Of a stretch of DNA of 64,000 nucleotides, positions 1-64,000 are shown piece after piece. Below the pieces are notes generated by a model that had not been told where the DNA came from, searched no databases, and saw nothing but the letters and a program-made list of their open reading frames with translations. Made by a program: the position numbers and the translations under genes. Origin of the DNA: an uncultured Gammaproteobacteria bacterium (lineage in GTDB: Bacteria > Patescibacteriota > Microgenomatia > 2-02-FULL-39-11); assembly GCA_964354025.1 (NCBI GenBank), contig CAYGXQ010000001.1, positions 5,963-69,962 on the forward strand, written 5' to 3'. Position 1 is the first letter of the stretch. Every line of letters begins with the position of its first letter.

Positions 1-1014
1 AAAAACCAAAAAAAACTGGGAGAAACATTCGTCTTTGTTTCTCAGCAATACGAAGAAGCGGTTAATTTGGTGGATTTGAATCCGGTTCGCTCGCGGACGC
101 TTTTGGCTGAAGCGAAATTGTCTTTATCTCCTCTTTTGAAAGAATTTCCCAAAGGATCAGGGGAATTTAAACAAGTTAACGAGTGGTTGGATAAAGTCTC
201 CCAGGAGGAGGTGGTGGCTTATAAAATCTATAAACTGACGGCTGTTCCTCTGTTTTTTGACTTAAACTTGGTGAAACAGGGAGGGGTGGGAGCAAAAATG
301 AGCGGTTGGAAGACAGACAAAGCGATATTGGACATGGTAAACAAAACAGTTTACAGTTTATCAACAGAGACAAAACAGTCAGGAATCGTAGCCGGAAGCG
401 AAGCGGTAAAGGATGCTAAGCTGATTACCAATCACGGAAAAATGATTTATCTCCTAAACAGTGACGGGATCGTCGGGATTGACGCGGAGGGTAAGACGGC
501 CAAAATTCTGATTAAACCGGACGAGAAGTGGGGTGAGATTGTTTCCCTTTGCAGTTTCGGCGGCAACCTGTATCTTTTGGATAAGAAAAACAACGCCATT
601 TGGAAATATATCGCCACTGATTTCGGCTTTTCCACCCGAAGCAATTATTTAAATCCCGATGTCCGGGCAAACTTTCAGGAAGCCGGAAGTATAGTGATAG
701 ACGGATCGGTTTGGGTGGCCGGGGTTAATGAAATTCTCAAATTTACCAGAGGATTAGGTGAACAGTTTTCATTGAAAAGCTTTGCCGATACCATCCAAAA
801 CATGTCGGTGATGACCACTGATGATGTAGCTAAAAATATCTATATTCTAGATAAGGCTTTATCGAGAATCGTTGTTTTCAATAAAGACGGAGAATATCAA
901 GCTCAATACCAGTGGGATGAGCTGAAGAAGGCTGATGATATAATTTCTTCAGAAGAGGAAAAAAAGATTTTTGTCCTGATAGGCAGTAAAATATACGGGA
1001 TTGATTTAAAATGA
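1..1014 (+). CDS. Hypothetical protein, 5'-truncated at the window edge. The frame is open from nt 1, so the 67 TTG start is probably internal. Repeated Y-L-D / I-Y-G-I-D blocks suggest a beta-propeller-like fold.
   Basis: Six-frame ORF 67..1014 with an in-frame open reading frame back to position 1; no recognisable catalytic motif. Confidence 0.4.
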   Translation, partial: KNQKKLGETFVFVSQQYEEAVNLVDLNPVRSRTLLAEAKLSLSPLLKEFPKGSGEFKQVNEWLDKVSQEEVVAYKIYKLTAVPLFFDLNLVKQGGVGAKMSGWKTDKAILDMVNKTVYSLSTETKQSGIVAGSEAVKDAKLITNHGKMIYLLNSDGIVGIDAEGKTAKILIKPDEKWGEIVSLCSFGGNLYLLDKKNNAIWKYIATDFGFSTRSNYLNPDVRANFQEAGSIVIDGSVWVAGVNEILKFTRGLGEQFSLKSFADTIQNMSVMTTDDVAKNIYILDKALSRIVVFNKDGEYQAQYQWDELKKADDIISSEEEKKIFVLIGSKIYGIDLK

Positions 1015-1448
1015 AAATCTTAAACCATCGAGCCACTCATGATTATCAGATTTTGGAGACCCTGGAAGCAGGGATCCATTTGACGGGACCGGAAGTCAAA
1101 TCCGTCAAAGGCGAGCGGATGTCTTTGGAAGGGTCTTTTGTGAAAGTGGTGGGAGGCGAGATATATCTGGTGAATGCCCAGATTTTCCCCTATCCCTTTG
1201 CCCGTCCGGAGGGCTATGATCCCAAGCGTTCCCGCAAGCTCCTGCTTCACAAAAGAGAGATTCTTAACTTAAAAAACAAACTGGCTACGGCCCGTTTGAC
1301 CCTGATACCCCTGGAATGTTATAATACACACGGATTTATCAAGCTGAAAATCGCTTTAGCCAAAGGGAAGAAAGAGTACGAAAAAAGGGAAAAGATAAAA
1401 AGAAAAGATTTGGATAGAGCCATGCAAAGAGAGTTAAGAGGCAAATAG
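1011..1448 (+). CDS. smpB: SsrA-binding protein SmpB
   Basis: 145 aa. Motifs HDYxIxETxEAGIxLxGxEVKS and KRSRKLLLHKRE match the SmpB family. A tmRNA follows immediately downstream. Confidence 0.9.
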   Translation: MKILNHRATHDYQILETLEAGIHLTGPEVKSVKGERMSLEGSFVKVVGGEIYLVNAQIFPYPFARPEGYDPKRSRKLLLHKREILNLKNKLATARLTLIPLECYNTHGFIKLKIALAKGKKEYEKREKIKRKDLDRAMQRELRGK

Positions 1449-1556
1449 CCCGCCTACGCTCAAATTCGTCTCGAGGTCTACGTCCTCGCAGCCGAATGTT
1501 CGCTTCGGCGGGCATAAGAAACAGTAGACTCTCTTTGTTCGTCAACTGTTTCTAAT

Positions 1557-1965
1557 GGGGACGTATTGATCGACAGAGAAAAGCTCTTTTAAATTGCAAG
1601 CCGACGATGGTACTAGGTCGCAAAAAGGTACCAAAAAATAACTGCTAATAAATCAGCAGACGAAGCAGAAGCAATTTTAGCTTTCAGAGCAAATCAAAGC
1701 TATCAATTCGCTTTTGCTCCAAGCTTATCAGCGTAAGCTGAAAGTTTTGGCATCTATTATTTCTTTCTCCCGATGAAGGGTAATAGGTGTAAACTCAGTC
1801 GGGACGCCAGGAGTTAAACCGGTCAATTAGCTTCGGAGGATTTAGACCAATACTGCGTGAACCGTTTCTGTCAGTTGAAACCACGCTTTTAGCCGACTGA
1901 CTAAGCTTGTAGATGTTTAAAGGAACTTTCTTTGGACGAGAGATCACTTCTCTCCGTCTCCACCA
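1557..1965 (+). ncRNA. ssrA: tmRNA (SsrA), standard one-piece
   Basis: The 5' GGGGACG pairs with the 3' CGUCUCC-ACCA, including a G3:U wobble. The conserved block GACUGACUAAGCUUGUAG lies near the 3' end. AAAAAAUAACU|GCU resembles the E. coli resume-codon context. The locus is directly downstream of smpB. Confidence 0.7.
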
Positions 1966-2040
1966 CGTAATAATCCGCCGGGAGGCGGATTAAACGTGGT
2001 TAGGAACGTTAATCGCAGAGCGATTTTACGTTCCACCACA

Positions 2041-2709
2041 ATGACTCTGTTAGACCTTTTATTTCCCCGCCGCTGTGTAAGTTGCGGCCGGATCGGAAAA
2101 TATATTTGTTCCCGCTGTTTCCCAAAGATTAAATTTATCCAACACCAGCTTTGTCCGGTTTGTGCCAAGCCGGCCGTTGACGGGATCACTCATCCGTATT
2201 GCCGGGGGAAATACCGGATGGACGGGATGTTTGCGGCCTGTCATTATCAGGGAGTGGTCAAACAGGCCATCCATCTTCTGAAATACCGACAGGTGAGCGA
2301 TCTGGTAGCAGAATTATCCTTATTGTTAGTTACGAATTATCCAAAGACAATTCCGAAATTAGATTTGTTAATCCCGGTTCCTCTTCACTTTCGAAGGGAA
2401 AAGGAGAGGGGATTTAACCAAAGTTTCCTGCTGGCTAAATCATTGGGGAAAAGATTGGGAGTTCCGGTTAACAATCATTTATTGAAAAGAATCAGATACA
2501 CCAAACCGCAGGCGGATCTGAAGCGGGAAAAACGGTTGGATAACATCAAAAATGTTTTTATCTGCAAAGAAAACGGAATACTTCGCGGCAAAACAATCGG
2601 TTTAGTCGACGACGTAGCCACCACCTTCGCCACCATCAACGAATGCTGTCGAGTTTTGAAACAGTCAGGAGTAAAAGCGGTTTGGGGCATCGTCCTGGCA
2701 CACGGTTAA
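2041..2709 (+). CDS. ComF-family (ComFC-like) phosphoribosyltransferase-domain protein
   Basis: N-terminal CxxC...CxxC zinc finger and C-terminal PRTase motif (GLVDDVATTFATI). The start is placed at the internal ATG at 2041. Confidence 0.7.
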   Translation: MTLLDLLFPRRCVSCGRIGKYICSRCFPKIKFIQHQLCPVCAKPAVDGITHPYCRGKYRMDGMFAACHYQGVVKQAIHLLKYRQVSDLVAELSLLLVTNYPKTIPKLDLLIPVPLHFRREKERGFNQSFLLAKSLGKRLGVPVNNHLLKRIRYTKPQADLKREKRLDNIKNVFICKENGILRGKTIGLVDDVATTFATINECCRVLKQSGVKAVWGIVLAHG

Positions 2710-3125
2710 TCCAGCCCGATTCTTCTAAGTTGATGTAATTTGTAGATTTTATCGAAGGAAAAAATATCGCTAAAGCCGTATTTCTGCATTACGGCGATAT
2801 TCGCGCAATCGACGACAGAGGTTTTATTTTTTATTTGCTTTCTAAAAAGGCTTAGAGTTTCTTTTTCCAATTCACCGGAAATGGTGTACATCTCCAAATT
2901 AGAATCTTTGACAGAATCTAAAAATTCAATTGCCGTTTGTTGATCTATACGATAACTCAAAAGATTGGCGACTTCATAGACAACAAGATTGATGACGGCA
3001 AATGTTATCTTTTCCCGGACCAATTTCTTATTAATAAATCGTGCCTTTTTATGATTTGCATCTTGAGGATTGATTAACGCATAGAAAGCGTCCGAATCGA
3101 CCAAAACTTTCTTGAGATCTTCCAT
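2706..3125 (-). CDS. vapC: PIN-domain toxin (VapC-like)
   Basis: 139 aa. Acidic residues (LVDSDAF, VVDCANIA, FSFD) are typical of PIN nucleases. It overlaps the upstream small gene by 1 nt. Confidence 0.7.
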   Translation of the reverse strand: MEDLKKVLVDSDAFYALINPQDANHKKARFINKKLVREKITFAVINLVVYEVANLLSYRIDQQTAIEFLDSVKDSNLEMYTISGELEKETLSLFRKQIKNKTSVVDCANIAVMQKYGFSDIFSFDKIYKLHQLRRIGLD

Positions 3126-3394
3126 TACCGGCCTCCTAAAACCGCTTCGGCCAAATATTTATCGTGATTTTTAGAAAGATCTTTCGGTAAACCTTTAAGG
3201 TTCCACTTAGCCAATTTATCCATCAGTTTCCAGGATTGATCTTTCCGGCTTTTTTCTTTAATAATTTTTTTAGCGCCCTTTCTGATCAGTTCTGAAAGAG
3301 TAAGATGTTCGGAACGGGCGAGAAATAGAAGATTTTGGTGCAGCTCTTCCGGAAGATAAATTTGTGTTCTAACCATATTATATACATTATACAT
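3125..3394 (-). CDS. Putative ribbon-helix-helix antitoxin (VapB-like)
   Basis: 89 aa, small, directly upstream of and overlapping the PIN gene. N-terminal TQIYLPEELHQNL resembles an RHH beta-strand. Confidence 0.5.
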   Translation of the reverse strand: MYNVYNMVRTQIYLPEELHQNLLFLARSEHLTLSELIRKGAKKIIKEKSRKDQSWKLMDKLAKWNLKGLPKDLSKNHDKYLAEAVLGGR

Positions 3395-3467
3395 TATACA
3401 TTATATCTGTCAAATAGACAGGATAGTGAATACACGTGAGATTTGATATAATTATCCAGGTTTATTT

Positions 3468-3553
3468 GGAGGCGTCCGATAGTGGTCAATTCGGGCGGTT
3501 TGCTAAACCGCTGAGCTGAAAGGCTCACGTGGGTTCAAATCCCACCGCCTCCG
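3468..3553 (+). tRNA. tRNA-Ser (anticodon GCU)
   Basis: Cloverleaf folded by hand. Acceptor GGAGGCG/CGCCUCC, long variable arm, T-loop GUUCAAAUC, anticodon loop UUGCUAA. CCA is not encoded. Confidence 0.85.
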
Positions 3554-3571
3554 CAAATTCCTGAAGTCTAT

Positions 3572-5002
3572 TTATAGTAAAAGAAAATGAGAGAGTGGAA
3601 TATTAACTGCTGTTTTACTTTCGTTTATTGATAAAGGTGATTTTGATACAACTAATCCGTATTTAGATTTTACACTCTTAGCAGTGTTATTTATTTGGGT
3701 AAATCCTTTTTTTCCGTATCCTACTTCTAATATAATATTTTGTTCATATAAACGGATAATAAAATCAGCTCCACCCGCTGCACTATCATAGGTAAGTGAG
3801 GCGTTTTTATTAACCAGACACCTTGTAAGATAAAGCCCTACCGTATCCTCCAACAACTTTCCCATATACATGTCTTGTCCGATGATATTTCCTACAAAGT
3901 TATAGTACATTGACCTAAAAGCCGGAGAAGCAAAAAGATATTTCGACGGCTTTCTCACTTGAGTTGCATGAGCTCCGTAAGGAAAGACTCTAAGCACTGT
4001 TTCTGTTTTCTCCAGCACATTTAATACCTGGGTAAGAGTTAATCTATCTATATCTAAATCGGGAGCTAAATTAGTAATGCTTAAAATATCGGTGGCGGCA
4101 ACCGTATATAAAATTTCGGGAATCTTTGAGATAATTTCATTTCTAAACTGCCCAAGTTGGGCAATATCCATACTTACCACTCTGTCTAATATCTTTTTTA
4201 TTTGGTCATAAACCAATCCCTCATTTTTCAACTTTACGGCAAACGGTAATGTTCCATATTTCATATATCTGTCTACCTCCAATCTCTCAATACCCATCCA
4301 GTACTGTTTTACTTCATTCTCCAGTATTTTTATTTGGTTAAATACTTCCTCAGATGTATTTGATTCGAAGACAGCCTTCCTTAATTTACCGGATAGTCCT
4401 TTTATTTCAAACTTGTTATCTTTAATTTTGATATATTCAGTAAAACTCATCGGATATAGCTTTTCAAAAATCACGCGTCTTGCTACATCAGGATTAGTTT
4501 GAAGCGTAACAGCAGAAGAGCCTGTTGCGAAAATGAAGACTTTTTTTGACCTGTCAAATATAGTTTTAAGGGTAATTGCCCATTTATTGTCATACTGCAC
4601 CTCATCAAGGAAAAGTACGACCGGTTTATCCAATCTTTCAAAGACGCTTCCCAAAATTTCTTCATAAGCGGACAACACATCGGAAAGCGTGACGCCTATA
4701 ATTTGGGTTATTTGGTCTACTGATAGAAAAAGTTTATTTACCCCAGGTTGAATAGTTTCATAAAATAGTTGAGAAAGAAGAGTTGTTTTCCCTACACCCC
4801 GAAATCCGGATATAGCTAACCAGCGAATTTCCGTATTATCCTGCCGAAAATCATTGTAATATTTATTTAGCTTCACATAACAATTGCGCTTAGGATTTTT
4901 GTTATTTTGTTCATCATATACATAGGCTCTGGCCCTGAAGTTTGCTTGAGCTATTTGTTCCTGAAGATATTTGAGAATAAGGTCTTTCTTCTCAGTAGTC
5001 AT
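3572..5002 (-). CDS. AAA-superfamily ATPase with DUF4143 (COG1373-like), paralog 1
   Basis: 476 aa. Walker A GFRGVGKTTL and Walker B LFLDEVQY. Paralogous to the genes at 13284 and 61119. Confidence 0.75.
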   Translation of the reverse strand: MTTEKKDLILKYLQEQIAQANFRARAYVYDEQNNKNPKRNCYVKLNKYYNDFRQDNTEIRWLAISGFRGVGKTTLLSQLFYETIQPGVNKLFLSVDQITQIIGVTLSDVLSAYEEILGSVFERLDKPVVLFLDEVQYDNKWAITLKTIFDRSKKVFIFATGSSAVTLQTNPDVARRVIFEKLYPMSFTEYIKIKDNKFEIKGLSGKLRKAVFESNTSEEVFNQIKILENEVKQYWMGIERLEVDRYMKYGTLPFAVKLKNEGLVYDQIKKILDRVVSMDIAQLGQFRNEIISKIPEILYTVAATDILSITNLAPDLDIDRLTLTQVLNVLEKTETVLRVFPYGAHATQVRKPSKYLFASPAFRSMYYNFVGNIIGQDMYMGKLLEDTVGLYLTRCLVNKNASLTYDSAAGGADFIIRLYEQNIILEVGYGKKGFTQINNTAKSVKSKYGLVVSKSPLSINESKTAVNIPLSHFLLL

Positions 5003-5408
5003 ATTACTAGTATATTACGCTAGACTAGAATAGTCAACTACTAGTGTATCCTACTATACTAGAGTACTGAAATGTGTCATTTAGCCTTGTATTTAAGGGA
5101 TTTACTAGTTTCCCCTTTTTCTTAAACTGTTTTACTTCATCCATTCATCCAGCCACATGCCGTTGTGATGGTCTTTAGCCCTGGTTTGCGCTTTGAGTAA
5201 CTCTTCATAAAGCATTGGTTTTCGCATTTTCCATTAATCAGTATTATATTTATAGTCTTCATGAGTTTATTTTATGATTTATATTAATGATAAAAAAGAG
5301 GTATATAAAGAGGAGAAAGAAAACCAAGTGTTGATACATTATATTAATTTTAGTTATTAAGAAGAAATAATAATTTTCATTTACGGCTTAGTCATGTAAA
5401 ATACAATT

Positions 5409-6260
5409 ATGAAGAGAGTTAACCCGCAACAACAAATAATTAATTATTACCACTCTGTTGAATCAAGACTCGGGTATGGATTCCTTTTAAGAGGGATTAA
5501 ACACTTTGGATATTATCCTCAAGATAAAAAACATATTTCCTTATGGAAAGCACAAATTCTTATGATTGATAAACTTGCTGAGACTATTAAATTGCCCAAG
5601 CATTCTTATCTTCTTGACGCGGGTTGCGGAGAAGGTTACACCGCTATTTACCTAGCAAAGCACTATCACTATCGTGTCTCAGGGGTAGATCTTTTGGATT
5701 TCAATATTACGAGCGCAGAGAAGAAGGCACAAAAAGAAAACGTGAAAGAAAAAGTAAATTTCCATATCATGAACTATGAACATCTAACCTATTCCGACAA
5801 TACATTTGATGGTGTTTATACTCTCGAGACTCTTGTTCATGCACAAAATTATATAAAAGCGCTAAGAGAATTTCATCGAGTATTAAAACCGCATGGAAAA
5901 ATTGTCCTCTTCGAATACACTATAGCACCACAAAAACTATTAACAAAGCAACAAAAAGAAATGGCGGTGCTCGTAAATAAAATGTCAGGAATGCATAGTT
6001 TCCCTCATTTTATTCATGGAAGTTTTCCCAACATCATGAAAGAGGCAGGTTTCACTACTGTATCTGTTACGGATATTACACAGGAAGTGTTGCCAGGGCT
6101 GAAATTTTTCTATTATCTAGCTTTCCTCGTTTATCCAATTATTAAGCTGTTGAAACTGCAAAAGATTTTTATAAATGCAACATGTGCTGTAGAGGCATAC
6201 AAAAATGTAAAGGATGATATTTTTCGCTATGTCATAGTAGAAGCAGTGAAAACACCGTGA
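5409..6260 (+). CDS. Class I SAM-dependent methyltransferase
   Basis: Motif I LDAGCGEGY and motif post-I VSGVDL. The gene body is AT-rich. Confidence 0.7.
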   Translation: MKRVNPQQQIINYYHSVESRLGYGFLLRGIKHFGYYPQDKKHISLWKAQILMIDKLAETIKLPKHSYLLDAGCGEGYTAIYLAKHYHYRVSGVDLLDFNITSAEKKAQKENVKEKVNFHIMNYEHLTYSDNTFDGVYTLETLVHAQNYIKALREFHRVLKPHGKIVLFEYTIAPQKLLTKQQKEMAVLVNKMSGMHSFPHFIHGSFPNIMKEAGFTTVSVTDITQEVLPGLKFFYYLAFLVYPIIKLLKLQKIFINATCAVEAYKNVKDDIFRYVIVEAVKTP

Positions 6261-6313
6261 ATTTGGGTAAAATATCAGCCAAATTCACGGTAATTTGACA
6301 AAACACCGTGAAT
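6249..6313. promoter_or_regulatory. Operator-like repeat unit upstream of fic. AAAACACCGTGAAT occurs twice as a direct repeat, with an inverted copy ATTCACGGT between them.
   Basis: Read directly from the sequence. The first copy overlaps the methyltransferase stop codon. Confidence 0.3.
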
Positions 6314-6332
6314 ATAGTATACTTCTCCCCAT

Positions 6333-7205
6333 ATGGCAGTCAACTCTTTGGTGAAAGAAAGGATCTGGAAGCTGAAGGAATCATACGATACACTGCGTTC
6401 GGGCAAAGACTCGCTTCTTTCGCTGATTGATGAAGCTGAACTGCCGGAAAATGTCTACAATTCCAATGCCATCGAAAACTCCACATTAACGCTTAAAGAA
6501 ACGGAACAGATTCTTATGGATTTGGAAGTGTCCAGGAAAGTATCGGTCCGCGAAGTTTTTGAAGCTAAAAACTTGGGTCGGGTGATCACCTACAAAAAAA
6601 ACATCTTACACCAGCAGGAATTGTCTATCGAGCTGATTCTTTTTCTTCATAAAATGCTTCTAAGCGGTATAAATGATGATATTGCCGGAAGATTTCGCCA
6701 AGACAATGAATATGTCCGGATCGGTACATTTATTGCCATCCCTCCTGAATATGTGGAACAGCGAATGAAGGAGATATTGATAGAATATTCCAGTAATTTT
6801 TCCCTGTATTTTTTGGAGAAAATTGCCAAATTCCATTTGGATTTTGAGACGATCCATCCGTTTAATGACGGAAACGGCCGTCTGGGACGTGTTTTAATAA
6901 ATTACCACCTGTTGTGTCTTGGTTTCCCCCGGATTATTATCCGCCAAAAAGACAGGAAAATATATTATAAAGCGTTTGAAATATACAGAAATGATAAGAA
7001 AACAAAACTGATGGAAAACGTAATATCGCTTGCGATTTTGGAATCCCTACACAAAAGAATTGCCTATTTAAAAGGGATGACGATTATTCTACTGTCGGAA
7101 TATGCCGGTAAACACAAACTGGGTTCTCCGGCGGTTTTCAATGCCGCCAAAAGACAAACCATTCCCGCTTTCAGGGAAAAAGGAATCTGGAAAATCGGTA
7201 TTTGA
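6333..7205 (+). CDS. fic: Fic/Doc family protein (AMPylase-like)
   Basis: Canonical Fic motif HPFNDGNGRLGR. Confidence 0.8.
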   Translation: MAVNSLVKERIWKLKESYDTLRSGKDSLLSLIDEAELPENVYNSNAIENSTLTLKETEQILMDLEVSRKVSVREVFEAKNLGRVITYKKNILHQQELSIELILFLHKMLLSGINDDIAGRFRQDNEYVRIGTFIAIPPEYVEQRMKEILIEYSSNFSLYFLEKIAKFHLDFETIHPFNDGNGRLGRVLINYHLLCLGFPRIIIRQKDRKIYYKAFEIYRNDKKTKLMENVISLAILESLHKRIAYLKGMTIILLSEYAGKHKLGSPAVFNAAKRQTIPAFREKGIWKIGI

Positions 7206-7332
7206 ATTCCTTATGTATCAAGTTAATACAAACCCGGCGTGAATGTAGAACTTCAGATTAAATATTAACGAACGAAGATATTATTTCTTTTATTGATTAT
7301 GCTATGAATCTACATTATTATTTAATACAAGT

Positions 7333-7719
7333 ATGAAAAATAAAATAAAAAGCAAGAAGTTCTTCTTCTTTATTATTTTTCTTTTAGCTAATTTTCCAGG
7401 AATAGGTTATTTGCCGATCGTTAATCATTTTGACTGTACAGGATTGCCAAATAATTGTACAGGAACAGAACTTGTTATCAAACTAAATCCAATCCTTTGG
7501 TTTCCAGAGATATTATCTAAATGGACCAGTGTTTTTCCTGGTAACCTATTTGGAATTAATGTACAGGAATTTGGTCACTTTACTCGTCCGTTTATGCTAT
7601 TTCCCATACTTTCATTTATAAATTATGGAGAAATTATTACAATAATGTTATTGACATTATATTGGATATTACTTTCAAATATTTTCCAAATTATTCTCAA
7701 AAAATTTAAAAGATCATAG
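7333..7719 (+). CDS. Hypothetical small membrane protein, AT-rich
   Basis: ORF only, with hydrophobic segments; no homology recognised. Confidence 0.25.
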   Translation: MKNKIKSKKFFFFIIFLLANFPGIGYLPIVNHFDCTGLPNNCTGTELVIKLNPILWFPEILSKWTSVFPGNLFGINVQEFGHFTRPFMLFPILSFINYGEIITIMLLTLYWILLSNIFQIILKKFKRS

Positions 7720-7807
7720 ATGGCCAATCGTCAATAAAAAGGTTTTAACACCGTAAATGGTCCCCCGCGAAATATACCAAGTTAGAACTTTTGGTATAAT
7801 AAATAAA

Positions 7808-8539
7808 ATGATGAAAGATAAATTTGCCGTTGTTACTGGAGCTTCGACTGGTATTGGCAGAGCCATTGCCGTAGCCTTTGCTAAAAAAGGAGTAAAGGTT
7901 GCCCTTGTGGCCCGGACAAAAGAGAGGCTACAGATGACAAAAGATTTAGTGGAAAAAGCCGGCGGCCAGGCGGAAATTTTCCCAACAGATCTTAGTAAAC
8001 TCGATTCCATCAACGATTTGATTTCCCGGATCAAGAGCAAAACAAAGAAGATAGATATCCTGGTAAACGTGGCCGGTATCTGGCATGGGGAAAATGAGGT
8101 TTATGCCGGAAGAAATTTTGCGGATTTTCCGCAGCCGGTTATTCTTGATACTTTTTTTGTCGGGACAATCGCTCCGACAATTCTTGCCCATGCTTTTGTA
8201 CCTTTGATGGGAAAGGGAAGTAAGATCATCAATATCTCCGGCACCTTTTCAAGCGGGGCAAAAGGCTGGTTGCCTTATTATGTTTCCAAAAGAGCCATTG
8301 AGGATTTGACAATCGGTTTGGCCGAGGAATTGAAGGAAAAAGACATTCAGGTCAACGCCATTTCGCCTTCCGATACCGCTACCGATGCATATAAAAAATA
8401 TTTTCCGCAATATCTGAAAGAGGCGATTAATCCCGAGGAAATTGCCGCTTATGCCGTTTACCTTTGCGAAAATAACCTGACCGGAAAAGTTTTCGTTTTG
8501 AAGAAAGACAAAGAACCCTCTGAAGGCTTTCACCGATAA
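7808..8539 (+). CDS. Short-chain dehydrogenase/reductase (SDR) family oxidoreductase
   Basis: TGASTGIGRAIA Rossmann motif, NVAG, and the YxxxK catalytic pair (YYVSK). Confidence 0.85.
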   Translation: MMKDKFAVVTGASTGIGRAIAVAFAKKGVKVALVARTKERLQMTKDLVEKAGGQAEIFPTDLSKLDSINDLISRIKSKTKKIDILVNVAGIWHGENEVYAGRNFADFPQPVILDTFFVGTIAPTILAHAFVPLMGKGSKIINISGTFSSGAKGWLPYYVSKRAIEDLTIGLAEELKEKDIQVNAISPSDTATDAYKKYFPQYLKEAINPEEIAAYAVYLCENNLTGKVFVLKKDKEPSEGFHR

Positions 8540-8569
8540 TAATCGCTAAGATTCTGGTAAAATAGACGC

Positions 8570-10306
8570 ATGAAGATGAAAGTGGTCTACTTCCTGGGAA
8601 TAATCCTTATTTTAACCGGTATCTTTTTCCGCTTTTATAATCTCCGTTACAACAGCGAATTTGAGTGGGACCAGGAAAATTCGGTAGCTTATCCGGCCAG
8701 AGGCATTATTGTTGACCATAAATTACCGCTCATCGGCGCTAAAACAAGCGTCGGCAACCTCTACGTTGGCCCGCTTTACTCCTATCTGGCGGCCGTCTTT
8801 TTTTTCTCTTTCAAGATGGACCCGATTGCCGGAGTCTATTTGGCGGCGACGGTGTCAGTGATAACAATTCTTATTAGTTACTTGTTGATGAGAAAACTGG
8901 GAAAAGAGGCCGCTTTCTTTTTCACTCTTCTTTGGTCGACCTCGTCTTTGATGATTACCTATGACCGGATACCGTGGAATGTAAATCTATTGCCGCCGGC
9001 TGCCATTTTGACTTTTTTCGGGATGTATTTAACCAATTGGATTTTGCTCGGTTTAGGCATTTTTCTCGGGATTAACAGCCATTACAGTTTTATCTTTTTT
9101 ATTCTTGCCTGCGTCATATTTTTTGTTATCAACAGGAAATTAATTACCAGGTCGATCTGTTGGACAATCCTTCTATCACTTCTTGGGATACTGCCGCTTC
9201 TGATTTTTCATTTCCGTCACGGTAATTCTCTGGGAAATAACTTACAGCAATTTACCGTCTCTTCAATCAACGGATTTTCCCGTTTGGGCAGTTCATTTAT
9301 TTTTGCTTTTACCAATACCCTTGAATCCCAAATGGCGGTGGTTTTTGGCCGCGAATCCGGCTGGATAAAGGAAATTTTTGCCGCCATTTTTATTTATTTC
9401 CTGATTTTTTTCCGGCATCTCAAGCCCATAAGGAATTTCCTCAAAGTATTTTCCGTCATTTTTTTGATGTATCTGTTGGGCTTTACCGTTTATCACGGTC
9501 ACGCGCCCTCGTACTATTTTATCGGGCTTTATCCTATAGCTACCATTGGATTGGCTTTGGTTTTGGCGGAAATTAGCCGCAGGCTTGCCGCTTTATCAGT
9601 CCTGATCCTTTTTATCGCCTTTATGAATCTTATGCAGGCGTATCCGCTGGTTAAAAAGATAAGTCCGACGTCTTTGGGTACCAAACAGGATTTATTGAAA
9701 ACCATCAAGAATCTGGCCGGAGAAGAGAAAACCAGCCTTATCTATGATATGGATCTGGGGAACAGTTTCGGCTACAGTTTCCTGGCTGATTATTACCGGC
9801 TTAATCTAGTTTCCGGGGAAGAAACGAAAAACAAGTATTGGATCAGCCGGCCGGCCGGCCGTTTTCCCGGCCGGCCGGATTATACTTTTGGCGACTTTGC
9901 CTTAGGTTTGCCTCAAACAGTAGAGCGGATCTATGCTTCTAAAGAAGTGCTATTGTTTGGGGAATTATTCCGCATAAGAATTCCCAAAAACTGGACCGTA
10001 GTTCAATGTCAGGGAATTGATTTCGATAAGTATTTTTTGACCGCGGACAACAGTGTTTCATGCGATATTTTTCCTAAAGAAAGCAAAGGCATCACCATTA
10101 CCAATCTTCCGGATTGCAACCGGTCAAAATTTGCGGCAAGTCAATTAATAAAATCGCCGGGCGGGGAGGAATTATATCAAGTAAATAATCAGGAAATCGC
10201 CGGGATTTTTGAGGAAAACCGGTGTGTTTTCTTTACTGATCTGGATAAGAGTATCAACGGAGAGATTTCATCCGATTTAGCGACAATTATATTGTCGCTA
10301 AAATAA
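8570..10306 (+). CDS. Polytopic membrane protein with a C-terminal soluble domain; possible GT-C-fold glycosyltransferase (PMT/ArnT-like)
   Basis: About 12 predicted TM helices followed by a ~200-aa hydrophilic domain. The assignment rests on architecture alone. Confidence 0.35.
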   Translation: MKMKVVYFLGIILILTGIFFRFYNLRYNSEFEWDQENSVAYPARGIIVDHKLPLIGAKTSVGNLYVGPLYSYLAAVFFFSFKMDPIAGVYLAATVSVITILISYLLMRKLGKEAAFFFTLLWSTSSLMITYDRIPWNVNLLPPAAILTFFGMYLTNWILLGLGIFLGINSHYSFIFFILACVIFFVINRKLITRSICWTILLSLLGILPLLIFHFRHGNSLGNNLQQFTVSSINGFSRLGSSFIFAFTNTLESQMAVVFGRESGWIKEIFAAIFIYFLIFFRHLKPIRNFLKVFSVIFLMYLLGFTVYHGHAPSYYFIGLYPIATIGLALVLAEISRRLAALSVLILFIAFMNLMQAYPLVKKISPTSLGTKQDLLKTIKNLAGEEKTSLIYDMDLGNSFGYSFLADYYRLNLVSGEETKNKYWISRPAGRFPGRPDYTFGDFALGLPQTVERIYASKEVLLFGELFRIRIPKNWTVVQCQGIDFDKYFLTADNSVSCDIFPKESKGITITNLPDCNRSKFAASQLIKSPGGEELYQVNNQEIAGIFEENRCVFFTDLDKSINGEISSDLATIILSLK

Positions 10307-10542
10307 TCCTATAGTAGTTATTGACTATTAAGCGGGTTTGTGGTAAACTTCTTTTACAGATTTATTAAACCGATAAATCTGCTTATATCAGATTTAGTTT
10401 TAAAGAGTCAAGATAAAGATACCCGTTTGTAAAATACTTCGTATCTTTTCCGCTTTTTGAGAGACCACTTCTTATTTAGGCAGATTCATCTGTTTTATAC
10501 TTCGACTAAGCTCAGTATTATTAATATTAAAAAGGAGAAAAA

Positions 10543-10863
10543 ATGGCTAAAAATTTATTTGTCGGGAGCATCCCCTTTACCGTTGATGAAAATGCTTTGA
10601 ACCAGTTGTTCACCACCATCGGTCAGGTTCAATCAGTCAGCATCATTAAGGATAAATATACCGGATCCAGCCGCGGATTTGCTTTCGTAGAAATGGTTAA
10701 TGAGGAAGACGCAAAAAAAGCCATAGAACAATTGAATGGACATTTACTTGAAGGCAGAAACATCGTCGTCAAAGAGGCTTTGCCGAAACCTACCTATACC
10801 AACGGTCGAAGCGACGGAAGAAGCCGCGGCGGCTTTGGTAATCGTGGCAGCCGAAGGTATTGA
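10543..10863 (+). CDS. RRM-type RNA-binding protein with a Gly/Arg-rich tail
   Basis: RNP2 LFVGSI, RNP1 RGFAFVEM, and a C-terminal RGG-like tail. Confidence 0.85.
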   Translation: MAKNLFVGSIPFTVDENALNQLFTTIGQVQSVSIIKDKYTGSSRGFAFVEMVNEEDAKKAIEQLNGHLLEGRNIVVKEALPKPTYTNGRSDGRSRGGFGNRGSRRY

Positions 10864-10888
10864 ATTTAATTTAATTTAACAAATTCTT

Positions 10889-11143
10889 GTGAAAACACCT
10901 ACTAATCCGTGCATTCGCTGCGGTAAGGAACGTATTTTTTCCAAGAAATGGAAAGAATATATCGGTAAGTCATTGGTGACTTATACCGACAATATCTGTC
11001 CGGATCCCGAGTGCCAGAAAATTGTGGAAACCGGTCTCAAAGATAAAAAAGACCGCCTTGAGACAATCCAGGCCAATTCCTTAAGACGCAGGACGGAAAA
11101 CCGGAGAAATAGAAAATCCTCAAGTAAAAGACAGACCCGTTGA
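10889..11143 (+). CDS. Small zinc-ribbon protein with a highly basic C-terminus
   Basis: CxxC ... CxxC followed by an Arg/Lys-rich tail; GTG start. Confidence 0.35.
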   Translation: MKTPTNPCIRCGKERIFSKKWKEYIGKSLVTYTDNICPDPECQKIVETGLKDKKDRLETIQANSLRRRTENRRNRKSSSKRQTR

Positions 11144-11187
11144 AGAAAGGCAGGTTGTTGTTCTATAATGATCTAAGATAGAAAAAT

Positions 11188-11721
11188 ATGAACACGGCTG
11201 CCCAAAACAATCCGCTATCCAATCAACCAAACCTTAACGAAATACTGATTTCCTGGACCAGCCCGGCTTACCCTTTCAAGAAAAGAAACCGGATTTTTTA
11301 CCAGACGATTGCCGCCCTGACTCTACTTCTGGTGGTTATTGTTTTTTTCCTGCATGAGTTTTTACTAATCGGTGTGATTTTGTCTATCGCCTTTGTCGTT
11401 TATGTTATTTCCACTATCCCGCCGCTTGAGACGGAGCACCGGATTACTCCTTTGGGGTTTGAAAATGCGGGGCGGATGTTCCGCTGGATAGAACTTTATT
11501 CTTTCTGGTTTGAAAGCAAATGGGAAGAAAGAGTACTGGTAATCCAGACGAGATTGCCTTTTCCGGCGCAACTGCGTGCGGTTGTGCGCGGAGTTGAGGA
11601 GAAAAAGCTGAAGGAGATTATCGGCAAATACCTTCTTTTTCAAGAAAAACCGCCGAAAAGCGTGGTTGATAATTTTTCCGACTGGCTGTCCAAAAAAATC
11701 CCCATGGAGTCGGAAAGCTAA
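11188..11721 (+). CDS. Hypothetical membrane protein
   Basis: Two TM helices near the N-terminus; no motif. Confidence 0.4.
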   Translation: MNTAAQNNPLSNQPNLNEILISWTSPAYPFKKRNRIFYQTIAALTLLLVVIVFFLHEFLLIGVILSIAFVVYVISTIPPLETEHRITPLGFENAGRMFRWIELYSFWFESKWEERVLVIQTRLPFPAQLRAVVRGVEEKKLKEIIGKYLLFQEKPPKSVVDNFSDWLSKKIPMESES

Positions 11722-11775
11722 GGTTACTCCTCAAAGTGGCGTATTTACCTTCCAGATAATATAATAGGTAGTAAT

Positions 11776-11847
11776 GTTCCCGTAGCTCAACGGATAGAGC
11801 GCGGCCCTGCGGAGGCTGAAATACCAGTTCGATTCTGGTCGGGAACG
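11776..11847 (+). tRNA. tRNA-Arg (anticodon reads GCG)
   Basis: 72-nt cloverleaf. Acceptor GUUCCCG/CGGGAAC, T-loop UUCGAUU, anticodon loop CUGCGGA. Confidence 0.7.
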
Positions 11848-11853
11848 CAAAAA

Positions 11854-11939
11854 GGAGAGTTGGCTGAGCGGTTCAAAGCGACGGTCTCGAAAACCGTTCT
11901 CCCGTAAGGGAGGCGCAGGTTCAAATCCTGCACTCTCCG
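11854..11939 (+). tRNA. tRNA-Ser (anticodon CGA)
   Basis: 86 nt, long variable arm, anticodon loop CUCGAAA, T-loop GUUCAAAUC. It lies 6 nt after the tRNA-Arg. Confidence 0.8.
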
Positions 11940-12050
11940 CAAAATCTGAAAATTTCAATTAATATAGATTGTTATATAGCCTCAAAACTCATTTTAGGTT
12001 CTAACACTATGACGGGCTGTCTCAAAATTCCTAATTCTTAAAATATCCGT

Positions 12051-13193
12051 TTGAGATGTATAATTCACTATATGGCAATTGAATTAATTGGAATGACTGG
12101 TGGGCATCCAGAACAACTAAATCCTACTTTCGTTAATCCTGCAGTAATGGCGGTAGTAAATAATGCTAATTTGGAAAGAATTATTGCAAAAGGTTTAAAT
12201 GTATCTGACAGTGGACAAATTCCAATTACGGATGTAAGGGATCTTATTCAAATGAGTCAAGAGATAAGGACCGCCAGTAGAAAAGAGGTAGGAGGATTTA
12301 AAGAAATAGTCGTATATCTAGGTAAAAAAAGTCATGATATCAGTCGAGGAGTTGGTGCTGTTTCATTCGTAGGGGTAGAAAGAAGTGTTCCAATCCCTTT
12401 TGCTGGTCAAACAAGCGCAATTCTTGATGATCTTAGTCCTGAATCTGATATTTTAATAGTTCATTTACACCCAGAATCCCCAGAAGCAAGCAATGAAGAT
12501 TTAAGCGCATTACAAACAATCGCTAGAGCTTTATCAGTAAAATCAGATAGAAATATAAGAGCTTCCTTATTAATTATTGGGGATAAAGATAATGAGGAGA
12601 TACTCTACACTTTTGATTCCAGAGGCAAATATATGACTGTTATTTTGGAGAATTTACTTGCCAGAGAACGGTTATCCCCGCCTCTTTTAGATAAACTTTT
12701 TCTATTAATATACAGAGGTGATCGTTTTGATAAAGCAGCAGATGCTTATCAGTCAACATGGTATCGGGATAATAAATTATATCCGCCGGAAATTCCAGGA
12801 ATAGGTCTTCTTCTACCCGGTTATTTAAATTCTACACCCCAAACTGCGTCTATTCCAGATCAGGCAATTATTGCTGAACCAAAGTCGAATTTACTAGTTT
12901 TACGTAATACTGGAGATACAGGAAAGTGGCCTGTTATATATATTGAAAAAGATGGAATTGTTCAACCTCTTGAGCGTCAATATAATGGAAAACAATATTG
13001 TTATCTATTAAATGGGATACCCTATTTTGCAGCGCCAAATAGTTTTATTCTTACTTCTGGAGTGAAAATTGGTATTCCTCAGGGAGGAATAAAGGTTGCA
13101 GATTATAAAATTAATCTAACTGGAGGAAGAAATATTCATGAAATTGATATACTTGCTGTGCCAAAAGACTCACTTCCGAGGGAAGCAAAATAG
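12051..13193 (+). CDS. Hypothetical protein in an AT-rich island; weak JAB/MPN-like HxH...S..D motif
   Basis: HLHPESPEASNED resembles the JAMM motif HxHx7Sx2D but is one residue short. Otherwise no homology is recognisable. Confidence 0.35.
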   Translation: MRCIIHYMAIELIGMTGGHPEQLNPTFVNPAVMAVVNNANLERIIAKGLNVSDSGQIPITDVRDLIQMSQEIRTASRKEVGGFKEIVVYLGKKSHDISRGVGAVSFVGVERSVPIPFAGQTSAILDDLSPESDILIVHLHPESPEASNEDLSALQTIARALSVKSDRNIRASLLIIGDKDNEEILYTFDSRGKYMTVILENLLARERLSPPLLDKLFLLIYRGDRFDKAADAYQSTWYRDNKLYPPEIPGIGLLLPGYLNSTPQTASIPDQAIIAEPKSNLLVLRNTGDTGKWPVIYIEKDGIVQPLERQYNGKQYCYLLNGIPYFAAPNSFILTSGVKIGIPQGGIKVADYKINLTGGRNIHEIDILAVPKDSLPREAK

Positions 13194-13283
13194 ATTTTAA
13201 TACTGTAAATGGTTCTCCGTCTGGTGCGGGACAAATCCCTCTCCCACCGCATAAAGAGGAAGATTGCCATCTGACGGAAAAAT

Positions 13284-14567
13284 TTAAGATAAATAATTAT
13301 TATCAATTACCCACTTATAAACAGGGATTACTTTTATAATCTGTTTCTTATCCGGTATTTCCTGCTCGGTATTATAAGTCAATATCAAACCGCTGGTTAC
13401 TTTTAATTCTTCCATTGCCTGCTTTAGACTGTCGATCTCTCTTTTCTTCGTCATTTCATCATGTAAATCCCAACATACCTGAATCAGCGCTTTTTTCCTG
13501 TTTGGCAGTTTAATCAAAAAATCAATTTCTTTATTATTCCCGGTTTTATAAAAATAGGTTTCACAACCTTTTCTTAATAACTCCAGAAAAACGCACTGTT
13601 CCATAATTCTTCCCTTATCTTCTGAAAATCTGAAGGAGACGGTATTTGCCAGTCCGCAATCAACGGAATATATCTTTTTGCTAGCTTTTTGTTGAAACTT
13701 GAGAGAATAGGAAAATTGAGACAGTTCAAACGTTAAAAATGCTTCATTGAAATAATTCAGATAATCAGAAATAGTTTCAAAAGAAAGGGAAAAAGTTTTT
13801 TTCAGTGATTCTATAGAAACAGTTTTTGCGGAGTTGGTAATAAGAAATATTCCCATTTTTTCCAGAGTATCTTTTTGCCGCACATCATATCTCATAACAA
13901 TATCTTTCTGGATGATATCAAAATAATATTGTTTTAATAGAGAAAGATTTCCTGTTTTGACTATTTCAGGAAATCCGCCGATTAACAGATATTCATCAAA
14001 ATTTTTAAGTAAAGTTTTTTCCTTGAGTATCAAATCCTTTTTACTTTCTACTTTTATTTCCTTAAAAGATAGAAATTCGCTGAAGGATAAAGGCAGTACC
14101 GAATATGAGATATGCCTGCCGGTAAGCAGAGTGGATAATTCCCGGCTTAACAATTTTGAAGAGGAACCGGTAAGAAAAATTTTATAATTCCCGCCGTCTC
14201 TTAATTTTCTCACCGCGCTTTCCCAATGATTCACGGCGTGGATTTCATCAAAGAAAAGATATTTCAGATTTTGACTGAAATATTCTTTCTGGACTGAGAT
14301 CAATTCTTCTATAACTTCAGGTGAATTATGGGAAACAAAATAAGGATCTTCAAAATTGATAAACAGAAAATCATCAGTGAGTTTTAATTTTTTGATCAGC
14401 AGTTTCAGAATTGATGACTTACCGCTTCTTCTGGGACCAATAATGTCGATCGCTTCCTTGCTTTTATAATCGATATGATCCACAACAGGACGATAATGTA
14501 GGTCTTCCTCATAAGCAGTCTTTTTCCAGAAGTCTATAATTTTGACCAATTGTTGGGTATCATACAT
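13284..14567 (-). CDS. AAA-superfamily ATPase with DUF4143, paralog 2
   Basis: Walker A GPRRSGKSSIL and Walker B LFFDEIH. The architecture matches the genes at 3572 and 61119. Confidence 0.75.
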   Translation of the reverse strand: MYDTQQLVKIIDFWKKTAYEEDLHYRPVVDHIDYKSKEAIDIIGPRRSGKSSILKLLIKKLKLTDDFLFINFEDPYFVSHNSPEVIEELISVQKEYFSQNLKYLFFDEIHAVNHWESAVRKLRDGGNYKIFLTGSSSKLLSRELSTLLTGRHISYSVLPLSFSEFLSFKEIKVESKKDLILKEKTLLKNFDEYLLIGGFPEIVKTGNLSLLKQYYFDIIQKDIVMRYDVRQKDTLEKMGIFLITNSAKTVSIESLKKTFSLSFETISDYLNYFNEAFLTFELSQFSYSLKFQQKASKKIYSVDCGLANTVSFRFSEDKGRIMEQCVFLELLRKGCETYFYKTGNNKEIDFLIKLPNRKKALIQVCWDLHDEMTKKREIDSLKQAMEELKVTSGLILTYNTEQEIPDKKQIIKVIPVYKWVIDNNYLS

Positions 14568-14626
14568 ACTAGAGTATAGTTTACTATAATATTAGATTAT
14601 AGTCAAGTATAGTTGATGATATCTTG

Positions 14627-15922
14627 TTACTTCATCCGCTTCTGGAGGTCTGATTCGACTGTCTGGCGGTCTTCTCCGAATTTCTTTTGGGATTGGATTT
14701 TAAACTCCTCAACTTTCGCTTTGTCAGGTTTATTTTCCGGTAAATTTTGTTCAAAATTGACCGGTTCTTCTTTAATGGCGACATTTCCCTCCTGAAGCGT
14801 TTTGAGATAAGCCTGGTATTTTTTAAGGAGACAAAGTTTGTCGACCGTGATATTTTGGGAATGAAATTCGGGTGCAACTACCTGAGCCTCTTCCGTTGTT
14901 TGTCTGAAAGAGACAAGCGTACCGACTTTTGATAAAGCTCTTTTAAGCGGAAGAGACGCTTCAGAGATTTTATTGGTCGTCAGAGTAAGGTTAATGCCGT
15001 ATCTTCGGTTTTCCATTAATAAATCGCACATTAAGGTTGTTGGCCAGGCTGAAGCTTCATCTATATAAAGATTAACGATTGGATTGCCGGCGGAATGTTC
15101 CAAATAATTGATGAGCTTAAAAAGAAGGATAGTAGTAATGATTTTATTGACATCGCTATTTTTCTTGAGGTTTTTGAAATCAAAGAGAATGATTTGATAA
15201 TTTGAAAAAAGTGACGGAAAAGAAAAGGTTGATTTTGGTTGTCCCAGAATATAGCGCATGGATTTATCGGTCACAAACAGACCGAGTTTTGAAACGATAT
15301 AATCCAATACTTCTGATTTATGAAAGTCAGAGGTTTGGGCGACCTGCTTATTCCAGTAATTCAGGACAATAGGATCCTGCACTTTCGGTAAAATATTTTT
15401 TAAGTACGAAGCATCCGTCAAACAGCGGAGAAGTTCGACAAAAGAAGCATTTTCGTCGTACAGAATTGTTAAAATGGCATTTCTGACCGCGTGTTCGAAA
15501 CGCGGTCCGATGACGCCGGTATGTTTCGGGTCATACAAATCATACATGAGGCTGATCAGGATATTGGCGATTTGTTGTCTGTTTTTCTCGTCTTTTTCTT
15601 CAAACAGATTAAGGCCAACAGGAAAGTCATTATTGCCCAGGTCCAGATAAGCGATTTTTGGCAACGTTTCGTTATCAGCACTGGTAATAATTTCTTCAGC
15701 CAGATCGCCATACTGATCGAATACGACAATGGGACAGGAGGAACGGATATCCTGATTGATTAAATTAAAAAAATATCTGGAAACACCGACTCCGGGAATA
15801 CCGGTGACAAGGATATTTCTTGACCGGTCGTCCGGGGACAAAAAAAGATTTTTAAAAATTTCCAGACCGTTAGTTGGATTATTCATATATTTATATACTA
15901 ACAAATTGGTTTTATTATTCAA
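14627..15922 (-). CDS. P-loop NTPase of the HerA/FtsK/VirD4-like (DUF87-type) class, with an atypical Walker A
   Basis: Walker B LYIDEASAW. Walker A reads GIPGVGVS, with Val in place of the canonical Lys. No TM segments. Confidence 0.5.
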   Translation of the reverse strand: MNNKTNLLVYKYMNNPTNGLEIFKNLFLSPDDRSRNILVTGIPGVGVSRYFFNLINQDIRSSCPIVVFDQYGDLAEEIITSADNETLPKIAYLDLGNNDFPVGLNLFEEKDEKNRQQIANILISLMYDLYDPKHTGVIGPRFEHAVRNAILTILYDENASFVELLRCLTDASYLKNILPKVQDPIVLNYWNKQVAQTSDFHKSEVLDYIVSKLGLFVTDKSMRYILGQPKSTFSFPSLFSNYQIILFDFKNLKKNSDVNKIITTILLFKLINYLEHSAGNPIVNLYIDEASAWPTTLMCDLLMENRRYGINLTLTTNKISEASLPLKRALSKVGTLVSFRQTTEEAQVVAPEFHSQNITVDKLCLLKKYQAYLKTLQEGNVAIKEEPVNFEQNLPENKPDKAKVEEFKIQSQKKFGEDRQTVESDLQKRMK

Positions 15923-15990
15923 CGGTCAGTCTTAAAACACACATTTGACAACGGATATAATGTAGTATATAGTATATACATAGAGAAATT

Positions 15991-16281
15991 ATGGGAAGTG
16001 AGAATATTACGAATTTTCAATGGGACAAGGGAAATATCGGGAAAAACCTTAAACATAAAGTGATGGATGAAGAGACAGAACAGGTATTTTTTGATAAGAA
16101 TAAAGTAATTTCAGAAGATATCGCTCACTCGCAAAAAGAAAAAAGATATATCATTATCGGTAAAACGAAAGAAGGAAGGTTACTTTATACAGTATATACA
16201 TTTAGAGGAAACAAGATAAGAGTCGTTTCCTCAAGAGATATTAATAAAAAGGAGGTTCATTTTTATGAAAAAGCCGCTTAA
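15991..16281 (+). CDS. brnT: BrnT-family ribonuclease toxin
   Basis: N-terminal FQWDKGNIGKNLKHKV matches the BrnT signature (FxWDxxKxxxNxxKHGV). It overlaps the downstream antitoxin gene. Confidence 0.65.
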   Translation: MGSENITNFQWDKGNIGKNLKHKVMDEETEQVFFDKNKVISEDIAHSQKEKRYIIIGKTKEGRLLYTVYTFRGNKIRVVSSRDINKKEVHFYEKAA

Positions 16282-16531
16282 ATTGCCAAAATTTAAGAAT
16301 GAGGAGGAAGAAAGAAAATATTGGTGGAATCTGGACCTTTCCGGATATTTTGAACCGTCTGATTTCAAAAAAGGCGTGACATTTCCGAATCTTAAGCCAA
16401 CTACCACTCCCATTTCTATCCGTATTCCGAAGTACCTTTTAAATCGGGTCAAAGAAAAAGCAAATGAACTGGCGATGCCTTATCAGAGCCTGATTAAGCA
16501 GTATATTCAAAAAGGAGTGATGGCAAGATAA
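16265..16531 (+). CDS. brnA: BrnA-family antitoxin
   Basis: 88 aa with a C-terminal RHH-like segment (ISIRIPKYLLNRVKEKANE). It overlaps the brnT stop. Confidence 0.6.
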   Translation: MKKPLKLPKFKNEEEERKYWWNLDLSGYFEPSDFKKGVTFPNLKPTTTPISIRIPKYLLNRVKEKANELAMPYQSLIKQYIQKGVMAR

Positions 16532-16550
16532 AATAAACAAGAGAATCAAT

Positions 16551-17030
16551 ATGATCAAAGAATTTTCCGCCGGAGGAATTGTTTATAAGCGTAAAGCGGA
16601 AAGCGTAAAGCGGAAAGCCAGTGATGTTGTTTGGTTAGTATGTCAACATTCGCAGCATAAGGGCTGGGTTTTTCCGAAAGGCTTTATCGGCGACCACCCT
16701 TCGACAAGCTCAGGGCAAGCAGAATCTGAAGAAGAAGCGGCTTTGCGGGAAGTGGAAGAGGAGACTGGCGTCAAAGGCAAAATCTTAGCCAAACTGCCCA
16801 AACCCGCCGGATATTTTTACGTTTGGAAAGGCGAGAAACGTTTTAAAACCGTCTATTATTTCCTGATGGAATATGCAGGAGGAGACATAAAAAACCATGA
16901 TTTCGAAATGATGAAAGTCGAATGGTGGCCGAGGGAGAAAGTGGAAAAAAGTTTGACGTATAAGTCCGATAAGACCGCCTTTGCCGAAGCGTTAAAATTA
17001 TTTAATGATGCGGAGTACAATAAATCCTGA
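16551..17030 (+). CDS. NUDIX hydrolase
   Basis: Nudix box (E)x7REVEEETGV. Confidence 0.8.
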   Translation: MIKEFSAGGIVYKRKAESVKRKASDVVWLVCQHSQHKGWVFPKGFIGDHPSTSSGQAESEEEAALREVEEETGVKGKILAKLPKPAGYFYVWKGEKRFKTVYYFLMEYAGGDIKNHDFEMMKVEWWPREKVEKSLTYKSDKTAFAEALKLFNDAEYNKS

Positions 17031-17088
17031 TTAAATCGGGATTTAAACACTCCAGCAAAGTTTAATCTTCGAAGAAGATTATTACTTT

Positions 17089-17277
17089 GCGCCTGTAGCT
17101 TAACTGGACCTGCCCGCAAATGCCTCGCATAGCGATGTCAGGCGGGTAGAGCATCCCGATTTGCTCCCGTAGCTTAATGGATAGAGTAGTGGTTTCCGGA
17201 ACCGCTGATGCCAGTCCGATTCTGGCCGGGAGCGCAACATCGGGGCGGTTGGAGGTTCGAGTCCTCTCAGGCGCGCA
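17089..17277 (+). other. Split tRNA-like locus. A 5' tRNA half (17089-17158) and a matching 3' tRNA half (17236-17277) flank the intact tRNA-Arg(CCG).
   Basis: The 5' half has acceptor GCGCCUG and a D-arm carrying a ~38-nt insert. The 3' half has T-arm GGAGGUUCGAGUCCUCU and CAGGCGC+G, which pairs perfectly with the upstream 5' acceptor. UCCCG (17154-17158) can pair with CGGGG (17241-17245) as an anticodon stem. Confidence 0.35.
17163..17234 (+). tRNA. tRNA-Arg (anticodon CCG), nested inside the split tRNA-like locus
   Basis: 72-nt cloverleaf. Acceptor GCUCCCG/CGGGAGC, anticodon loop UUCCGGA. The T-loop is the atypical UCCGAUU. Confidence 0.6.
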
Positions 17278-17373
17278 GAAGTGAATGATATAAAAATAAT
17301 ATTCTTTAATCAAAAAGCAGAAAAATTGGGAAAAGAGCTGCTTAATAAGTTATAATACAGTTTAATACATACT

Positions 17374-17459
17374 GGAGAGGTGTGATAATTGGTAGTCGGC
17401 GCGCTTGGAAAGCGCGTGTCTCGGAAACGAGATTACGGGTTCGAGCCCCGTCCTCTCCG
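17374..17459 (+). tRNA. tRNA-Ser (anticodon GGA)
   Basis: 86 nt, long variable arm (UCUCG-GAAA-CGAGA), anticodon loop UUGGAAA, T-loop GUUCGAGCC. Confidence 0.85.
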
Positions 17460-17598
17460 CAAGAAAAAGGTACCGTAAGAAATGGACTTCTATTTCGGCT
17501 TAAATTCCTTATGTGTCAAGCTAATACAAACCTGGTGTGGATATAATGGTGTGGATATAATAATTGATATCGGTAGCTGTTAGCTGTACCATATAAAT

Positions 17599-18141
17599 AT
17601 GGGTAAGAAACCGAAAATACTTTTAAGTATATTAATCATTATAATTTTAATATGTGTTGGTTTGTTAATTTATTTAAATAAATTTCGGACAGAAGAGGCA
17701 CCATCAAAAGACGGTCTTTTTACCTATACCGGGATATTAGATCCCAAAAAATTGGATGACACTGCTGTGTCAGGATATAAAATAAAAATCAACATAGATC
17801 AATTGAGGAATAACGATACAATAGAGTTAAACTTACCCGGACCAATCACCTATACGGTTATTAAGGATCATACTGATCCTGAATTGCTGGTCGATACGTT
17901 TAGTGACCCGGCAGGAAAGACAAGAATTGTCAATGATTTCATTTGGTTTGGCAAGACTGTCCAGCCGGATGGCAAGGTAGGCTTGGGAGGCGATGTATTA
18001 TTTAATGTAAGTGAGGGGAAATATGTTACAGCGACTATCCATACTTTTTTAAGCGATAGATATATGTATGATATCAGACATTTAAACGATTCAGAACATA
18101 TGCTGCAAAAAATTGACCAGAGAAGATTTGGGGAGGATTAA
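17599..18141 (+). CDS. Hypothetical membrane-anchored or secreted protein
   Basis: N-terminal TM/signal anchor; AT-rich; no motif. Confidence 0.35.
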   Translation: MGKKPKILLSILIIIILICVGLLIYLNKFRTEEAPSKDGLFTYTGILDPKKLDDTAVSGYKIKINIDQLRNNDTIELNLPGPITYTVIKDHTDPELLVDTFSDPAGKTRIVNDFIWFGKTVQPDGKVGLGGDVLFNVSEGKYVTATIHTFLSDRYMYDIRHLNDSEHMLQKIDQRRFGED

Positions 18142-18200
18142 TTTTCCAATTACTAGCCTTTTGAATATAGATTCTGGTTATACCCCAAAACAGATAATAG

Positions 18201-18893
18201 TTATTTCCTTGATACAGTCTTTGCTTGGGAAAAATAAATCTTCAGTCTCAAAAGGAAATGCATCACACAGGCTGTTCCAAACACGATAGATAATTCCACA
18301 TGATTATAGAGCATATTGCCGCCTGAAAAATTATAAAACCAGGGATATTGTTTTGCCAAAATCATGATAATTCCAAAACCAAAGGAAGGGATCAGTCCCA
18401 ACAGTAAAATGCTGTCCCAAATGAGATTATGGATTTGTCTTCGTAAAACCTTCAGGGTAAACAGATATGCCACTATCGTTCCTAATAAAGGAAGATACAA
18501 ATTATAATTTCCGACAGGATTTGTTGTTTTCACATTTATCAGAGTATCGGTTGGCTTGATTTGTCCTCCGGTATCTAAAATGCCGATAAGATATTGATTC
18601 AATAAACTGTTGGCCCGGCTGCTATGGCTTTGGCCTCTGCCGTTTTTATCATTATAATCAGTGGTGGCGTCTTTGCCGCACCAGGACCGAATATCTAAAT
18701 TACTGTCATGGTCGGTCAGATAGTTGGTCAGATCATAGACGTTTTGATTAATAATCATCCAACAATCTTTTGGATTGTTATGTTGGGCAACCTGATTTGA
18801 AGTATAAGAAGTTTGGGCATACGTATTGGTAGAAAGTAAAAGAGTCATGATTAATGAAACCAAAAATGCAGTTAAAAGAGAGATTTTTTTCAT
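18201..18893 (-). CDS. Membrane protein with an N-terminal extracytoplasmic cytochrome b5-like domain
   Basis: A signal peptide is followed by HNNPKDCWMIINQNVYDLTNYLTDH...GKDATTDYN. This resembles the cyt b5 heme-binding fold, but HPGG is replaced by HDSN. C-terminal TM helices follow. Confidence 0.4.
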   Translation of the reverse strand: MKKISLLTAFLVSLIMTLLLSTNTYAQTSYTSNQVAQHNNPKDCWMIINQNVYDLTNYLTDHDSNLDIRSWCGKDATTDYNDKNGRGQSHSSRANSLLNQYLIGILDTGGQIKPTDTLINVKTTNPVGNYNLYLPLLGTIVAYLFTLKVLRRQIHNLIWDSILLLGLIPSFGFGIIMILAKQYPWFYNFSGGNMLYNHVELSIVFGTACVMHFLLRLKIYFSQAKTVSRK

Positions 18894-19005
18894 ACAAACA
18901 TAATATACAATATTCCTTAAAAATTTGCTAAAGAATTATTACAGTTTAATTTACGGCAGGAATACAATAGAATATAGGAGTTATTAATTATTAATTTAAA
19001 CAAAT

Positions 19006-20301
19006 ATGAAAATAAAATCTGTGAAAGCCCTGGAAATTCTTGACAGTCGGGGGAATCCGACAGTGGAAACATTTATCACTTTGGCCAACGGTTGTGTCGG
19101 CTGGGCGGCGGTTCCCTCAGGAGCTTCAACCGGAAAGTACGAAGCGGTCGAACTGCGGGACGGCGACAAAAAACGATACCTGGGCGCCGGAGTTTTAAAA
19201 GCAGTAGCAAATGTTAATCAGAAAATTTCCAAAGCGGTCCGCGGACTTGACGCGGGTGACCAAAAAACACTTGATAGGACAATGATTGAACTGGACGGCA
19301 CGGAAAATAAAGCTCATCTGGGAGCCAATGCTATTTTGTCTGTTTCTCTAAGCGCGGCCCGGGCACAGGCAGTTTCGGAGAAAAAAGAACTCTATCAGTA
19401 TCTGACTAAATTCAATCCCCATTTTTCCGGAACATACCTCATGCCGATACCGGAAATGAACGTCATGAACGGCGGCAAACACGCCAACTGGGCCACTGAT
19501 ATCCAGGAATACATGTTGTTTCCCATCGGCGCAAAAACAATTGCCGAAGCCATCAGGATGAACGCGGAGGTCTATCAGCTTTTGAAAAAAATCATCAAAG
19601 CCAAAGGTTATGCCATTTCCGTTGGCGATGAGGGCGGCTTCGCGCCGAATGTCGGATCCAATGAAGAACCGTTTCAACTCCTTTCCGAAGCGATTAATAA
19701 ATCCGGATATCTGCTTGGAAAAGATATTTCTCTGGGAATCGATTCAGCTGCCTCCGAATTTTACAAAGACGGCAAGTATAAGCTGAACAAAGAGGGAAAA
19801 ACAGTCACCAGTGACGGGTTGGCTGATTTTTATGCCAAATTGGCCACCAAATACCCGATTGTCTCCATGGAGGATATCTTTGCCGAGGACGATTGGAATG
19901 CCTTCCAAAAATTTACCAGGTCACAGGGCCATAAAATCCAAATTGTCGGTGATGATCTGTATGTCACCAATAAAAAAAGGTTCCAAAGGGGAATTGCGGA
20001 AAAAACCACCAATTCCATTCTCATCAAGTTAAACCAGATCGGCACTTTGACCGAAACCGTCGAGACTGTTCTTTTGGCCAAAGAAAACGGAATGACCGCC
20101 ATTGTTTCCCACCGGAGCGGCGAGACGGAAGATCCTTTCATTGCCGATTTTGCGGTGGCCATGGGTTGCGGGCAGATAAAAACCGGGGCCCCGGCCCGGT
20201 CTGAACGGGTGGTCAAATACAACCGGCTGATCAAGATCGAAAATGATTTAGGTCCGAAAGCGGTTTATCCAACGGGAAACCTGAAAGCTTTTTTAAGCTG
20301 A
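19006..20301 (+). CDS. eno: Enolase (phosphopyruvate hydratase)
   Basis: N-terminal EILDSRGNPTVE plus catalytic motifs, at full length of 431 aa. Confidence 0.95.
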   Translation: MKIKSVKALEILDSRGNPTVETFITLANGCVGWAAVPSGASTGKYEAVELRDGDKKRYLGAGVLKAVANVNQKISKAVRGLDAGDQKTLDRTMIELDGTENKAHLGANAILSVSLSAARAQAVSEKKELYQYLTKFNPHFSGTYLMPIPEMNVMNGGKHANWATDIQEYMLFPIGAKTIAEAIRMNAEVYQLLKKIIKAKGYAISVGDEGGFAPNVGSNEEPFQLLSEAINKSGYLLGKDISLGIDSAASEFYKDGKYKLNKEGKTVTSDGLADFYAKLATKYPIVSMEDIFAEDDWNAFQKFTRSQGHKIQIVGDDLYVTNKKRFQRGIAEKTTNSILIKLNQIGTLTETVETVLLAKENGMTAIVSHRSGETEDPFIADFAVAMGCGQIKTGAPARSERVVKYNRLIKIENDLGPKAVYPTGNLKAFLS

Positions 20302-21078
20302 AGAATTGGCGTAGGTTGTGACTTTGTCTATTCTTTCCTCACGGGTTAGGGGACTGGTAATTCCCGGTCCGCCGATACAGCCTCCGTCGCAAAAGAGGAT
20401 GTCCAACAGACGGACTTTTTTGTTTGTCTCAAAATTTTTGATGGCCTCCTGGCAATTATTCCAATTGGAAATAATCTGGACTTCTCCGTTGGTGAATTTA
20501 CTTGTCAGGCCACTGCTGTGGGACAATCCGCCGTCGATAGGGTAAAGCCTGGTCAGGCCGGGCTCGGAAATGTCGAATTTATCATCAGGATTTGAATCTT
20601 GCCGTATATTGAAATGTTTAAAAACCTGGTTTAGTTCATTATAAGTAACGACCAGGATTTCCAACTCGGGGAAATCCTCAGTGGCTTCCAGTTTCTTGAC
20701 GATGCACGGTCCGATAAAAACCGGCCGGTAGCCGGGATATTTCTCCCTGACGATTTTTGCGGTGGCCACCATCGGAGAATCGACGTTATAGGTCAGGTAT
20801 TTTTCATACTGGGGCATTTGTTTTCGGATCATCCTCACCACTGTCGGACAGGGACTGGTGATATAGCGGGTATTGGGATTCTCCTGCAGAAGTTTTAAAA
20901 GTTGCTCATTGGTTCTTTTGGCACCGGCGGCCACTTCAAGTGTATAGGTAAAACCGAGCTTTTTCAGCATGGTGATGATGGCTGGATAACCAAACATAAT
21001 CGGAAAAGAAGGGGCCACCATGGCGGCCAGTTTGGCCTTTTTCCCGATAAGTTCGATTAAAGTAGCGGTTTCATTCAT
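20293..21078 (-). CDS. [FeFe]-hydrogenase large-subunit C-terminal (H-cluster) domain-like protein
   Basis: TSPCP, GPCIVKK and FCDGGCIGGPG correspond to the L1 TSCCPxW, L2 MPCxxK and L3 ExMxCxGGCxxGGG motifs. L1 has a single Cys. No ferredoxin-like N-terminal domain is present. Confidence 0.55.
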   Translation of the reverse strand: MNETATLIELIGKKAKLAAMVAPSFPIMFGYPAIITMLKKLGFTYTLEVAAGAKRTNEQLLKLLQENPNTRYITSPCPTVVRMIRKQMPQYEKYLTYNVDSPMVATAKIVREKYPGYRPVFIGPCIVKKLEATEDFPELEILVVTYNELNQVFKHFNIRQDSNPDDKFDISEPGLTRLYPIDGGLSHSSGLTSKFTNGEVQIISNWNNCQEAIKNFETNKKVRLLDILFCDGGCIGGPGITSPLTREERIDKVTTYANSSA

Positions 21079-21602
21079 ATCTGCTTTTTGGCAATTTTAA
21101 ATAAAGCAAATGCGACGGTTCCGCCCATCAGGGAGGTAAACAGTTGGATCATTCCCATGGAGGTTAGGAAAATATTGGGGGCTACGTGACTACCGACCAG
21201 AATCAGGGAGGAGAAATAAAGGACGGAAGTTTTCAAAATTGAAGGAAAAATTATACTCAACGGAAAAGAGAAAACAGTTTTTATTTTTGCAAATGACCGG
21301 ATCAGGATTATGTTGCCCAGCCAGATAGACGGGAGAAACAAAATCAAAAAAGGAGTGAATTTTCCCAAGAGGATGCCGTTGGAAATGGCTCCAACACTCG
21401 GAAGAAGGGAAATAAATACGAGTTGTTTTCCCTTGACTTGTTTGGAGGAAGCGAGATACAAAAGGGCGTTGACCATGGTGCCGGTTAGCCATTGAGGACC
21501 GGTGAGAAGAAAAGGGATGGCAAAAGCGAAGGCCGGTAAAATAATTTCTAAGCTTAACAAACGGATATTGGTGATGGAAATGCTCACTGCTTTCTTTTCC
21601 AT
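21075..21602 (-). CDS. Hypothetical polytopic membrane protein, translationally coupled to the hydrogenase-like gene
   Basis: 5-6 TM helices and a 4-nt overlap with the downstream gene. Confidence 0.4.
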   Translation of the reverse strand: MEKKAVSISITNIRLLSLEIILPAFAFAIPFLLTGPQWLTGTMVNALLYLASSKQVKGKQLVFISLLPSVGAISNGILLGKFTPFLILFLPSIWLGNIILIRSFAKIKTVFSFPLSIIFPSILKTSVLYFSSLILVGSHVAPNIFLTSMGMIQLFTSLMGGTVAFALFKIAKKQI

Positions 21603-21637
21603 GGATTAATTATACAATAACTCGGAATTACCTTGTA

Positions 21638-21733
21638 GTCATTCCGACCGATTCCACGATAGTGGATGAGTGGAGGAATCTTCCCCAGTTGGAAGATCCC
21701 TCGGATCCGCCAGCTGGCGGACTCGGGATGACA
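21638..21733. repeat. MITE-like element copy E1 (imperfect TGTCAT...ATGACA terminal inverted repeats, internal hairpin)
   Basis: A 45-nt core is near-identical to the copy at 33706-33815. The ends are AGTCATTCCGAC / TCGGGATGACAT. Confidence 0.5.
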
Positions 21734-22877
21734 TAAGATACTTTAAAGTATTGCTTTGGGGTGATTCATTTACTCGAAAACAGCGGAGGTAGGGGATATA
21801 GAAAGTAAATAGCCGATTCCCAATTTTCCGGTAATTTATCTGGCACTTCAGATAATCCCCAAAAACTATCTCGTACGGTGTCGGTACGGGTATGGAAACG
21901 GTCGGAGTGGGAGTCAGCGTCGGCGTCTCTATCGATTGGGGTGTAGGAGTAGTGGTAGGAGTAATTGTTGGTGAAACCGTCGGAGTAACAGTCGGCGTTG
22001 GAGTTTGAGTAATAGTTGGGGTGATAGTAGCAGTTGGCGTTAGTGTTTGAGTTGCGGTTGGAGTAGCGGTCATTGTCGGAGTTGGAGTTTCCGTTGGAGT
22101 AACGGTTACAGTTGGCGTAATGGTTGGTGTTACAGTCGGCGTTTCTGTAGGAGTGGGAGTTTGGGTGACAGTCGGGGTAACCGTTGGCGTTGTAGTAGGA
22201 GTTTCTGTCGGTGTTTCTGTTGGCGTTATAGTCGGTGTTACTGTCCCTTCAGGCGGCTCTTGGGGACTGCTGGCATTTTGCGGATCGGATATTGCCCGAG
22301 TGACAAAATCATTTGCGTTATTATCAGAATCTTCCCCGTTTCCGGCAAATTCTTCAAGACCGCCAGGTTTTCGTTCGATACTGCCATTTGCAGTCGGATT
22401 GGTTGGAAAAGGCGCACTCTCAAAATTTTCAGCGGTACCAAATCCCACTTCATCAATAATTGAATCAGTTTGGTTCGTAAGAAATATCGTGTTATTAGGA
22501 GCGAGGATATATGAACCAGAGTTAGAATAAGTAATATCTGGAGTAACCGCTCCATCGTAAGTTGGTGAAGAATAAGTTATCAGGAAATAACTACGCGCAT
22601 TGATAGAAGTTTGTGAAGGAAGTGTGATAATGTCATAAAATGTTGTTCCGCTAGCTGACTTTTTTCTTATTTTCCATCCACTAATATCTTCCGTTTGGCT
22701 CATTGGATTATAAAGTTCGATAAATTCGTCATTAGCAGTCGCGCCAGCAATTTGTATTTCTGAAATGACGACATGGCCGGCGGCGGAAAGGACATTTTGA
22801 GGGAAGAATTTAATGAGAGTTAAAAAAACACCAAAAAGAAAACAAAAAGAAAGAGCGGGCAGGTATTCTTTTTTCAT
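21639..22877 (-). CDS. Secreted lamin-tail-domain (LTD) protein with a long Thr-Pro repeat linker
   Basis: Signal peptide; LTD motif [23 protein letters not shown]...WKI; about 110 residues of TPT(E/V/I)TP repeats. The annotated C-terminus runs into the MITE-like element. Confidence 0.65.
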
Positions 22878-22983
22878 AAATAAAATTTAAACGATGTTTC
22901 TAATATATGGTTTTGAGAAAGACAAAGTCAAGAGGGATCTGGAAAAGCCGGCGGAATTTAGCTATAATCGTCAGGCAGGTATA

Positions 22984-23727
22984 ATGGATAAACTATTTTA
23001 TATTATTATTTCCACTTTTTTCATAAGCCTTGGAGCTTTAGTCGGTGTTTTCACTTTTTCCCTCAAACAGGAAAAATTATCAAAAATACTTTTATTTATG
23101 GTTTCTCTATCAGCCGGAGCTTTGATGGGCGGAGCATTTCTTCACCTTTTGCCAGAAGCCACGGAGAAGTTGGAAGCAGAGACTGTTTTTATAATCGTAC
23201 TAATCTCTTTTATTCTCTTTTTCCTTGTCGAGAAACTATTTCACTGGAGGCATTGCCATAAAGGAAAATGTAATATTCACAGTTTCGGTTATATGAATCT
23301 TTTCGGAGACAGTATCCATAATTTTATTGACGGATTGATTATTGCGGCTACTTTTCTGACAGATGTAAAACTCGGTTTTATTACCACTTTAGCCGTTGCC
23401 TTGCATGAGATACCGCAGGAAATAGGAGATTTTGGCGTTTTGCTTTATGCGGGATTTGAAAAAGAAAAGGCATTGATAGCCAACTTTCTGGTGGCTTTGA
23501 CAGTAGTCTTGGGAGGGATTGTTGGTTATTTTCTTTCATTTAGATTACAAAATTTTGTCAGCTATCTTCTTCCGGTGGCTGCCGGAGGATTTATCTATAT
23601 TTCAGCCTCAGACTTAATGCCGGAAATAAGGAAAGAAGAAAGTCTAAAGAAATCTCTCCTTTCATTCGGAATGTTCCTGATTGGTGTTTTGCTCATGTAT
23701 TTAGTGAAACTGATGGGTTATAAGTAG
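22984..23727 (+). CDS. zupT: ZIP-family metal (Zn/Fe) transporter
   Basis: Signature HEIPQEIGDFGVLL plus multiple TM helices. The start is set at the internal ATG at 22984. Confidence 0.8.
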   Translation: MDKLFYIIISTFFISLGALVGVFTFSLKQEKLSKILLFMVSLSAGALMGGAFLHLLPEATEKLEAETVFIIVLISFILFFLVEKLFHWRHCHKGKCNIHSFGYMNLFGDSIHNFIDGLIIAATFLTDVKLGFITTLAVALHEIPQEIGDFGVLLYAGFEKEKALIANFLVALTVVLGGIVGYFLSFRLQNFVSYLLPVAAGGFIYISASDLMPEIRKEESLKKSLLSFGMFLIGVLLMYLVKLMGYK

Positions 23728-23757
23728 CCCCCAGTACCAGAGAGCCCCGCACAACCT

Positions 23758-24009
23758 TTAGTTATAAACATTAGACCGGTGGCCGGCGGTGATAATGTTG
23801 ATAACATTATCCTTTTTGTTTATTTTATAAATAATTCTAAATACTCCTATCCGATATGAATATTTTCCTAAAAGCTCTCTTCCGAGTGGTTTGCCCAAAT
23901 ATGGATCCTGTTTAAGAGTCTCGATGATTGAGGCCAATGCATTTTGGTGGATCTGTTTAATTTGTTTCAGTTGATTCTTTGCTTCCGGAGAAATGATTAT
24001 TCTATACAT
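23758..24009 (-). CDS. ParE/RelE-family toxin
   Basis: 83 aa. YRIGVFRIIYKI...ITAGHRSNVY is typical of RelE/ParE. It overlaps the upstream antitoxin. Confidence 0.7.
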   Translation of the reverse strand: MYRIIISPEAKNQLKQIKQIHQNALASIIETLKQDPYLGKPLGRELLGKYSYRIGVFRIIYKINKKDNVINIITAGHRSNVYN

Positions 24010-24284
24010 TTAGCTTGAAGCTTGAGACTTTTTTTAACTTCTTCCCAATCCAATCCCTTTCCCTCAGCAAGCTCTTTTTCCCCCTTTTTTATTGCATGCA
24101 TAAGAGTTTTATCGGCTAGAATTTCATTGGTTTCTTTCCAGGATTCATATTCTGTCGCAGAGATCAGTACCGCCGCGGGAACACCGTTGACAGTAATGAT
24201 GTATTCATCCAGAAGCCGGTTAGCTTTTTCCACAAGCGTAGTCAGTTGTTCCCTGGCTTTGGTAATTGGAAGAGTTTTAGTCAT
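23997..24284 (-). CDS. Phd/YefM-family antitoxin
   Basis: 95 aa. LPITKAREQLTTLVEKA...ITVNGVPAAVLIS is the Phd/YefM fold signature. Confidence 0.7.
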   Translation of the reverse strand: MTKTLPITKAREQLTTLVEKANRLLDEYIITVNGVPAAVLISATEYESWKETNEILADKTLMHAIKKGEKELAEGKGLDWEEVKKSLKLQAKCIE

Positions 24285-24369
24285 AATTTGATTATTAATT
24301 GATCTTACATAATTCTGTACAGATTGTCAACAGATGTAGGATATTGGTATAATCAGTCACTCTTTTTAT

Positions 24370-25320
24370 ATGAATTTAAACTCTATTTTTTTCAAAGAAC
24401 AAGTAATCAAATCTGTCAGGAAGTTTTTTGCTGATCAGAAATTTCATGAAGTGATCTCGCCGGTTCTGGGTAAATCGGTTCCCTACGAGCCGAATATTTA
24501 TCCCTTTTCTACAGTTTGGGAAAATGGCAAAAATAGAGAGATTTTTTATCTAGCTACTTCACCGGAAGGTTATATGAAAAAAGTTCTCGTCCAAGGCATC
24601 GGCAATTGTTTTACCATCGGATATTCTTTTAGAAATCAGGAAGATTTCAGCCCGATCCACCGGCCGGAGTTTCTGATGCTTGAATGGTATAGGGAAAATT
24701 CAAATTATAAAGAAATAATAGAAGACACAAAAGAGTTGATAAAATTTATTATTAATAAAATCGGTTACCGGGGAAAGAAGATAAAAACGGATAATAAATG
24801 GCCGGTTTTTTCGATGATCCAACTTTTTCAAAAATACAGCGGTTTAGATCTGGAAAAAATTATTGGCGATGAAGAGATGATCAAAGCGGCGGTGGCAAGA
24901 AACTATAATATTAAAGGCGCAAACTGGGAACAGCTTTTTAATCAAATATTTCTAAATGAAATCGAACCGCATTTAGGCAGCAACCCGTTTTTTATCATTG
25001 ATTATCCTGCGCGGATTTCTCCCCTTTGTGCCAAAAGACGGGATAAACCAAACTTTGCCGAGCGTTTCGAGTTTTACCTTGACCGGACGGAAGTGGGCAA
25101 CGGCAATACGGAAAATACAGATGTGGAAGATGTAAAAAAAACTTTTTTGGCAGAAAAAAAACAAAGAGAGAAATCCAGGATGTCGGTTTCAGCGGTTGAC
25201 GAAGAATTTTTGGAAGCTTTGGGGAAAATGAAAGAAAAAAATTACAGCGGAATGGGACTGGGAGTTGACCGGTTGATAATGATTTTGGGAGAGATCAAAG
25301 ACATAGGAGAAATCTACTGA
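24370..25320 (+). CDS. Class II aminoacyl-tRNA-synthetase catalytic-core paralog without an anticodon-binding domain (EpmA/GenX-like, or AsnA-like)
   Basis: Motif 2 FRNQEDFSPIHRPEFLMLEWY and motif 3 GMGLGVDRLIM, in only 316 aa. Confidence 0.55.
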   Translation: MNLNSIFFKEQVIKSVRKFFADQKFHEVISPVLGKSVPYEPNIYPFSTVWENGKNREIFYLATSPEGYMKKVLVQGIGNCFTIGYSFRNQEDFSPIHRPEFLMLEWYRENSNYKEIIEDTKELIKFIINKIGYRGKKIKTDNKWPVFSMIQLFQKYSGLDLEKIIGDEEMIKAAVARNYNIKGANWEQLFNQIFLNEIEPHLGSNPFFIIDYPARISPLCAKRRDKPNFAERFEFYLDRTEVGNGNTENTDVEDVKKTFLAEKKQREKSRMSVSAVDEEFLEALGKMKEKNYSGMGLGVDRLIMILGEIKDIGEIY

Positions 25321-25361
25321 ATATTCTTGTTTTATAAATAATTATCTGGAATAATGAACAT

Positions 25362-26750
25362 ATGGCCGTACAACTTGACTACCTTGCTCCATCGGGCTGG
25401 CAGCCGGAGAATCCGGATGAAAATTACGTTTTGGCCCAGTATAAACTGGAACTGGCGGACGGGATTGATAAAAGCATGTTTGTCCAGGCGGCCGCCTCAA
25501 TCGCCGCCGAATCCTCCACCGGTACCTGGACCAAAGTGGATGCGGGACCGGATTCGGGTATAAAAGTCGCCGAGCAATATAAAGCGGTCGTTTATGACAT
25601 TGATGAGGCAAGCCGTCTTTTCAAAGTCGCATATAAAAAGGATCTCTTTGAAAGAGATAATCTCTCCGGTCTTTTGGCCGGGCCGGCCGGTAACATCGCC
25701 GGAATGAAAATGGTCAAGGCTATGCGGCTTTTTGATATCCGTTTCCCCAAAGTGATGGTTGAGGCTTTCCCTGGACCAAGATACGGCGTTTTGGGAGTGC
25801 GTGACCTTTTGAGCCAAAGCGATGAACAAAGACAAATGCCGATTTTAGGCACTGTCGCCAAACCGAAAGTCGGAAGAACTGCCGGTGAGCAGGCTATTTT
25901 GGCTAAAAGATTGTGGACGGCCGGCGGAGGACTTTACGATTTCATCAAAGATGACGAGAATCTGACCAGTTTGCCTTTTAATAAATTTGAAGACCGCGTC
26001 CGTTTAGTCCATCAAGTCCAAAAAGAGCTGGAAGGAAAAGGCGGCCCCAAAAAACTGTATCTGTGCAACATCACCCATTCCAATCTCGATGTGATGTTGG
26101 AAAGAGCCAACTTGATCAAAGAAAACAGCGGCAGATGTTTAATGATTGACGCAGTGGTTACCGGTTTTTCCGCAGTACATACCCTCAGGTTGAAAAATCC
26201 GGATTTGATCATCCATGCCCACCGGGCGATGCACGGTTTTTTGACGCGGGAAAGCGGTAAAGATTTTATGGGCAGCGGATCTTTGCAGGGATTCAGTATT
26301 TCCATGATTTTACTGGCAAAAATATACCGATTATTGGGAGTGGATTCCCTGCATTCCGGTTCCCCGAAGGCCAAAATGGAGGATTACGGTGAAAGCGGGG
26401 AAATCATGCGTTTACTGACAACGGAAATTACTCCGCCAAATTCCAATTATCATTCTTTAGGGCAAAACTGGTTTGGGAAGTATAAGGTTTGGCCGGTGGC
26501 CTCCGGCGGATTGCATCCGGGAGTGATGGATAAAGTGATGGAAGCCTTCAGCAAAGATTGTTATATCCAGCTCGGCGGCGGAGTTTTGGGGCACCCGCAA
26601 GGGATAGAACGCGGAGTGGAAGCGGCCATTGAGGCAAGAAAAACTGTAATGAAAGGAATGACAATCAATGATTATGTCCGGAAATACCCTGAGTCTGCCC
26701 TTTCTGCCGCCGTCAAACTTTGGGGTACCGAGCCGAAGATTGTTTACTGA
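25362..26750 (+). CDS. rbcL: Ribulose-1,5-bisphosphate carboxylase large-subunit homolog (form II/III-like)
   Basis: GGLYDFIKDDENL, the active-site Lys context MPILGTVAKPKVG, and HAHRAMHG. Size is 462 aa. Confidence 0.85.
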   Translation: MAVQLDYLAPSGWQPENPDENYVLAQYKLELADGIDKSMFVQAAASIAAESSTGTWTKVDAGPDSGIKVAEQYKAVVYDIDEASRLFKVAYKKDLFERDNLSGLLAGPAGNIAGMKMVKAMRLFDIRFPKVMVEAFPGPRYGVLGVRDLLSQSDEQRQMPILGTVAKPKVGRTAGEQAILAKRLWTAGGGLYDFIKDDENLTSLPFNKFEDRVRLVHQVQKELEGKGGPKKLYLCNITHSNLDVMLERANLIKENSGRCLMIDAVVTGFSAVHTLRLKNPDLIIHAHRAMHGFLTRESGKDFMGSGSLQGFSISMILLAKIYRLLGVDSLHSGSPKAKMEDYGESGEIMRLLTTEITPPNSNYHSLGQNWFGKYKVWPVASGGLHPGVMDKVMEAFSKDCYIQLGGGVLGHPQGIERGVEAAIEARKTVMKGMTINDYVRKYPESALSAAVKLWGTEPKIVY

Positions 26751-26778
26751 TAGAAGAGGAGAGTATAATATAAAATCT

Positions 26779-27987
26779 ATGGAAGAATTGGACAGGCTAT
26801 ATCCTTTGATTACGAGCGAAGACCTGACGAAGTACGCCAAACTTTTCCAAAGGGATTTGATCGCCGCTTTGCACAACCAACAGTCTTCGCTTCCTTCCAT
26901 CCTCAATCCCATCCATAAAATTTCAGCCAAAGAGGGTTTTGGAGTGGCTCTCTCCATCGGCGGGACCAACGGTTATGTCTCGGCCTTCCGGATCTCCCGG
27001 AAAAAGGTGATCACTTTCTTAAACCGGAAAATATTTAATCTGCCGGAAAAAACGACCAGGGAAGAACTTTTTCATTTAATCACTAAAAATGTTTTTGCGG
27101 TGGCCTCCGGCCGGAAGAAAAAATTCCCCATAGGTATCGGTCTGGCATACACGCTGAAGCCGGTGCTTCACCACCGCTTCATCGACGGCACTTTGATGTA
27201 TATGTCCAAGGGCAGGGAGATTGAGGGACTGGTGGGACTGCGGGTCGGACAGGAATATCATAAATTTTTAATCGATAAATACGGGATTGATACGGAAGTG
27301 GCGGTGGCCAACGATGCCATTTGTCTGCTTTTGGGCGGAGACGGAGTGGAAATTGCCGGAGTGGTTGGGACAGGACTTAACTTCGCCTATTGGGAAAAAA
27401 GGACGGCCATTGCCCCTTTGAAACTCGGGGAGCTTAATAATTTCTGCCAGGGGGATATCGCCGTCAACATTGAGTCAAATAATTTTGACAAGATAGAGGG
27501 GACGAAGTTAAGAAGCATTGTCGATAAAGAAAGTGAAGATGTTGGATATTCTCTGGCGGAAAAAGAAGCCTCAGGTGCTTATCTGTACCGGCTGTTTAAT
27601 GCCGGAAAAGTGAAACTTTTGGGCAAAGATTTTCCCGATCTGTCTTCCACCGATCAGCTGAACGATATTCTGACGGGCGCTTATATTTTTCCGAAAAATA
27701 TCAGTCAGGAAAAAATAAAAAAGGCCGGACTTTTTGCCCAGCGACTGTTACATCGGAGCGCCCAGATTACGGCCATCCAGTTATGCGGGATCTTCATGAA
27801 AATCGGCAAAACCAAAGGAATAGTATCGGTAGTTATGGAAGGCGGGATTTTTTGGAAAGCGAAAAACTACGCTTCCTTGGTTAACCTTTACGTCAATATG
27901 ATCTTGCCGGAAGTGATCCCTTCTTTTGCCCGGCTTTTTGGAAGCAGTCGTCGCGGAATGGCCATTCTGGCCAGCAGCTTGATCTAA
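26779..27987 (+). CDS. Hexokinase-family sugar kinase
   Basis: SIGGTN, VAVANDAICLLLG, VVGTGLNFAYWE and VNIESNNFD map onto the hexokinase phosphate-1, connect and adenosine motifs. The start is set at an ATG preceded by GAGGAG. Confidence 0.55.
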   Translation: MEELDRLYPLITSEDLTKYAKLFQRDLIAALHNQQSSLPSILNPIHKISAKEGFGVALSIGGTNGYVSAFRISRKKVITFLNRKIFNLPEKTTREELFHLITKNVFAVASGRKKKFPIGIGLAYTLKPVLHHRFIDGTLMYMSKGREIEGLVGLRVGQEYHKFLIDKYGIDTEVAVANDAICLLLGGDGVEIAGVVGTGLNFAYWEKRTAIAPLKLGELNNFCQGDIAVNIESNNFDKIEGTKLRSIVDKESEDVGYSLAEKEASGAYLYRLFNAGKVKLLGKDFPDLSSTDQLNDILTGAYIFPKNISQEKIKKAGLFAQRLLHRSAQITAIQLCGIFMKIGKTKGIVSVVMEGGIFWKAKNYASLVNLYVNMILPEVIPSFARLFGSSRRGMAILASSLI

Positions 27988-28027
27988 TAACTTCTCCATT
28001 GTAATTATTCAGTTCTTCCCAAAAACA

Positions 28028-28128
28028 ATGTCATTGCGATCCCGATGGAAATCGGGAGAAGCAATCCCGTGATGCTGCAATAATTCCTGCGGGATCGCCA
28101 CGGCCAGTCGGACTGGCCTCGCGATGAC
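28028..28128. repeat. MITE-like element copy E4 (TGTCATTGCGA...TCGCGATGACA)
   Basis: 11-nt terminal inverted repeats. Internal blocks GAAGCAATCCCG and GCCACGGC are shared with the copy at 45933-46002. Three internal hairpins. Confidence 0.5.
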
Positions 28129-28205
28129 ATATTTACTGGGACATACTGAATAGATACCCTCCATTCCATTGACTATCCGTTTATATTCCCTTACCATGAA
28201 ATTAT

Positions 28206-31200
28206 ATGAGTTCACCGGAACACGGACATCATGGAGGAGACGCCAAGCCGGATTTGATGAAAAGGCTGGCTCAATTTTTTAGGGCGCTTTTTCAAAATAA
28301 AGCGGAGAAAGAGATGGCTGAAAGGGCAGCCGCGGGAGAAATCGCTAAGCGCGATTACGCCAAACACGAAACTGAAGCAAAATGGGAAGAGGAAAGAAGA
28401 AAACGGGAAGAAAGAGACCGGACACGAAAATACCATGAAGCCAGAAGCGCGGAAGTGGCTGAAGCCGAGGTGGAAGTAACCAGACGGCAAAACGCACAGA
28501 AAGTGAGAGATAAGCTGCAAGATGTAATCAATGATACCTCCGGTCAAAACGATATCGAAGGTTCAAGATATCTAATGGCGGAGATAAGAGGAAATACACA
28601 TGTACAAGAAGCCTTGAAGCATCTAATTGACGAAAGTCCCAACGCTAGGGAAGTCATCAGGGAGTTTTTGACGCAAGATAAGCGGGTTCACGGGAGAAGT
28701 CGGGAACTGATCAAACTGACACAGGCGCTTTTGTATGAAGCCCAAAAAACCGGTGACATAGGCAACTTGGATTCTTTTATTACCCAAGTAAAAAAACAAA
28801 TTGACGGACTTTTGATAGATGAATATTCCGCGGCAAATAGAGCAGCTAGGGGAAGGAGGGGGCAGGGATTTAATACTTTCAAGGAATTCTTAGAGGAGGA
28901 ACCGGGAATCGTGATGACTGATGACGAACAAAAAGAACTACAAACGCCTGTTTATTATAAAGATAAAGATAATAAAGATACAGATAGAGTCAATGAAACG
29001 GAAACTACGGAGAAATGGAAAAGAATAGTTCAGGAAATGGTGACAGAACCTCGAGTTGGTACCGTCCGAGCTTTTACTGCTGCGAAAGTAGATAAATTTG
29101 CCGAGAATTATGGCGGCAATATTCCTGACAGTCAAGTTGTCATTGATAAGATGGTGGCGCCGCTTGACCGGGTTTGGGGCGAGCTTGAAAGGAAAGATGT
29201 TGCCGGACAGTTAACGAGTGAAGATTTAATCAAATACAGCCGACAATTAGTCAGGGAAGAATCGCAGATCCGGCCAACTGATGTGGCGCCGGGAAGTGAT
29301 GCTTATTTTGCCGCTTCTCGAGCAATGGGGGATTACATGAATAATAAATTGGAAATTTTAGCCAAGAAGCTGGAAGAAAAATTAAAAGCGGAGAAAGTGG
29401 TCATGAAAGAAGGGATTAACGATGAGACGGAATTTTTGGCGGAAATGGCCAAAAGAAAAGGCCGGATAGGAGATTTGTTTGAACTTAACCCGGCGATGGA
29501 AGAACTTTTATACGGATTGGATGATAAAAGCCGTAAGTTTCGGGATAGAGTTTTTATGAATATCCACTCCAGAGTTTTATCCGATCAACGGAATTCCTCA
29601 AACGATAACTTCGGCCTTTACGAGCGGGCGGATTTTTCGACTATAATTGATCTTTTAAAAGTAGGATTGGAAAAATTTAAGGTAATGGAAACAGGCAGAA
29701 GTTTGGGTGAAACTCTAAGCGACCATTACAATAATCTCAGCAACGCCATCCGCCAGTGCCGGGACATTGATTTTTGGGCCTCCCAACCGGCTGCCAATTC
29801 GGAGAACTTCAACAAATCTCTCGGCATGTTCCAAAATGAGTATGTCAAAGAAGCTCTTAACATCCCTGGGGTGATAGTGGCTTTCCGGGCTTTTGAGGAT
29901 AATCTTCGCAGTATTATCGCTTCCAACGACGGTTATCTGCCGCCGGCTCTCATGGAATACGATGCGACCAGCGGACGCTCTTTCTGGGATAACATGTCCC
30001 GGGCACAGGTTGAGAAAATGGTCGGCATGGGAGTGGTCCCGGGTATCAAAAGAGATGAAAGAAATTATTATCTTCATGTCAGAAATAAAGACGGCTATTC
30101 AGTCGAGATGGACTTTAAAAATCCTTTGAAAAAAGAGGATGTTTCCTCCGATGAGTATCTGATGTATATGACTTTGGCCAAAGGGATCGGAATGGCCACT
30201 GCCCGGTATCTGGAAATGATTGCCCAGACGAAAGTCCCGGGGTCGGACAATCCGACGCTGGGTTTGGATACTTTCCACAGTATGCCTTATGAGGGAATGG
30301 CGAAAGCGATGAACTATTTTAATGTCTATATTGAGAAATGGAAAATGGGTTCATATAAATACGGCCATCTCATGAATATGCTGATACCGGATGAAAAAAA
30401 TAGGATGACAATAGACCAAAATGATTCTACTTCAGCCATCCGCGCTTATATGGCTTACCAGGACGGCACTTTTGAGGAAAAATTCGGCACTGATGCCAAA
30501 AGATTTATTGACCTGACTAATTTCTCCGGCATTTCCTCGGCTATAGGCAAAGACACAACCTGGCGGCAATATGACATGACGCTTGACTGGGAGGACCGGA
30601 AAAAAGAATTTTTAGGCGGTCCGACGCAGCTGGTTTTAAGCAAAAGATACGCGGAGGAGAAAGTCAAAGACCATCTGGTAGTGGCCAAATATCGGGAGCA
30701 ATACCGGCAGGAACTAATCAGCCAAAAATCCGGACTGCCGACCAGCGGCGCCGGTTTTGATAAGCTTTGGCGGGAATACGGGAAAAATAGATATGCTTAT
30801 AACATTGAAAAGGAATGGGAAAAACTTAACGGGCTTGACCCTAAAAAAGGCAGACAGCATACGGCTTTATGGCATCAGACAGACCATTTGATAGGAGCAT
30901 ATAGAAATGCCTTGAAGGCGAGAGTCTGGGTAGAGATGGCCATGAGAAATCCTCTGGTGGTGGCTCACAGCTTAAAAGTCGACCTTCCTTTGGTTGGGGG
31001 AGAGAAACGGAAGAAACAGATGACTCTTCATACCATGCTGGTACAGGATATTTTAGGCATTCCGCCGGAAGATACGAAATACGGTGAGGAAGTCGGTAAA
31101 TCCGCTACCAGAAAATCACCGACAAAACAGCAAGAACAATACATGATTGACGTCATGAATCTGGAGTGGGATCTGGCGGCAGTACGGGAGAAAGCCATCA

Positions 31201-32180
31201 ATGGTGAAGATACAGAATATGTGAGAGATCTGACCGATAAGGATTTTAAGGTTATTGGAGATGAAAAAAGGAAAGAACAGGCTTTGGCTTACTGGAGAAG
31301 AGTGAAAAAAGTAATTTTAGGCAGCGAAGATTCGGCTGAAGCGGATAGATTGATTAAACATTTTGGTTTGGGTCTGATGGAAAATCAGGTGGATTACGAA
31401 TGGGATCATCATCACATCCATGAATTGATGACCGATAAAAAGGACGGCTTTTTGGATAAATTAGATAAACAGTTAAATCAAAGTCCGATGTTTACGATTG
31501 TCGGTTCAGACGGCCAACAGATCGAAATCCCTTTTCTTTTGAAAAAAGCGGTGAAGATGGAGCCGGAGTGGATTTTAGGAACTGACGATATGGTTTTTAA
31601 CAAAATGGATATCCTCAATCTCGGTTCAAGACAGCTGATAAGAAGAGGAGGCGATATTGCCGCCCACCAGGCCGGCGGCGATGCCGTTATTCAGTATCTC
31701 CTGTATGGTTTAACGCCAACGCCAAATAAGGAAGAAGCGGTGAAACTGCTTGCCAAACTTCGTGATGCCTACTCCGGCGATATGATTGAAATCGGTTGGT
31801 CAGTTGGATCCAATCTTGCTTACATGACTGACCGGCTTTATGCCTGGGATTGGAATCATTATGGGCAGTCGGTCGCGCAAAGAGATGTCTGGGGTACAAG
31901 AAGAGGAGTGGCCTCCTGGTTAGCCAATGAAAGACGGGAATGGTGGGATACTTTGGAACACGCTGATGTTTTTCCGCCGAACGCGCATTCTTACTTTTAT
32001 AACATCGATGATAAAGTAAATATCCATACAATGAGAAAATGGTGCCACGCGGATAATTCGGATGTCTGGAAAGAAATCATTGCCCTGGGAGTTTTACTGG
32101 CTTTGGCGATCACCATCTACCGTGCCTTCACCGCCCCAAGTGAAGAAGAAGAGGGCGGCGGTAAAGGCGGACACCATTAG
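28206..32180 (+). CDS. Giant hypothetical protein (1324 aa), with a charged coiled-coil-like N-terminus, one C-terminal TM helix, and an EEEEGGGKGGHH tail
   Basis: A single long ORF with CDS-like composition; no catalytic motif recognised. Convergent with the VirB6-like gene. Confidence 0.6.
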   Translation: MSSPEHGHHGGDAKPDLMKRLAQFFRALFQNKAEKEMAERAAAGEIAKRDYAKHETEAKWEEERRKREERDRTRKYHEARSAEVAEAEVEVTRRQNAQKVRDKLQDVINDTSGQNDIEGSRYLMAEIRGNTHVQEALKHLIDESPNAREVIREFLTQDKRVHGRSRELIKLTQALLYEAQKTGDIGNLDSFITQVKKQIDGLLIDEYSAANRAARGRRGQGFNTFKEFLEEEPGIVMTDDEQKELQTPVYYKDKDNKDTDRVNETETTEKWKRIVQEMVTEPRVGTVRAFTAAKVDKFAENYGGNIPDSQVVIDKMVAPLDRVWGELERKDVAGQLTSEDLIKYSRQLVREESQIRPTDVAPGSDAYFAASRAMGDYMNNKLEILAKKLEEKLKAEKVVMKEGINDETEFLAEMAKRKGRIGDLFELNPAMEELLYGLDDKSRKFRDRVFMNIHSRVLSDQRNSSNDNFGLYERADFSTIIDLLKVGLEKFKVMETGRSLGETLSDHYNNLSNAIRQCRDIDFWASQPAANSENFNKSLGMFQNEYVKEALNIPGVIVAFRAFEDNLRSIIASNDGYLPPALMEYDATSGRSFWDNMSRAQVEKMVGMGVVPGIKRDERNYYLHVRNKDGYSVEMDFKNPLKKEDVSSDEYLMYMTLAKGIGMATARYLEMIAQTKVPGSDNPTLGLDTFHSMPYEGMAKAMNYFNVYIEKWKMGSYKYGHLMNMLIPDEKNRMTIDQNDSTSAIRAYMAYQDGTFEEKFGTDAKRFIDLTNFSGISSAIGKDTTWRQYDMTLDWEDRKKEFLGGPTQLVLSKRYAEEKVKDHLVVAKYREQYRQELISQKSGLPTSGAGFDKLWREYGKNRYAYNIEKEWEKLNGLDPKKGRQHTALWHQTDHLIGAYRNALKARVWVEMAMRNPLVVAHSLKVDLPLVGGEKRKKQMTLHTMLVQDILGIPPEDTKYGEEVGKSATRKSPTKQQEQYMIDVMNLEWDLAAVREKAINGEDTEYVRDLTDKDFKVIGDEKRKEQALAYWRRVKKVILGSEDSAEADRLIKHFGLGLMENQVDYEWDHHHIHELMTDKKDGFLDKLDKQLNQSPMFTIVGSDGQQIEIPFLLKKAVKMEPEWILGTDDMVFNKMDILNLGSRQLIRRGGDIAAHQAGGDAVIQYLLYGLTPTPNKEEAVKLLAKLRDAYSGDMIEIGWSVGSNLAYMTDRLYAWDWNHYGQSVAQRDVWGTRRGVASWLANERREWWDTLEHADVFPPNAHSYFYNIDDKVNIHTMRKWCHADNSDVWKEIIALGVLLALAITIYRAFTAPSEEEEGGGKGGHH

Positions 32181-32196
32181 TTACTACTAGTTACTA

Positions 32197-33726
32197 CTAC
32201 TTGTGAGTTCCTTTATCTCCACCTCCGAAGATACCGCTGGCCATCATTTTCAACTGGCCCATATAGTAGAACTGGCTGGCCGCGCCCATGGCCGTCTGGA
32301 AAGAACCGGTCAAAGGCGCCATGATGGTGCCCGGAGAAACAGGCAGGGCCGGTTTAGGCGCGAACATCTTTTTGATCGAGGCAATCAAAGTCGGGGCCAT
32401 GAAAAGGACACCGATGCCGATAAAAGCGGAAAAAACAGGAGGAGTCCCTATGCCCAAAAGAGGCGGTTGCCAGGCCGTGTTTTCCGGATTTTGGGAAGTC
32501 AAAAACATGGCAAACATCAAGACGGCGGCGGTGGCCGGGAAGACGACCAGATTAGCAATGACATTTAAAATCCAGTCGGTAAAAGCGGATTTGCCGGGGA
32601 CAGCCTCCGCCAGAAGCTGGATCGGGCCAATGATCAAAGAAATCATCACCTGGATATAGGAATTCACCAGAAGAAGTACCAGTCTGATGAAAGTAAAAAG
32701 CAGTCCCAGAGCCAAAATCAATATAATAATAGCTGATGGAGCAGCAGCGACAGCTGCTGTGCCCAAACCGATAGTAACGAGACCGGGAATCATAGAAATG
32801 AGTCCAATTACAACAGAGATACCGCCCAGTTGACCTCCATAACCTTTGATAAAATCGTCTACAGATCGGAAGCCGCCGCTGAAAACCGATCCGGCTAAAG
32901 TGCCTAACCCGCCGGTCATATACTGGCTTTGCAGTTCCGCCACTTTTGAAGCAAAACCGCCGCCCATGCCCTGAGCCATGACAGAGATCAGGATAGCCAT
33001 GACCAGATACATCATGTCAATCAGAAAACCGACGATCGGATAAGAAAGGGTGATCAGGACTAAAGTCAGAATGATTTTTGGTAAAGCCGCCTGAAGAGAG
33101 ATGACTGTTTTCGGATCAATTTTCATCCGGAAGATGATCATGAAGCCGATGGCCACCATGACGATAATCAAGATAGCGTAAGCAATATTTCGGGAAGTTT
33201 TCCAAAGAGAAAGAAGCGGGGTCATGGCGGCAAAACCGATCCCTTGGGCAAAAACAGGCTTGATAAAGCCGGCGTTGGCCAGATAGTCACGGGCATAATA
33301 GGCAAAACTGGCCGGAGGATTAGCGTAAATGGATGCTATAACTGTGCTGATATTTCCCAGAGCCGTTTGCTGCGGATTACAATTGTTATCATCAGGAAGG
33401 CAGACTAACAAACTAGTAATAGCGGCCACTTGGACATTAGCGATAAAGATGCTATGAGGGACCGCAGAAATATCAGTTTGTCCTTCTTTGGCTTTTTCCT
33501 CAGTAATATTTAAGTCGTTGACGATTTCCTTCAAACCCATCCTCCAATATCTTGTAGCGGTAGCGGCCGTAGCTTCTTTGGGGAATGAGAAGAATGGAAT
33601 TGCGGCAATAAATATCAAAAGTAAAAATCTGTAGATTTTGGGCAGACGGAGCATATTTTTATTATTCTGCTTTTTGACGGTGGTGTCAATCCTGTATTGT
33701 GTTATTGTCATCCCGACCGATTCCAC
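32197..33726 (-). CDS. VirB6/TrbL-like polytopic membrane protein (putative type-IV-secretion channel component)
   Basis: Signal/TM followed by an extracytoplasmic segment, then 8 or more TM helices and a Gly-rich tail. It sits directly downstream of six VirB2/TrbC-like genes. The true start is probably the ATG at 33711. Confidence 0.45.
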   Translation of the reverse strand: MESVGMTITQYRIDTTVKKQNNKNMLRLPKIYRFLLLIFIAAIPFFSFPKEATAATATRYWRMGLKEIVNDLNITEEKAKEGQTDISAVPHSIFIANVQVAAITSLLVCLPDDNNCNPQQTALGNISTVIASIYANPPASFAYYARDYLANAGFIKPVFAQGIGFAAMTPLLSLWKTSRNIAYAILIIVMVAIGFMIIFRMKIDPKTVISLQAALPKIILTLVLITLSYPIVGFLIDMMYLVMAILISVMAQGMGGGFASKVAELQSQYMTGGLGTLAGSVFSGGFRSVDDFIKGYGGQLGGISVVIGLISMIPGLVTIGLGTAAVAAAPSAIIILILALGLLFTFIRLVLLLVNSYIQVMISLIIGPIQLLAEAVPGKSAFTDWILNVIANLVVFPATAAVLMFAMFLTSQNPENTAWQPPLLGIGTPPVFSAFIGIGVLFMAPTLIASIKKMFAPKPALPVSPGTIMAPLTGSFQTAMGAASQFYYMGQLKMMASGIFGGGDKGTHK

Positions 33727-33815
33727 GATAGTGGATGAGTGGAGGGATCTTCCGCGTTCCGTTAGATGGAAGATTCCTCGACGCGGCCATTATCATGGCC
33801 TTACTCGGAATGACA
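33706..33815. repeat. MITE-like element copy E2 (TGTCATCCCGAC...ACTCGGAATGACA)
   Basis: Same 45-nt core as the copy at 21638. It overlaps the 5' end of the VirB6-like gene. Confidence 0.5.
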
Positions 33816-33816
33816 C

Positions 33817-34137
33817 TCAAGGTGAAGAAGGAATTTCGAAAATCAGGACATTGACGCCGGTGAAGTATTGGATGATTTTAAAAATCAGAAAAGCGACGGC
33901 CATCAGAGCGATGCCGGCAATGGCATAAGTCATCGTTTGTTGGGCGGAAGCGGTTGCTTTATGGTCACCGCCTGAAGTGAGATACTTGAAGCCGCCGATG
34001 ATAAGCATAACCATCAGAGCCAGCCCGGCTAAACTGACGGCGACAGTCAAAATATTGGAAAAAACAATTTCCAGACATTTGAGGGTGGGAACATCAACTC
34101 CGCCCACCGTCTGCATGCAGGAAGTCCAGTCTTTCAT
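33817..34137 (-). CDS. TrbC/VirB2-like small membrane protein (pilin-like), paralog 6 of 6
   Basis: TM1 - SGGD(H/K) motif - amphipathic helix - TM2 architecture, shared by all six tandem genes. Confidence 0.5.
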   Translation of the reverse strand: MKDWTSCMQTVGGVDVPTLKCLEIVFSNILTVAVSLAGLALMVMLIIGGFKYLTSGGDHKATASAQQTMTYAIAGIALMAVAFLIFKIIQYFTGVNVLIFEIPSSP

Positions 34138-34156
34138 GAGGGTTTAAATCTTCTGT

Positions 34157-34537
34157 TTAATAACCCGACGGCAACTTGATACCTCTCAGGATCGAGATAC
34201 CGAAGAATTGTTCGATGACGATCATCAGTCCCCAAGCGGCAAAGACGATGAAAAGGCCGAGGATGGCCGCCTGGATTTTGTGCTGGGCGGCTTCCACTTT
34301 ACTCTTGTCTCCACCGGAAAGGATCCATTCAACACCGGCGATAAGAAGATAGATGAAAGTCGCCAGAGCAGCCATTACAAGGATAAGACCGACCGCACCG
34401 CTGACTAATTTACCCAAATCGCCTGTTCTCAGATTTGAAGGACTAGGGATGATAATAGGAATGTCTTCAGCGAAAGCGGTTGTTTTTGAGAACAAAACCA
34501 GCGATAAAGTAGAAAGACCGGCGATAATTTTTTTCAT
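34157..34537 (-). CDS. TrbC/VirB2-like small membrane protein, paralog 5
   Basis: N-terminal signal peptide; LSGGDKSKVEAAQHKIQAAILGLFIVFAAWG. Confidence 0.5.
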   Translation of the reverse strand: MKKIIAGLSTLSLVLFSKTTAFAEDIPIIIPSPSNLRTGDLGKLVSGAVGLILVMAALATFIYLLIAGVEWILSGGDKSKVEAAQHKIQAAILGLFIVFAAWGLMIVIEQFFGISILRGIKLPSGY

Positions 34538-34596
34538 AAAATTTTTCCTCCCCTTATAAAATTATTATGACAATGTTTTGACTTGTTTGTCAAGCT

Positions 34597-34953
34597 CTAA
34601 AATAAAGTCGGCAGTTTTATCTGAAAACCGCCGCCTCCGCCAAGAGGCGAAATGCCCAAGAATTGCAAAACAACAACATACAATCCCCAGGATGCAAAAA
34701 GAATGAAGAGTCCGACGATGGCATTGGTAATTCTTTTTTGCGCTCCTTCCAGCGCTGCCTTATCTCCGCCTGAAGAAATCCATTCTAAACCGCCCTGGAG
34801 GAGATTGACAAAAGCCCAGATAGAGCCGGCGGTAAGCATGACGCCAACCAAAGCGGCAAAAAATTTGGCAAAAATCTCCGGCGCTTTTTCTGGATTTTGG
34901 CCGGAAATACCGGTGACAACTGGATTGGTGATTGGTGAGATTTGATAAATCAT
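34597..34953 (-). CDS. TrbC/VirB2-like small membrane protein, paralog 4
   Basis: ISSGGDKAALEGAQKRITNAIVGLFILFASWG. Confidence 0.5.
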   Translation of the reverse strand: MIYQISPITNPVVTGISGQNPEKAPEIFAKFFAALVGVMLTAGSIWAFVNLLQGGLEWISSGGDKAALEGAQKRITNAIVGLFILFASWGLYVVVLQFLGISPLGGGGGFQIKLPTLF

Positions 34954-34955
34954 AG

Positions 34956-35369
34956 TTAAAATCCGATATTCTGTAAAACTGCTCCCGGATTTAAGATGTT
35001 CAAACCGATGATTTTGCCGATCAATCCGGTAATTACCCAGGCGGAAACAACAATGATCAAGCCGATTAGGGCATTAACGATTTTATTACGGGCTTCTTCA
35101 AGATTATGCTTGTCGCCGCCCGCATTCATCCAGCCGTAACCGGCGATAATTATCTGGAAGATAAACCAGAGCGCGGCAACTATTGTTAAGAAACCTATGA
35201 TGCCGCTGAGAGCTTTGTTTAACTGGTTGCCGACTTTGGCGCTGTCGCCAATACCCAAATTGCACATCGCTTTTGCGATCTCTCCGAAACCATCACCGCA
35301 ACCCAAACCTTTGCTTGAAGGCGGAAGCGGGGCGGCCGCGTAGACAGCACTGATTAATTTATTTATCAT
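34956..35369 (-). CDS. TrbC/VirB2-like small membrane protein, paralog 3
   Basis: MNAGGDKHNLEEARNKIVNALIGLIIVVSAW. Confidence 0.5.
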   Translation of the reverse strand: MINKLISAVYAAAPLPPSSKGLGCGDGFGEIAKAMCNLGIGDSAKVGNQLNKALSGIIGFLTIVAALWFIFQIIIAGYGWMNAGGDKHNLEEARNKIVNALIGLIIVVSAWVITGLIGKIIGLNILNPGAVLQNIGF

Positions 35370-35740
35370 TGTAATTTCGGTTGTAAAATAGCCGTCGGAT
35401 CTTTGAAAAACAATATACCGAATACCGCCGCCAGCAAAAATGAAGCAACGATAATCACCAATCCCAAGAGAGTTTGCCAGATCCGGTCCAAGGCTTTGGT
35501 GACTTTTTTCGCGTCGCCGCCGGCCGACATATAATCAAAGCCGGCAATAATCAGATTGACGAATGAATAAAGTCCGGCGACAACAAAAACCAGTTTAAGG
35601 ATGGAATTCAGTAAAACCATGATACCGGTTAGCTCTCCGCCTGATCCAATCCCTTCAGGCATATAGGGAGGACGGGAAATGCAACCGATCGGGTCATTCG
35701 GATCGCAGGCGGCCAGAAGGGTGGTTAAAAGATAAATCAT
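35366..35740 (-). CDS. TrbC/VirB2-like small membrane protein, paralog 2
   Basis: MSAGGDAKKVTKALDRIWQTLLGLVIIVASF. Confidence 0.5.
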   Translation of the reverse strand: MIYLLTTLLAACDPNDPIGCISRPPYMPEGIGSGGELTGIMVLLNSILKLVFVVAGLYSFVNLIIAGFDYMSAGGDAKKVTKALDRIWQTLLGLVIIVASFLLAAVFGILFFKDPTAILQPKLQ

Positions 35741-35744
35741 ATTG

Positions 35745-36053
35745 CTAGCCTAAAATACCGCTTAGAGCTCCTCCAGTGATGAAATTTATTATTTGTAAAA
35801 TCCAATAGGCTCCAAACATAATAGTAAAGCCGATGATGGCAAAAGTCAAAATATTTTTACGCGATTCGGCTGCGTGTTCGTCGCCGCCGGCGTTCATAAT
35901 CACCCCTAAACCGGTAATGACGATGATAAAAAAGAAAATGACTCCGCCGACGATCAATATTTTCGGCAGCAGCGAGGACACCAGTGAGGAAAGGGTCGGA
36001 AAATTTTTGGCAAGCGGCCACTCTTTACTTATGTCCACCTGTGCGAGAAGCAT
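35745..36053 (-). CDS. TrbC/VirB2-like small membrane protein, paralog 1 (first gene of the array)
   Basis: MNAGGDEHAAESRKNILTFAIIGFTIMFGAY. Confidence 0.5.
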   Translation of the reverse strand: MLLAQVDISKEWPLAKNFPTLSSLVSSLLPKILIVGGVIFFFIIVITGLGVIMNAGGDEHAAESRKNILTFAIIGFTIMFGAYWILQIINFITGGALSGILG

Positions 36054-36150
36054 ACCTTCAGTCTAAGGAATCGGAGGCGGATTTGTCAAATGGCGGGAGA
36101 AGAACTAAAATAAGAGCATGAATTTATTAGTTTTGACCGACTTATAAGAT

Positions 36151-36699
36151 ATGTTCGACGAAAAATTGCTAGTCAAAGACATTTTGGCGGGAAACGAAAA
36201 AACCTTAAGGTTTTTTTACCGGCATTTCAAAAATCCCCTTATGAGTTATATAAAAAACAAAGTCGGTAATCCCCAGGATGCCGAAGAAATTATGCAGGAC
36301 GTCCTTCTTTCGACCATTGAAGCTTTCCGGGATTTCACTTTCCGCTGCCGGATTTTTACCTATATTTGCAGTATTGCCAATCACAAAGTGATTGATTATT
36401 ACCGCCGGAAGAAAATAAAAAACATCGTTTTCTCCCGGATCAAAGACGTGGAGCCGTTGATAATTACCCTCTTAAGCCCGGAAACTACTTTCGACGACGA
36501 GCTTTTGAAGGAAAAAATAACCCTGACATTTGGCCGGTTGACACCGCTGTACCGTAAAATTTTAACCTTGAAATATATTGACGGCTATTCCGTTTCCGAA
36601 ATTGCCCGGATGCTCTCCCTTTCTTTCAAAAGCGTAGAGAGCCATCTTTTCCGGGCCAGACGAACGTTTGCGATAATTTTTTCCTATGAAAGAAGATAA
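36151..36699 (+). CDS. ECF-type RNA polymerase sigma-70 family factor
   Basis: Region 2 (FYRHF...DAEEIMQDVLL) and region 4 (YSVSEIARMLSLSFKSVESHLFRARR). Divergent from the pilin array. Confidence 0.8.
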   Translation: MFDEKLLVKDILAGNEKTLRFFYRHFKNPLMSYIKNKVGNPQDAEEIMQDVLLSTIEAFRDFTFRCRIFTYICSIANHKVIDYYRRKKIKNIVFSRIKDVEPLIITLLSPETTFDDELLKEKITLTFGRLTPLYRKILTLKYIDGYSVSEIARMLSLSFKSVESHLFRARRTFAIIFSYERR

Positions 36700-36919
36700 A
36701 ACCTATCAGTTGCTGGTTCAAAGAATGCATGAGGTAGCCCTGTTGCCGACACAAAACGTCGGTTTCTTCACTCCTTTATATAAAAAAATAGCGCCAAAAC
36801 TGAAATTCTCACCCTGGAAAAGCGCCACAGTCATCTCCGTTACGGCCGCCGTCTGTCTGTATATTTTGTTTGGAGCAATTTTGGTTAGATTGGCATCTCT
36901 TCTTCAATTCGGTTTTTAA
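36686..36919 (+). CDS. Putative membrane-anchored anti-sigma factor
   Basis: 77 aa with a single TM, overlapping the sigma factor stop codon. The call rests on position and architecture alone. Confidence 0.3.
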   Translation: MKEDKTYQLLVQRMHEVALLPTQNVGFFTPLYKKIAPKLKFSPWKSATVISVTAAVCLYILFGAILVRLASLLQFGF

Positions 36920-36925
36920 CCCATT

Positions 36926-37555
36926 ATGGCTGATTTTGTCATCAAAATACTCAGACAATCTTTCCTGTTCGGTAGAAATGTTGCCGGCTGTTTGAACAAT
37001 CCTTATATTACTTTTCGGAAAATAGCGCTGGAAAAGAATAATTTTTGGCCGACCGCATTTATTACCCTTTTCTCGCTAGCCTATTTTGAATTTGCCGGTA
37101 TCATCAGAGCCGGTTTAGGCAACCCCATTTTTTTGACGTCGAAATTTAACAGCTTGGTATTGACTTCCTCCATCTGCTTTATCGGCTGCATTTCGCTTTT
37201 TTATCTTTTGGGAAAGATAATGAAGAAGACCGGCAGTTTCAGGACTTTGACCGTGCTTTGGTCTTACTCCCTTTTGCCGACCTTAATTTGGTTTTTTACC
37301 ACTTCCTGTTTGTATCTTATTTTGCCGCCGCCGCGGACGATGAGCATCCTGGGTAAAATCTATAGCGTATTCTATATCGCTTTTTCCATCGCTCTTCTTT
37401 ATTGGAAAATCATCCTTTACTATTTGACCTTGAGGTTCGGCTTGAAAATGGAAATCGGGAAAATTATGCTTGTCTCGGTTGTCTTTGTTGCCTATCTTGG
37501 ATTATTTGCATTGATTACATACCGTTTGGGAGTTTTCCGGATTCCGTTTATATGA
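36926..37555 (+). CDS. Hypothetical polytopic membrane protein
   Basis: 5 TM helices; the stop overlaps the hmgA start (ATGA). Confidence 0.35.
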   Translation: MADFVIKILRQSFLFGRNVAGCLNNPYITFRKIALEKNNFWPTAFITLFSLAYFEFAGIIRAGLGNPIFLTSKFNSLVLTSSICFIGCISLFYLLGKIMKKTGSFRTLTVLWSYSLLPTLIWFFTTSCLYLILPPPRTMSILGKIYSVFYIAFSIALLYWKIILYYLTLRFGLKMEIGKIMLVSVVFVAYLGLFALITYRLGVFRIPFI

Positions 37556-38706
37556 AATTACGACAATATAAAACCATTGAAGAAAGAAGAAAGTTGATCG
37601 AAGAAAAAACCAAGCTTTGTTTTGAGTCTATCAATATTTACCCTAAAGATTTAGAAGAAGCGCAGTTTCGAAACTGCGAAAATATGATCGGAGCAGTTCA
37701 GATTCCGCTTGGCATTGCCGGACCGTTACTGGTAAAAGGTCAGGAAGCCCGGGGAGAATATTTTTTGCCCCTAGCAACGACAGAAGGAGCTTTAGTGGCT
37801 TCAGTCAACCGCGGCTGTAAAGCAGTATCTTTAGCCGGCGGAGTAACTGTTTTTTCGGAAAATGCCGGGATGACCCGGGGTCCGATTTTCAAAACCAAAA
37901 ACCTTGAAGAGAGTTTTATGCTTAAAAAATGGCTGGAAGGGCATTTTGATTTGTTATCTCAAACCGCTTCTTTGACTTCGTCACATATCAAACTTCTTGA
38001 CGTTTTCATGAAAATAGTCGGCCGGAATGTTTATATCCGTTTCTCATACGATACTGATGAAGCGATGGGGATGAATATGGTGACTATTGCTACTGATAAA
38101 ATAGTGAAGTTGATAGAACAAAAGACGGGAACAGTCTGTCTTTCGCTGGCCGGCAATTTTGACACGGACAAAAAACCGTCATGGTTAAATTTTATTTTAG
38201 GCCGCGGCAGACAGGTTTGGGCAGAAGCGTTAATAAGTGAAAAAATAGTGAAGGAGGTTTTAAAAACTACTCCCCAAAAAATCCATCAGGTCGTTTTGGA
38301 TAAATGCCATTTAGGATCAATCGTCAGCGGTTCGATGGGATATAACGCCCATTTCGCCAATATTATTACCGCTCTTTTTATCGCTCTCGGTCAGGACGTT
38401 GCCCACACAGTTGAAGGAAGTCTGGGGGTGACTGCGACAGAAATAGCAAACGGAAATCTTTATATGACCGTCTATCTTCCGGATTTGCCGATCGGGACGG
38501 TGGGAGGAGGGACGGTTTTACCTTCCCAAAAAGAAGCGCTGAAGATTTTGGGAGTCGATCAAGAGAATGGAAAGAAAAACAGCCAGACTTTAGCAGAAAT
38601 TGTTGGAGGAGCCGTATTGGCAGGAGAATTATCACTGCTGGCTGCTTTGGCGCAAGGAGAATTGGCAGAAGCTCACGCGAGTTTGGCAAGAGGAAAAAAT
38701 GCATAA
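37552..38706 (+). CDS. hmgA: HMG-CoA reductase (class I-like)
   Basis: ENxIGxxxxPLGxAGPL, ATTEGxLVAS, DAMGMNMV and GTVGG motifs. The start is the internal ATG at 37552. Confidence 0.85.
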   Translation: MKLRQYKTIEERRKLIEEKTKLCFESINIYPKDLEEAQFRNCENMIGAVQIPLGIAGPLLVKGQEARGEYFLPLATTEGALVASVNRGCKAVSLAGGVTVFSENAGMTRGPIFKTKNLEESFMLKKWLEGHFDLLSQTASLTSSHIKLLDVFMKIVGRNVYIRFSYDTDEAMGMNMVTIATDKIVKLIEQKTGTVCLSLAGNFDTDKKPSWLNFILGRGRQVWAEALISEKIVKEVLKTTPQKIHQVVLDKCHLGSIVSGSMGYNAHFANIITALFIALGQDVAHTVEGSLGVTATEIANGNLYMTVYLPDLPIGTVGGGTVLPSQKEALKILGVDQENGKKNSQTLAEIVGGAVLAGELSLLAALAQGELAEAHASLARGKNA

Positions 38707-39742
38707 AGTCGGAATTACCGCTTACGGTGTTTATGTGCCAAGCAATCGGATTACAACCGCCGAGATTGCTTCTGTCTGGGGAAAAAATGCCGCCGATATC
38801 ACCAGATCATTGGGTGTCACCGAAAAATCAACGGCTGACCGTGATGAAGACACGGTGACTTTGGCCTTTGAAGCCGCTTCCAACGCGCTCCTTCGGACAA
38901 AGATCCTTCCCAGTCAGATAGACGCCTGTTTGGTTGGCTCCGAAAGCCATCCGTATGCCGTCAATCCCACTTCAACCATCGTGGCCGAATTCTTGGGTGT
39001 AGAAAAAAATTACCTGGCGGCTGATTTGGAGTTTGCCTGTAAAGCGGCGACCGCCGGTATAATTGCGCTATCAGGATTATTAATTTCCGGAAAAATCAAT
39101 TACGGTTTAGTGATTGGCAGCGACACCGCCCAAGCCAAACCGCACGATGTTTTGGAATATACGGCGGCGGCTGGCGCAGCCGCCTACATTTTAAGCCGTA
39201 AAGAAGCTGATTTTTTGGCCGAGATTTTGGATTTTGCCTCTTTTTCTTCAGATACTCCGGATTTTTGGCGGAGGGACGCTGTCCGTTTTCCCAGCCACGG
39301 CGGCCGGTTTACCGGAGAGCCGGCTTATTTTTATCATGTCGAATCAAGCGCCAGAAGCCTGCTCCAAAAGACCAAATCAGAACCGGCTGATTTTGCCTAC
39401 TGTGTTTTCCATATGCCCAACGGTAAATTTCCCCGGCAAGCGGCCAAACGTCTGGGTTTTTCCGAGAAACAACTGGCGCCTTCTTTGATTATTGACCAAA
39501 TAGGCAATCCTTACAGCGCCTCCAGTCTTTTAGGACTGGCGGCGGTTTTGGATATCGCCAAGGCCGGCGAAAAAATATTTATGGTTTCATACGGTTCCGG
39601 CGCCGGTTCAGACGCTTTTATTTTCGAAACCACTAAAAATCTTGAAAAAAGGCAAAAATCAGTGCCCACGTTTTCAGGTCAAATGAAAAATAAAAAATAC
39701 ATCTCTTATACCGATTATTTAAAATCAAGTAAAAAAATATGA
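38699..39742 (+). CDS. HMG-CoA synthase (archaeal type)
   Basis: GITAYGVYVP N-terminus plus the catalytic Cys context ACKAAT, at 347 aa. It overlaps hmgA by 8 nt. Confidence 0.8.
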   Translation: MHKVGITAYGVYVPSNRITTAEIASVWGKNAADITRSLGVTEKSTADRDEDTVTLAFEAASNALLRTKILPSQIDACLVGSESHPYAVNPTSTIVAEFLGVEKNYLAADLEFACKAATAGIIALSGLLISGKINYGLVIGSDTAQAKPHDVLEYTAAAGAAAYILSRKEADFLAEILDFASFSSDTPDFWRRDAVRFPSHGGRFTGEPAYFYHVESSARSLLQKTKSEPADFAYCVFHMPNGKFPRQAAKRLGFSEKQLAPSLIIDQIGNPYSASSLLGLAAVLDIAKAGEKIFMVSYGSGAGSDAFIFETTKNLEKRQKSVPTFSGQMKNKKYISYTDYLKSSKKI

Positions 39743-40887
39743 AAATCAATATTGCCGGCGCGGCCACTACCAAATTCGGTGAGCTCTGGCGGACTTCTCC
39801 TCGAGACTTGATCAAAGAAGCGGCCAGTAATGCTTTGGATCAGGCAAAAATAAAACCCTCGGCCGTTAAAGCGGTTTTCGTCGGCAACATGCTTTCCAGT
39901 GCTTTGGGTAATCAGGACCATTTGGGCGCTTTTTTTGCCGAGGAATTGGGGATGCCGGTAGCCGCCATGAAAATAGAAGGCGCTTGCGCCTCAGGCGGTT
40001 TGGCAGTTCATAGCGGTGTGATGGCCATTGAGTCAGGCCTTTACGGGACGGTTTTGGTTTTGGGAGTGGAGAAAATGACCGATCATAAACCTGAAGAAGT
40101 AGCTCAAATGCTGATGGGGGCAGGGACTGATGCCGAACGGGAAGCCGGGGCTACTTTTCCCGGGCTTTACGCGATTATGGCCAGGTGCCACATGCAAAAA
40201 TACGGGACTACCGAAGAGGAGATGGCGCAAGTGGCAGTCAAGAATCATTATCATGCTTCCCTTAATTCCCACGCCCAATTTGTTTTTCCGGTCACTTTGG
40301 AAAAGGTGATGAAGAGTCCGAAAGTGGCCGATCCTCTGAAGCTTTTGGACTGTTCGCCGATTACCGATGGCGCGGCGGCGGTAGTGTTAACAACGACTAA
40401 AGACCAACGAGCAAAGACCAATGTATCCATTATCGCTTCGGTGGTGGCGACCGATACTTTAGGCCTGTCTGAAAGGGAAGATCTGACCGGTTTGAAAGCG
40501 GTGAGAGTTGCCTCCCAAAAAGCCTACCGGATGGCGGGAATTTCCCCGAAAGAAATTGAGGTGGCCGAAGTGCATGACTGTTTTACCATTGCCGAAATCA
40601 TGGCTATGGAAGATTTGGGATTTTTCGAAAAAGGAAAAGCGGCCCGAGCCATCACTTCCGGAAAGACAAAGTTGGGCGGCAGCGGGCCGATAGTCAATAC
40701 TTCCGGAGGGCTGAAAGCCTGCGGTCATCCGGTGGGAGCCACCGGCGTCAAACAGATTGTCGAGATTTACAGTCAGTTAAAAGGAATTGCCGGCCGGAAA
40801 CAGGTTGAAGGAGCAAAAATCGGTTTAACTCATAATGTCGGCGGTAGCGGAGCAACGGCAGTTGTTCATATTTTAATAAAAGGATAA
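39739..40887 (+). CDS. Acetyl-CoA acetyltransferase (archaeal-type thiolase)
   Basis: Catalytic Cys in GACASGG, a C-terminal CGHPVGATG, and N-terminal similarity to SCP-x/archaeal thiolases. Confidence 0.8.
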   Translation: MKINIAGAATTKFGELWRTSPRDLIKEAASNALDQAKIKPSAVKAVFVGNMLSSALGNQDHLGAFFAEELGMPVAAMKIEGACASGGLAVHSGVMAIESGLYGTVLVLGVEKMTDHKPEEVAQMLMGAGTDAEREAGATFPGLYAIMARCHMQKYGTTEEEMAQVAVKNHYHASLNSHAQFVFPVTLEKVMKSPKVADPLKLLDCSPITDGAAAVVLTTTKDQRAKTNVSIIASVVATDTLGLSEREDLTGLKAVRVASQKAYRMAGISPKEIEVAEVHDCFTIAEIMAMEDLGFFEKGKAARAITSGKTKLGGSGPIVNTSGGLKACGHPVGATGVKQIVEIYSQLKGIAGRKQVEGAKIGLTHNVGGSGATAVVHILIKG

Positions 40888-40901
40888 GTATATAAGTATA
40901 T

Positions 40902-41201
40902 ATGATTTCACCTGTAAAAATTTGGCGAAACCAGAAAAGGATAAGACAACTTTTGGGTTTGGAGGGGAAAATCGTTTCCTTTACCAAAATATTCGTGCCG
41001 CCGGCCGGTTTCGAAGCCCAGGCTCCTTATATTGTCGCTTTGGTTAAACTGGACAACGGCCGAAATTTTACCGCCCAGATGGTCGATTGGGAAGAAAAAC
41101 AATTACAGATCGGACAAAAAGTAAAAACCATCCTTCGTAAAACCCGGGACCCGGGAGAAGAAGGGATCATTCCATACGGGATTAAATTCAGACCGATATG
41201 A
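40902..41201 (+). CDS. DUF35 OB-fold protein (scaffold subunit of the archaeal thiolase/HMG-CoA synthase complex)
   Basis: 99 aa; sits between the thiolase and mevalonate kinase genes; lacks the Zn-ribbon. Confidence 0.55.
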   Translation: MISPVKIWRNQKRIRQLLGLEGKIVSFTKIFVPPAGFEAQAPYIVALVKLDNGRNFTAQMVDWEEKQLQIGQKVKTILRKTRDPGEEGIIPYGIKFRPI

Positions 41202-42151
41202 CTCTTACAGTTTCCGCTCCGGGTAAAATCCATCTTTTAGGTGAACACGCGGTCGTTTACGGGAGACCGGCGTTTTTAGCGGCGATTGATAAAAGACTTT
41301 ACGTAAGTATTAAGTATCAGGTATCAGGTATCAGGTATAAAAATAACTCGCTAATTAATTCATCTGAAAAAAAAGATTTGATCCATAGCGCGATTGAAGT
41401 TTTTAAAAAATATTATCAACTAGATAAATTACCTCCAATAGAAATTACCGTAGATTCCCAGATTCCCGTCGGTAGCGGGCTTGGTTCATCGGCCGCGCTT
41501 TCAGCCGCCTTGATCGGCGCACTGATGAAACTTATCAAAAATCTCTGGAATCCGGTAAAAATAAACGAGTTGGTTTACGAAGTGGAAAAAATAGCCCACG
41601 GTCATCCTTCAGGCGCGGATAACACAGCGGTTGTTTTCGGCGGCTTGGTCTGGTACCGGCGTGAATTTGATTTTTTAAAATCCATTTGGAGCTTGCCGGT
41701 TACCGCTTATAAAATCCCTAAATTTCTTTTGATAGATTCGGGCAGACCGATTGAAACAACTAAAAAGATGGTAGAGGCGGTTGCTTCTCAATATCATAAA
41801 AATCCAAAAAAGATGGAAGTAGTTTTTGCCGATCAGGAGAAACAGACAAAAAAACTGCTTTTGGCTTTAAAAAGCGGCGACCGTCAAATTTTGATTAGAA
41901 CGATGAAAAAAGGACAGAGGAATCTGGATAAAATATCTGTTGTTGGTTCATACGCAAGAAAAATTATCAAAGAGATTGAAAAGGCGGGAGGAGCGGCAAA
42001 AGTTACCGGCGCCGGGGGAAAGAAAAAAGGAAGCGGAATGATTCTTGCTTATCATCATGATCCAAGCGTCATCCAGCAAATTGCGGCAATGTTTAAAGTG
42101 TCAGTTTTATCGGTTGATTTAGGAGGAGAAGGAGTGCGGATTGAGTATTAG
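41198..42151 (+). CDS. mvk: Mevalonate kinase (GHMP family)
   Basis: APGKIHLLGEHAVVYG and PVGSGLGSSAA, with a C-terminal GAGGKKKGSG. Contains an in-frame GTATCA hexamer repeat. Confidence 0.75.
   Translation: MTLTVSAPGKIHLLGEHAVVYGRPAFLAAIDKRLYVSIKYQVSGIRYKNNSLINSSEKKDLIHSAIEVFKKYYQLDKLPPIEITVDSQIPVGSGLGSSAALSAALIGALMKLIKNLWNPVKINELVYEVEKIAHGHPSGADNTAVVFGGLVWYRREFDFLKSIWSLPVTAYKIPKFLLIDSGRPIETTKKMVEAVASQYHKNPKKMEVVFADQEKQTKKLLLALKSGDRQILIRTMKKGQRNLDKISVVGSYARKIIKEIEKAGGAAKVTGAGGKKKGSGMILAYHHDPSVIQQIAAMFKVSVLSVDLGGEGVRIEY
41305..41338. repeat. In-frame hexamer microsatellite (AGTATT/GGTATC, about 5.5 units) inside mvk
   Basis: aagtattaagtatcaggtatcaggtatcaggtat, encoding VSIKYQVSGIRYK. Confidence 0.6.
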
Positions 42152-42236
42152 GTATTAGGTATCAAGTATTAAGTATAAAAATACTTTTTTAATAAATACA
42201 TAATACCTAATACTTAATACCTGATACTTTATACTA
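42144..42236. repeat. Palindromic hexamer-repeat hairpin (GTATTA/GGTATC arms) in the mvk-kinase intergenic spacer
   Basis: A left arm of hexamer repeats and a right arm that is its approximate reverse complement, separated by an AT-rich loop. Confidence 0.55.
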
Positions 42237-42238
42237 TT

Positions 42239-43150
42239 ATGTCAATTACAGTAACAGCGCCGGGGAAACTGATGCTCATGGGAGACCATGCGGTGGTTTA
42301 CGGCCGGCCGTGCCTGGTGGCCACCGTTGATAAATATTTGACCGTCAAAGCCGGTTTATCAGATAGTCAAGACGATGTTTTGGCAACGCCCACGGCAAAC
42401 AATCAGACTTTTTTGACCCAGGCGATAAAATTATTCCGGGAACATTACCGGCTGGACAAACCGGTGACGCTCGAGACGGAAAGCGAGTTGGGAAATTACG
42501 GTTTAGGTTCGTCATCGGCGGTGACGGTGGCAACAATCAAAGCCTTAAGCGAGTTATTCCAGCAAAAAATTACGGATAGAGAATTATTTGATCTGTCGTT
42601 TAAAACTGTTTTGTCGGTTCAGGGTTTGGGATCGGGTTTTGACGTGGCCAGCGTCATATATGGCGGCATTATTTATTTTGTTTCCAAAGGTGAAACGATC
42701 GAACGGTTACCGATGACGGATTTAAATTTGGTTGTTGGTTACTCCGGAGTGAAAGCCGATACGGTCAAAATGGTAAAATCGGTGGAAGGAAAAAAGAAAC
42801 AGTACTCGGAAGGGGTAGAGAAAATTTTTAACAGCATTGCCGACTTGGTGGAAAAGGGAAAAAATGCCATCTTTGAAAAAGACTGGCCGACTCTGGGGAA
42901 ATATCTGAATTACCATCAGGACTATCTGGAGGATTTGGGCGTTTCGACGCCAAAACTGGCCGGGATGATTGCGGCGGCCAGGGAAGCCGGCGCCTACGGA
43001 GCCAAGTTGTCCGGAGCCGGCGGAGGAGATTGCATGTTCGCATTAGTTGACCAAACTTCAAAAGAAAAAGTGACCAAAGCAATCGAAAAAGCGGGTGGAG
43101 AAATTGTCGAAATGATTGTTGGAACAGCGAAAGGCGTGAGTCAGGTATGA
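42239..43150 (+). CDS. Second GHMP kinase, probable phosphomevalonate kinase
   Basis: APGKLMLMGDHAVVYG, GLGSSSAV and GAGGGDC motifs. Its position between mvk and the decarboxylase supports the call. Confidence 0.55.
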   Translation: MSITVTAPGKLMLMGDHAVVYGRPCLVATVDKYLTVKAGLSDSQDDVLATPTANNQTFLTQAIKLFREHYRLDKPVTLETESELGNYGLGSSSAVTVATIKALSELFQQKITDRELFDLSFKTVLSVQGLGSGFDVASVIYGGIIYFVSKGETIERLPMTDLNLVVGYSGVKADTVKMVKSVEGKKKQYSEGVEKIFNSIADLVEKGKNAIFEKDWPTLGKYLNYHQDYLEDLGVSTPKLAGMIAAAREAGAYGAKLSGAGGGDCMFALVDQTSKEKVTKAIEKAGGEIVEMIVGTAKGVSQV

Positions 43151-44127
43151 AAGCAACCGCTATCGCACCATCAAATATCGCCTTTATCAAATACTGGGGA
43201 AAGACGGATGAAATCTTGCGTCTGCCGGCAAACAGTAGTATTTCCATGAATTTAAGCGAGTTGCAGACAACTACTACCGTGGAATTTAATAATGATTTAA
43301 ATGAAGACACAGTGCTTATTGACGGGAAAAAAGTTACAGAGCTGAAAAAAAAGCGGGTAACAGAGCATCTGGACCGGATCAGAAAAATGGCCGGAATAAA
43401 TTCGAAAGGGAAAGTAGTCAGTCAAAATAATTTTCCCATGGGAGGAGGATTATCTTCCTCCGCTTCCGCTTTTGCGGCCTTGACCCTGGCGGGAGTGATT
43501 GCCGCCGGTTTGGATTTGACGGAAAAAGAATTGTCAATTTTAGCCAGGCAGGCTTCCGGTTCGGCTTGCCGGTCAATCCCCGACGGTTTTGTGGAATGGT
43601 TGGAAGGTAAAACCAATGAGGATTCCTACGCTGTTTCCCTGTTTCCCCACGACTTTTGGGAGATCTGCGATATTGTCGTTGTTGTTAACACTGCCGAAAA
43701 GGCGGTAACTACTACAGAGGCGCAACAATCGGCCTTTTCCAGCCCGTTTTTCAGGGAAAGATTGAGTAAAATCGACGATAAAATTTCCCTGCTTAAAAAA
43801 TATCTTGGAGAAAAAGATTTCCCTAAATTTGGAACACTCGTGGAAAATGAAGCTTTGGAAATGCACGCTATCATCATGACCTGCCAACCGAGCTATCTTT
43901 ATTGGCTGCCGGAAACGGTCAAATTAATGTTACTCGTGAGACAGTGGCGGAAAGACGGCCTAGCGGTTTATTTTACGATTAATACCGGCCATGATCTGCA
44001 CCTGCTTTGTCAGAAAAATGACGTAGACAGAATAACTCAATTGTTAAAAGTGATCCCGGAGGTAAAAAATATAATAATTAATCAACCGGCAGTCGGGGCA
44101 AAAACAATCGATAAACATTTATTTTAA
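43147..44127 (+). CDS. Mevalonate diphosphate (or phosphomevalonate) decarboxylase
   Basis: N-terminal NIAFIKYWGK, GGGLSSSASAFAAL and RxxSGSACRS motifs. Confidence 0.75.
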   Translation: MKATAIAPSNIAFIKYWGKTDEILRLPANSSISMNLSELQTTTTVEFNNDLNEDTVLIDGKKVTELKKKRVTEHLDRIRKMAGINSKGKVVSQNNFPMGGGLSSSASAFAALTLAGVIAAGLDLTEKELSILARQASGSACRSIPDGFVEWLEGKTNEDSYAVSLFPHDFWEICDIVVVVNTAEKAVTTTEAQQSAFSSPFFRERLSKIDDKISLLKKYLGEKDFPKFGTLVENEALEMHAIIMTCQPSYLYWLPETVKLMLLVRQWRKDGLAVYFTINTGHDLHLLCQKNDVDRITQLLKVIPEVKNIIINQPAVGAKTIDKHLF

Positions 44128-45165
44128 GTGCTTATGCATTTTAAAGATTATTTAGAAGATTCAAAAAAAGAAATTGAAAAAGAGATGTCCATAGTTTTTA
44201 ACGGATGGGAAAAAGAGATTGCCGGGACTAAGCCGAAACTATTGCCGCTATTTCAGGCTTTGGTGGGAAGTATGACCGGCGGGAAGAAATTACGCGGAAC
44301 GCTGGTTAAATTGGGATATTCTCTCATTAATCCCAATCCTCCGCCGGAAATTATTAAGGCGTCTTTAGCTTACGAAATTTTCCAAACTTCCATCCTCATC
44401 CATGATGATATTATTGACAGAAGTGAACTTCGGCGCGGGAAAAAGTCCCTTTACACATTATTAGGTGCTGATCATTATGGCATCTCCCAGGCGATTTGTT
44501 TGGGTGATCTTGGTTTTTTTCTCTCCCTAAAACTTTTTAATTCATTGGATTTTCCTAAAACCAATAAAGAGATGGCTACCCGGTTATTTATCCAAACAAT
44601 GCAGGATACGGTTTTGGGAGAAATGGCGGATATTCAGGAAGCCGGGAAAAAATTAATTTCCGAGAAAAAAATTATTGATATTTATCGCAGTAAAACCGCC
44701 CTCTATACCATCATCGGACCGATGCAGCTTGGCGCGGTTTTGGCTGGAGCTGATAAAAAAATTCTTACTGAGATAAGAAATTTCGGCGAAAATTTAGGAA
44801 TTGCTTTCCAAATATATGATGATATCATAGGAGTTTTTGGTCAAAAAGAAATCACCGGCAAATCGGCCTCATCTGATATTAAAGAAGGGAAAGCCACCTT
44901 ACTATTGATTGAGGCGAGAAAACAGGTCAATCAAAAACAATTAGATATTCTTGACAAATATTACGGTCAAGATAAAGTAACAGAAAATGAAGCGGAAATA
45001 ATAAGAAAAGTTTTTATTGAAACAGGCGCATTGACATGCACAGAAGAAAAAGCTAAGGAATATATGACCGAAGCCAAAGCGCAAATCTCTACAATGAAGA
45101 TAAGCAGTAATATGAGGAAAATATTATTTGAATTAGTAGACGATCTTACCAATAGAGTAAAATAA
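44128..45165 (+). CDS. Polyprenyl diphosphate synthase (trans-isoprenyl diphosphate synthase)
   Basis: First DDIID (LIHDDIIDR) and second DDxxD (QIYDDIIG) motifs. Confidence 0.85.
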   Translation: MLMHFKDYLEDSKKEIEKEMSIVFNGWEKEIAGTKPKLLPLFQALVGSMTGGKKLRGTLVKLGYSLINPNPPPEIIKASLAYEIFQTSILIHDDIIDRSELRRGKKSLYTLLGADHYGISQAICLGDLGFFLSLKLFNSLDFPKTNKEMATRLFIQTMQDTVLGEMADIQEAGKKLISEKKIIDIYRSKTALYTIIGPMQLGAVLAGADKKILTEIRNFGENLGIAFQIYDDIIGVFGQKEITGKSASSDIKEGKATLLLIEARKQVNQKQLDILDKYYGQDKVTENEAEIIRKVFIETGALTCTEEKAKEYMTEAKAQISTMKISSNMRKILFELVDDLTNRVK

Positions 45166-45169
45166 GCCT

Positions 45170-45913
45170 ATGATAAAGGGAAATATTCCCACACACGTCG
45201 CTTTCATCATGGACGGCAACCGCCGGTGGGCCAAAGAACGCGGTAAGCCAGTCTTTGAAGGTCACCGGGAAGGGGAAAAGCGGGTTGAACCGCTGATCGA
45301 TAAAGCGATAGAAATGGGTATTTCGCATCTTACTTTTTGGGCCTTCTCAACGGAAAATTGGTACCGTTCAAGCAAAGAAGTGCAATTCCTCTGCAATATA
45401 TTCAGGTATGTCCTTGATAAAAAATACGACGCATATCACCGGAAAAACATAAAAATAAATATCATTGGTGATCTATCCAAATTTCCGGAAGATATTCAGA
45501 AAAAGACCAAAAAGTGGATGGAGGAGATGAAAAATAACAAGAAAATCACCGTTAATTTTGCCTTAAATTACGGCGGTCGGGACGAGATTATGCGCGCCAT
45601 TAATAAATTGAATCATGAATTAAGAATTAAGAATTATGCCTGTCCGCCATCAGCTATTGCTGAAGGCAATTGCAGGCGGGAATTAGGAGTAACAAAAGAA
45701 GAATTTGAGAAATATTTGGATACGGCGGGACAGCCGGATCCGGATCTGATCATAAGAACCGGAGGCGAAAAAAGACTATCCGGTTTTCTTTTGTGGCAGT
45801 CGGAATACGCGGAATTGTATTTTACCGAATCTTTTTGGCCGGATTTTACTCCGGCGGAATTTGAGAAAGCGGTTGATGATTATTCAAACAGAAAGAGAAG
45901 ATTTGGGAAATAG
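45170..45913 (+). CDS. uppS: Undecaprenyl diphosphate synthase (cis-prenyltransferase)
   Basis: HVAFIMDGNRRWA, FSTENWYR and RTGGEKRLSGFLLWQ motifs. Confidence 0.9.
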   Translation: MIKGNIPTHVAFIMDGNRRWAKERGKPVFEGHREGEKRVEPLIDKAIEMGISHLTFWAFSTENWYRSSKEVQFLCNIFRYVLDKKYDAYHRKNIKINIIGDLSKFPEDIQKKTKKWMEEMKNNKKITVNFALNYGGRDEIMRAINKLNHELRIKNYACPPSAIAEGNCRRELGVTKEEFEKYLDTAGQPDPDLIIRTGGEKRLSGFLLWQSEYAELYFTESFWPDFTPAEFEKAVDDYSNRKRRFGK

Positions 45914-45932
45914 TATCAGTATCAGTATAGAT

Positions 45933-46002
45933 TGTCATTGCGAGCAAAGCGAAGCAATCCCGGTCGAGATTGCCACGGCTACTTCGTAGCCTCGCAATGA
46001 CA
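45933..46002. repeat. MITE-like element copy E3 (perfect 12-nt terminal inverted repeats TGTCATTGCGAG / CTCGCAATGACA)
   Basis: Internal blocks are shared with the copy at 28028. It is preceded by a GTATCA tandem repeat (45911-45930). Confidence 0.55.
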
Positions 46003-46045
46003 TAGGATTGCGTAAGTCTTGGTAGTATAATAAAGGAAATTTTTT

Positions 46046-46882
46046 ATGGATAGAGAGCGCCTGACCATCACTTTAAAAAAATCCCTACTGACTAAAGTAG
46101 ACGGTTTCATCGACGGGACGAAAATCAGAAACCGTTCACACGCCATCGAGTATTTAGTCACCCAAAGCTTATCTCCCCGGGTAAACCAGGCGGTTATCCT
46201 GGTTGGCGGAAAGGGACTGAATATGCGGCCATTTACTTTTGAGATGCCCAAAGGGCTTTTCCCGGTTGGCGGCCGGCCGATTTTAGAGCACATTGTTGAG
46301 AGGCTGAAAAAATACGAGATCAGGGATATCATTTTTTCCATCGGCCATCTGGGAGAGAAAATCAGGGAACATTTCGGCGACGGCAAGAAATTCGATGTCA
46401 AAATCACTTACGTCGATGAAAGCAAAGAAGCGGGTACCGGCGGAGCGCTGGTCTTGGCGAAAAAATATCTTAAAAGCGAATCGTTTCTGGTTATCCACGG
46501 CGATATTTTGATTGACATCAATCTGGCAGATTTAGTGGCTTTCCACAAAGAACAGGGGACGGTCGGGACAATTGCCTTAACCTCGGTCGTTGATCCTTCC
46601 AGTTTCGGGGAAGTGATTTTGCATGGCGCCCTCATCAAGCAATTTATCGAAAAGCCGGAAAAGGGACGGCAGACTTCGCAGTTGATCAACAGCGGCCTCT
46701 ATGTTTTTGACAGGGAAATTTTTGATTATTTGCCCAAAACCGGCAGTTGCCTTTTAGAAGATATTTTTTCCAAGCTGGCCCAAAACCGGCAACTTTCCGG
46801 ATTCCTCTTTGCCGGCCGGTGGGTAGATATCGGCACGCCTCAATCCTACGAAAAAGCCATCAAAGAGTGGGGGAAGATATAA
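46046..46882 (+). CDS. Sugar-phosphate nucleotidyltransferase with an N-terminal ribbon-helix-helix-like extension
   Basis: ILVGGKGLNMRPFTFEMPKGLFPVGGRPIL is the NTP-transferase signature. The first ~40 aa (RLTITLKKSLLTKVDGFIDG...RSHAIEYLV) resemble a CopG/RHH fold. Confidence 0.6.
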   Translation: MDRERLTITLKKSLLTKVDGFIDGTKIRNRSHAIEYLVTQSLSPRVNQAVILVGGKGLNMRPFTFEMPKGLFPVGGRPILEHIVERLKKYEIRDIIFSIGHLGEKIREHFGDGKKFDVKITYVDESKEAGTGGALVLAKKYLKSESFLVIHGDILIDINLADLVAFHKEQGTVGTIALTSVVDPSSFGEVILHGALIKQFIEKPEKGRQTSQLINSGLYVFDREIFDYLPKTGSCLLEDIFSKLAQNRQLSGFLFAGRWVDIGTPQSYEKAIKEWGKI

Positions 46883-46884
46883 TT

Positions 46885-47343
46885 TTATCGGTAGGTTTTG
46901 ATGCGGTAGGATTTGGAGACGGTCGAGCCGTTGGTCATTTTGGCGGTTAAGACCAATCTGGCCCCCGTTAAATTATAGTGGTAAGTACAAACGGAGGTTG
47001 AACAGGTGCCGAAAAGAAGTTCCCTTTCCATCCCCGGATTGTTATCCGCTCTGACGGCACCACCGGCTCCCTGTTGGATATTATTGCTTCTATAAAGAAA
47101 AGAATAGGCGACTGATTCGATGCCTGAGAAATTGGAAAAGGAGAAAAGGATACCCAGTTTATCAGAACGGTAACGGACAACGGCCGGGATAGAACCGGAT
47201 GAAGCGGTTGATTTTTTAACAGTCGTTGTTTTTTTGGTGGAAGGGACGAATTTTTTCGCTGCGTCAGCATTTTTCGGAAAGGCAGCGGCAATTATGATAC
47301 AGAATATAATAATTAAAAATATTTTTTTCATTTTACCACCCAA
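46885..47343 (-). CDS. Hypothetical secreted protein
   Basis: Signal peptide; no motif. Confidence 0.35.
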   Translation of the reverse strand: MGGKMKKIFLIIIFCIIIAAAFPKNADAAKKFVPSTKKTTTVKKSTASSGSIPAVVRYRSDKLGILFSFSNFSGIESVAYSFLYRSNNIQQGAGGAVRADNNPGMERELLFGTCSTSVCTYHYNLTGARLVLTAKMTNGSTVSKSYRIKTYR

Positions 47344-47382
47344 TTATAGCAATTCTTCTCTCTGATTGGTATACTATTCCCT

Positions 47383-47997
47383 ATGGGAATAGGGAAATGG
47401 CTCGTTATTATTGTTGTGACCGTGCTTTTGGCTGCTGGCGGATATTTTGCCTACCGGCAATTTTTGGCTCCCCAAGTCACCAGTCCGGTGGCTAATGTCC
47501 AACCCACACCGTTGCCGGCGGAAGAATTGGCTGAATGGGTAGATCAATCGGAATTTTCTTTTAAATATCCTAAAAGCCTGAAGCTTGATCCGCATGTAGA
47601 AGACCAGAAAAATTATGCCCATGTGGAACTGACGGTACCGGACAAATCGGGCAACCTGATTATCTGGGTGAAAGATACCAATGCCGAGGACATAGAAGAC
47701 TGGATCAAAAAGGAAAAAATTTCCAGCGCGATCGACAGTACCTTAGGCGGCGAGCCGGCGAAGAAAGTTTTAGGGAGCGAAGGAGATTCGAAGTTGACTT
47801 TAACCACAATCAGAGGCGGTTATTTATACCAGATAGAGGTGAATGATAAAGGCGAAAACTACTGGAACAAAATTTTTGAGATTATTGCCCCGAGTTTCAA
47901 ATTTGTCAGTGTGGAGAAAGAAAAGACAGAAGAAAATGGAGGAGAGAGCGCTCCGGTCGAAGAAGAATTTACAGGAGATGAAGAAGTAATAGAATAA
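47383..47997 (+). CDS. Hypothetical membrane-anchored acidic protein
   Basis: N-terminal TM; acidic C-terminus. Confidence 0.35.
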   Translation: MGIGKWLVIIVVTVLLAAGGYFAYRQFLAPQVTSPVANVQPTPLPAEELAEWVDQSEFSFKYPKSLKLDPHVEDQKNYAHVELTVPDKSGNLIIWVKDTNAEDIEDWIKKEKISSAIDSTLGGEPAKKVLGSEGDSKLTLTTIRGGYLYQIEVNDKGENYWNKIFEIIAPSFKFVSVEKEKTEENGGESAPVEEEFTGDEEVIE

Positions 47998-48156
47998 ATA
48001 GATTAAGGCACTCCCTCGGAGACGGAATTTCTCCATTGCTTATGTCTTTTCTGATCTTGATTATTTTGGGCAAAGTATCATATCTTTACTTAATCGATTA
48101 TTATTATTGGTATCCCGCATTCCGAAATTGTCTCCTTCGGGATTGCCATATTTTAT

Positions 48157-49428
48157 ATGAGTAACTATTTCTTCATATTAGGCCGTGATCCGGCCTTGTC
48201 AGTGGCCGAAATTATTTCTGTCCTCAACCGTTTATCCGTCAAGCACTCCCTGAAATATTTTTCCCAGGAAGCATTAATCGTCGAAACGGAAACGGATTTA
48301 TCAAAGATGTCTCTGATGAATGTTTTGGGCGGGACGGTGAAGTTCGGAAAAGTTATTAGTGAAGTGGGATTGGATGAAAGCGAAAAAAAATTTGAGGAAG
48401 TCATCAGCGCCAAAAGTTTAAGGAAAAATTTCCTCCCTGAATACCCCGGCAAACTGCATACCGGTATCAGCATATACGACGCCGGAGGGGAGAAATTGCT
48501 GCTTTCCAGTTTGACGGATCAGTTAAAAGATCTTAATGTTGTGGTCAAAAAAAATCTGCAGGCGGACGGTTTGAAAATCGGTTTTGTCCAGATAAAAGAC
48601 CGGTATCTCTCAAGCGTTTCGGTTGAGAAAAATGAACTTTTGAAAAAAGGGGCGGAAATAGTTTTCCTGGTTTCTAAAGACAAAATACTAATCGGGAAAA
48701 CGCTTGAGGTACAGAAATTCGCTGAATTCACCTTCCGGGATATGGCCAGGCCGGAGAAAGACAAACGCTCCGGTATCATGCCGCCGAAACTGGCGCGGAT
48801 GATGATAAATTTGTCGGAGACCGCAAGCGTAGGAGTTTTGCTTGATCCTTTTTGCGGCAGCGGCACTATTTTACAGGAAGCGGTAACGATGGGGTACAGG
48901 CAAATTCATGGAACCGATATCAGCCAAAAAGCCGTTTCCGACAGCCAAAAAAATATCCACTGGCTGTTGGGACATATCCACAATGCGGAGAGATCGTCGT
49001 ACAATATAAAAATAGGGGAGGCGGACGCGCGCAGACTGTCGGAAAAATTTTCCCGAAATTCTGTTGACGCCATTGTGACCGAACCGTATCTCGGACCGGC
49101 ATTTTTTGAAAAACCGAAATTTTTGACAGTTAACAGACTTTTGCCGGAACTGGGCAGTTTGTATCTGGCGGCTTTCGGAAGTTTCGGGAAAATATTGCAA
49201 AAAGACGGTAAAGTGGTAATCATTTTTCCGGCTTTTAACGTCGAGGGAAAATGGCAGTTTATGGATATCCTGCCGCAGATACAAAGAAACGGTTTTATCC
49301 AGAAAGATTTGTTGTCATCAGTCGTGCAGACCGCATATCCTGCTTATCAGAAAGACAGACGATCGGTGGTTTACGGCGGCAAGGAGCAGTTTGTCAGGCG
49401 GGAAATTCTCGTTTTTCAAAAAATATGA
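48157..49428 (+). CDS. Putative RNA (guanine-N2/adenine-N6-type) methyltransferase, UPF0020/Trm14-like
   Basis: Motif I LDPFCGSGT and motif IV VTEPYLGP (a DPPY-like variant), with an N-terminal THUMP-like region. Confidence 0.5.
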   Translation: MSNYFFILGRDPALSVAEIISVLNRLSVKHSLKYFSQEALIVETETDLSKMSLMNVLGGTVKFGKVISEVGLDESEKKFEEVISAKSLRKNFLPEYPGKLHTGISIYDAGGEKLLLSSLTDQLKDLNVVVKKNLQADGLKIGFVQIKDRYLSSVSVEKNELLKKGAEIVFLVSKDKILIGKTLEVQKFAEFTFRDMARPEKDKRSGIMPPKLARMMINLSETASVGVLLDPFCGSGTILQEAVTMGYRQIHGTDISQKAVSDSQKNIHWLLGHIHNAERSSYNIKIGEADARRLSEKFSRNSVDAIVTEPYLGPAFFEKPKFLTVNRLLPELGSLYLAAFGSFGKILQKDGKVVIIFPAFNVEGKWQFMDILPQIQRNGFIQKDLLSSVVQTAYPAYQKDRRSVVYGGKEQFVRREILVFQKI

Positions 49429-49555
49429 GCAATTTTAATACCACTTTTAAGCTGATCATGATGCTGGCGATAGCCGTCGGTTCGCTTCTGTTGTATTTCC
49501 TTTATATGATTATATTTACCCCAAACGGGGTTTTAAGTATGTTATAATCTTTTTT

Positions 49556-49990
49556 ATGTTAAAAGACGACATCCAAAAATCGGTAAATGAAAACCTAAAA
49601 GCCGGTAAAGCTCTGGAAGTGAAAGTCCTCCGATTTCTTCTTTCGGAAATCCAATACGCCGAGATTGCCAAACAGGCTCCTTTAACTGACGAGGAGACGG
49701 TTACCCTTTTGGCCAAAGAACTGAAAAAACGGAAAGAAGCCATCGGGATGTTCCAAAAAGCCAATCGTGACGATTTGGTAGCCGATGAAGAAAAACAACT
49801 AACTGTCATCCAAAAATATTTACCGCAACAGCTGACGGAAAAAGAATTGGAAAAAGCGGTTGACGAAATCCTCTCTACCCTAACCGATAAATCAAATATG
49901 GGAAAAATCATCGGGTTAGTGATGGCCAAAGTAAAAGGGCAAGCCGACGGAAAAACAGTTGCGGATTTAGTGAAAAATAAAATCAGTTAA
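49556..49990 (+). CDS. GatB/YqeY-domain protein
   Basis: 144 aa. LKAGKALEVKVLRFLLSEIQ is typical of YqeY. Confidence 0.7.
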   Translation: MLKDDIQKSVNENLKAGKALEVKVLRFLLSEIQYAEIAKQAPLTDEETVTLLAKELKKRKEAIGMFQKANRDDLVADEEKQLTVIQKYLPQQLTEKELEKAVDEILSTLTDKSNMGKIIGLVMAKVKGQADGKTVADLVKNKIS

Positions 49991-50035
49991 CGTACAACTT
50001 GCAGAAACGTTAAGAGTCGTGTATATTATGCCAAT

Positions 50036-50680
50036 ATGCCAAGAAAAACTAAAAAATTAAAGACAGAAATAGCCGTCGAACCGCAAAAGCCGGAAAAAAA
50101 GAAAATAAAGCTTTTTTCGGTAAAAAACATCATCCTACTCGCAGTATTTGTAATTATTGTTTTAGCCTGGAAATTCAAAGGTAATTTCGTCGCTGCCCTG
50201 GTTAACGGACAGCCTATCTCGCGTTTTGAATTAAACGACCAGCTGGTTAAACAGTATGGCGACTCGACTTTGGACAACATTATCAATGAACGGTTAATTA
50301 TTGCCGGGGTCAGACAGAAAGGCATTTTTGTCACTTCAGCAGAAATCAATGATAGGGTGAAACAGATTGAAGATAAATTAAAAGACAAGATCTCTCTGGC
50401 AGACGCTTTGAAGGCTCAAGGGTTAACGGAGGCGGCTTTTCGAAAACAGCTGGAAATCCAAATCTCAATCGAAAAAATGTTTGATAAAGACGCGACAGTT
50501 TCTTCAAAAGAAATAGATGATTATCTTGCCCAAAACAAAGAGGCTTTCAAGACCGCCACCGATCAGGCGGCCATCCGGACAGACATTGAGAGCACACTCA
50601 AGCAGCAAAAAAGCAGTGATCTTTTTAACAACTGGTTTACCGAAATCCGCAAGAACGCCAGCATCAAAAAATTTCTCTAA
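50036..50680 (+). CDS. Membrane-anchored SurA-N/PpiD-like chaperone-domain protein
   Basis: A TM anchor followed by a SurA N-terminal-like segment. Adjacent to the cyclophilin gene. Confidence 0.4.
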   Translation: MPRKTKKLKTEIAVEPQKPEKKKIKLFSVKNIILLAVFVIIVLAWKFKGNFVAALVNGQPISRFELNDQLVKQYGDSTLDNIINERLIIAGVRQKGIFVTSAEINDRVKQIEDKLKDKISLADALKAQGLTEAAFRKQLEIQISIEKMFDKDATVSSKEIDDYLAQNKEAFKTATDQAAIRTDIESTLKQQKSSDLFNNWFTEIRKNASIKKFL

Positions 50681-50694
50681 ATACTAAAATATAC

Positions 50695-51357
50695 ATGGCT
50701 GATGAGTTGAAACCTTACCTGAAAGATTTTCTTCTATATTTATTGATCATTATTATCGTCATTGCCGGTTTAACTTTCTTGATCTCACAAAAACCAACAT
50801 CCAATAATGAAAATAAAGAGGCCACCGGTTCCTCATCGGTTGCTTACAAACAATACTCTACCCCACCGAAGATGGAGATTGATGTGTCCAAAAAATACAC
50901 CGCTAAACTGACAACCGGAAAAGGCGTAATTTCCGTGGAACTTTTTGCCAAAGAAGCGCCCAACGCCGTCAATAATTTCGTCTTTCTGGCCAAAGAAGGA
51001 TTTTACGACGGAACAAAATTCCACCGGATCGTTAAAGATTTCATGATCCAAGGCGGTGATCCTCAAGGAGATGGTGCCGGCGGGCCGGGGTACACTTTTC
51101 CTGATGAGCCGATCACCAGGGATTACAAAAGAGGAATAATTGCCATGGCCAACAGGGGGCCGGATACTAATGGCAGCCAGTTTTTCATCATGCTCAAAGA
51201 CAACGACCTGCCTAAACAATATGTTATTTTCGGACAGGTGACCAGCGGTTTGGACGTGGTCGACAAAATCGCCCAGACACCGGTGGCCGACAACGGCATG
51301 GGAGAAATATCCAAACCGACGGAAGAAATAAAAGTTGAAAAAATTGTCATCCAATGA
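50695..51357 (+). CDS. ppiB: Cyclophilin-type peptidyl-prolyl cis-trans isomerase, membrane-anchored
   Basis: FHRIVKDFMIQGGDP, MANRGPDTNGSQFFI and an N-terminal TM. Confidence 0.9.
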   Translation: MADELKPYLKDFLLYLLIIIIVIAGLTFLISQKPTSNNENKEATGSSSVAYKQYSTPPKMEIDVSKKYTAKLTTGKGVISVELFAKEAPNAVNNFVFLAKEGFYDGTKFHRIVKDFMIQGGDPQGDGAGGPGYTFPDEPITRDYKRGIIAMANRGPDTNGSQFFIMLKDNDLPKQYVIFGQVTSGLDVVDKIAQTPVADNGMGEISKPTEEIKVEKIVIQ

Positions 51358-52211
51358 GCCTCCTCTTTGCCTTACTGACCGCCTTTTTCTGGGGCTGTGG
51401 TGATTTCTTCATCGCCATTTCTTCAAAAAAGTTCGGAGCCGGTTTCAGCTTTCACTTTTTTCGGATAGTTTCTCTTCTCGTCCTGACGATTCCGGCCATT
51501 ATCCTTTTTCCGACGACGAATTTTACGCCAATAAATTTTTGGACCGTGGTCGCCACTTCTATCCTGGAAAGCATCGGTATCCGTTTCTTTTTCAAAGCGC
51601 TGGCCGAAAAAAACACCATCATCAACGGGACAATCGCTTCTTCATTTTCAATTATTACTGTTTTAGTTTCCCTGATATTTTTTGGAGAGAGGCCGACAGT
51701 TACTCAATTGATAATTATTGGTTTGGTGATTGTCGGTATCATCATGGCATCGCTCAATGTCCGCGACTTATCCAAAATCCACCTGATTGAAAAAGGGGCC
51801 CTTTATGCTTTCGCCGCCATGTTTATTTGGGGAGTCTATTTTGCGGTGGTGCGGATTCCCACCCGGGAACTGGGTTGGTTCTGGCCGGTCTATTTTGTCA
51901 GATTGACGGTCATTTTGGAACTGCCGTTTATTTTCTCCAAAAAAATTTCTTTACCAAAAAGATTTTTCAGTTGGAAAGCGATTGGTTTAATGATGATTGC
52001 GGCTGTAATACCGACCATCGGCGACTCTTTTTATAATTTGGGAATTGCCGTCCCCCAAACCGCTACCTCTTTGTTTGTACCGGTGGCGTCCGCTTCACCA
52101 GTTATTTATAATATTCTAGCCGGTTGGTTTTTCCGGGAAAAAATCGAGCCGATCCAAAAACTGGGCATTGCCGCCACTATCCTCGGCGTCATCCTTTTGA
52201 GTATAAAGTAA
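51354..52211 (+). CDS. EamA/DMT-superfamily transporter
   Basis: 10 TM helices arranged as two EamA-like repeats. Confidence 0.65.
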   Translation: MSLLFALLTAFFWGCGDFFIAISSKKFGAGFSFHFFRIVSLLVLTIPAIILFPTTNFTPINFWTVVATSILESIGIRFFFKALAEKNTIINGTIASSFSIITVLVSLIFFGERPTVTQLIIIGLVIVGIIMASLNVRDLSKIHLIEKGALYAFAAMFIWGVYFAVVRIPTRELGWFWPVYFVRLTVILELPFIFSKKISLPKRFFSWKAIGLMMIAAVIPTIGDSFYNLGIAVPQTATSLFVPVASASPVIYNILAGWFFREKIEPIQKLGIAATILGVILLSIK

Positions 52212-52220
52212 TTTATTTGT

Positions 52221-52505
52221 TTAATTCTTTTCGGATCGTTTGTCCAATTCCATCATGATTTCTTTGGGAGTAATATTAACCGATGCCAAAAAGACTAATA
52301 AGTGAAACCAAAGGTCAGCCATTTCGGAAATGATCATTTTTCTATTTTTGTTTTTTCCGGCAATGATTACTTCACTGGCTTCTTCCCCGATTTTTTGAAG
52401 GATACGATCTGTTCCATTTTTACACAAAAAAACAACATACGACTTTTTTGGAAGCGTTTTTAATCGTTCTTGAATAATGGTAAATAATTTATTTAGCGTC
52501 ATCAT
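52221..52505 (-). CDS. hisE: Phosphoribosyl-ATP pyrophosphatase
   Basis: 94 aa; EEASEVIIAGKN and EMADLWFHLLV motifs. Confidence 0.8.
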   Translation of the reverse strand: MMTLNKLFTIIQERLKTLPKKSYVVFLCKNGTDRILQKIGEEASEVIIAGKNKNRKMIISEMADLWFHLLVFLASVNITPKEIMMELDKRSEKN

Positions 52506-52816
52506 ATTTTTTCCCTAAAACAACTTTTATATCCCCAGTGACAGGCGGCCGAACCGATTAAATCTGCTTTTATAAGCAAAGTATCTCTGTCACAATCGGT
52601 AAAAATATTTTTCACCCGTAATTTATTACCCGAAGATTCTCCTTTTAACCAAATTTTTCGTCGGCTTCGGCTCCAGAAATAGACATAACCGGTCTTTAGC
52701 GTAAGTTGCAGAGCTTGTCTATTGGTATAACCGAGCATTAATACTTCAGCGGATTTTTCTTCCTGAATGATAACCGGAATCAATCCAGTTAGTTTTTCAA
52801 AGTTAAGTTTTCTCAT
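52502..52816 (-). CDS. hisI: Phosphoribosyl-AMP cyclohydrolase
   Basis: 104 aa; GLIPVIIQ and CDRDTLL...CHWGYKSCF motifs. Confidence 0.85.
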   Translation of the reverse strand: MRKLNFEKLTGLIPVIIQEEKSAEVLMLGYTNRQALQLTLKTGYVYFWSRSRRKIWLKGESSGNKLRVKNIFTDCDRDTLLIKADLIGSAACHWGYKSCFREKI

Positions 52817-52817
52817 A

Positions 52818-53576
52818 TTAATTCCTTATAAAAATATTTTTATTTTTTAAATATGTTTTTACATCAGGAACCGTTAATTCTCCAAAGTGGAAAAGGGAAG
52901 CCGCCAACGCCGCATCCGCTTTTCCTTCTTCAAAAATTTCTGCAAAATCAGACAATTTACCGGCACCGCCTGAGGCAATTACTGGGATTGAGAGGTTGCT
53001 TGATACGAGCCGTGTCAATTCCAGATCAAAGCCTTTTTTTGTCCCGTCAGAGTCAATGCTGGTTAAAAGTATTTCTCCGGCACCCAATGCTGCCGCTTTT
53101 TTGGTCCAGTCAAAGGCGGAAATACCGGTATCGGTTCGGCCGCCATTAATAAAGACGTGCCACTCGTCAGGACCGGTTTTTCTGGCATCAAGTGATAAAA
53201 CCACACACTGACTGCCGAAAATATTGGCGCAGTCGCTGATCAGTTTCGGACGATTGAAAGCACCGGTATTCACAGAGACTTTATCAGCCCCGGTACGAAG
53301 AATAATCCGCATATCTTCAATAGTCCGCACTCCACCACCGACGGAAAAAGGGATAGTAACCTCAAGAGCGGTTTTTTTCACTACCTCCAGTAAAATATCC
53401 CTATTTTCCACCGTGGCGGTGATATCCAAAAAGACCAATTCGTCGGCCCCCTGCCGGTCGTAAACTTTGGCTAGCTTGACCGGATCGCCGGCATCACGAA
53501 AAGTCTCAAAGCATATGCCTTTGACGACTTTACCTTCAGTCATATCCAGACAGGGAATAATCCGTTTAGTCAACAT
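52818..53576 (-). CDS. hisF: Imidazole glycerol phosphate synthase cyclase subunit
   Basis: RIIPCLDMTEGKVVKG, SVGGGVRT and ASGGAG motifs. The start is set at the internal ATG (MLTKRIIPC). Confidence 0.9.
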   Translation of the reverse strand: MLTKRIIPCLDMTEGKVVKGICFETFRDAGDPVKLAKVYDRQGADELVFLDITATVENRDILLEVVKKTALEVTIPFSVGGGVRTIEDMRIILRTGADKVSVNTGAFNRPKLISDCANIFGSQCVVLSLDARKTGPDEWHVFINGGRTDTGISAFDWTKKAAALGAGEILLTSIDSDGTKKGFDLELTRLVSSNLSIPVIASGGAGKLSDFAEIFEEGKADAALAASLFHFGELTVPDVKTYLKNKNIFIRN

Positions 53577-54207
53577 AATAGTTTCTCCAATTCTTGAGTA
53601 ATTGAAAACCAGCTTTACCGCTTTTTTCCGGGTGAAATTGGGTTGCGACGATATTATTTTTAACAATAATACTGGCGAACTTTTCTCCATAATCAGTTTC
53701 GCCGGCAATAATTGATTTTTCTGCCGGTTGGCAATAATAACTGTTCACGAAATAAAAAAAACTTTTATCCCGGATAGAAAAAAATAATTGTTTTATTGCC
53801 TGCCTTGTCGGCAGGCAGGTTAAATTGTTAAATTGTTGCATTGCTACCTGGTTCCAGCCGATCTGCGGTATCTTCCTCTCCTTGCGGAATTTTTTGACTT
53901 GGCCTTTGAGCAGACCCAAACAATTGACATTGCCTTCTTCACTTTTGTCAAACAAAAGCTGCATCCCTAAACAAATTCCCAAAACCGGTTTACCTCGTTT
54001 AACTTCCTCTTTAATGACTTTCGTTAAACCTTTTTTCTCCAAGTTTTTCATGCCTTCTCCGGCCGCCCCGACTCCGGGGAAAACCAGGGCTTTGGCCTTG
54101 GTAAGCACAAGAGAATCGCCGGAAATTTCCGTTGGAATTCCCAGTTTGGTAAAAGCATTAGACACGCTGGCCAGGTTACCCAGGCCATAATCAATAATGG
54201 CGATCAT
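53566..54207 (-). CDS. hisH: Imidazole glycerol phosphate synthase glutaminase subunit
   Basis: MIAIIDYGLGNL, the catalytic GICLGMQ, and HPEKS. Confidence 0.9.
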   Translation of the reverse strand: MIAIIDYGLGNLASVSNAFTKLGIPTEISGDSLVLTKAKALVFPGVGAAGEGMKNLEKKGLTKVIKEEVKRGKPVLGICLGMQLLFDKSEEGNVNCLGLLKGQVKKFRKERKIPQIGWNQVAMQQFNNLTCLPTRQAIKQLFFSIRDKSFFYFVNSYYCQPAEKSIIAGETDYGEKFASIIVKNNIVATQFHPEKSGKAGFQLLKNWRNYYVD

Positions 54208-54797
54208 AAAACTCCTTTCGTCGAAGGAATGTCGCTGCTTACCCGCTGGTCAATTTCTAAGGCCTTGCGGATGGCCCGGGCACAGGCTTTGAAAATCGCC
54301 TCTATTTGGTGATGATCGTTGCGTCCGTTTTCCACTTTGATGAATAAATTGATTTTGGCATTTTGGGCAAAAGCCTCCCAAAAGTCATAAACCAGTTCCG
54401 TCGGCAGATCGCCGACTTTTTCCCGGGTAAATTGACAATTAAAATTAAAGGCATACCGGCCGGAAAAATCGACTGCCGCCGTTGCCAGGACTTCATCCAT
54501 CGGCAGGATAAAAAAACCATAACGGTTGACGCCTTTTTTATCACCTAAGGCTTTTTGAAAAGCCTGGCCCAATAAAATGCCTATATCTTCAACTGTGTGG
54601 TGTTCGTCAACTTCGATGTCACCAATAGCTTTGATATTTAAATCGAACAAACCGTGTTTGGCAAAAAGATCGAGCATGTGATTTAGAAATCCAACCGGAG
54701 TCTTGATCATCCTCTTTCCGCAACCATCGATATTTAAAACAATTGAAATATCGGTTTCTCCAGTCTTACGTGTAATTTCCGCGATTCTTGGTTTCAT
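54204..54797 (-). CDS. hisB: Imidazoleglycerol-phosphate dehydratase
   Basis: RKTGETDISIVLNIDG and the two His-rich motifs DEHHTVED and RNDHHQIEA. Confidence 0.9.
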   Translation of the reverse strand: MKPRIAEITRKTGETDISIVLNIDGCGKRMIKTPVGFLNHMLDLFAKHGLFDLNIKAIGDIEVDEHHTVEDIGILLGQAFQKALGDKKGVNRYGFFILPMDEVLATAAVDFSGRYAFNFNCQFTREKVGDLPTELVYDFWEAFAQNAKINLFIKVENGRNDHHQIEAIFKACARAIRKALEIDQRVSSDIPSTKGVL

Positions 54798-55555
54798 AAA
54801 AGTATCTCCTTCAACTGATTAACATTAGTAATTTGGAAATCACCAAGTGGGTTTTGGCCGATAAAAATACATTTCATCCCCGCATTTTTGGAAGCTAATA
54901 CGTCGTTGATACTGTCACCGACATAGATGGGGTTTTGAACTTGCATTCTCTTTTTAGCTGTAAGCAGAGGTTCAGGATTTGGTTTTTCCCGTAAAACATC
55001 TTCCAGGGCTATGACGGAGGTTTCTTGAATATAATCCGGCAGATACTGGAGATTTTTTAAGGCATACAAAGCTTCAAACCGGGGCCGGCCGGTGGCGACG
55101 CCAAGCCGGTATTTCCGGGACAGTTTTTTCCAGAGACTGAATTTTAATAAAGAAGGTTCGTTGTCGATAAGACCAACCGGATATTTAACCGGAGGCAAAC
55201 GGTTATAACAGGAAGAAAATAATCGTTCGCCTAAATAATAAGATTGAAAGACATCTTTGATTTTTTGGTATTTATCCGACTCTCTTAATTTTATATCAAT
55301 GCCTTTGGCTTTTTGCGCGAAATTTTTCCGCGGAATACCATCAGTAAAAAGTTCTATTAATGAATATGACAAATCCCAATCATTATTGTAGCCTGGCAAT
55401 TCTTTCAAAGCTTCAATATCTTCCTGCAAAGCCCTGATTTTATTGGAATATTTGTCTAAAAAATAATTCACCGTTTTTTCAATAGCCAAACGGTATGATT
55501 GACTGACGTCGACTAAGACGCCGTCCATATCGAAAATGATGCCGTCAAATTTCAT
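54794..55555 (-). CDS. HAD-superfamily hydrolase, candidate histidinol-phosphate phosphatase
   Basis: HAD motif I IIFDMDGVL and motif IV GDSINDV. Embedded in the his operon. Confidence 0.55.
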   Translation of the reverse strand: MKFDGIIFDMDGVLVDVSQSYRLAIEKTVNYFLDKYSNKIRALQEDIEALKELPGYNNDWDLSYSLIELFTDGIPRKNFAQKAKGIDIKLRESDKYQKIKDVFQSYYLGERLFSSCYNRLPPVKYPVGLIDNEPSLLKFSLWKKLSRKYRLGVATGRPRFEALYALKNLQYLPDYIQETSVIALEDVLREKPNPEPLLTAKKRMQVQNPIYVGDSINDVLASKNAGMKCIFIGQNPLGDFQITNVNQLKEILL

Positions 55556-56640
55556 ATAACCTCCTTGATAGTTTTTAGTAATAAACGATTTTCTTCAGAA
55601 CTTCTGACGGTGATTCTTACGCAACCATCGAGATACTTTTTGTTACTCCGGTCGCGGATAATAAATCCTTTCTTTTTCAACTTTTGACAAAGCAGAGTTG
55701 CTCCACTGCCGACTTTAACCAGCAAAAAATTTGTTCGTGAAGGATAAACATAAAGACCTAAGTCCGTCAGTTCTTTTGTAAGTCTCTCTCTTTCTTTAAT
55801 TATCATTTTTATTTGCTTTTTGATCCAATTTCCGTCTTTTTCCAAAACCGTTTCCGCCAGTTTATAGGAGAAATAACTGACACCCATCGGGAAGCGGATA
55901 CCGTCAAATTTTTGACTCAAAAATCGGTTGCTGATCAGATAACCGACTCTGGCTCCGGCGATGGCGGCAAATTTGGAAAAGCTGCGCAAGATCACTAAGT
56001 TATCATATTTTTGCAGAAAGAAAGTTGTGCTTTGACCATAAAATTCCCGATAGGCTTCATCGACAACCACAATACTTTTTGATCTCTTAACAATTTCCCC
56101 AATAACTTTCGGAGGAATAACCGTCCCGGTCGGATTATTGGGATTGCATAGAAAAATAATTTTCACTCTATTTTTATTGGCAAGATCAATTATTTTTTCC
56201 GCGTCAATGGAAAAATCCGGCAGAAGAAGAGGCACCTCCAAATTTATGCCTCTGTTTATTTCACACTGGATGGAAAACATTTCATAAGTCGGCGGAGAAG
56301 TAATAAAAAAATCTCCAGGATTGAGAAAAGTTTTTGCCAGTATGTCGATTGCTTCATCGCCGCTGTTGGTAACGGTAATCATGGAAGGCTTAGCCTTTTC
56401 ATAGCCGGCGATCAATTTTTTCAGTTTGGTGTAAGAGGGATCGGCGTATTCATTGATTGGGCAGTTAAGCGCCATTGTTTTCAGGAAAAAAGGCAGGCTT
56501 TTGGGAGGAAATGGCGGAGTATTGGCATCGAAACGCCAGGTTTTTTCCAGACCGGTTTCTTCCCACTGATAGGGAATTATTTTTTCCGCTACTTCTGATA
56601 GATATTGATTATTATTTTTCATATATTTGTAGTGACACAA
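55552..56640 (-). CDS. hisC: Histidinol-phosphate aminotransferase
   Basis: Class II aminotransferase motifs: NPNNPTG and the PLP lysine context SFSKFAAIAGARVGY. Confidence 0.85.
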   Translation of the reverse strand: MCHYKYMKNNNQYLSEVAEKIIPYQWEETGLEKTWRFDANTPPFPPKSLPFFLKTMALNCPINEYADPSYTKLKKLIAGYEKAKPSMITVTNSGDEAIDILAKTFLNPGDFFITSPPTYEMFSIQCEINRGINLEVPLLLPDFSIDAEKIIDLANKNRVKIIFLCNPNNPTGTVIPPKVIGEIVKRSKSIVVVDEAYREFYGQSTTFFLQKYDNLVILRSFSKFAAIAGARVGYLISNRFLSQKFDGIRFPMGVSYFSYKLAETVLEKDGNWIKKQIKMIIKERERLTKELTDLGLYVYPSRTNFLLVKVGSGATLLCQKLKKKGFIIRDRSNKKYLDGCVRITVRSSEENRLLLKTIKEVI

Positions 56641-56665
56641 ATGTAACAGATAGCATGCATCCGTG

Positions 56666-57970
56666 TCAGTTATTAATAAACCTTATACTGGTTGCGTTTT
56701 TATGCGCCGGCAACTGTTCGATATCCGCCATAATTTCAATTGTTTCTGAAATCCTTGATAATCCGTTTCTGGTACATTTTTGGATCTGCATCCATTTGCC
56801 GAAAGCGTCCACACCCAGAGGCGGATACATTTTGGCCATTCCGCCGGTTGGCAGGACATGGTTGGCGCCGGTTGCGTAGTCTCCGCTTGACTTAGTCGTC
56901 CAATTGCCAAGAAAGACTGATCCGGCATTTTGGATTTGACTGACGATTTTTTCCGGATTTCCGGTCATGATTTCCAAGTGCTCGGGCGCATAATCATTGA
57001 TAAAATCAATCGCTTCTTTAAAGGTATCGGCCGTCAGAATCAAACCGTATTTTTTTAACGATTCCTTTATCCGGTCTTTGGTTGCGAGATTATTTATTTG
57101 TTTCTTAATTTCCTTAACACAGTTTTTCGCTATAGCGAAATTTTGTGTTTTGACCGTTACAATAACGCAGGCAGAATCAGGACCGTGTTCGGCGTCAGCC
57201 ATAAGATCGGCTACTGCCCAGGCGGGATTGGCGCTCTCGTCAGCCAGGATCAGGACTTCCGAAGGGCCGGCCGGCATATCGATGGCGACTTTCGGGAAAA
57301 CCGTTATTTTAGCAGCCGTCACGAATGAATTTCCGGCGCCGAAAATCTTATAGACTTTTGGAATACTTTCAGTTCCGTAAGCCATGGCGGCGATTGCTTC
57401 GGCGCCGCCGACTTTAAATATCTTTTTCAAACCCAACATGTCAGCCGCAACCAGTGTCGCCGGCGGAATTTGTCCGTCTCCTCTTGGCGGAGAGCAAATA
57501 ATAATTTCCCGGCAGCCGGCAATTTGGGCCGGAATGGCGGTCATGAGGACCGATGACGGATAAACCGCTTTTCCGCCAGGAATATATAAACCGACTTTTT
57601 CAATCGGCCGCCAGACCCGCCAGACGGAAATACCCTTTTCCGGTTTGACCACGGTATCAACTTTTTTCGGTAGTTGCGCCTTCTGCACAGCGGTAATATT
57701 TTTTATCATTTGTTTTATGGCTGAGATAAATGCTTGATTTACTTCCTTATAAGCGTTGGTTATTTCTTCTTCAGTTGTTTGGATTGATCGATAATTCTCT
57801 TTCCCAAACCTGGCTTGGTATTTTTCCAGCATGATTTGGTTCCCGTCTCTTTTCACGTTTTCAATAATTTTTATCACTTGAGGCATGATTTCCTCATTGG
57901 TTCCAAATGACCTTTGCATAATTCTTTGATAGTCTTTTCTTGATAATTTATTAAGCTGAACAATTTTCAT
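56666..57970 (-). CDS. hisD: Histidinol dehydrogenase
   Basis: 434 aa with typical HisD blocks (IICSPP, GPSEVLILADE, HGPDSACVIVT). Confidence 0.9.
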   Translation of the reverse strand: MKIVQLNKLSRKDYQRIMQRSFGTNEEIMPQVIKIIENVKRDGNQIMLEKYQARFGKENYRSIQTTEEEITNAYKEVNQAFISAIKQMIKNITAVQKAQLPKKVDTVVKPEKGISVWRVWRPIEKVGLYIPGGKAVYPSSVLMTAIPAQIAGCREIIICSPPRGDGQIPPATLVAADMLGLKKIFKVGGAEAIAAMAYGTESIPKVYKIFGAGNSFVTAAKITVFPKVAIDMPAGPSEVLILADESANPAWAVADLMADAEHGPDSACVIVTVKTQNFAIAKNCVKEIKKQINNLATKDRIKESLKKYGLILTADTFKEAIDFINDYAPEHLEIMTGNPEKIVSQIQNAGSVFLGNWTTKSSGDYATGANHVLPTGGMAKMYPPLGVDAFGKWMQIQKCTRNGLSRISETIEIMADIEQLPAHKNATSIRFINN

Positions 57971-57985
57971 AATTTACTCCTTAAA

Positions 57986-58861
57986 TTAAATAATTATTTT
58001 TTCAATCGGTAGTACCATGATTTCCGAGGCGCCGACTTTTTTTAATCTTTCCATCGTCTCCCAAAAAATATCTTCTTTGACTACCGATTGGACTGAAACC
58101 CAACCGGTCTTTGCCAGAGAAGAAATGGTTGGCGATTTCAGGCCGGGAATGATTTTTTTAAGCCTCGGCAATATTTTTTCAGGCGCATTCATCAAGATAT
58201 ATTTGTAGTTTCTTGCCGATAAAACTCCCTTAAATCTGGTTAATAACTGTTTTATACAAGATTGTCGTTTTTGGGAAGTTAATGATTTATCATTTGTAAT
58301 CAAAACCGCTTCCGAATCGTAGATTTTCCTGATAATTTTCAAATCATTTAAGATCAGAGTGCTACCGGTTGAAACCAGGTCAACGATCACTTGGGCAACT
58401 CCCAAAGATGGTGCAACCTCAACCGAACCTTTAATCTGCACAAGATCAACCGGTATATTTTGCCGGCTGAAAAAACGTTCTGCCGAGTTCGGATAAGCGG
58501 TGGCAATTTTCTGGTTTTTCAATTCCTTAATGTTGGTAAAGTTTGATTCTTTGGGAACAGCGACGATCAAAGAACAAAAACCGAATCTCAAGTTAAGGAG
58601 TTTCTTAACTTTTGGCCTCAGTTCATATAGTAAATTTTGTCCAATGATGCCGAGATCGACAATACCGGCAGAAACATAATTTGGGATATCGTCATCCCGC
58701 AGGAATAGGATTTCCAGAGGGAAATTCAGACAGCGGGAAAAAAGTCTCTTTTGATAACTTTCAAAAACTAAACCGGAAGACCGCAAAAAAGCGAGCGTCT
58801 CGTCCGTCAAACGCCCATCTTTCTGGATCGCTAATTTAAGATATTTATCTGATGTATTCAT
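57986..58861 (-). CDS. hisG: ATP phosphoribosyltransferase (long form)
   Basis: LKLAIQKDGRL and DLVSTGSTL, with a C-terminal regulatory domain. Confidence 0.9.
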   Translation of the reverse strand: MNTSDKYLKLAIQKDGRLTDETLAFLRSSGLVFESYQKRLFSRCLNFPLEILFLRDDDIPNYVSAGIVDLGIIGQNLLYELRPKVKKLLNLRFGFCSLIVAVPKESNFTNIKELKNQKIATAYPNSAERFFSRQNIPVDLVQIKGSVEVAPSLGVAQVIVDLVSTGSTLILNDLKIIRKIYDSEAVLITNDKSLTSQKRQSCIKQLLTRFKGVLSARNYKYILMNAPEKILPRLKKIIPGLKSPTISSLAKTGWVSVQSVVKEDIFWETMERLKKVGASEIMVLPIEKIII

Positions 58862-58868
58862 ATCTTTG

Positions 58869-58942
58869 GGTGACCGAGCGGGTTTGAACCGCCGACCTTC
58901 TCGTTCACAGCGAGATGCTCTACCAATTGAGCTACGGCCACC
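58869..58942 (-). tRNA. tRNA-His (anticodon GUG), with an encoded G-1
   Basis: The reverse complement folds as GGUGGCCG...anticodon loop CUGUGAA...GGUUCAAACCC...CGGUCACC. The extra 5' G pairs with the discriminator C. Confidence 0.85.
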
Positions 58943-59268
58943 ATGCCCCGCCTTTGGCGGGGAATTATCAAATTACAAATTTCAAATTACAAAAAAAGAC
59001 CCTCGTTACTTAAACACAAGTTATTATCAACTCGTGATCAAGGAACGAAGGTCTTAAATAAAAAAGAGACCTCCGCGGTCCCATCCTTTTTCCCTATACC
59101 GTATAGTATAGGGCTCTTGGGGTCGGCTCCGTCCGCCAGCTGGCGGACGACATCGACTGTTGTATTTTTACGGTTCAACTTCCGTCCCACATTTTGGCGG
59201 GAAGCTCGTGGATCGTGACTCCACTCAAACGCTTTTATGAATTGTATTAAACATTATACCAAAGCTTG

Positions 59269-59595
59269 TCAAATTTTTTGTTTATTTCCCAATTCCTGTT
59301 TTATCCAGTGCTCTACCTTTTTGGTAGTTTTTGTTACCGGAGAAGACAGAAGAACGAAGGTTTCGTAACTGTGGATTTTGGCTACTTCTTTCTCTATTTT
59401 TGGGAAATTTTCCTCAATAGATTCCATCACCAGCATTACTTCATTGTTTGAAGCAATCTTTCCTTTCCACAAATATGAAGAAGTAACGGGAAACCTCTTC
59501 GTGCAGACTACCAGTTTTTTGGCCAAAAGAGTTTTAGCGATTTTTTCCGCCTCTTTATCACTGGCGCAGGTGAGAAAAAGCAAACACATTTTCAT
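59269..59595 (-). CDS. cutA: Divalent-cation tolerance protein CutA
   Basis: 108 aa with a CutA1 fold signature (LVVCTKRFPVTSSYLWKGKI). Confidence 0.75.
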   Translation of the reverse strand: MKMCLLFLTCASDKEAEKIAKTLLAKKLVVCTKRFPVTSSYLWKGKIASNNEVMLVMESIEENFPKIEKEVAKIHSYETFVLLSSPVTKTTKKVEHWIKQELGNKQKI

Positions 59596-60644
59596 TGGAA
59601 ATAATGGGTATTTGAGTAGAGATACTGATTGACAAAGATCCGTTTGAAATTGAAAATATTGTTTTGCTCATAAAAGACAATCAGGGCTTTTTTATACTCC
59701 AGCTCATCAATATCCCGGTAAGAAAGAGGAATCAGGTCATAAGCGATAAGGATGGCGTTGGCAATCATTCTTCCGGTCCTTTTATTGCCATCGGTAAACG
59801 GCTGTAAATAAGAAATCATACTGATTGCCGTCAGCGCTTTGGTAAAAGGATTATTAAGTTTATTAATGAAGGAAACTGTTTTTCTTAAATACTTTTCAAT
59901 TGCTTCTTTATTGGAAGGAGGTAAGTAGTTTGTCCCCGAAATCCCCACACGATGAGAACGGATACCGGAGGTAACCGGAAGATCTTTGATCATCAGAGAG
60001 TGTATTTCGATTATTTTGTCAACGGAAAGATTATCAAATTGAGAAGGATTTTCCAAAACAAAAGAAAGCGCGTCTTTATGATTGAGTATCATAATAGCCT
60101 CCTCTTTCGGGTGACCGGCAGCCTGCTGTTTTTGTTTTATCAATTGCTCCGTCTCAAGAAGGGTATAGGTATTGCCTTCAATCCTGCTTGATTTCCAGGA
60201 AAATTCGATGGTCAATCTTTCAAGTTCTTTCTGAAAAATTGTCGGACCAATAATACTTTTTTGCCGGGCAAGACTTTTTTTACTTCCTTGAAGAGTTTTT
60301 ATTTCCTCATCGGTAAAAAGGTCGCAAAGTTTGGAAAAAATTGTTTCATCGAATGATTCCTTTACGTATTGCCTGATACTGCTTCCCTCGGAAAAGTAAA
60401 AATCAAGGCTGAGCGGAATAAGAAGTGAATATTTTTCATTGATGAGATATTTGGTCGATCTTCCCGCGCCTGTCGATTTGACCCAATTCATTTTGATAAG
60501 ACTGTTTAAGTCACGCAGGATGGTTATCTTTGACGAAGGATTTGTTTCCCGTAAGGCAAGTTCTAACTCGCCGCGGGTTTGGGGCTTGGCGATTAATTGG
60601 CAGATGATCGCCTGAATACGTCTTGAAATGATCGTATCATTCAT
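59592..60644 (-). CDS. Fic/Doc family protein, second copy
   Basis: Fic motif HPFTDGNKRTGR, with an N-terminal wHTH-like region. Confidence 0.75.
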   Translation of the reverse strand: MNDTIISRRIQAIICQLIAKPQTRGELELALRETNPSSKITILRDLNSLIKMNWVKSTGAGRSTKYLINEKYSLLIPLSLDFYFSEGSSIRQYVKESFDETIFSKLCDLFTDEEIKTLQGSKKSLARQKSIIGPTIFQKELERLTIEFSWKSSRIEGNTYTLLETEQLIKQKQQAAGHPKEEAIMILNHKDALSFVLENPSQFDNLSVDKIIEIHSLMIKDLPVTSGIRSHRVGISGTNYLPPSNKEAIEKYLRKTVSFINKLNNPFTKALTAISMISYLQPFTDGNKRTGRMIANAILIAYDLIPLSYRDIDELEYKKALIVFYEQNNIFNFKRIFVNQYLYSNTHYFQ

Positions 60645-60704
60645 TCCTTAATATCGTATCATAATGAAACGGAAAATGGTATTGTTTGGAACGAAAAAGA
60701 CTAA

Positions 60705-61043
60705 TTAGAAAGTGCCTATTTGGCCGGTGATGGCCTGGCTGTAGGTGTTCATGAAATTAAATATAAGCATAATTGAAACGATTAAAGAGATCACAGTGAG
60801 AACGATGGCGATAATGCCAACTTGTTTTGATTTGCTATCTTCCTGACGAAGATATTTGATGGCCGGGATAAGCCCAAATGGCGGCAGAAGGAAACTGAGG
60901 GCATAGAGTGATAATTGCTTAAATAATGAGATGGAGGGCGGCTTTTCTTTCAGCTTCGCTCCGCAAGCCCGGCAGAAAAAATCCGTCAGATCAATGCTAT
61001 TTCTACATACAGGACATACAGAATAAGCAACTATCTGATCCAT
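60705..61043 (-). CDS. Zinc-ribbon membrane protein
   Basis: CPVCxn...CRAC followed by two TM helices. Confidence 0.4.
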   Translation of the reverse strand: MDQIVAYSVCPVCRNSIDLTDFFCRACGAKLKEKPPSISLFKQLSLYALSFLLPPFGLIPAIKYLRQEDSKSKQVGIIAIVLTVISLIVSIMLIFNFMNTYSQAITGQIGTF

Positions 61044-61118
61044 ACGATCATTATATCATCGAAAGAAACAGGATAATATCGTCTTGCAAACAGGACGATA
61101 ATATGGTAATATTGTTCT

Positions 61119-62423
61119 ATGAATACAATATTAAGGACGCTTTTATACGAATGGAAGGATAGAAAATTACCCCCGATAATAGGGCGGGATACCCATTTGG
61201 ACACCTCACTGCAACAGGGGACTAATAACGCAACGGTGATAACCGGGTTTAGACGGGTAGGAAAGACATACCTGGTTTATGAGGCTATAGAAAAGCTTTT
61301 GGAGACCCATCCCCGTGATGAGGTAGTTTATATTAACTTTGAAGATGAGCGGATAATTTCACCCGCCACCGAGTTACTCACTGATCTGATACCGGAAATA
61401 CAGGCGGTTTACGGTAAAAAACCTAAATATCTCTTTTTGGATGAACTGCAGCTTATCCCTAACTGGTCAAAATGGGTGCGCCGGATACTGGATACAGAGT
61501 CAATACAAATATTTATAACCGGTTCCTCCTCAAAAATGGGCAGTGCGGAATTGCCGACAGAGCTTCGGGGCAGAGAATGGGAAGTAATAGTCAGCCCGCT
61601 TACCTTCGCCGAATTTTTACGCTTTAAGAAGGTAAATATAGACTTTGGGAAATCAGCCTTCGTAAAAGATGAGATGGCGCGCTTTCGTTTTCTTTTTGAC
61701 GAATACCTGACATTTGGATCGTTACCGGCCGTAGTGTTGACAACACATGAGAAAAAACAGGAGCTTTTACAGTCCTATTTTCAGACCGTAGTACAAAGGG
61801 ATATAGCCGAAAGGCATAAGATAGACAATGACACCGCGCTAAAAACACTTTTGAAACTGCTTCTTAATTCGAGCTATATTACGATTTCAAAACTGGCCAA
61901 TTCTCTCAAAAGCATGAGTATACCAATAGGAAAGTCAACAGTAAATAATTACCTTTCCTATATAGAAAGCTCGTACTTTATGAGCGAGCTTTATATCTAT
62001 AGTCCGGCAGTGATAAATCAACTGCAATATCCGCGAAAAGTATATTTTGTCGATACCGGATTTATGACCGCGTTGTCCACTAAATTTTCTAAAAATATGG
62101 GTAGACTATTTGAAAACACAGTTTTTCATAAGTTGGTGCGGGAAAACCTGTTAGCACAGACAGGCGAAACTATACACTACTACAAAGACGATAAAGGCAG
62201 CGAGGTAGATTTTGCCATTCTTAGTCAAGGTAAAACTACTGCTTTATATCAGGTATGTTTTGATCTGACTGATGAAGAAACACAGAGCCGGGAAGTGAAA
62301 TCGCTCATAAAAGCGGGGACAACTTTAAACTGCAAAAACCTTAACCTTATAACCCTGGAAAAACCTAATGCATTAAAACTGCTTCAAGAAATAAAAGTTA
62401 TTTCCGCCCCGGAATTTCTATAA
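61119..62423 (+). CDS. AAA-superfamily ATPase with DUF4143, paralog 3
   Basis: Walker A GFRRVGKTYL and Walker B LFLDELQ. A C-terminal DUF4143-like region as in paralogs 1 and 2. Confidence 0.75.
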   Translation: MNTILRTLLYEWKDRKLPPIIGRDTHLDTSLQQGTNNATVITGFRRVGKTYLVYEAIEKLLETHPRDEVVYINFEDERIISPATELLTDLIPEIQAVYGKKPKYLFLDELQLIPNWSKWVRRILDTESIQIFITGSSSKMGSAELPTELRGREWEVIVSPLTFAEFLRFKKVNIDFGKSAFVKDEMARFRFLFDEYLTFGSLPAVVLTTHEKKQELLQSYFQTVVQRDIAERHKIDNDTALKTLLKLLLNSSYITISKLANSLKSMSIPIGKSTVNNYLSYIESSYFMSELYIYSPAVINQLQYPRKVYFVDTGFMTALSTKFSKNMGRLFENTVFHKLVRENLLAQTGETIHYYKDDKGSEVDFAILSQGKTTALYQVCFDLTDEETQSREVKSLIKAGTTLNCKNLNLITLEKPNALKLLQEIKVISAPEFL

Positions 62424-62504
62424 TGCAGTGAATCCTTTTATTAATGGATACGGCCTTAGGTGCCAACCATGAACCAGAACAAAGTTCGGTATCATGGCAT
62501 AGCG

Positions 62505-62527
62505 TAATACACACCTGGTGTGTATGA
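62505..62527. terminator. Perfect palindrome ATACACACC-T-GGTGTGTAT between two convergent genes (candidate bidirectional terminator)
   Basis: 9-bp stem with a short loop, read directly from the sequence. The flanks are not strongly T-rich. Confidence 0.35.
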
Positions 62528-62542
62528 ATAGCCAATCCATAT

Positions 62543-62980
62543 CTATATATGAACTACCTCGACTTGTTTGCCCGCGTAATCCTTTATATAATCCGCGACT
62601 ACATTTCTGTGACAGTAATGCGGATCTTTCTCAAAACAGAGAAGACATATTTTTTTATCGGATCCCATGTCAATGATATCATCGATGGAATCCTTAAATT
62701 CCGGCAGATATGATCGGTATTGGTCAAAAAAAGTACGGTAATCCTGATAATGAGCAAGATAGTTTCTTAGCGGTTTGGGAGTTCCCAATTCCTGAAAATG
62801 GTAATAGGAAATCCCGGTTTGCTTAAGATAATTACTTAATGCCTTTTGGCTAAATCCCGGTTTGCGACTGTAAGGATTTTCCCGGATATCAACGATAGTG
62901 TCTATATTTTCCGCCTGTAATTTATTTAGAAATTCTTTTATTGTTTCCCCTTCATATCCTGACGTGAATAGGTGTGTCAT
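62543..62980 (-). CDS. DUF488-family protein
   Basis: 145 aa; the N-terminal LFTSGYEG...DIRENP...KPGFS pattern is typical of DUF488. Confidence 0.6.
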   Translation of the reverse strand: MTHLFTSGYEGETIKEFLNKLQAENIDTIVDIRENPYSRKPGFSQKALSNYLKQTGISYYHFQELGTPKPLRNYLAHYQDYRTFFDQYRSYLPEFKDSIDDIIDMGSDKKICLLCFEKDPHYCHRNVVADYIKDYAGKQVEVVHI

Positions 62981-63194
62981 AAATCCAGTATATCAAAAAC
63001 TGGAGAGAATAATTATAGGAAGATTTTTTCCCGTCGGAGATGGCTAAACCAGTTTATTTATTTGTATAACTTGGCCAGGAGGTGATGATTAAAGGATTTT
63101 GATCCCAAATATTGATCTGCTGGTTTATTTCTTCGGTGATAAACGGCATGAAGGGATGAAGGAGTTTCAAACAGAAACATCTTGAGGCAACTCT

Positions 63195-64000
63195 TTAACT
63201 TTTTCTTTCTTGAGCGAAGGGAGAGACTGTCAGAGATAATGGTTGGGGAACAATTACCGCCTGTCCTATACCATGTGATAAAAGAGAGTCATTTTGTGAA
63301 AGTTTGTATGCTTTGCCGATCATATCCACTGTATGTAATGATGACCGAAATCGCATACCGTTGTCTGGAGAAACCGTTTGACCTATTCCGTAGACCTTAA
63401 GAAGAAAATCAGTTAATGTTCTGGTATAACCAACTCCTCCACCAGGAAATTGCCAAATTTGTGGAGGATTTCCGTTCGCTTGCCGAAGTAATAAATATGG
63501 TTCATGTACTTCACTACCGGTAAAAATTTCCAATGAACCTCTGTCACCGGTGAGTCGAATACCATAATAGGTCGTCTCAAGTCCCTTCCCGCCATCAAAT
63601 AAGACCGTAATATTGCCTATGTGTCCTTTTAACCAAAGATAGGTTTCTAAATTTCCAGGAGCAGGGGTATTATCAGACTGTTGATAGCGTGCTAAGACAG
63701 CTTGATCAACCGTAGCACGTAATTTATTTCCTGATAATTGCGCGAAGAGAAATCCAAGATGCGCCGGGTGGACAACCATATCCATTCCCAAGCCTCCGCC
63801 ACTCTTATTTCTATCTGCAACCAACCATTCTCTTCCCTCTTCAATCGGCCAGCGTTCGATACATCTTCCTTCAATTTGCGAGAGAGTGCCAATCTTTTCA
63901 TAAAGTTTTTCCTGAATAGTATATCGAAGAGCATCACTGTCGGCAAAAAAGTCAATGGGCACAAGACGGTCTTTATTTCCTTGGAATAGTTGGACCATAG
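63195..64000 (-). CDS. Gfo/Idh/MocA-family oxidoreductase, C-terminal part only
   Basis: The alpha/beta C-terminal domain is typical of Gfo/Idh/MocA. The ORF reaches the window end, so the gene is 5'-truncated and the N-terminal Rossmann domain lies outside the window. Confidence 0.5.
   Translation of the reverse strand, partial: MVQLFQGNKDRLVPIDFFADSDALRYTIQEKLYEKIGTLSQIEGRCIERWPIEEGREWLVADRNKSGGGLGMDMVVHPAHLGFLFAQLSGNKLRATVDQAVLARYQQSDNTPAPGNLETYLWLKGHIGNITVLFDGGKGLETTYYGIRLTGDRGSLEIFTGSEVHEPYLLLRQANGNPPQIWQFPGGGVGYTRTLTDFLLKVYGIGQTVSPDNGMRFRSSLHTVDMIGKAYKLSQNDSLLSHGIGQAVIVPQPLSLTVSPFAQERKS

Follow-up and report, generated by a model that had tools for sequence, protein, structure and literature searches.

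Three divergent AAA_14-DUF4143 ATPase genes, two of them in strain-variable islands at tRNA-Ser genes

Introduction

Genes for P-loop ATPases with a C-terminal DUF4143 region occur three times in the 64,000-nucleotide stretch of DNA analysed here (the window). This raises the question of whether they belong to a recurrently mobilised cassette, in which the ATPase travels together with a Fic or a methyltransferase gene as a sequence-only reading of the window had proposed, or are separate genes. DUF4143 has been classed as a PD-(D/E)XK family (PMC3424549), and PDC-S01, described as the fusion of an ATPase with a PD-(D/E)XK domain, ranks fourth among the "defence" types by frequency (PMC12988326). 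PDCs are defence candidates that were found embedded in BREX, DISARM or RM systems (bioRxiv 10.1101/2024.01.29.577857). One PDC-S01 representative, challenged with T7, T5 and T4 in E. coli B, was outside the four protecting systems, and an enrichment of SoFic and of single-gene PDCs has been reported for Patescibacteria.

Results

The three genes are located at 3572-5002 (A1, minus strand, 476 aa), 13284-14567 (A2, minus strand, 427 aa) and 61119-62423 (A3, plus strand, 434 aa). Pfam assigned to each product an N-terminal AAA_14 P-loop domain (81, 119.2 and 118.6 bits for A1, A2 and A3, respectively; gathering cutoff 27) and a C-terminal DUF4143 domain (30.3, 92 and 74.6 bits; cutoff 28.1), the latter being marginal in A1. 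The common architecture of P-loop, hhhhDE motif and DUF4143 region seen in the sequence-only reading is thus confirmed above the Pfam thresholds for all three ORFs. A Walker B motif hhhhDE is present in each protein (LFLDEVQ in A1, with D133 and E134), and the Walker A motifs read from the translations (GFRGVGKTT, with K72, in A1, GPRRSGKSS in A2 and GFRRVGKTY in A3) conform to GxxxxGK[ST]; the narrow P-loop GxxGxGK claimed for all copies applies to A1, but not to A2 and A3. Pairwise identity amounts to 22% for A1/A2, 24% for A1/A3 and 34% for A2/A3, and the two Fic proteins encoded in the window (Fic1 and Fic2) share approximately 22-23%. These values indicate old paralogs, a term that holds in a distant sense, and not recent copies of a single cassette.

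The PADLOC model for PDC-S01 matched all three proteins (E-values of 1e-27, 6e-108 and 1.5e-98 for A1, A2 and A3), nearly over the full length for A2 (359 bits) and A3 (328 bits) and over positions 13-357 of 412 for A1 (95 bits); these scores were not set against PADLOC cutoffs. Judged from sequence, A1, A2 and A3 are members of the common AAA_14-DUF4143 family (COG1373; PADLOC phage-defence candidate PDC-S01). They resemble PDC-S01 in their two-domain architecture and direct model matches, as stand-alone genes of a kind often adjoining RM genes and, for A1, in the predicted C-terminal PD-(D/E)XK fold. They differ from it in that none of the three is embedded in, or adjacent to, RM, BREX or DISARM genes in the window. 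A1 moreover represents a divergent CPR-specific clade with about 45 extra N-terminal residues, and its nuclease motif takes the variant form E-x-G-x-G-x-K. A PDB sequence search with A2 returned weak P-loop matches to PilT only.

The predicted structure of A1 combines an ORC/Cdc6/DnaA-like AAA+ module with a C-terminal PD-(D/E)XK nuclease fold, which has conserved acidic and Lys residues; within this domain, D413, E426 and K432 do not vary. A2 and A3 display Q-V-C at the position of the canonical (D/E)xK, so that their nuclease competence is uncertain. Proteins of the A1 clade are of near-constant length (476-479 aa) and 53-92% identical across Microgenomates, Parcubacteria and Saganbacteria, and in an alignment of A1 with 120 homologs, 73 of the 476 A1 residues fall into columns with an identity of 98% or more. 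Such conservation is unusual for a defence gene and could mean a conserved cellular role. The A1 homolog on metagenome contig L072 is 69.5% identical to A1, compared to 31-62% for seven co-located core genes, and the homolog on contig L041 is 48% identical, compared to 29% for co-located core genes; homolog identity above core-gene identity would favour spread of the A1-type gene by horizontal transfer. Relatives of A2 are 57-77% identical across Patescibacteria. A viral origin was considered and set aside, as A1-family genes were absent from IMG/VR viral contigs and a single-protein scan of IMG/VR with A2, which reaches close relatives only, was empty. Taken broadly, the family is represented on 291 plasmid records and on 21 "phage" records, most of the latter being fragments.

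A1 lies in a region of approximately 4.2 kb (island 1; 3555 to ~7735, the right boundary being approximate) that follows the resident tRNA-Ser(GCT) gene (3468-3554, plus strand). A1 ends, with its stop codon, 18 nt away from the tRNA gene, and the island further contains, all on the plus strand, a methyltransferase gene (5409-6260), Fic1 (6333-7205) and ORF128 (7333-7719; no family match, 27.6% GC). On contig L101 of a close relative the order is ComF, 47 nt, tRNA-Ser(gct), 95 nt and SDR. The window tRNA is 100% identical to the L101 copy over 89 nt and homology ends exactly at the tRNA 3' end; blastn aligned L101 with the window at the tRNA (4817-4905 to 3466-3554) and again at the SDR gene (5158-5333 to 7817-7992). 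Island 1, replaced by 95 nt, is thus absent from L101, and so is the VapBC pair located 5' of this tRNA gene (VapC, PIN domain, 2706-3125; VapB, RHH domain, 3125-3394; both on the minus strand and identified by Pfam). The island is AT-rich as had been noted (A1: 35.2% GC, GC3 30.6%), but since the low-GC zone includes VapBC (35-37% GC), it does not start simply after the tRNA.

The methyltransferase gene noted beside A1 is real, but its product is a class I SAM enzyme (Methyltransf_11/25, UbiE/CMAS-like) of the small-molecule type and not a DNA methyltransferase; such a gene was found next to A1 relatives at 0 of 100 related loci. An imperfect inverted repeat of 22 nt (5007-5062), situated just upstream of the A1 start in a divergent intergenic region of 406 nt, may represent a possible operator. 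A remnant of an SNase-like gene upstream of A1, looked for because of the situation in L041, had no tblastn or Pfam support. ORF128 and ORF180 (17599-18141), both of which are preceded by a 46-nt repeat, were compared as candidate homologs and are unrelated.

A2 lies in a second region of approximately 4.6 kb (island 2; 11941-16542) behind a tRNA-Arg(GCG)/tRNA-Ser(CGA) pair (11776-11940, plus strand; tRNA-Ser(CGA) at 11854-11940). Island 2 comprises ORF380 (12051-13193, plus strand; GC3 18%, weak JAB-like HLHPESPEASNED motif), A2 itself (32.9% GC), ORF431 (14627-15922, minus strand; degenerate P-loop GIPGVGVS, Walker B-like YIDEA motif, weak TraD-like match) and, at its distal end, a BrnT/BrnA toxin-antitoxin pair (15991-16531, plus strand). 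It is absent from contig L002 of a relative, in which a NUDIX gene directly follows tRNA-Ser(cga). Copies 1 and 2 had been placed within about 120 nt of a tRNA-Ser gene, which holds for A1, but A2 sits 1,344 nt from tRNA-Ser(cga) and it is only its island that starts within this distance (about 110 nt after the tRNA). ORF431 and ORF380 were discarded as conserved partners of A2, being present at none of the loci of A2 relatives; these neighbourhoods contain toxin-antitoxin genes, AbiEii, IS66 or else polysaccharide genes.

The tRNA genes in front of island 2 have themselves diverged. Both tRNA-Arg(GCG) and tRNA-Ser(CGA) are only about 73% identical to their L002 counterparts, with acceptor stems that differ on both strands, and they appear to be replacements by divergent alleles. 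A 19-nt exact match to the 3' end of the L002-type tRNA-Ser(CGA) is found at 13233-13251 (plus strand), 33 nt from the A2 stop codon, in the interior of island 2 and not at a boundary; going by this match, it is the scar of an ancestral tRNA-Ser(CGA) 3' end. A complete tRNA-Arg(CCG) is nested within an ancestral tRNA-Arg gene in the region 17089-17278, as another such replacement scar. The outer, disrupted tRNA-Arg was also considered as an intron-containing tRNA, for which ARAGORN with introns allowed makes no call. The third tRNA-Ser gene of the region, tRNA-Ser(GGA) (17374-17460), has a variable 3' slot as well (region 17374-18953, with enolase as the next core gene): it is occupied by ORF180 and a cytochrome-b5-like ORF in the window (35-37% GC), and by a putative GIY-YIG-like ORF, a small ORF and an ortholog of Fic1 in L002.

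GC content of the genes in islands 1 and 2 ranges from 28 to 40%, compared to 42-48% in flanking genes, and three toxin-antitoxin pairs (VapBC, BrnTA and ParE/Phd) reside in low-GC patches. The AT-rich islands described for all copies are therefore borne out for copies 1 and 2, but not for copy 3, where A3 (40.3%) and Fic2 (38.7%) show no compositional deviation from the window (41.7%) or its median gene (41.9%). The landmarks around copy 3 are tRNA-His/CutA on one side and DUF488 on the other. With each island missing behind the corresponding tRNA-Ser gene in the nearest relatives available, universal synteny without compositional deviation does not describe islands 1 and 2, and the earlier view of accessory rather than housekeeping genes stands. 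Each island comparison involves one relative contig (L101 for island 1, L002 for island 2); a search for syntenic contigs with the PMT_2 protein yielded one relative, L002, and a search for strain variants with the exact SmpB sequence yielded no record. Composition and the signal of transfer favour insertion in the window lineage over deletion in the relative, as judged against these single contigs.

Recombination functions were sought in the islands. Pfam and NCBIfam revealed no integrase, recombinase or transposase domain in any island ORF; ORF380, ORF431 and ORF128 received no assignment, and as ORF380 and ORF431 have no assignable function, either could be an unrecognised recombinase. Att-like direct repeats of tRNA 3' ends, suggested for the far sides of the islands, were not found: querying both strands of the window with the terminal 18-45 nt of each tRNA and of the tmRNA gave no extra copy of the current tRNA-Ser ends, and the 3' ends of tRNA-Ser(gct) and tRNA-Ser(cga) did not recur even when 3 mismatches in 22 nt were tolerated. 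Around A1, A2 and A3, flanking repeats in either orientation were limited to short AT-rich chance matches.

Fic1 (290 aa) is located 1.3 kb from A1, and Fic2 (59592-60644, minus strand, 350 aa, ordinary composition) 0.5 kb from A3, in agreement with the reported presence of a Fic gene within 1.5 kb of copies 1 and 3. Both are Fic-domain proteins. Fic1 has the canonical HxFx(D/E)GNGRxxR motif (HPFNDGNGRLGR) and an SNAIEN inhibitory-helix motif, while the motif of Fic2 is degenerate (QPFTDGNKRTGR), with Gln for the catalytic His. The likeness to SoFic/PDC-S04 consists of PADLOC model matches for both proteins and the canonical active site of Fic1; however, both remain far below the NCBIfam SoFic equivalog cutoff of 550 (32.6 bits for Fic1, 24 bits for Fic2), and Fic2 departs from it in its active site. 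The Fic1 ortholog of L002 (80% aa identity) is located after tRNA-Ser(gga), i.e. in a different slot, and has no ATPase gene beside it.

To what extent the ATPase and Fic genes belong together was assessed in 79 metagenome loci of the A1 family, whose 113 immediate neighbours matched 136 Pfam families. RM domains were the commonest (Eco57I 5, N6_Mtase 4, TaqI_C 4, MmeI_Mtase 4 and ResIII 3, the counts overlapping partly on the same proteins), followed by AAA_14 (3) and Fic (2). No conserved partner emerged across the 79 loci, and the five contexts available on long contigs were all different. Five of six Fic-motif ORFs were found within 2 kb of the A1-family gene, a zone covering 32% of flank bases (binomial p ~0.016, n = 6). 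Fic genes thus lie nearer than expected by chance, but do so at only about 8% of loci (~5/66), which fits shared small islands and not a system in which the two genes depend on each other. Across relatives, Fic and ATPase genes were neither consistently adjacent nor consistently in the same direction, orientations being variable. The recurrently mobilised cassette of ATPase plus Fic or methyltransferase is not supported by these data: in addition to the divergence of the copies and the rarity of both partners, gene order and orientation differ between copies, and copy 2 has no Fic gene.

Discussion

We consider it probable that the window contains anciently diverged stand-alone genes of the PDC-S01 type, two of which occupy tRNA-Ser accessory hot spots that are filled piecemeal. 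The window would derive from a Microgenomates-like (Patescibacteria/CPR) genome carrying three such AAA_14-DUF4143 members. Each gene would by itself encode an ORC/Cdc6/DnaA-like AAA+ NTPase, a helical linker and a C-terminal PD-(D/E)XK nuclease domain, and most likely acts as an NTP-gated enzyme that senses and cuts invading DNA, loosely as McrBC does. This likeness concerns the likely mode of action and not family membership: where McrBC pairs an AAA+ motor with the PD-(D/E)XK nuclease McrC, the A1-type protein is a single polypeptide, its AAA+ module is closer to the ORC/Cdc6/DnaA/STAND group than to McrB, and no DNA-modification reader domain was identified in the window ATPases. Two of the three genes sit in AT-rich, strain-variable islands of 4-5 kb that start exactly at tRNA-Ser 3' ends and also house a Fic protein, orphan ORFs and toxin-antitoxin pairs; the flank behind the third tRNA-Ser varies too, with other cargo. 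As accessory-gene hot spots, these islands would be filled by horizontal transfer among CPR bacteria, probably through DNA uptake followed by homology-anchored recombination at conserved tRNA genes, a route suggested by the lack of integrase and att duplication. The closeness of Fic and ATPase genes would then reflect that both are common single-gene accessory modules in tiny islands, not parts of one system.

Other explanations have to be weighed against this one. That ATPase and Fic make up a module for defence or addiction and travel together as a cassette, the ATPase-nuclease sensing infection and Fic serving as effector or regulated toxin, appears unlikely. Such a module would account for the Fic genes at two of the three window copies, for the clustering of Fic-motif ORFs around A1-family genes, for the L041 locus, in which a Fic1 homolog (49%) follows the A1 homolog at 437 nt, and for an A2 relative (L095) with a Fic gene 3.3 kb away. 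However, over 90% of the A1-family loci lack a nearby Fic gene and RM genes are more frequent neighbours, spacing and orientation vary from case to case, copy 2 and the Fic1 ortholog of L002 each do without the other partner, the two Fic proteins are distant and one has lost its catalytic His, and PADLOC models each of the two families separately, as a single-gene candidate. A leaning towards defence or addiction, proposed earlier for ATPase and Fic together, is nevertheless reasonable given the PDC-S01 and PDC-S04/SoFic matches and the three toxin-antitoxin pairs; it is the joint module that is not supported. We likewise give little credit to classical integrase-mediated integrative elements that target tRNA-Ser 3' ends with the ATPases as cargo. 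The islands do begin exactly at tRNA 3' ends, are AT-rich and variably present (versus L101 and L002), a 19-nt tRNA-Ser remnant lies within one of them, a tRNA gene is found within 300 nt of the A1-family gene at 5 loci versus ~1.3 expected, and one A1 relative (L008) is near a large serine recombinase. Yet no island ORF has a recombinase-type domain, the current ends of tRNA-Ser(gct) and tRNA-Ser(cga) have no direct repeat in the window, no repeats bracket the ATPase genes, the remnant matches the ancestral and not the current tRNA and is interior to island 2, and VapBC was inserted on the 5' flank of the tRNA-Ser(gct) that island 1 follows.

Slightly less probable still is that the A1-type ATPase is a conserved, housekeeping-like cellular factor of CPR bacteria, acting for instance in replication, repair or DNA uptake. 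Its near-constant length, its conservation above neighbouring core genes and across CPR groups, its frequent location among housekeeping genes (EF-G, PolA, S10) and its absence from viral contigs speak for such a role, while its absence at the corresponding position of the nearest relative (L101), its different location in every lineage examined, a GC content below that of the host and the prevalence of RM genes as neighbours speak against it. There is also a slim chance that the A1 clade represents a self-contained, selfish gene for an ATP-dependent nuclease, which circulates horizontally among CPR bacteria and drives its own insertion beside conserved RNA genes without an integrase, somewhat in the manner of a homing element. 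The same length and conservation (at least 50% identity across CPR) at never syntenic locations, the lack of viral copies, the position of A1 exactly at a tRNA 3' end and the roughly fourfold excess of tRNA genes within 300 nt at other loci fit this reading. So does the 46-nt direct repeat that flanks the A1 homolog of L041 on both sides. The tRNA-replacement scars, including the nested tRNA-Arg, could be by-products of A1-linked recombination.

Piecemeal-filled hot spots, the explanation we prefer, resemble known tRNA-linked islands and defence hot spots in that variable, deviant DNA with toxin-antitoxin and defence-type genes extends from tRNA 3' ends. They differ from these in having no integrase or att duplication, in measuring just 4-5 kb, and in that neighbouring tRNA genes appear to have been replaced by divergent alleles, leaving scars. 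The gene family is already known, and its setting here is ordinary accessory hot-spot biology plus the odd tRNA-gene replacement scars nearby. These scars are unusual, and the 3' flanks of all three regional tRNA-Ser genes differ from the nearest relatives; occurring without integrase, these differences hint that CPR bacteria with natural competence recombine incoming DNA with conserved tRNA sequence as the anchor. Across CPR, core genes are less conserved than one PDC-S01 clade, which makes the A1 clade a good candidate for a first biochemical study of an abundant, uncharacterised family. Besides correcting the tempting reading as a cassette, the locus provides a well-documented case of a known pattern, in which CPR bacteria with small genomes carry compact single-gene modules (PDC-S01, Fic, toxin-antitoxin) in tiny slots beside tRNA genes.

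ATPase and Fic genes of the window

The window encodes three ATPases, A1 (3572-5002, minus strand), A2 (13284-14567, minus strand) and A3 (61119-62423, plus strand), which all match AAA_14 and DUF4143 above the Pfam thresholds and all carry Walker A and Walker B motifs. They are old paralogs, since their pairwise identities are only 22% (A1/A2), 24% (A1/A3) and 34% (A2/A3). The two genes with a Fic domain, Fic1 (6333-7205) and Fic2 (59592-60644), encode proteins sharing 23% identity. Fic2 reads QPFTDGNKRTGR where HxFx(D/E)GNGRxxR is expected; given this Gln in place of the catalytic His, Fic2 is unlikely to be a canonical AMPylase. It retains an (S/T)xxxE(G/N)-type motif (SSRIEG). A methyltransferase gene (5409-6260; class I SAM, small-molecule type) lies between A1 and Fic1. 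The sequence-only reading of these genes was largely right, except for the distance of A2 to its tRNA and the composition around A3.

RNA genes were called by ARAGORN and Rfam, and GC content was computed per gene, with the flanking core genes (42-48%) and the whole window (41.7%) as reference. Low values were found for A1 (35.2%), the methyltransferase (35.4%) and ORF128 (27.6%; ORFs are named by length in amino acids), as well as for ORF380 (35.6%), A2 (32.9%) and BrnT (31.3%), while A3 (40.3%) and Fic2 (38.7%), located near tRNA-His (58868-58941, minus strand), were closer to the whole-window value. Gene composition therefore agrees with island status for the first two ATPase copies, and not for the third, although all three had been proposed to lie in AT-rich islands. 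A ParE/Phd toxin-antitoxin pair (23758-24284, minus strand) lies in another low-GC patch (22.5-25 kb), which also encodes a ZIP transporter and a class II aaRS-like ORF. The low-GC patches of the window are generally sites of accessory modules, and the ATPases are not their sole occupants. At 25362-26750 and 37402-45165 we further observed a RuBisCO large-subunit homolog, a Fe-hydrogenase-like ORF and mevalonate-type isoprenoid genes (HMG-CoA reductase, HMG-CoA synthase-like protein, polyprenyl synthetase), which are noteworthy for a CPR genome and have no bearing on the ATPase islands.

Variable islands at tRNA-Ser genes

Two relatives were used for comparison: L002, a 'Candidatus Microgenomates' MAG contig that was the only match among species-representative genomes (PMT_2 protein 82% identical), and L101, found via its ComF protein (90% identical). 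Two further contigs, L001 and L015, are strain contigs near-identical to the window. In L101 the gene order is SmpB, tmRNA, ComF, 47 nt, tRNA-Ser(GCT), 95 nt, SDR. The tRNA-Ser(GCT) gene (window 3468-3554) is 100% identical over 89 nt, homology ends precisely at its 3' end, and it picks up again within the SDR gene. Window 3555-~7735 (A1, methyltransferase, Fic1, ORF128) is therefore lineage-specific, and this island is real. A VapBC pair (2706-3394) on the opposite side of the tRNA from A1 is likewise lineage-specific relative to L101. The tmRNA (1557-1965) aligns with that of L101 (3691-4101) over only a 100-nt stretch (76%), with flanking genes at 87-90% and unlike tag peptides (ANKSADEAEAILAFRANQSYQFAFAPSLSA in the window vs ADKDSRTTAQILEDVKYLLEGGARNYAVATLHA); it may be another replaced RNA gene.

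In L002, four tRNAs and an interposed NUDIX gene span about 1 kb, and blastn revealed no counterpart of window 11941-16542 (ORF380, A2, ORF431, BrnT/BrnA), which follows tRNA-Ser(CGA) (11854-11940). By this alignment, the second island is real as well. The 3' side of tRNA-Ser(GGA) (17374-17460) holds ORF180 and a cytochrome-b5-like ORF in the window, and in L002 a GIY-YIG-like ORF (by sequence inspection), a small ORF and a Fic1 ortholog (80% aa identity). All three tRNA-Ser 3' flanks of the region are thus variable, and the core DNA between them is collinear at 86-90% identity. The proposal that the islands are variable and linked to tRNAs was thus borne out for the A1 and A2 islands, absent from L101 and L002, respectively.

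Two island ORFs resisted assignment. ORF380 (12051-13193, plus strand) has an extreme GC3 of 18%, gave no family match, and contains a HLHPESPEASNED motif resembling JAB/MPN with non-canonical spacing. ORF431 (14627-15922, minus strand) has a degenerate P-loop lacking the Lys (GIPGVGVS), a Walker B-like YIDEA motif and a weak TraD/coupling-protein match; apart from the same strain, no homologs were found among the fetched loci.

Apparently replaced and nested tRNA genes

No integrase, recombinase or transposase domain was detected in any island ORF. The expected att-like repeats did not materialize either: the current tRNA 3' ends have no second copy anywhere in the window, and no repeats bracket its ATPase genes. 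A 19-nt exact match to the 3' end of the L002-type tRNA-Ser(CGA) was found at 13233-13251, 1.3 kb downstream of the tRNA-Arg(GCG)/tRNA-Ser(CGA) pair (11776-11848 and 11854-11940). This pair is itself a divergent allele (about 73% identity to L002), with both acceptor-stem strands changed and the upstream hairpin repeat of L002 missing, and ORF380 is thus flanked by the replaced pair and an ancestral tRNA remnant. At 17089-17278, an L002-type tRNA-Arg(CCG) retains parts (5' 20 nt, a TAGAGCA segment, 3' 34 nt) that are 100% identical to L002, while a 38-nt hairpin interrupts its D-loop and a 7-bp stem (TCCCGAT/ATCGGGG) stands in place of the anticodon arm. That stem encloses a complete, different tRNA-Arg(CCG) (17163-17235), i.e. 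a tRNA nested within a tRNA; the outer gene was not called by ARAGORN in intron mode. Both 'new' tRNA-Arg genes of the window are alike, which suggests a common foreign source. Foreign DNA recombining at conserved tRNA sequence would have left these scars of ancestral tRNAs.

Hairpin-rich repeats of about 80 nt flank each tRNA in L002 (5241-5322, 5396-5483, 6005-6084, 6160-6259; e.g. GCGGAGTGCAATAAATCCCGAT...CACTCCAGC). The one upstream of the tRNA-Arg(CCG) remnant is kept in the window (17008-17103, 95% identical), and the one before tRNA-Arg(GCG) is absent. A separate 46-nt direct repeat (7202-7247 and 17500-17545, 85% identical) was found only in contigs of the same strain. Both copies match its 30-nt core pattern (two degenerate positions) with 0 further mismatches, compared with 0 matches in shuffled sequence. 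Copy 1 directly follows the Fic1 stop codon; copy 2 lies 40 nt past tRNA-Ser(GGA), in the slot that holds the Fic1 ortholog in L002. At another A1-family locus, L041, a segmental duplication (6552-13368) has conserved flanks of 300, 259, 156 and 143 nt (90-95% identical) and differing central genes (a 353-aa ORF vs a Fic1-like Fic), and a 46-nt direct repeat (9813-9858, 11437-11482; 91% identical) lies on either side of the A1-like gene situated between the two.

Neighbours of A1-family genes

The 113 distinct immediate neighbours at 79 metagenome A1-family loci matched 136 Pfam families. The commonest domains were of RM type (Eco57I 5, N6_Mtase 4, TaqI_C 4, MmeI_Mtase 4, ResIII 3; these counts partly overlap on the same proteins). 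Further AAA_14 genes (3) and Fic (2) came next. Five of six Fic-motif ORFs in the flanks fell within 2 kb, where 32% of flank bases lie (binomial p about 0.016), yet only about 8% of loci have a Fic within this distance. Fic genes and ATPases thus co-occur in small accessory islands above chance without forming a unit, which fits the enrichment of SoFic and single-gene PDCs (phage-defence candidates) in Patescibacteria reported in published surveys. No recurrence of the methyltransferase was seen at related loci. A tRNA lay within 300 nt of the A1-family gene at 5 loci vs about 1.3 expected from same-loci density (Poisson p about 0.01); tRNA-Ser accounts for two of the five, and one more tRNA-Ser was located 925 nt from an A1-family gene. 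The earlier interpretation was half right: the islands are real, tRNA-linked and of defence or addiction flavour, but a recurrently mobilised cassette of ATPase plus Fic or methyltransferase found no support.

Spread and identity of the ATPase family

Relatives of A1 number more than 1,400, and a 50%-identity representative library contains 279 clusters at E <= 1e-30. The best 120 relatives, from Microgenomates, Parcubacteria and Saganbacteria, share 53-92% identity and are mostly 476-479 aa long; a comparable set for A2 shares 57-77%. The core protein ComF reaches 90% in the sister species and 60% or less beyond. The A1 homolog at locus L072 shares 69.5% identity, against 31-62% for seven co-located core genes; the corresponding values at L041 are 48% and 29%. 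The genomic context differed in each lineage examined (examples are near EF-G, in a type ISP restriction enzyme/PolA gap, and next to a serine recombinase and Pif1). Conservation above that of core genes, combined with differing contexts, suggests that the A1 family either moves horizontally between CPR bacteria or is under unusually strong constraint. A1-family genes were not found in IMG/VR; the wider ATPase family is present on 291 plasmid records.

All three ATPases matched the PADLOC family PDC-S01 (A2 359 bits, A3 328 bits, A1 95 bits), a PD-(D/E)XK domain fused to an ATPase (PMC12988326); DUF4143 belongs to PD-(D/E)XK (PMC3424549). The predicted A1 structure (pLDDT 90.4) is similar to ORC/Cdc6, DnaA, RuvB, RFC and STAND NTPases. 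PDC-S01 ranks fourth among the commonest 'defence' types in prokaryotes, and most PDCs are candidates awaiting experimental validation (PMC12988326), nominated by their embedding in BREX, DISARM or RM loci (bioRxiv 10.1101/2024.01.29.577857). In the literature, one PDC-S01 representative was outside the systems protecting E. coli B against T7, T5 or T4. The AAA_14-DUF4143/PDC-S01 family is thus already catalogued; turnover at tRNA genes without an integrase, along with the nested tRNA scar, is the more unusual part.

Follow-up and report, generated by a model that had tools for sequence, protein, structure and literature searches.

A lysine-less, anchor-less VirD4/TrwB-like ATPase paralogue in a patchwork segment between two tRNA gene pairs of a Microgenomates chromosome

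A short, variable segment on a chromosome of Microgenomates (Patescibacteria/CPR) raises the question of whether the genes lying between two pairs of tRNA genes work together as one system, and of what an ATPase among them might do when the lysine of its Walker A motif has been replaced by valine. In the 64-kb stretch of DNA analysed here (the window), tRNA-Arg(gcg) and tRNA-Ser(cga) at 11776..11940 form the left edge of the segment and tRNA-Arg(ccg) and tRNA-Ser(gga) at 17163..17460 its right edge, all on the + strand as identified using ARAGORN. The ORFs named in the original prediction are all present, and that prediction took their combination for the composition of a defence locus unlike any described system. 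Our preferred reading, to which we give a probability of roughly 0.65, is that the segment is a patchwork with no single system in it, and that the ATPase is a degenerate VirD4/TrwB-type paralogue acting as a non-catalytic adaptor or regulator.

If the segment were an undescribed multi-gene anti-phage system on a tRNA-integrated island, four or five genes would act jointly, including a JAB protease, a DUF4143 ATPase, the pseudo-ATPase and BrnTA. The segment is bounded by tRNA genes, has a G+C of 0.33-0.37 that is below much of the window, and varies in gene content between close relatives, all of which would suit such an island. BrnTA is moreover a toxin-antitoxin pair, the DUF4143 ATPase matches a PADLOC defence candidate, and PADLOC JAB gives a weak match to the JAB-like protein. 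Synteny with a related genome, L004, largely refutes this reading. Both tRNA-Arg/tRNA-Ser pairs are also found in L004, the left pair at the same syntenic position, and between them lie a 90%-identical orthologue of the ATPase and a NUDIX gene. Where the window has the JAB-like and DUF4143 genes, L004 has DUF1295, DUF2177 and a gene of 60 aa, and its segment contains no JAB-like, DUF4143 or BrnTA gene. The NUDIX hydrolase gene (16551..17030, + strand; Pfam NUDIX 1.1e-15) adjoins the ATPase gene in L004 with a gap of 55 bp, as opposed to 640 bp in the window, where BrnTA is an indel. The BrnT toxin (15991-16281, + strand; Pfam BrnT_toxin 6e-20) and the BrnA/CopG antitoxin (16265-16531, + strand; Pfam CopG_antitoxin 2.2e-24) scored 71.8 bits (cut-off 34.5) and 86.4 bits (cut-off 28), respectively, as expected of a BrnT/BrnA type II toxin-antitoxin pair, and their genes overlap by 17 nt.

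The same picture emerged beyond L004. A search of 93 loci found no lysine-less ATPase with a JAB-like, DUF4143 or BrnTA gene elsewhere, and across 96 loci (the 93 searched, plus three added later, whose neighbour lists were included) the component genes of the segment did not co-occur in any pair. Homologues of each segment gene were found alone in other places, and the survey of homologue neighbourhoods that the original prediction had proposed returned eight other lysine-less-ATPase contexts without any common neighbour. The JAB-like (+) and DUF4143 (-) genes are convergent on opposite strands, and the window has three copies of the DUF4143 gene. An integrated island also found little footing: no integrase ORF was found between 11940 and 17163 in the ORF list or by domain search, the sole att-like repeat at the segment is a weak 17/25 match (13228-13252), and the direct repeats of a tRNA 3′ end that would go with integration were not seen, though gene content does vary between relatives. 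A joint defence system therefore appears very improbable, and the composition argument of the original prediction falls with it. The segment has two resident genes, ATPase and NUDIX, and three independently variable accessory elements, the JAB-like and DUF4143 genes and BrnTA.

Among these accessory genes, the AAA_14 and DUF4143 ATPase (13284..14567, - strand) keeps an intact Walker A, GPRRSGKS, and is absent from L004. Pfam placed AAA_14 (1.5e-34) and DUF4143 (4.3e-26) above threshold together with a weak Mrr_cat signal (0.0016), and the PADLOC PDC-S01 model matched it over its full length (6.4e-108, residues 23-423). It thus resembles PDC-S01, a single-gene defence candidate comprising COG1373-type ATPases, in its AAA_14-DUF4143 architecture and weak Mrr-like nuclease signal, but PDC-S01 is a candidate family without demonstrated defence function. 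Unlike that single-gene candidate, the DUF4143 ATPase here is multi-copy, with the other diverged copies at 3572-5002 and 61119-62423, and shows no linkage to the other segment genes.

The JAB-like protein is an accessory and very rare gene product: a set of 1.84 billion representative proteins yielded a family of three members. Its longest ORF starts at a TTG at 12051 and gives 380 aa (+ strand), but translation probably begins at the ATG at 12072 (12072..13193, 373 aa) because all homologues open with MAI(E/Q)LIG. The JAMM/MPN-like motif described in the original prediction as one residue short is indeed present: a putative metal-binding motif, HLHPESPEASNED, lies at 12462..12500 (+ strand) and reads H-x-H-x6-S-x2-D with a spacing of x6 as opposed to the canonical x7. 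H131, H133, P134, S140 and D143 (373-aa numbering) and the upstream E78 are invariant in 3/3 members of the family, at identities of 62% and 37%, so the arrangement E ... H-x-H ... S-x2-D is complete apart from its shortened spacing. The pattern H.HP.{5,8}S..D occurred in six-frame ORFs from ~1.1 Mb of loci only in this family and in two genuine RadC genes, and the motif is therefore not due to chance. The other two genes of the family are surrounded by housekeeping genes, two of the three contexts being very short contigs of 1.8 and 2.5 kb.

Whether this motif sits in a JAB fold is a matter of several lines that are weak but convergent. Pfam Prok-JAB matched one family member only and below threshold (E 0.16), PADLOC JAB matches to the family were weak (5.9e-4 and 0.053), and hhalign aligned the family with RadC at a probability of 50.6% (P 1.6e-4, 41 columns). 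A fold search using a low-confidence model (pLDDT 44.8) suggests a JAB-like fold for the N-terminal half, followed by a beta-rich C-terminal region of ~180 aa. It could instead be that the 380-aa protein is no JAB/MPN enzyme, and that a lineage-specific conserved motif is carried by some unrelated fold or by an MPN scaffold that is inactive. No Pfam or NCBIfam match reached threshold, a PDB sequence search returned no match, the loop is short, the AF2 model is poor, and the catalytic Glu of RadC pairs with an Ala in the hhalign alignment. Against this, the weak matches come independently from three libraries and are all to JAB-type families, and the two His, Ser, Asp and upstream Glu stay invariant at 37% identity. 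We consider the non-JAB explanation fairly unlikely, and the JAB assignment of the original prediction is supported although no single match reaches threshold. The protein is probably a Zn-dependent, (iso)peptidase-like member of the JAB/MPN type. Relative to RadC and prokaryotic JAB proteins, including the CBASS Cap3 type, it has a loop shorter by one residue, its HMM matches are all sub-threshold, and it adds ~50 aa at the N-terminus and ~180 aa at the C-terminus. In contrast to RadC it has no HhH domain, and in contrast to Cap3 its gene lacks ubiquitin-like/E1/E2 or CD-NTase neighbours.

The resident ATPase gene (14627..15922, - strand) encodes 431 aa from a TTG, although the start may be the ATG at 15886 (419 aa), as called on identical Logan contigs. 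Its degenerate Walker A, GIPGVGVS, lies at 15779..15802 (- strand) with Val47 in place of Lys. In an alignment of 120 homologues this Val falls in the column that is Lys (IGKTGxGKS) in 81/81 canonical paralogues, and the family profile pairs GIPGVGVS (GxxGxGvS) with GATGTGKS of TrwB, so the replacement of Lys by Val is genuine. The 431-aa protein contains no second P-loop, and the substitution reported in the original prediction was thereby confirmed together with the Walker B LYIDEASAW (15044..15070, - strand), in which D288 and E289 are retained. The ATPase thus has the hhhhDE Walker B of a coupling protein (LYIDEA) without a functional Walker A lysine. The original label of HerA/VirD4-like stood in its second half. 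The AF2 model (pLDDT 92.1) had TrwB as its best Foldseek match (E 1e-11, TM 0.60, ~410 columns), with TrwB chains filling the top 14 and HerA and VirB4 following, and predicts a TrwB-like fold of a RecA-like nucleotide-binding domain and an all-alpha domain (residues ~112-242 by AF2 helices; 15197..15589, - strand). A HerA-type assignment was rejected, as HerA HMMs gave marginal matches around Walker B only (E 0.012-0.032) and structural TM was 0.44-0.53, lower than for TrwB. A hydrophobic 19-mer that could serve as a transmembrane anchor is absent from this and the other short-clade proteins, no T4SS (virB4) or relaxase gene was found among the annotated neighbours within ~5 kb, and no canonical paralogue lies within the window.

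The ATPase has 731 homologues, and the lysine-less sequences form a monophyletic short clade (36 sequences in the tree) whose depth is ~2.3 times that of the canonical clade and which evolves faster by about the same factor. The Walker A Lys column in the 37 short-clade sequences covering it holds V19, M5, I4, R3, K2, A2, T1 and L1, leaving five members with K or R. The surrounding glycine-rich loop is kept (G41 in 35/37, G46 in 37/37), as are the Ser/Thr that follows the missing Lys, D (38/40) and E (33/40) of Walker B and a conserved Arg (39/39). The FQNFATPDFA stretch, invariant in canonical proteins, is lost, and so is the N-Q motif that follows Walker B, its N being retained in 0/40 as opposed to 81/81 canonical sequences. 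Conservation between the clades is highest in the all-alpha domain, where cross-clade identity is 56% as opposed to 23-31% in the nucleotide-binding domain, and where the short clade keeps 57% of canonically conserved positions as opposed to 14-33% elsewhere. The N-terminus differs as well: a hydrophobic segment occurs there in every complete canonical ORF (≥760 aa; 71/71) and the N-domain in 74/75 canonical loci, whereas among species representatives, where the family has at least 571 loci, the five that are lysine-less encode proteins of 413-424 aa without a hydrophobic segment, and no N-domain was detected in them or in the window.

Since Pfam models fail to recognise the lysine-less ATPase, and the N-terminal 350 aa and key catalytic residues are missing, the gene could be seen as a decaying pseudogene or an annotation artefact, a fragment of a long canonical gene. 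Selection and conservation data refute this. The dN/dS against the 90% orthologue is 0.146 (neighbouring genes 0.03-0.18), and the gene is therefore under purifying selection; short-clade ORFs of 388-434 aa are intact across ~40 sequence clusters at 37-90% identity, and the short and canonical clades have 78 conserved positions in common, with a concentration in the all-alpha domain. With a confident model (pLDDT 92) and no N-domain remnant upstream as well, a pseudogene is hardly credible.

A further possibility is that NTPase or translocase activity persists, the protein being a divergent soluble motor that relies on a compensating basic residue or an altered catalytic arrangement. The query's own subclade carries a Lys/Arg two residues past the lost Lys (GVGVS-R/K), and this, with the basic residues at the canonical position in five members, the retained glycine-rich loop, Ser/Thr, Walker B D-E and Arg, and strong purifying selection, would agree with activity. 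The +2 residue, however, differs from one clade member to another (T, E, Q, V, F, among others), the loss extends to the canonically invariant N-Q motif and FQNFATPDFA, and the nucleotide-binding domain is the least conserved. The K136T mutant of TrwB has no ATPase activity and no transfer, and coupling proteins without an anchor are non-functional in conjugation (PMC7431656), so the lysine-less protein is no classical coupling ATPase. An active motor thus seems quite unlikely, but the glycine-rich loop, Ser/Thr and Walker B D-E remain as counter-signs to a wholly inert protein, which may bind nucleotide or keep some residual hydrolysis.

The regulatory or pseudo-ATPase role suggested in the original prediction fits the comparative data for the clade, with its clade-wide loss of Lys, purifying selection and preserved all-alpha domain. 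Under this preferred reading of a degenerate paralogue, the protein belongs to a subfamily of the widespread Patescibacterial VirD4/TrwB-like ATPase that, next to the canonical paralogue of ~780 aa, has lost the anchor, N-domain, Walker A lysine and N-Q motif and kept the RecA-like fold, the glycine-rich loop, Walker B D-E, the conserved Arg and, most strongly, the all-alpha domain. Its own ATP hydrolysis would be gone, and it could act as a soluble adaptor or regulator whose all-alpha domain binds the partner or substrate of a canonical ATPase; it may also enter mixed rings and give its arginine to a catalytic neighbour. A more specific and tentative proposal, which we regard as possible rather than probable, is that a dedicated soluble pseudo-ATPase evolved in Microgenomates from a membrane-anchored VirD4-like ATPase to regulate or adapt a canonical machine in trans; of the ancestral functions it would retain just the all-alpha domain for binding substrate or partner, on a RecA-like scaffold that is inert, and it might cap or intercalate into the hexamer, or compete for substrates. 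If true, it would be the first coupling-protein paralogue to be described as catalytically dead, and would offer a handle on the binding targets of the orphan Patescibacterial T4CP-like ATPases in these episymbiotic bacteria.

Ring ATPases with degenerate units include the type VII secretion proteins EccC/EssC, with their non-catalytic D2/D3 FtsK-like domains, and the clamp loader, with delta/delta'. These units keep the P-loop fold, have lost catalytic residues, conserve interaction surfaces and have regulatory or adaptor roles; the degenerate unit here differs in being a separate, unlinked gene. With TrwB of plasmid R388 and VirD4, the lysine-less ATPase shares an all-alpha domain inserted into a RecA-like nucleotide-binding domain, but at only 14-15% identity, without the Walker A lysine or the N-terminal transmembrane domain, and with no T4SS or relaxase genes adjacent. 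Patescibacteria carry ~2 VirD4-like genes per genome, mostly distant from virB4 and possibly exapted (PMC12102498). The canonical proteins of these bacteria are ~775-815 aa long and consist of an N-terminal hydrophobic anchor, a ~320-aa N-domain and then the ATPase, and their genes are usually accompanied by either a small partner gene upstream or a TPR gene in divergent orientation, whereas the lysine-less clade has none of these features and is missing all of the canonical invariant motifs IGKTGxGKS, DPHGD, LYVDEFQNFATPDFA and ANQ. It is nonetheless these canonical VirD4-like T4CP homologues (PMC12102498) to which the lysine-less ATPase is paralogous, at 34-41% identity and in the same phyla, Microgenomates and relatives.

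The 431-aa VirD4/TrwB-like protein encoded at 14627-15922 (reverse strand) carries GIPGVGVS as its Walker A (15779-15802, reverse) and LYIDEASAW as its Walker B (15044-15070, reverse), both exact by translation. The original prediction that valine replaces the Walker A lysine was correct, since the family profile places G-x-x-G-x-G-V-S on GATGTGKS of TrwB; the LYIDE region aligns with the TrwB Walker B and no second P-loop was found elsewhere in the protein. Pfam gave zero matches and NCBIfam and PADLOC gave only marginal matches to TraD and HerA, while a database search returned 731 homologues, the top ones belonging to Gottesman-, Roizman-, Woese- and Levybacteria. An AlphaFold2 model built from 58 homologues was confident (pLDDT 92.1), and its nearest solved structure was the R388 coupling protein TrwB (~410 columns, E 1e-11, TM 0.60), with HerA and VirB4 ranking after it, establishing the fold. 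The protein had first been labelled HerA/VirD4-like; TrwB/VirD4 was retained, and HerA was dropped as its main class on the basis of the profile alignment and structure matches.

Two groups of homologues were compared: 81 canonical proteins (paralogues of ~780 aa with IGKTGxGKS) and the query's 39 nearest relatives, which are 37-90% identical to it. The IGKTGxGKS, DPHGD, LYVDEFQNFATPDFA and ANQ motifs are invariant across the canonical proteins. The relatives (the short clade, mostly lacking the lysine) are monophyletic in a neighbour-joining tree that included 36 short-clade sequences, the query among them; their mean depth is 0.296, and that of the canonical proteins is 0.129. At the Walker A lysine column the short clade has V (19), M (5), I (4), R (3), K (2), A (2), T (1) and L (1), and none of 40 sequences keeps the N-Q motif Asn that is invariant in canonical proteins. 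The clade does keep the Walker B residues D (38/40) and E (33/40), as well as the conserved Arg (39/39). The protein is unevenly conserved along its length: the all-alpha domain (residues ~112-242) has 56% identity between groups and keeps 57% of canonically conserved positions, and the two halves of the nucleotide-binding domain have 31% and 23% cross-group identity and keep 33% and 14% of these positions.

Of at least 571 loci of the family in GTDB species-representative genomes, 5 were lysine-less; the best 80 loci, each from a different assembly, were surveyed. Short, lysine-less members are encoded, for instance, in MGBH01000001.1 (a 1.2-Mb contig), GCA_001779205.1 and GCA_964362665.1, besides the genome of the window. 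Using a completeness threshold of 760 aa, all 71 complete canonical ORFs were 773-814 aa, each with a hydrophobic N-terminal segment ahead of a ~320-aa domain, the latter detectable in 74/75 canonical loci; this domain is non-TM, in a whole ORF of about 780 aa. Many database entries of canonical proteins, at about 425-490 aa, seem to have been called from an internal Met. The products of the five lysine-less loci are 413-424 aa long and lack both the hydrophobic segment and the ~320-aa domain, of which no remnant was detectable in the lysine-less loci or in the window, and the domain losses are thus established. A small same-strand gene with a conserved C-terminal SIRWLVEWS.KI lies upstream of the canonical gene in 36/75 loci, abutting or overlapping its start (for example 6139-6915 and 6912-9248 in locus L034), and a divergent TPR gene takes the upstream place in 15/75. 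The gene-neighbourhood survey proposed earlier returned no recurrent neighbour for the lysine-less genes among the contexts examined, and the 64-kb window holds no canonical paralogue. Several of these contexts are rich in accessory genes, though in an inconsistent pattern: Fic-domain genes in two, a ComFC-like gene in one, and also an rve integrase and a zeta-toxin-like kinase (L094 974-1912 and 3922-4953; L096 3020-4168 and 6194-6721; L095 6426-7121). We judged the Fic and ComFC-like proximity to be coincidental.

A gene that has lost catalytic residues could be a decaying pseudogene, but dN/dS against the 90%-identical orthologue is 0.146, inside the range of five flanking genes (0.03-0.18), and we rejected this explanation. 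The regulatory or pseudo-ATPase role first suggested for the protein is supported, at the level of sequence, by the clade-wide motif losses, the differential conservation and this purifying selection. The 431-aa protein would be a soluble, non-hydrolysing derivative of a membrane-anchored Patescibacterial coupling-type ATPase, with the all-alpha domain retained for binding a partner or substrate and the protein acting as an adaptor or regulator. The alternative is that the lysine-less protein keeps residual activity through a compensating residue. As a non-hydrolysing adaptor or regulator, it may also enter mixed rings, where the Arg that it keeps would complement a catalytic neighbour. That a conserved, selected subfamily dropped its anchor and ATP-hydrolysis residues and kept the all-alpha domain points to that domain as the functionally critical surface.

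The gene lies in a segment that begins with tRNA-Arg(gcg) (11776-11848, +) and tRNA-Ser(cga) (11854-11940, +), continues through the JAB-like ORF (12051-13193, or 12072-13193 from the probable ATG start, +), an AAA_14-DUF4143 ATPase (13284-14567, -), the lysine-less ATPase, BrnT (15991-16281, +), BrnA (16265-16531, +) and a NUDIX hydrolase (16551-17030, +), and ends with tRNA-Arg(ccg) (17163-17235, +) and tRNA-Ser(gga) (17374-17460, +). A related genome (L004/L005) has flanks collinear with the window (genes for a 578-aa protein, an RRM protein, and 84-aa and 177-aa proteins; 88% nucleotide identity), and its order is tRNA-Arg(gcg)/tRNA-Ser(cga), a 60-aa gene, DUF2177, DUF1295, the ATPase orthologue (90%), NUDIX (84%) and tRNA-Arg(ccg)/tRNA-Ser(gga). 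The ATPase and NUDIX genes, kept in the related genome, are therefore resident; a variable slot adjoining tRNA-Ser holds the JAB-like gene and the DUF4143 gene, and BrnTA is a separate indel (ATPase-NUDIX distance 640 bp in the window vs 55 bp in the related genome). The JAB-like gene and the DUF4143 gene lie on different strands and converge, the tRNA-flanked segment lacks an integrase, and tblastn across 93 loci (1.13 Mb) found no co-occurrence of the island proteins elsewhere. The defence locus originally proposed is therefore not supported as one unit. As a sign of integration, repeats of the tRNA-Ser 3′ end were too weak to use: the one candidate, at 13228-13252 within the 90 bp that separate the JAB-like gene from the DUF4143 gene, is a weak direct copy (17/25) of 11918-11942 at the 3′ end of tRNA-Ser(cga), and it may be either what is left of a decayed att site or a coincidence. 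Inference from islands calls for caution, since a tRNA-flanked cluster with the look of a defence locus proved to be a mixture of resident genes and unrelated accessory insertions.

Window 5356-5917 is 96% identical, inverted, to 1-562 of L004, which lies beyond tRNA-Ser(gga) at the end of the related contig; since this segment is inverted and about 11 kb off its collinear place, a rearrangement distinguishes the two related genomes at this point. The NUDIX ORF contains a perfect 14-nt tandem duplication (AAGCGTAAAGCGGA twice, 16587-16614), and its protein is 159 aa in the window vs 148 aa in the related genome. Elsewhere the window, which resembles a chromosome of Microgenomates (Patescibacteria/CPR), holds a tmRNA gene, his-biosynthesis genes, and genes for a RuBisCO-like large subunit (25362-26750), a hexokinase-like protein (26668-27987) and HMG-CoA reductase (37402-38706), as well as ORFs of 1324 aa (28206-32180) and 509 aa (32197-33726) without a Pfam match.

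The JAB-like protein (380 aa, or 373 aa from ATG 12072) has the predicted HLHPESPEASNED motif at 12462-12500, exact by translation. A word-indexed search of 5.8 billion clusters found the protein itself and one 62% relative only, and HMMER, run exhaustively on 1.84 billion representatives, brought in one further member (37% identity). All three begin MAI(E/Q)LIG, and the true start is therefore probably the ATG at 12072. E78, H131, H133, P134, S140 and D143 are invariant, and six residues separate the second H from the S in every member. PADLOC JAB models (5.9e-4 and 0.053), Pfam Prok-JAB (0.16) and the phage minor-tail family phrog_30 (0.11) matched different members of the family. In hhalign, the family matched a 58-sequence RadC alignment (probability 50.6%, P 1.6e-4) across the preceding helix, strand, H-x-H-P and S-x-x-D, with a one-residue loop gap. 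A PDB sequence search with the family profile gave nothing meaningful (one match, E 0.66). The HMM and hhalign matches are each weak alone, but they agree, lending moderate support to the JAB/MPN reading, and from these comparisons the N-terminal half is quite likely a JAB-like domain whose metal site is intact. About 180 residues at the C terminus are rich in beta structure. Housekeeping genes surround both homologues: a methyltransferase and an EpmA/LysRS-like gene flank one, and CoaBC and a DEAD-box helicase flank the other. With three members in 1.84 billion representatives the family is extremely rare, and it will hold limited interest before a function or partner comes to light.

The neighbouring AAA_14-DUF4143 ATPase matches the PADLOC candidate defence family PDC-S01 at 6.4e-108. 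It is one of three diverged copies in the window, the outer two (3572-5002, - and 61119-62423, +) having 34% and 22% identity to it, and their distances to a tRNA gene range from 18 bp to about 2.2 kb: the first directly adjoins tRNA-Ser(gct) (3468-3554), the middle is 1.3 kb from tRNA-Ser(cga) and the last is about 2 kb from tRNA-His (58868-58941). This suggests a proliferating accessory family that favours tRNA-proximal sites. A literature search on DUF4143 and defence found nothing specific. A gap of 59 bp separates the stop codon of the lysine-less ATPase from the start of the DUF4143 gene, and in it (14566-14621) a ~23-nt AT-rich unit, ATACTAGAGTATAGTTTACTATA with variants, occurs three times in overlapping or tandem fashion; this may be a promoter or operator of the DUF4143 gene.

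Previous work on coupling proteins found that TrwB K136T is without ATPase and transfer activity and that coupling proteins without the anchor fail to support conjugation (PMC7431656). A Patescibacteria survey reports 5,713 VirD4-like genes in 2,918 genomes, most far from virB4, with exaptation left possible by its authors, and makes no mention of Walker motifs (PMC12102498). In our literature search for coupling proteins that lack the lysine or are pseudo-ATPases, no account of such a subfamily turned up. The lysine-less, anchor-less subfamily suggests a regulator or adaptor layer in the process served by VirD4-like ATPases of ultra-small episymbiotic bacteria.

What the first reader, a model, noticed from the sequence alone, without database searches (positions are those of the whole stretch)
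17089..17277. tRNA-Arg(CCG) nested between the 5' and 3' halves of another tRNA
17089-17158 reads as a tRNA 5' half: acceptor GCGCCUG, UA, and D-stem GCUU...AGAGC. The D-loop carries a ~38-nt insert, and UCCCG can serve as an anticodon-stem strand. 17236-17277 reads as the matching 3' half: anticodon-stem strand CGGGG, then GGAGG-UUCGAGU-CCUCU, then CAGGCGC-G, whose acceptor strand pairs perfectly with the 5' half. A complete 72-nt tRNA-Arg(CCG) sits between them; its own T-loop is the unusual UCCGAUU. The outer and inner 5' regions are almost identical (GUAGCUUAA(C)UGGA...UAGAG). Possible explanations are a tRNA gene interrupted in its anticodon loop by an intron-like insertion that is itself tRNA-shaped, a duplication/insertion scar, or a permuted tRNA. 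The ~85-nt insert is too short for a group I intron.
Basis: seen in the sequence. Interest (0 to 1): 0.7.

Follow-up and report, generated by a model that had tools for sequence, protein, structure and literature searches.

The report
tRNA gene nested inside disrupted tRNA
A bacterial tRNA-Arg(CCG) gene has been broken by two small hairpin insertions, one of which carries a complete replacement tRNA-Arg(CCG), and the same "tRNA inside a same-anticodon tRNA" design recurs in over a hundred other uncultured-bacterium sequences yet appears undescribed.

Summary
Window 17089-17275 holds the two halves of a tRNA, with a complete tRNA-Arg(CCG) at 17163-17234 between them.

Close relatives carry one ordinary, uninterrupted tRNA-Arg(CCG) at this syntenic site. 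All 57 retained outer bases are identical to that gene.

The window gene has two insertions:
- A 38-nt GC-rich hairpin (CCTGCCCG...CAGGCGGG) sits in the D-loop.
- The 17-nt anticodon arm is replaced by a short hairpin (UCCCGAU/AUCGGGG) with the inner tRNA in its loop.

The outer anticodon is gone, so no splicing could restore a decoder. The inner tRNA is the replacement.

Database scans showed the D-loop hairpin belongs to a widespread family in Patescibacteria (CPR) DNA. More than 110 copies carry a complete tRNA in the hairpin loop. They sit cleanly in the D-, anticodon- or T-loop of a host tRNA gene. The host nearly always has the same anticodon as the cargo (51 of 59 pairs; about 3 expected by chance).

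Cargo-less hairpins were found in tRNA genes only where such a back-up was present, which argues for compensated disruption rather than splicing. No description was found in the searchable literature. How the elements move is unknown.

The parts
17089..17108 (+). Host (outer) tRNA-Arg(CCG), part 1: acceptor 5' strand, U8-A9, D-stem 5' strand, D-loop up to A20
   Evidence: Identical to bases 1-20 of the intact orthologous tRNA in L156/L158.
17109..17146 (+). 38-nt cargo-less hairpin element (CCTGCCCGC...CAGGCGGG) inserted in the host D-loop
   Evidence: Absent from the orthologues. Aligns with a family of 29-44-nt elements from other CPR contigs. Its exact removal restores the canonical D-loop AACUGGAUA.
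17147..17153 (+). Host tRNA, part 2: end of D-loop (UA), D-stem 3' strand GAGC, A26
   Evidence: Identical to bases 21-27 of the orthologous tRNA.
17154..17162 (+). Left arm of the cassette (UCCCGAU + UU). It occupies the place of the host anticodon-arm 5' side
   Evidence: The orthologue has CGAGATT... here. It pairs with 17239-17245 as a 7-bp helix in the MFE fold. The 10-mer ATCCCGATTT (17153-17162; its first A is the host's A26) matches an ATCCCGAT..ATCGGGAT hairpin repeat in L158.
17163..17234 (+). Inner (cargo) tRNA-Arg(CCG), 72 nt, with discriminator G at 17234. It is the presumed functional gene
   Evidence: ARAGORN. Rfam RF00005 at 56.6 bits, E = 1e-11. It is the only Arg(CCG) gene in the window. 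It is 69% identical to the host and 78-81% to other 72-nt Arg tRNAs.
17235..17245 (+). Right arm of the cassette (CAAC + AUCGGGG). It occupies the place of the host anticodon-arm 3' side
   Evidence: The orthologue has ...GGATCTCG here. It pairs with 17154-17160.
17246..17275 (+). Host tRNA, part 3: variable loop CGGUU, T-arm, acceptor 3' strand, discriminator G
   Evidence: Identical to the last 30 bases of the orthologous tRNA in L156/L158.

Best explanation
The locus is a resident tRNA-Arg(CCG) gene (the outer halves) disrupted at the DNA level by two small palindromic insertions.

1. A 38-nt REP/MITE-like hairpin sits in the D-loop. It belongs to the CCTGCCCG...CAGGCGGG family, which is widespread in Patescibacteria.
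2. A cassette made of a short hairpin (UCCCGAU/AUCGGGG) with a complete, foreign-type tRNA-Arg(CCG) in its apical loop has replaced the host anticodon arm.

The outer RNA has lost its anticodon loop and can no longer decode. The inner tRNA has the same anticodon and takes over the function.

Inferred expression route: one precursor is transcribed from the host gene's promoter. The host halves and cassette arms pair around the inner tRNA. RNase P cuts at 17162/17163, and RNase Z or an exonuclease followed by CCA addition finishes the end after 17234. The outer pieces are by-products.

The locus is one example of a general design in CPR bacteria: a hairpin-borne tRNA cassette inserted in a loop of a host tRNA gene with the same anticodon. 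The best reading of that rule is compensation. Insertion inactivates the host tRNA, so only insertions that bring the same isoacceptor survive. The dead host then tolerates further hairpin insertions.

Shown: the anatomy, the orthology, the empty site in relatives, the family, the same-anticodon rule, clean loop insertions and arm covariation.

Inferred: the processing enzymes, inactivity of the outer RNA beyond its missing anticodon, the transposition mechanism, and the explanation of the rule.
For: Orthology and the empty site:
- Relatives with NUDIX proteins 86%, 82% and 72% identical carry an uninterrupted 74-nt tRNA-Arg(CCG) between NUDIX and tRNA-Ser(GGA).
- The 57 retained outer bases are identical to it. 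The anticodon arm is replaced.
- Flanking DNA is 85-93% identical downstream and 52/59 aligned upstream, so both insertions are recent.
- The inner tRNA is only 69% identical to the host, so it is not a local copy.
- No promoter-like site lies between the outer 5' half and the inner tRNA.

The family:
- A genome scan found nested tRNA-in-tRNA in Buchanan-, Doudna-, Woyke- and Roizmanbacteria genomes.
- A host-independent metagenome pattern gave at least 120 matches against a rough estimate of a few by chance.
- 116 of 124 elements hold a complete tRNA, covering 28 anticodons.
- 51 of 59 non-redundant host/cargo pairs share the anticodon. The permutation mean is 3.4 and the maximum 13.
- Peeling off extra hairpins recovers 17 more same-anticodon hosts.
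- Insertion sites are the D-loop (26), anticodon loop (24) and T-loop (9).
- 34 of 38 flank pairs abut at the same tRNA coordinate.
- The arms form a ~17-bp helix. The covariation score is 0.221, against 0.116 +/- 0.010 in shuffles (0 of 500 reach it) and <=0.092 when slid.

Inactivation rather than splicing:
- The window host has no anticodon.
- Many hosts are truncated or internally deleted.
- Of 16 distinct short cargo-less elements, 8 lie within 130 nt of a cargo element and 8 lie in non-tRNA DNA. None interrupts a tRNA that lacks a cargo, although the same loci hold 221 stand-alone tRNAs.
- G.U (56) and A.C (50) are equally frequent in the variable arm pairs, so there is no RNA-strand signature.
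- 85 of 95 complete Patescibacteria genomes already have tRNAs for all 20 amino acids with standard tools (PMC13011429).
Against: - No expression data. Neither processing of the inner tRNA nor the fate of the outer halves has been observed.
- In the wider family, about 60% of hosts still fold as perfect cloverleaves after exact removal of the inserts. They average 21.1 stem pairs against 21.4 for cargos. Their anticodons are intact. That is what one would expect if hosts were still used after splicing; it can also reflect young insertions.
- The single close pair of orthologous filled sites (L076/L126) shows host halves as conserved as the cargo, but the numbers are too small to decide.
- Short elements in hosts are co-oriented with the cargo in 7 of 8 cases. 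This hints at a strand-specific constraint, possibly at RNA level.
- The window's cassette arms (UCCCGAU/AUCGGGG) are not the CCTGCCCG/CAGGCGGG termini. Its membership of the same mobile family rests on architecture, not sequence.
- Loci such as L049 and L063 show that slippage between repeats can create host-like halves from the cargo in situ. The same-anticodon rule therefore need not come from selection alone.
- No transposase or autonomous element was found.
Confidence: 0.72

Rival explanations
1. The inserts are true RNA-level introns. An unknown bacterial endonuclease and ligase, or RNase P/Z plus an RNA ligase, remove the hairpin elements, so that a nested gene yields two tRNAs from one transcript.
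For: - Inserts in the family sit only in the three loops, and exact excision restores canonical tRNAs with correct 7-nt anticodon loops.
- Hosts often remain perfect cloverleaves.
- Several inserts per gene resemble archaeal multi-intron tRNAs (L009-L017).
- Short elements are co-oriented with the gene in 7 of 8 cases.
Against: - In the window the host anticodon arm is replaced and no CCG remains, so splicing cannot give a decoder.
- There is no bulge-helix-bulge motif. The arm helix is flush with both junctions.
- If splicing made insertions harmless, cargo and host anticodons need not match and cargo-less hairpins should occur in stand-alone tRNAs. Neither is seen.
- There is no G.U-over-A.C bias.
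- Many hosts are degenerate.
Confidence: 0.1
2. The outer halves are kept because they are useful. As a tRNA-shaped leader-trailer clamp, they supply the promoter and guide folding or processing of the inner tRNA, much like the processing stems around rRNAs.
For: - The inner tRNA has no promoter-like site of its own.
- The nested fold pairs leader and trailer through a 7-bp acceptor stem plus a 7-bp arm helix.
- All 57 retained outer bases are unchanged, although the flanks differ by 7-15%.
- Arm helices are maintained by compensatory changes.
Against: - Zero changes in 57 nt is only weakly unlikely for a recent event (P roughly 0.01-0.13).
- Relatives express the same isoacceptor without any such scaffold.
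- Many family members have lost one host half, for example L028, L105 and L116.
- This rival is compatible with the best explanation rather than opposed to it.
Confidence: 0.12
3. The locus is a local duplication scar. The resident tRNA-Arg gene was partly duplicated by slippage or unequal crossing-over, giving a nested appearance.
For: - The outer and inner 5' regions are nearly identical (GTAGCTTAA(C)TGGATAGAG).
- L049 and L063 show that tandem amplification of half-tRNA plus arm units does occur. Host/cargo pairs there are about 99% identical, and repeat units 99-100%.
Against: - The inner tRNA is only 69% identical to the host, while a close relative still has the empty site, so there has been no time for such divergence.
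- Acceptor, anticodon and T-stems all differ between the two.
- The shared 5' motif is the conserved D-arm of Arg tRNAs generally.
Confidence: 0.04
4. The locus is an assembly chimera, or a permuted or split tRNA gene.
For: Nothing beyond the unusual appearance of the locus.
Against: - The sequence is identical in two independent assemblies.
- The halves are in normal order on one strand.
- The same architecture recurs in more than 100 independent contigs.
Confidence: 0.01

Closest known systems
Archaeal disrupted tRNA genes (BHB introns at non-canonical sites, multi-intron tRNAs, Nanoarchaeum split tRNAs, intron transposition in Thermoproteales)
   Same: Short inserts lie in the D-, anticodon- and T-loops, with several per gene. 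Related inserts occur at different sites in different tRNAs. A GC-rich helix closes the insert at the junction. Exact removal restores the tRNA.
   Different: The organisms here are bacteria: the window has a tmRNA and the genome hits are CPR. There is no bulge-helix-bulge. The insert can carry a whole tRNA of the same anticodon. The evidence points to host inactivation rather than splicing, and the window host has lost its anticodon.
REP / MITE-type small palindromic repeats (E. coli REP-BIME, Rickettsia palindromic elements, Correia elements)
   Same: These are 30-40-nt GC-rich imperfect palindromes with a conserved mismatch. They are multi-copy across genomes and occur in intergenic, terminator-like positions as well as inside genes. 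One copy (L120) even seems to lie in frame in a gyrB-like ORF.
   Different: Here the elements insert in tRNA loops, cleanly and without target-site duplication. There is a cargo version with a tRNA in the apical loop. No RAYT or transposase partner has been identified.
Integrative elements (phages, genomic islands) that insert into tRNA genes and carry a copy of the displaced tRNA segment
   Same: The logic is the same self-compensating disruption: the inserted DNA brings what is needed to keep the tRNA function.
   Different: Those elements are kilobases long, encode an integrase and duplicate only the 3' part of the tRNA as att repeats. Here a ~100-nt non-coding cassette brings a whole, diverged tRNA and leaves both host halves in place. 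No integrase lies within about 5 kb upstream or 2.6 kb downstream.
Group I introns in bacterial tRNA anticodon loops, including Patescibacteria (PMC13011429)
   Same: They occur in the same phylum, interrupt tRNA genes and are missed by standard tRNA finders.
   Different: Those introns are self-splicing ribozymes of 200 nt or more, confined to the anticodon loop. The inserts here are 38 and 92 nt, have no Rfam intron match and also occupy the D- and T-loops.
rRNA intervening sequences removed by RNase III without religation; tRNAs embedded in rRNA and mitochondrial transcripts released by RNase P/Z
   Same: A functional RNA is flanked by a long processing helix and released by standard RNases, and the remaining pieces are not rejoined.
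   Different: Here the flanking context is a disrupted tRNA of the same anticodon, not an rRNA operon.

Membership tests
tRNA (Rfam RF00005) - inner gene | Covariance-model score above the gathering threshold; cloverleaf with a 7-nt anticodon loop | tested here: met
   56.6 bits against a threshold of 29. ARAGORN calls Arg(CCG). The T-loop has C55 instead of U55.
tRNA - outer gene (as a functional decoder) | Intact anticodon stem-loop after removal of the inserts | tested here: not met
   The orthologue's arm CGAGA-TTCCGGA-TCTCG is replaced by TCCCGATTT / CAACATCGGGG. Removing the inner tRNA leaves a 10-nt loop, AUUUCAACAU, with no CCG.
tRNA - outer gene (as a remnant of a real gene) | Orthology to an intact tRNA at the syntenic site | tested here: met
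   57 of 57 retained bases are identical to the L156/L158 tRNA-Arg(CCG), and the NUDIX and tRNA-Ser(GGA) neighbours are the same.
Archaeal/eukaryal BHB tRNA intron | Two 3-nt bulges separated by a 4-bp helix at the exon-intron junctions | tested here: not met
   The arm helix starts at element nt 1 and ends at its last nt, flush with both junctions. The only conserved irregularity is a C.A at pair 7.
Archaeal/eukaryal BHB tRNA intron | Presence of a splicing endonuclease (EndA) and a ligase in the genome | not tested
   Only 64 kb of the genome is available, and no search was made.
Group I intron | Conserved catalytic core (Rfam RF00028) and a length of about 200 nt or more | tested here: not met
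   No Rfam hit even at E<=10. The inserts are 38 and 92 nt.
Permuted or split tRNA gene | 3' half encoded upstream of the 5' half, or the halves at separate loci | tested here: not met
   The halves are collinear on one strand, 17089-17275.
CCTGCCCG...CAGGCGGG hairpin element family (defined here) - D-loop insert 17109-17146 | Conserved termini, imperfect palindrome with C.A at pair 7, clean insertion in a tRNA loop | tested here: met
   The termini are identical. It aligns with 12 other short elements; I counted 33 of 36 positions matching L082 with two 1-nt indels. Exact removal restores the D-loop seen in the orthologues.
Hairpin-borne tRNA cassette in a same-anticodon host (defined here) - inner tRNA with its arms | Cargo tRNA in the apical loop of a hairpin; host of the same anticodon; insertion in a host loop | tested here: met
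   The arms UCCCGAU/AUCGGGG pair. Host and cargo are both Arg(CCG). The site is the anticodon arm.
Hairpin-borne tRNA cassette in a same-anticodon host (defined here) - inner tRNA with its arms | CCTGCCCG/CAGGCGGG termini and seamless insertion | tested here: not met
   The arms have a different sequence, and the host's 17-nt anticodon arm was replaced rather than split. The same architecture with other arms also occurs in L006 and L019.
REP / MITE | Many copies within one genome; terminal inverted repeats with target-site duplication, or an associated RAYT/transposase | tested here: inconclusive
   Only one copy in the 64-kb window. There are many across metagenomes. No target duplication. 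No autonomous copy was found. Transposases were not searched.
tRNA-targeting integrative element | Integrase gene and att direct repeats of the tRNA 3' end | tested here: not met
   The neighbouring genes are AAA_14/DUF4143, BrnT/BrnA, NUDIX and Cyt-b5, with no integrase. The tRNA 3' end is not repeated.

The most novel reading that the evidence does not exclude
CPR bacteria may harbour a previously unrecognised class of tiny non-coding mobile cassettes, each a hairpin plus one tRNA gene. These would home into the loops of the resident tRNA gene of the same anticodon and replace it, giving continual horizontal turnover of tRNA alleles. The disrupted hosts would be left as landing pads for further hairpin repeats. 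Targeting would be by tRNA structure or by homology to the cargo, using a mechanism (ssDNA hairpin transposition or recombination during natural transformation) that is not yet known. A still bolder variant is not fully excluded for the seamless family members: that the hairpins are RNA-level introns removed by a bacterial, non-ribozyme tRNA-splicing activity.
Probability: 0.4. Interest if true: 0.9.

Novelty: new variant of a known kind. Interest (0 to 1): 0.8.

Why it matters
Disrupted tRNA genes (intron-containing, split, permuted) have been treated as an archaeal and eukaryotic speciality, with self-splicing group I or II introns as the only bacterial exceptions. This locus, and the more than 100 relatives found from it, add a bacterial architecture: a whole tRNA nested in a loop of a same-anticodon tRNA gene, bounded by a conserved hairpin.

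- It shows how an essential single-copy RNA gene in a minimal genome can be hit by a mobile element and survive, because the insertion brings its own spare part.
- It predicts horizontal replacement of tRNA alleles.
- It explains the tRNA half-fragments scattered around CPR tRNA genes.
- It gives annotators a concrete reason why tRNA finders report odd flanks there.
- It provides a clean natural test bed for RNase P/Z processing of highly structured precursors.
- If any hosts prove to be spliced, it would open a search for an unknown bacterial tRNA-splicing activity.

Tried and rejected
- ARAGORN intron and low-threshold modes on the native sequence found only the inner tRNA.
- Rfam at E<=10 called only the inner tRNA and tRNA-Ser. 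A weak antisense HPnc0260 hit merely reflects the tRNA-like outer 3' half.
- Two viral-contig scans gave nothing, or only GC-rich coding false positives.
- BLAST of the whole structure against phage genomes gave no match.
- BHB motif: rejected, because the helix is flush with the junctions.
- Hammerhead-like CUGANGA in the second type of arm (CCCGCCCGACTCGCCTGACGAG): considered and rejected, because there is no stem III or GAAA segment.
- Helix register shifted by 4 nt (CCUGCC:GGCAGG with a CGGG tail): rejected. Only the flush register continues into a covarying helix; controls slid by 1-3 nt score far lower.
- RNA-strand signature (G.U against A.C): none found.
- Host-host against cargo-cargo identities gave only a weak trend.
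- Divergence by compartment had just one usable orthologous pair.
- Scanning all loci by removing single hairpins was too noisy to count interrupted stand-alone tRNAs. It was replaced by the motif-based count.
- A search for an autonomous long element with the same termini found only the L049 repeat array.
- CCA encoded after cargo tRNAs, as a retro-insertion signature: no enrichment over stand-alone tRNAs.
- Eight literature searches or look-ups found no description.

Full report
OBSERVATION. The layout is as follows.
- Outer 5' part, 17089-17108.
- A 38-nt insert, 17109-17146.
- TAGAGCA, 17147-17153.
- TCCCGATTT, 17154-17162.
- A 72-nt tRNA-Arg(CCG), 17163-17234.
- CAACATCGGGG, 17235-17245.
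- Variable loop, T-arm, acceptor 3' strand and discriminator, 17246-17275.

ARAGORN and Rfam call only the inner tRNA: 56.6 bits, intron modes, and E<=10. With both inserts deleted in silico, ARAGORN calls a cloverleaf for the outer sequence. The minimum-free-energy fold of the native 187 nt is the nested design, with a 7-bp outer acceptor stem, a hairpin in the D-loop, a 7-bp UCCCGAU/AUCGGGG helix, the inner cloverleaf and the outer T-arm. The region is identical in two independent assemblies.

WHAT THE OUTER HALVES ARE. The neighbouring NUDIX protein has orthologues in Microgenomates/Gottesmanbacteria-type CPR bacteria. I fetched their loci. Synteny is conserved: tRNA-Arg(GCG), tRNA-Ser(CGA), NUDIX, tRNA-Arg(CCG), tRNA-Ser(GGA). 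In L156/L157, L158 and L159 the gene at the window's position is one ordinary 74-nt tRNA-Arg(CCG): GCGCCTGTAGCTTAACTGGATAGAGCA-CGAGATTCCGGATCTCG-CGGTTGGAGGTTCGAGTCCTCTCAGGCGCG.

The window's outer parts (27 + 30 nt) are identical to it. The window differs in two ways. It has the 38-nt D-loop insert, and the 17-nt anticodon arm is replaced by TCCCGATTT + inner tRNA + CAACATCGGGG. Flanking DNA is close to L156: 52/59 upstream in the alignment, 91/98 downstream, and tRNA-Ser 86/86. L156 is therefore an empty site for both insertions, and both are recent.

The outer gene was Arg(CCG), the same anticodon as the inner one, but it has lost its anticodon loop. Removing the inner tRNA leaves the loop AUUUCAACAU. 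No splicing could regenerate a decoder.

THE INNER tRNA IS NOT A LOCAL COPY. It is 69% identical to the host. It is 78-81% identical to a 72-nt class of Arg tRNAs, including the window's own Arg(GCG) and the Arg(CCG) at the same syntenic site in the more distant L160/L161. Such divergence cannot have arisen since the split from L156. The 10-mer ATCCCGATTT at 17153-17162 (the host's A26 plus the left arm) and the right arm match a hairpin repeat, AATCCCGAT-N3-ATCGGGATT. That repeat occurs after NUDIX in the window and its relatives, and again after the tRNA in L158. The inner tRNA therefore sits in the loop of a hairpin.

THE D-LOOP INSERT BELONGS TO A FAMILY, AND NESTING IS RECURRENT. A pattern demanding an Arg-type D-arm, a D-loop insert and an over-long distance to the T-loop found nested tRNA-in-tRNA loci in Buchanan-, Doudna-, Woyke- and Roizmanbacteria genomes and other MAGs. 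In four of them the insert is bounded by CCTGCCCG...CAGGCGGG, the termini of the window's 38-nt insert.

Of 124 elements, 116 contain a complete tRNA, covering 28 anticodons. Cargo-less elements of 29-44 nt also exist and align with the window's insert. They occur in tRNA loops and in intergenic, terminator-like positions.

THE RULES OF THE FAMILY.
- After exact in-silico excision, 59 non-redundant hosts are called. In 51 the host anticodon equals the cargo anticodon (permutation mean 3.4, maximum 13 in 10,000). Most exceptions look like mis-parses of multiply interrupted hosts. L032 (host UCU, cargo UCG) looks like a real exception.
- Removing one or two further perfect GC hairpins recovers 17 more hosts, all with the cargo's anticodon.
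- Insertion sites are the D-loop (26), the anticodon loop (24, between positions 33/34 and 37/38) and the T-loop (9).
- Where both 24-nt flanks are recognisably homologous to the cargo, 34 of 38 abut at the same tRNA coordinate. Insertion is therefore seamless, with no target duplication.
- Host and cargo are usually diverged: median 77% identity, range 58-99%.
- Across unrelated genomes, arms plus cargo are often more alike than the hosts. For L047/L069 the cargo is 86% identical and the hosts about 65%. This suggests the cassette is the travelling unit.
- The arms form a helix of about 17 bp, flush with both junctions. It is supported by covariation: 0.221 against 0.116 +/- 0.010 in shuffles (0 of 500 reach it) and <=0.092 when slid. 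It has a conserved U.G at pair 3 and C.A at pair 7.

SPLICED INTRON OR COMPENSATED DISRUPTION? Several results favour disruption.
- The window host has no anticodon.
- Many hosts are truncated or internally deleted, for example L054, L105, L116 and L128.
- If insertion were harmless, cassettes should sit in hosts of any anticodon and cargo-less hairpins should occur in ordinary tRNAs. Instead, of 16 distinct short elements, 8 lie within 130 nt of a cargo element and 8 lie in non-tRNA DNA. None interrupts a tRNA without a cargo, although the same loci contain 221 stand-alone tRNAs.
- The arm helix shows no excess of G.U over A.C (56 against 50), as expected for a DNA palindrome rather than an RNA structure.
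- There is no bulge-helix-bulge and no ribozyme match.
[quoted passage not shown] Interrupted hosts are therefore not generally the sole copies.

Other results point the other way. About 60% of hosts remain perfect cloverleaves (21.1 stem pairs against 21.4). Short elements in hosts are co-oriented with the gene in 7 of 8 cases. I treat splicing as unlikely (about 0.1) but not excluded for the seamless members.

DYNAMICS. A nested gene contains direct repeats, host 5' half with cargo 5' half and likewise at the 3' end. Slippage between them is visible.
- L049 has (arm + 5' half) repeated about five times with a 70-nt period and (3' half + arm) repeated twice.
- L063 has the 3' half plus arm duplicated.
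- L028, L019 and L007 keep only fragments.

This explains the tRNA half-fragments near CPR tRNA genes. It also shows that some high-identity host/cargo pairs may arise in situ.

HOW THE WINDOW LOCUS MOST LIKELY WORKS. Shown: a resident tRNA-Arg(CCG) gene carries two recent insertions, and the inner tRNA is a well-formed Arg(CCG) and the only one in the window. Inferred:
- Transcription starts upstream of the outer 5' half, since no promoter-like site lies between the halves.
- The precursor folds as.
- RNase P and RNase Z, followed by CCA addition, release the inner tRNA.
- The outer pieces are discarded.
- The cassette insertion was tolerated because it brought the same isoacceptor.
- The D-loop hairpin was tolerated because the host was already dead, or it arrived with the cassette by recombination through the conserved tRNA ends.

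COMPARISON AND NOVELTY. In anatomy the locus resembles archaeal multi-intron and split tRNAs. In logic it resembles integrative elements that restore the tRNA they disrupt. In element type it resembles REP/MITE-like palindromes. In processing it resembles RNAs released from long stems by standard RNases. It fails the defining tests of BHB introns, group I introns, permuted genes and integrase-borne islands.

Eight literature searches and look-ups found no description of a tRNA nested in a same-anticodon tRNA in bacteria. The library is incomplete, so absence is not proof. I rate it a new variant of known kinds, with a substantial chance that the mobile-cassette reading makes it a new class.

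CAVEATS.
- There are no expression data.
- Only 64 kb of this genome is available.
- The metagenome set was ascertained with fixed termini and a canonical cargo T-loop. Variation at the termini, cargo with inserts and other arm families are therefore under-sampled.
- Taxonomy of the metagenome contigs is inferred from a handful of named genomes.
- The window's cassette has different arms from the main family.
- The mobilising mechanism is unknown.

Noticed in passing
window 1557-1965 (+): The tmRNA gene is long (409 nt; Rfam 122.8 bits) and has a 30-residue tag, ANKSADEAEAILAFRANQSYQFAFAPSLSA. Given the hairpin inserts in tRNAs here, it might carry an insertion too.
   Followed up: no
window 15991-16531 (+): A BrnT/BrnA (CopG) toxin-antitoxin pair lies immediately upstream of NUDIX. 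It is absent from the orthologous loci L156 and L158, which suggests another recent insertion in this neighbourhood.
   Followed up: partly
window 17214-17220; loci L054, L070, L102, L129: The inner tRNA's T-loop reads UCCGAUU, with C55 instead of the near-universal U55. The same GTCCGAWTC T-loop recurs in several CPR host tRNAs, so it may be a lineage feature.
   Followed up: partly
L120 - strand 3274-3306: A 33-nt member of the hairpin family appears to lie in frame near the 5' end of a gyrB-like ORF, reminiscent of Rickettsia palindromic elements inside protein genes.
   Followed up: no
L004 (- strand 2258-2278), L037, L046, L128: A different perfect palindrome, CTGCCTGCCGGCAGGCAG, is inserted in the T-arm of host tRNAs. 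Further mini-hairpins (TCCGCC-N-GGCGGA, CAGCC-N-GGCTG) sit in D- and anticodon loops. Several hairpin families therefore target the same dead hosts.
   Followed up: partly
L049 2360-2980 (+); L063 3990-4190 (+): There are tandem arrays of half-tRNA plus arm units: a 70-nt period repeated about five times and a 69-nt period repeated twice. These indicate slippage or unequal crossing-over within nested genes, or multi-level nesting.
   Followed up: partly
L013, L018, L031 (Clostridia); L008, L025 (Proteobacteria MAGs); L026 (Phycisphaerales): Outside CPR, a 5' fragment of tRNA-Arg lies about 100 nt upstream of the complete gene. In L026 the T-arm and acceptor 3' end occur three times in tandem. 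These are probably scars of integrative elements and unrelated to the CPR cassettes.
   Followed up: no
L009, L014, L016, L017: Archaeal MAG (including Aenigmatarchaeota) tRNAs carry both a ~40-nt D-loop insert and a long anticodon-loop insert. They were picked up by the same pattern and form a useful comparison class.
   Followed up: no
window 11776-11848 and 17163-17234; L158-L161: These genomes decode CGY with tRNA-Arg(GCG), which has G34, rather than the usual bacterial ACG/ICG. The Arg+Ser tRNA pairs are syntenic across relatives.
   Followed up: no
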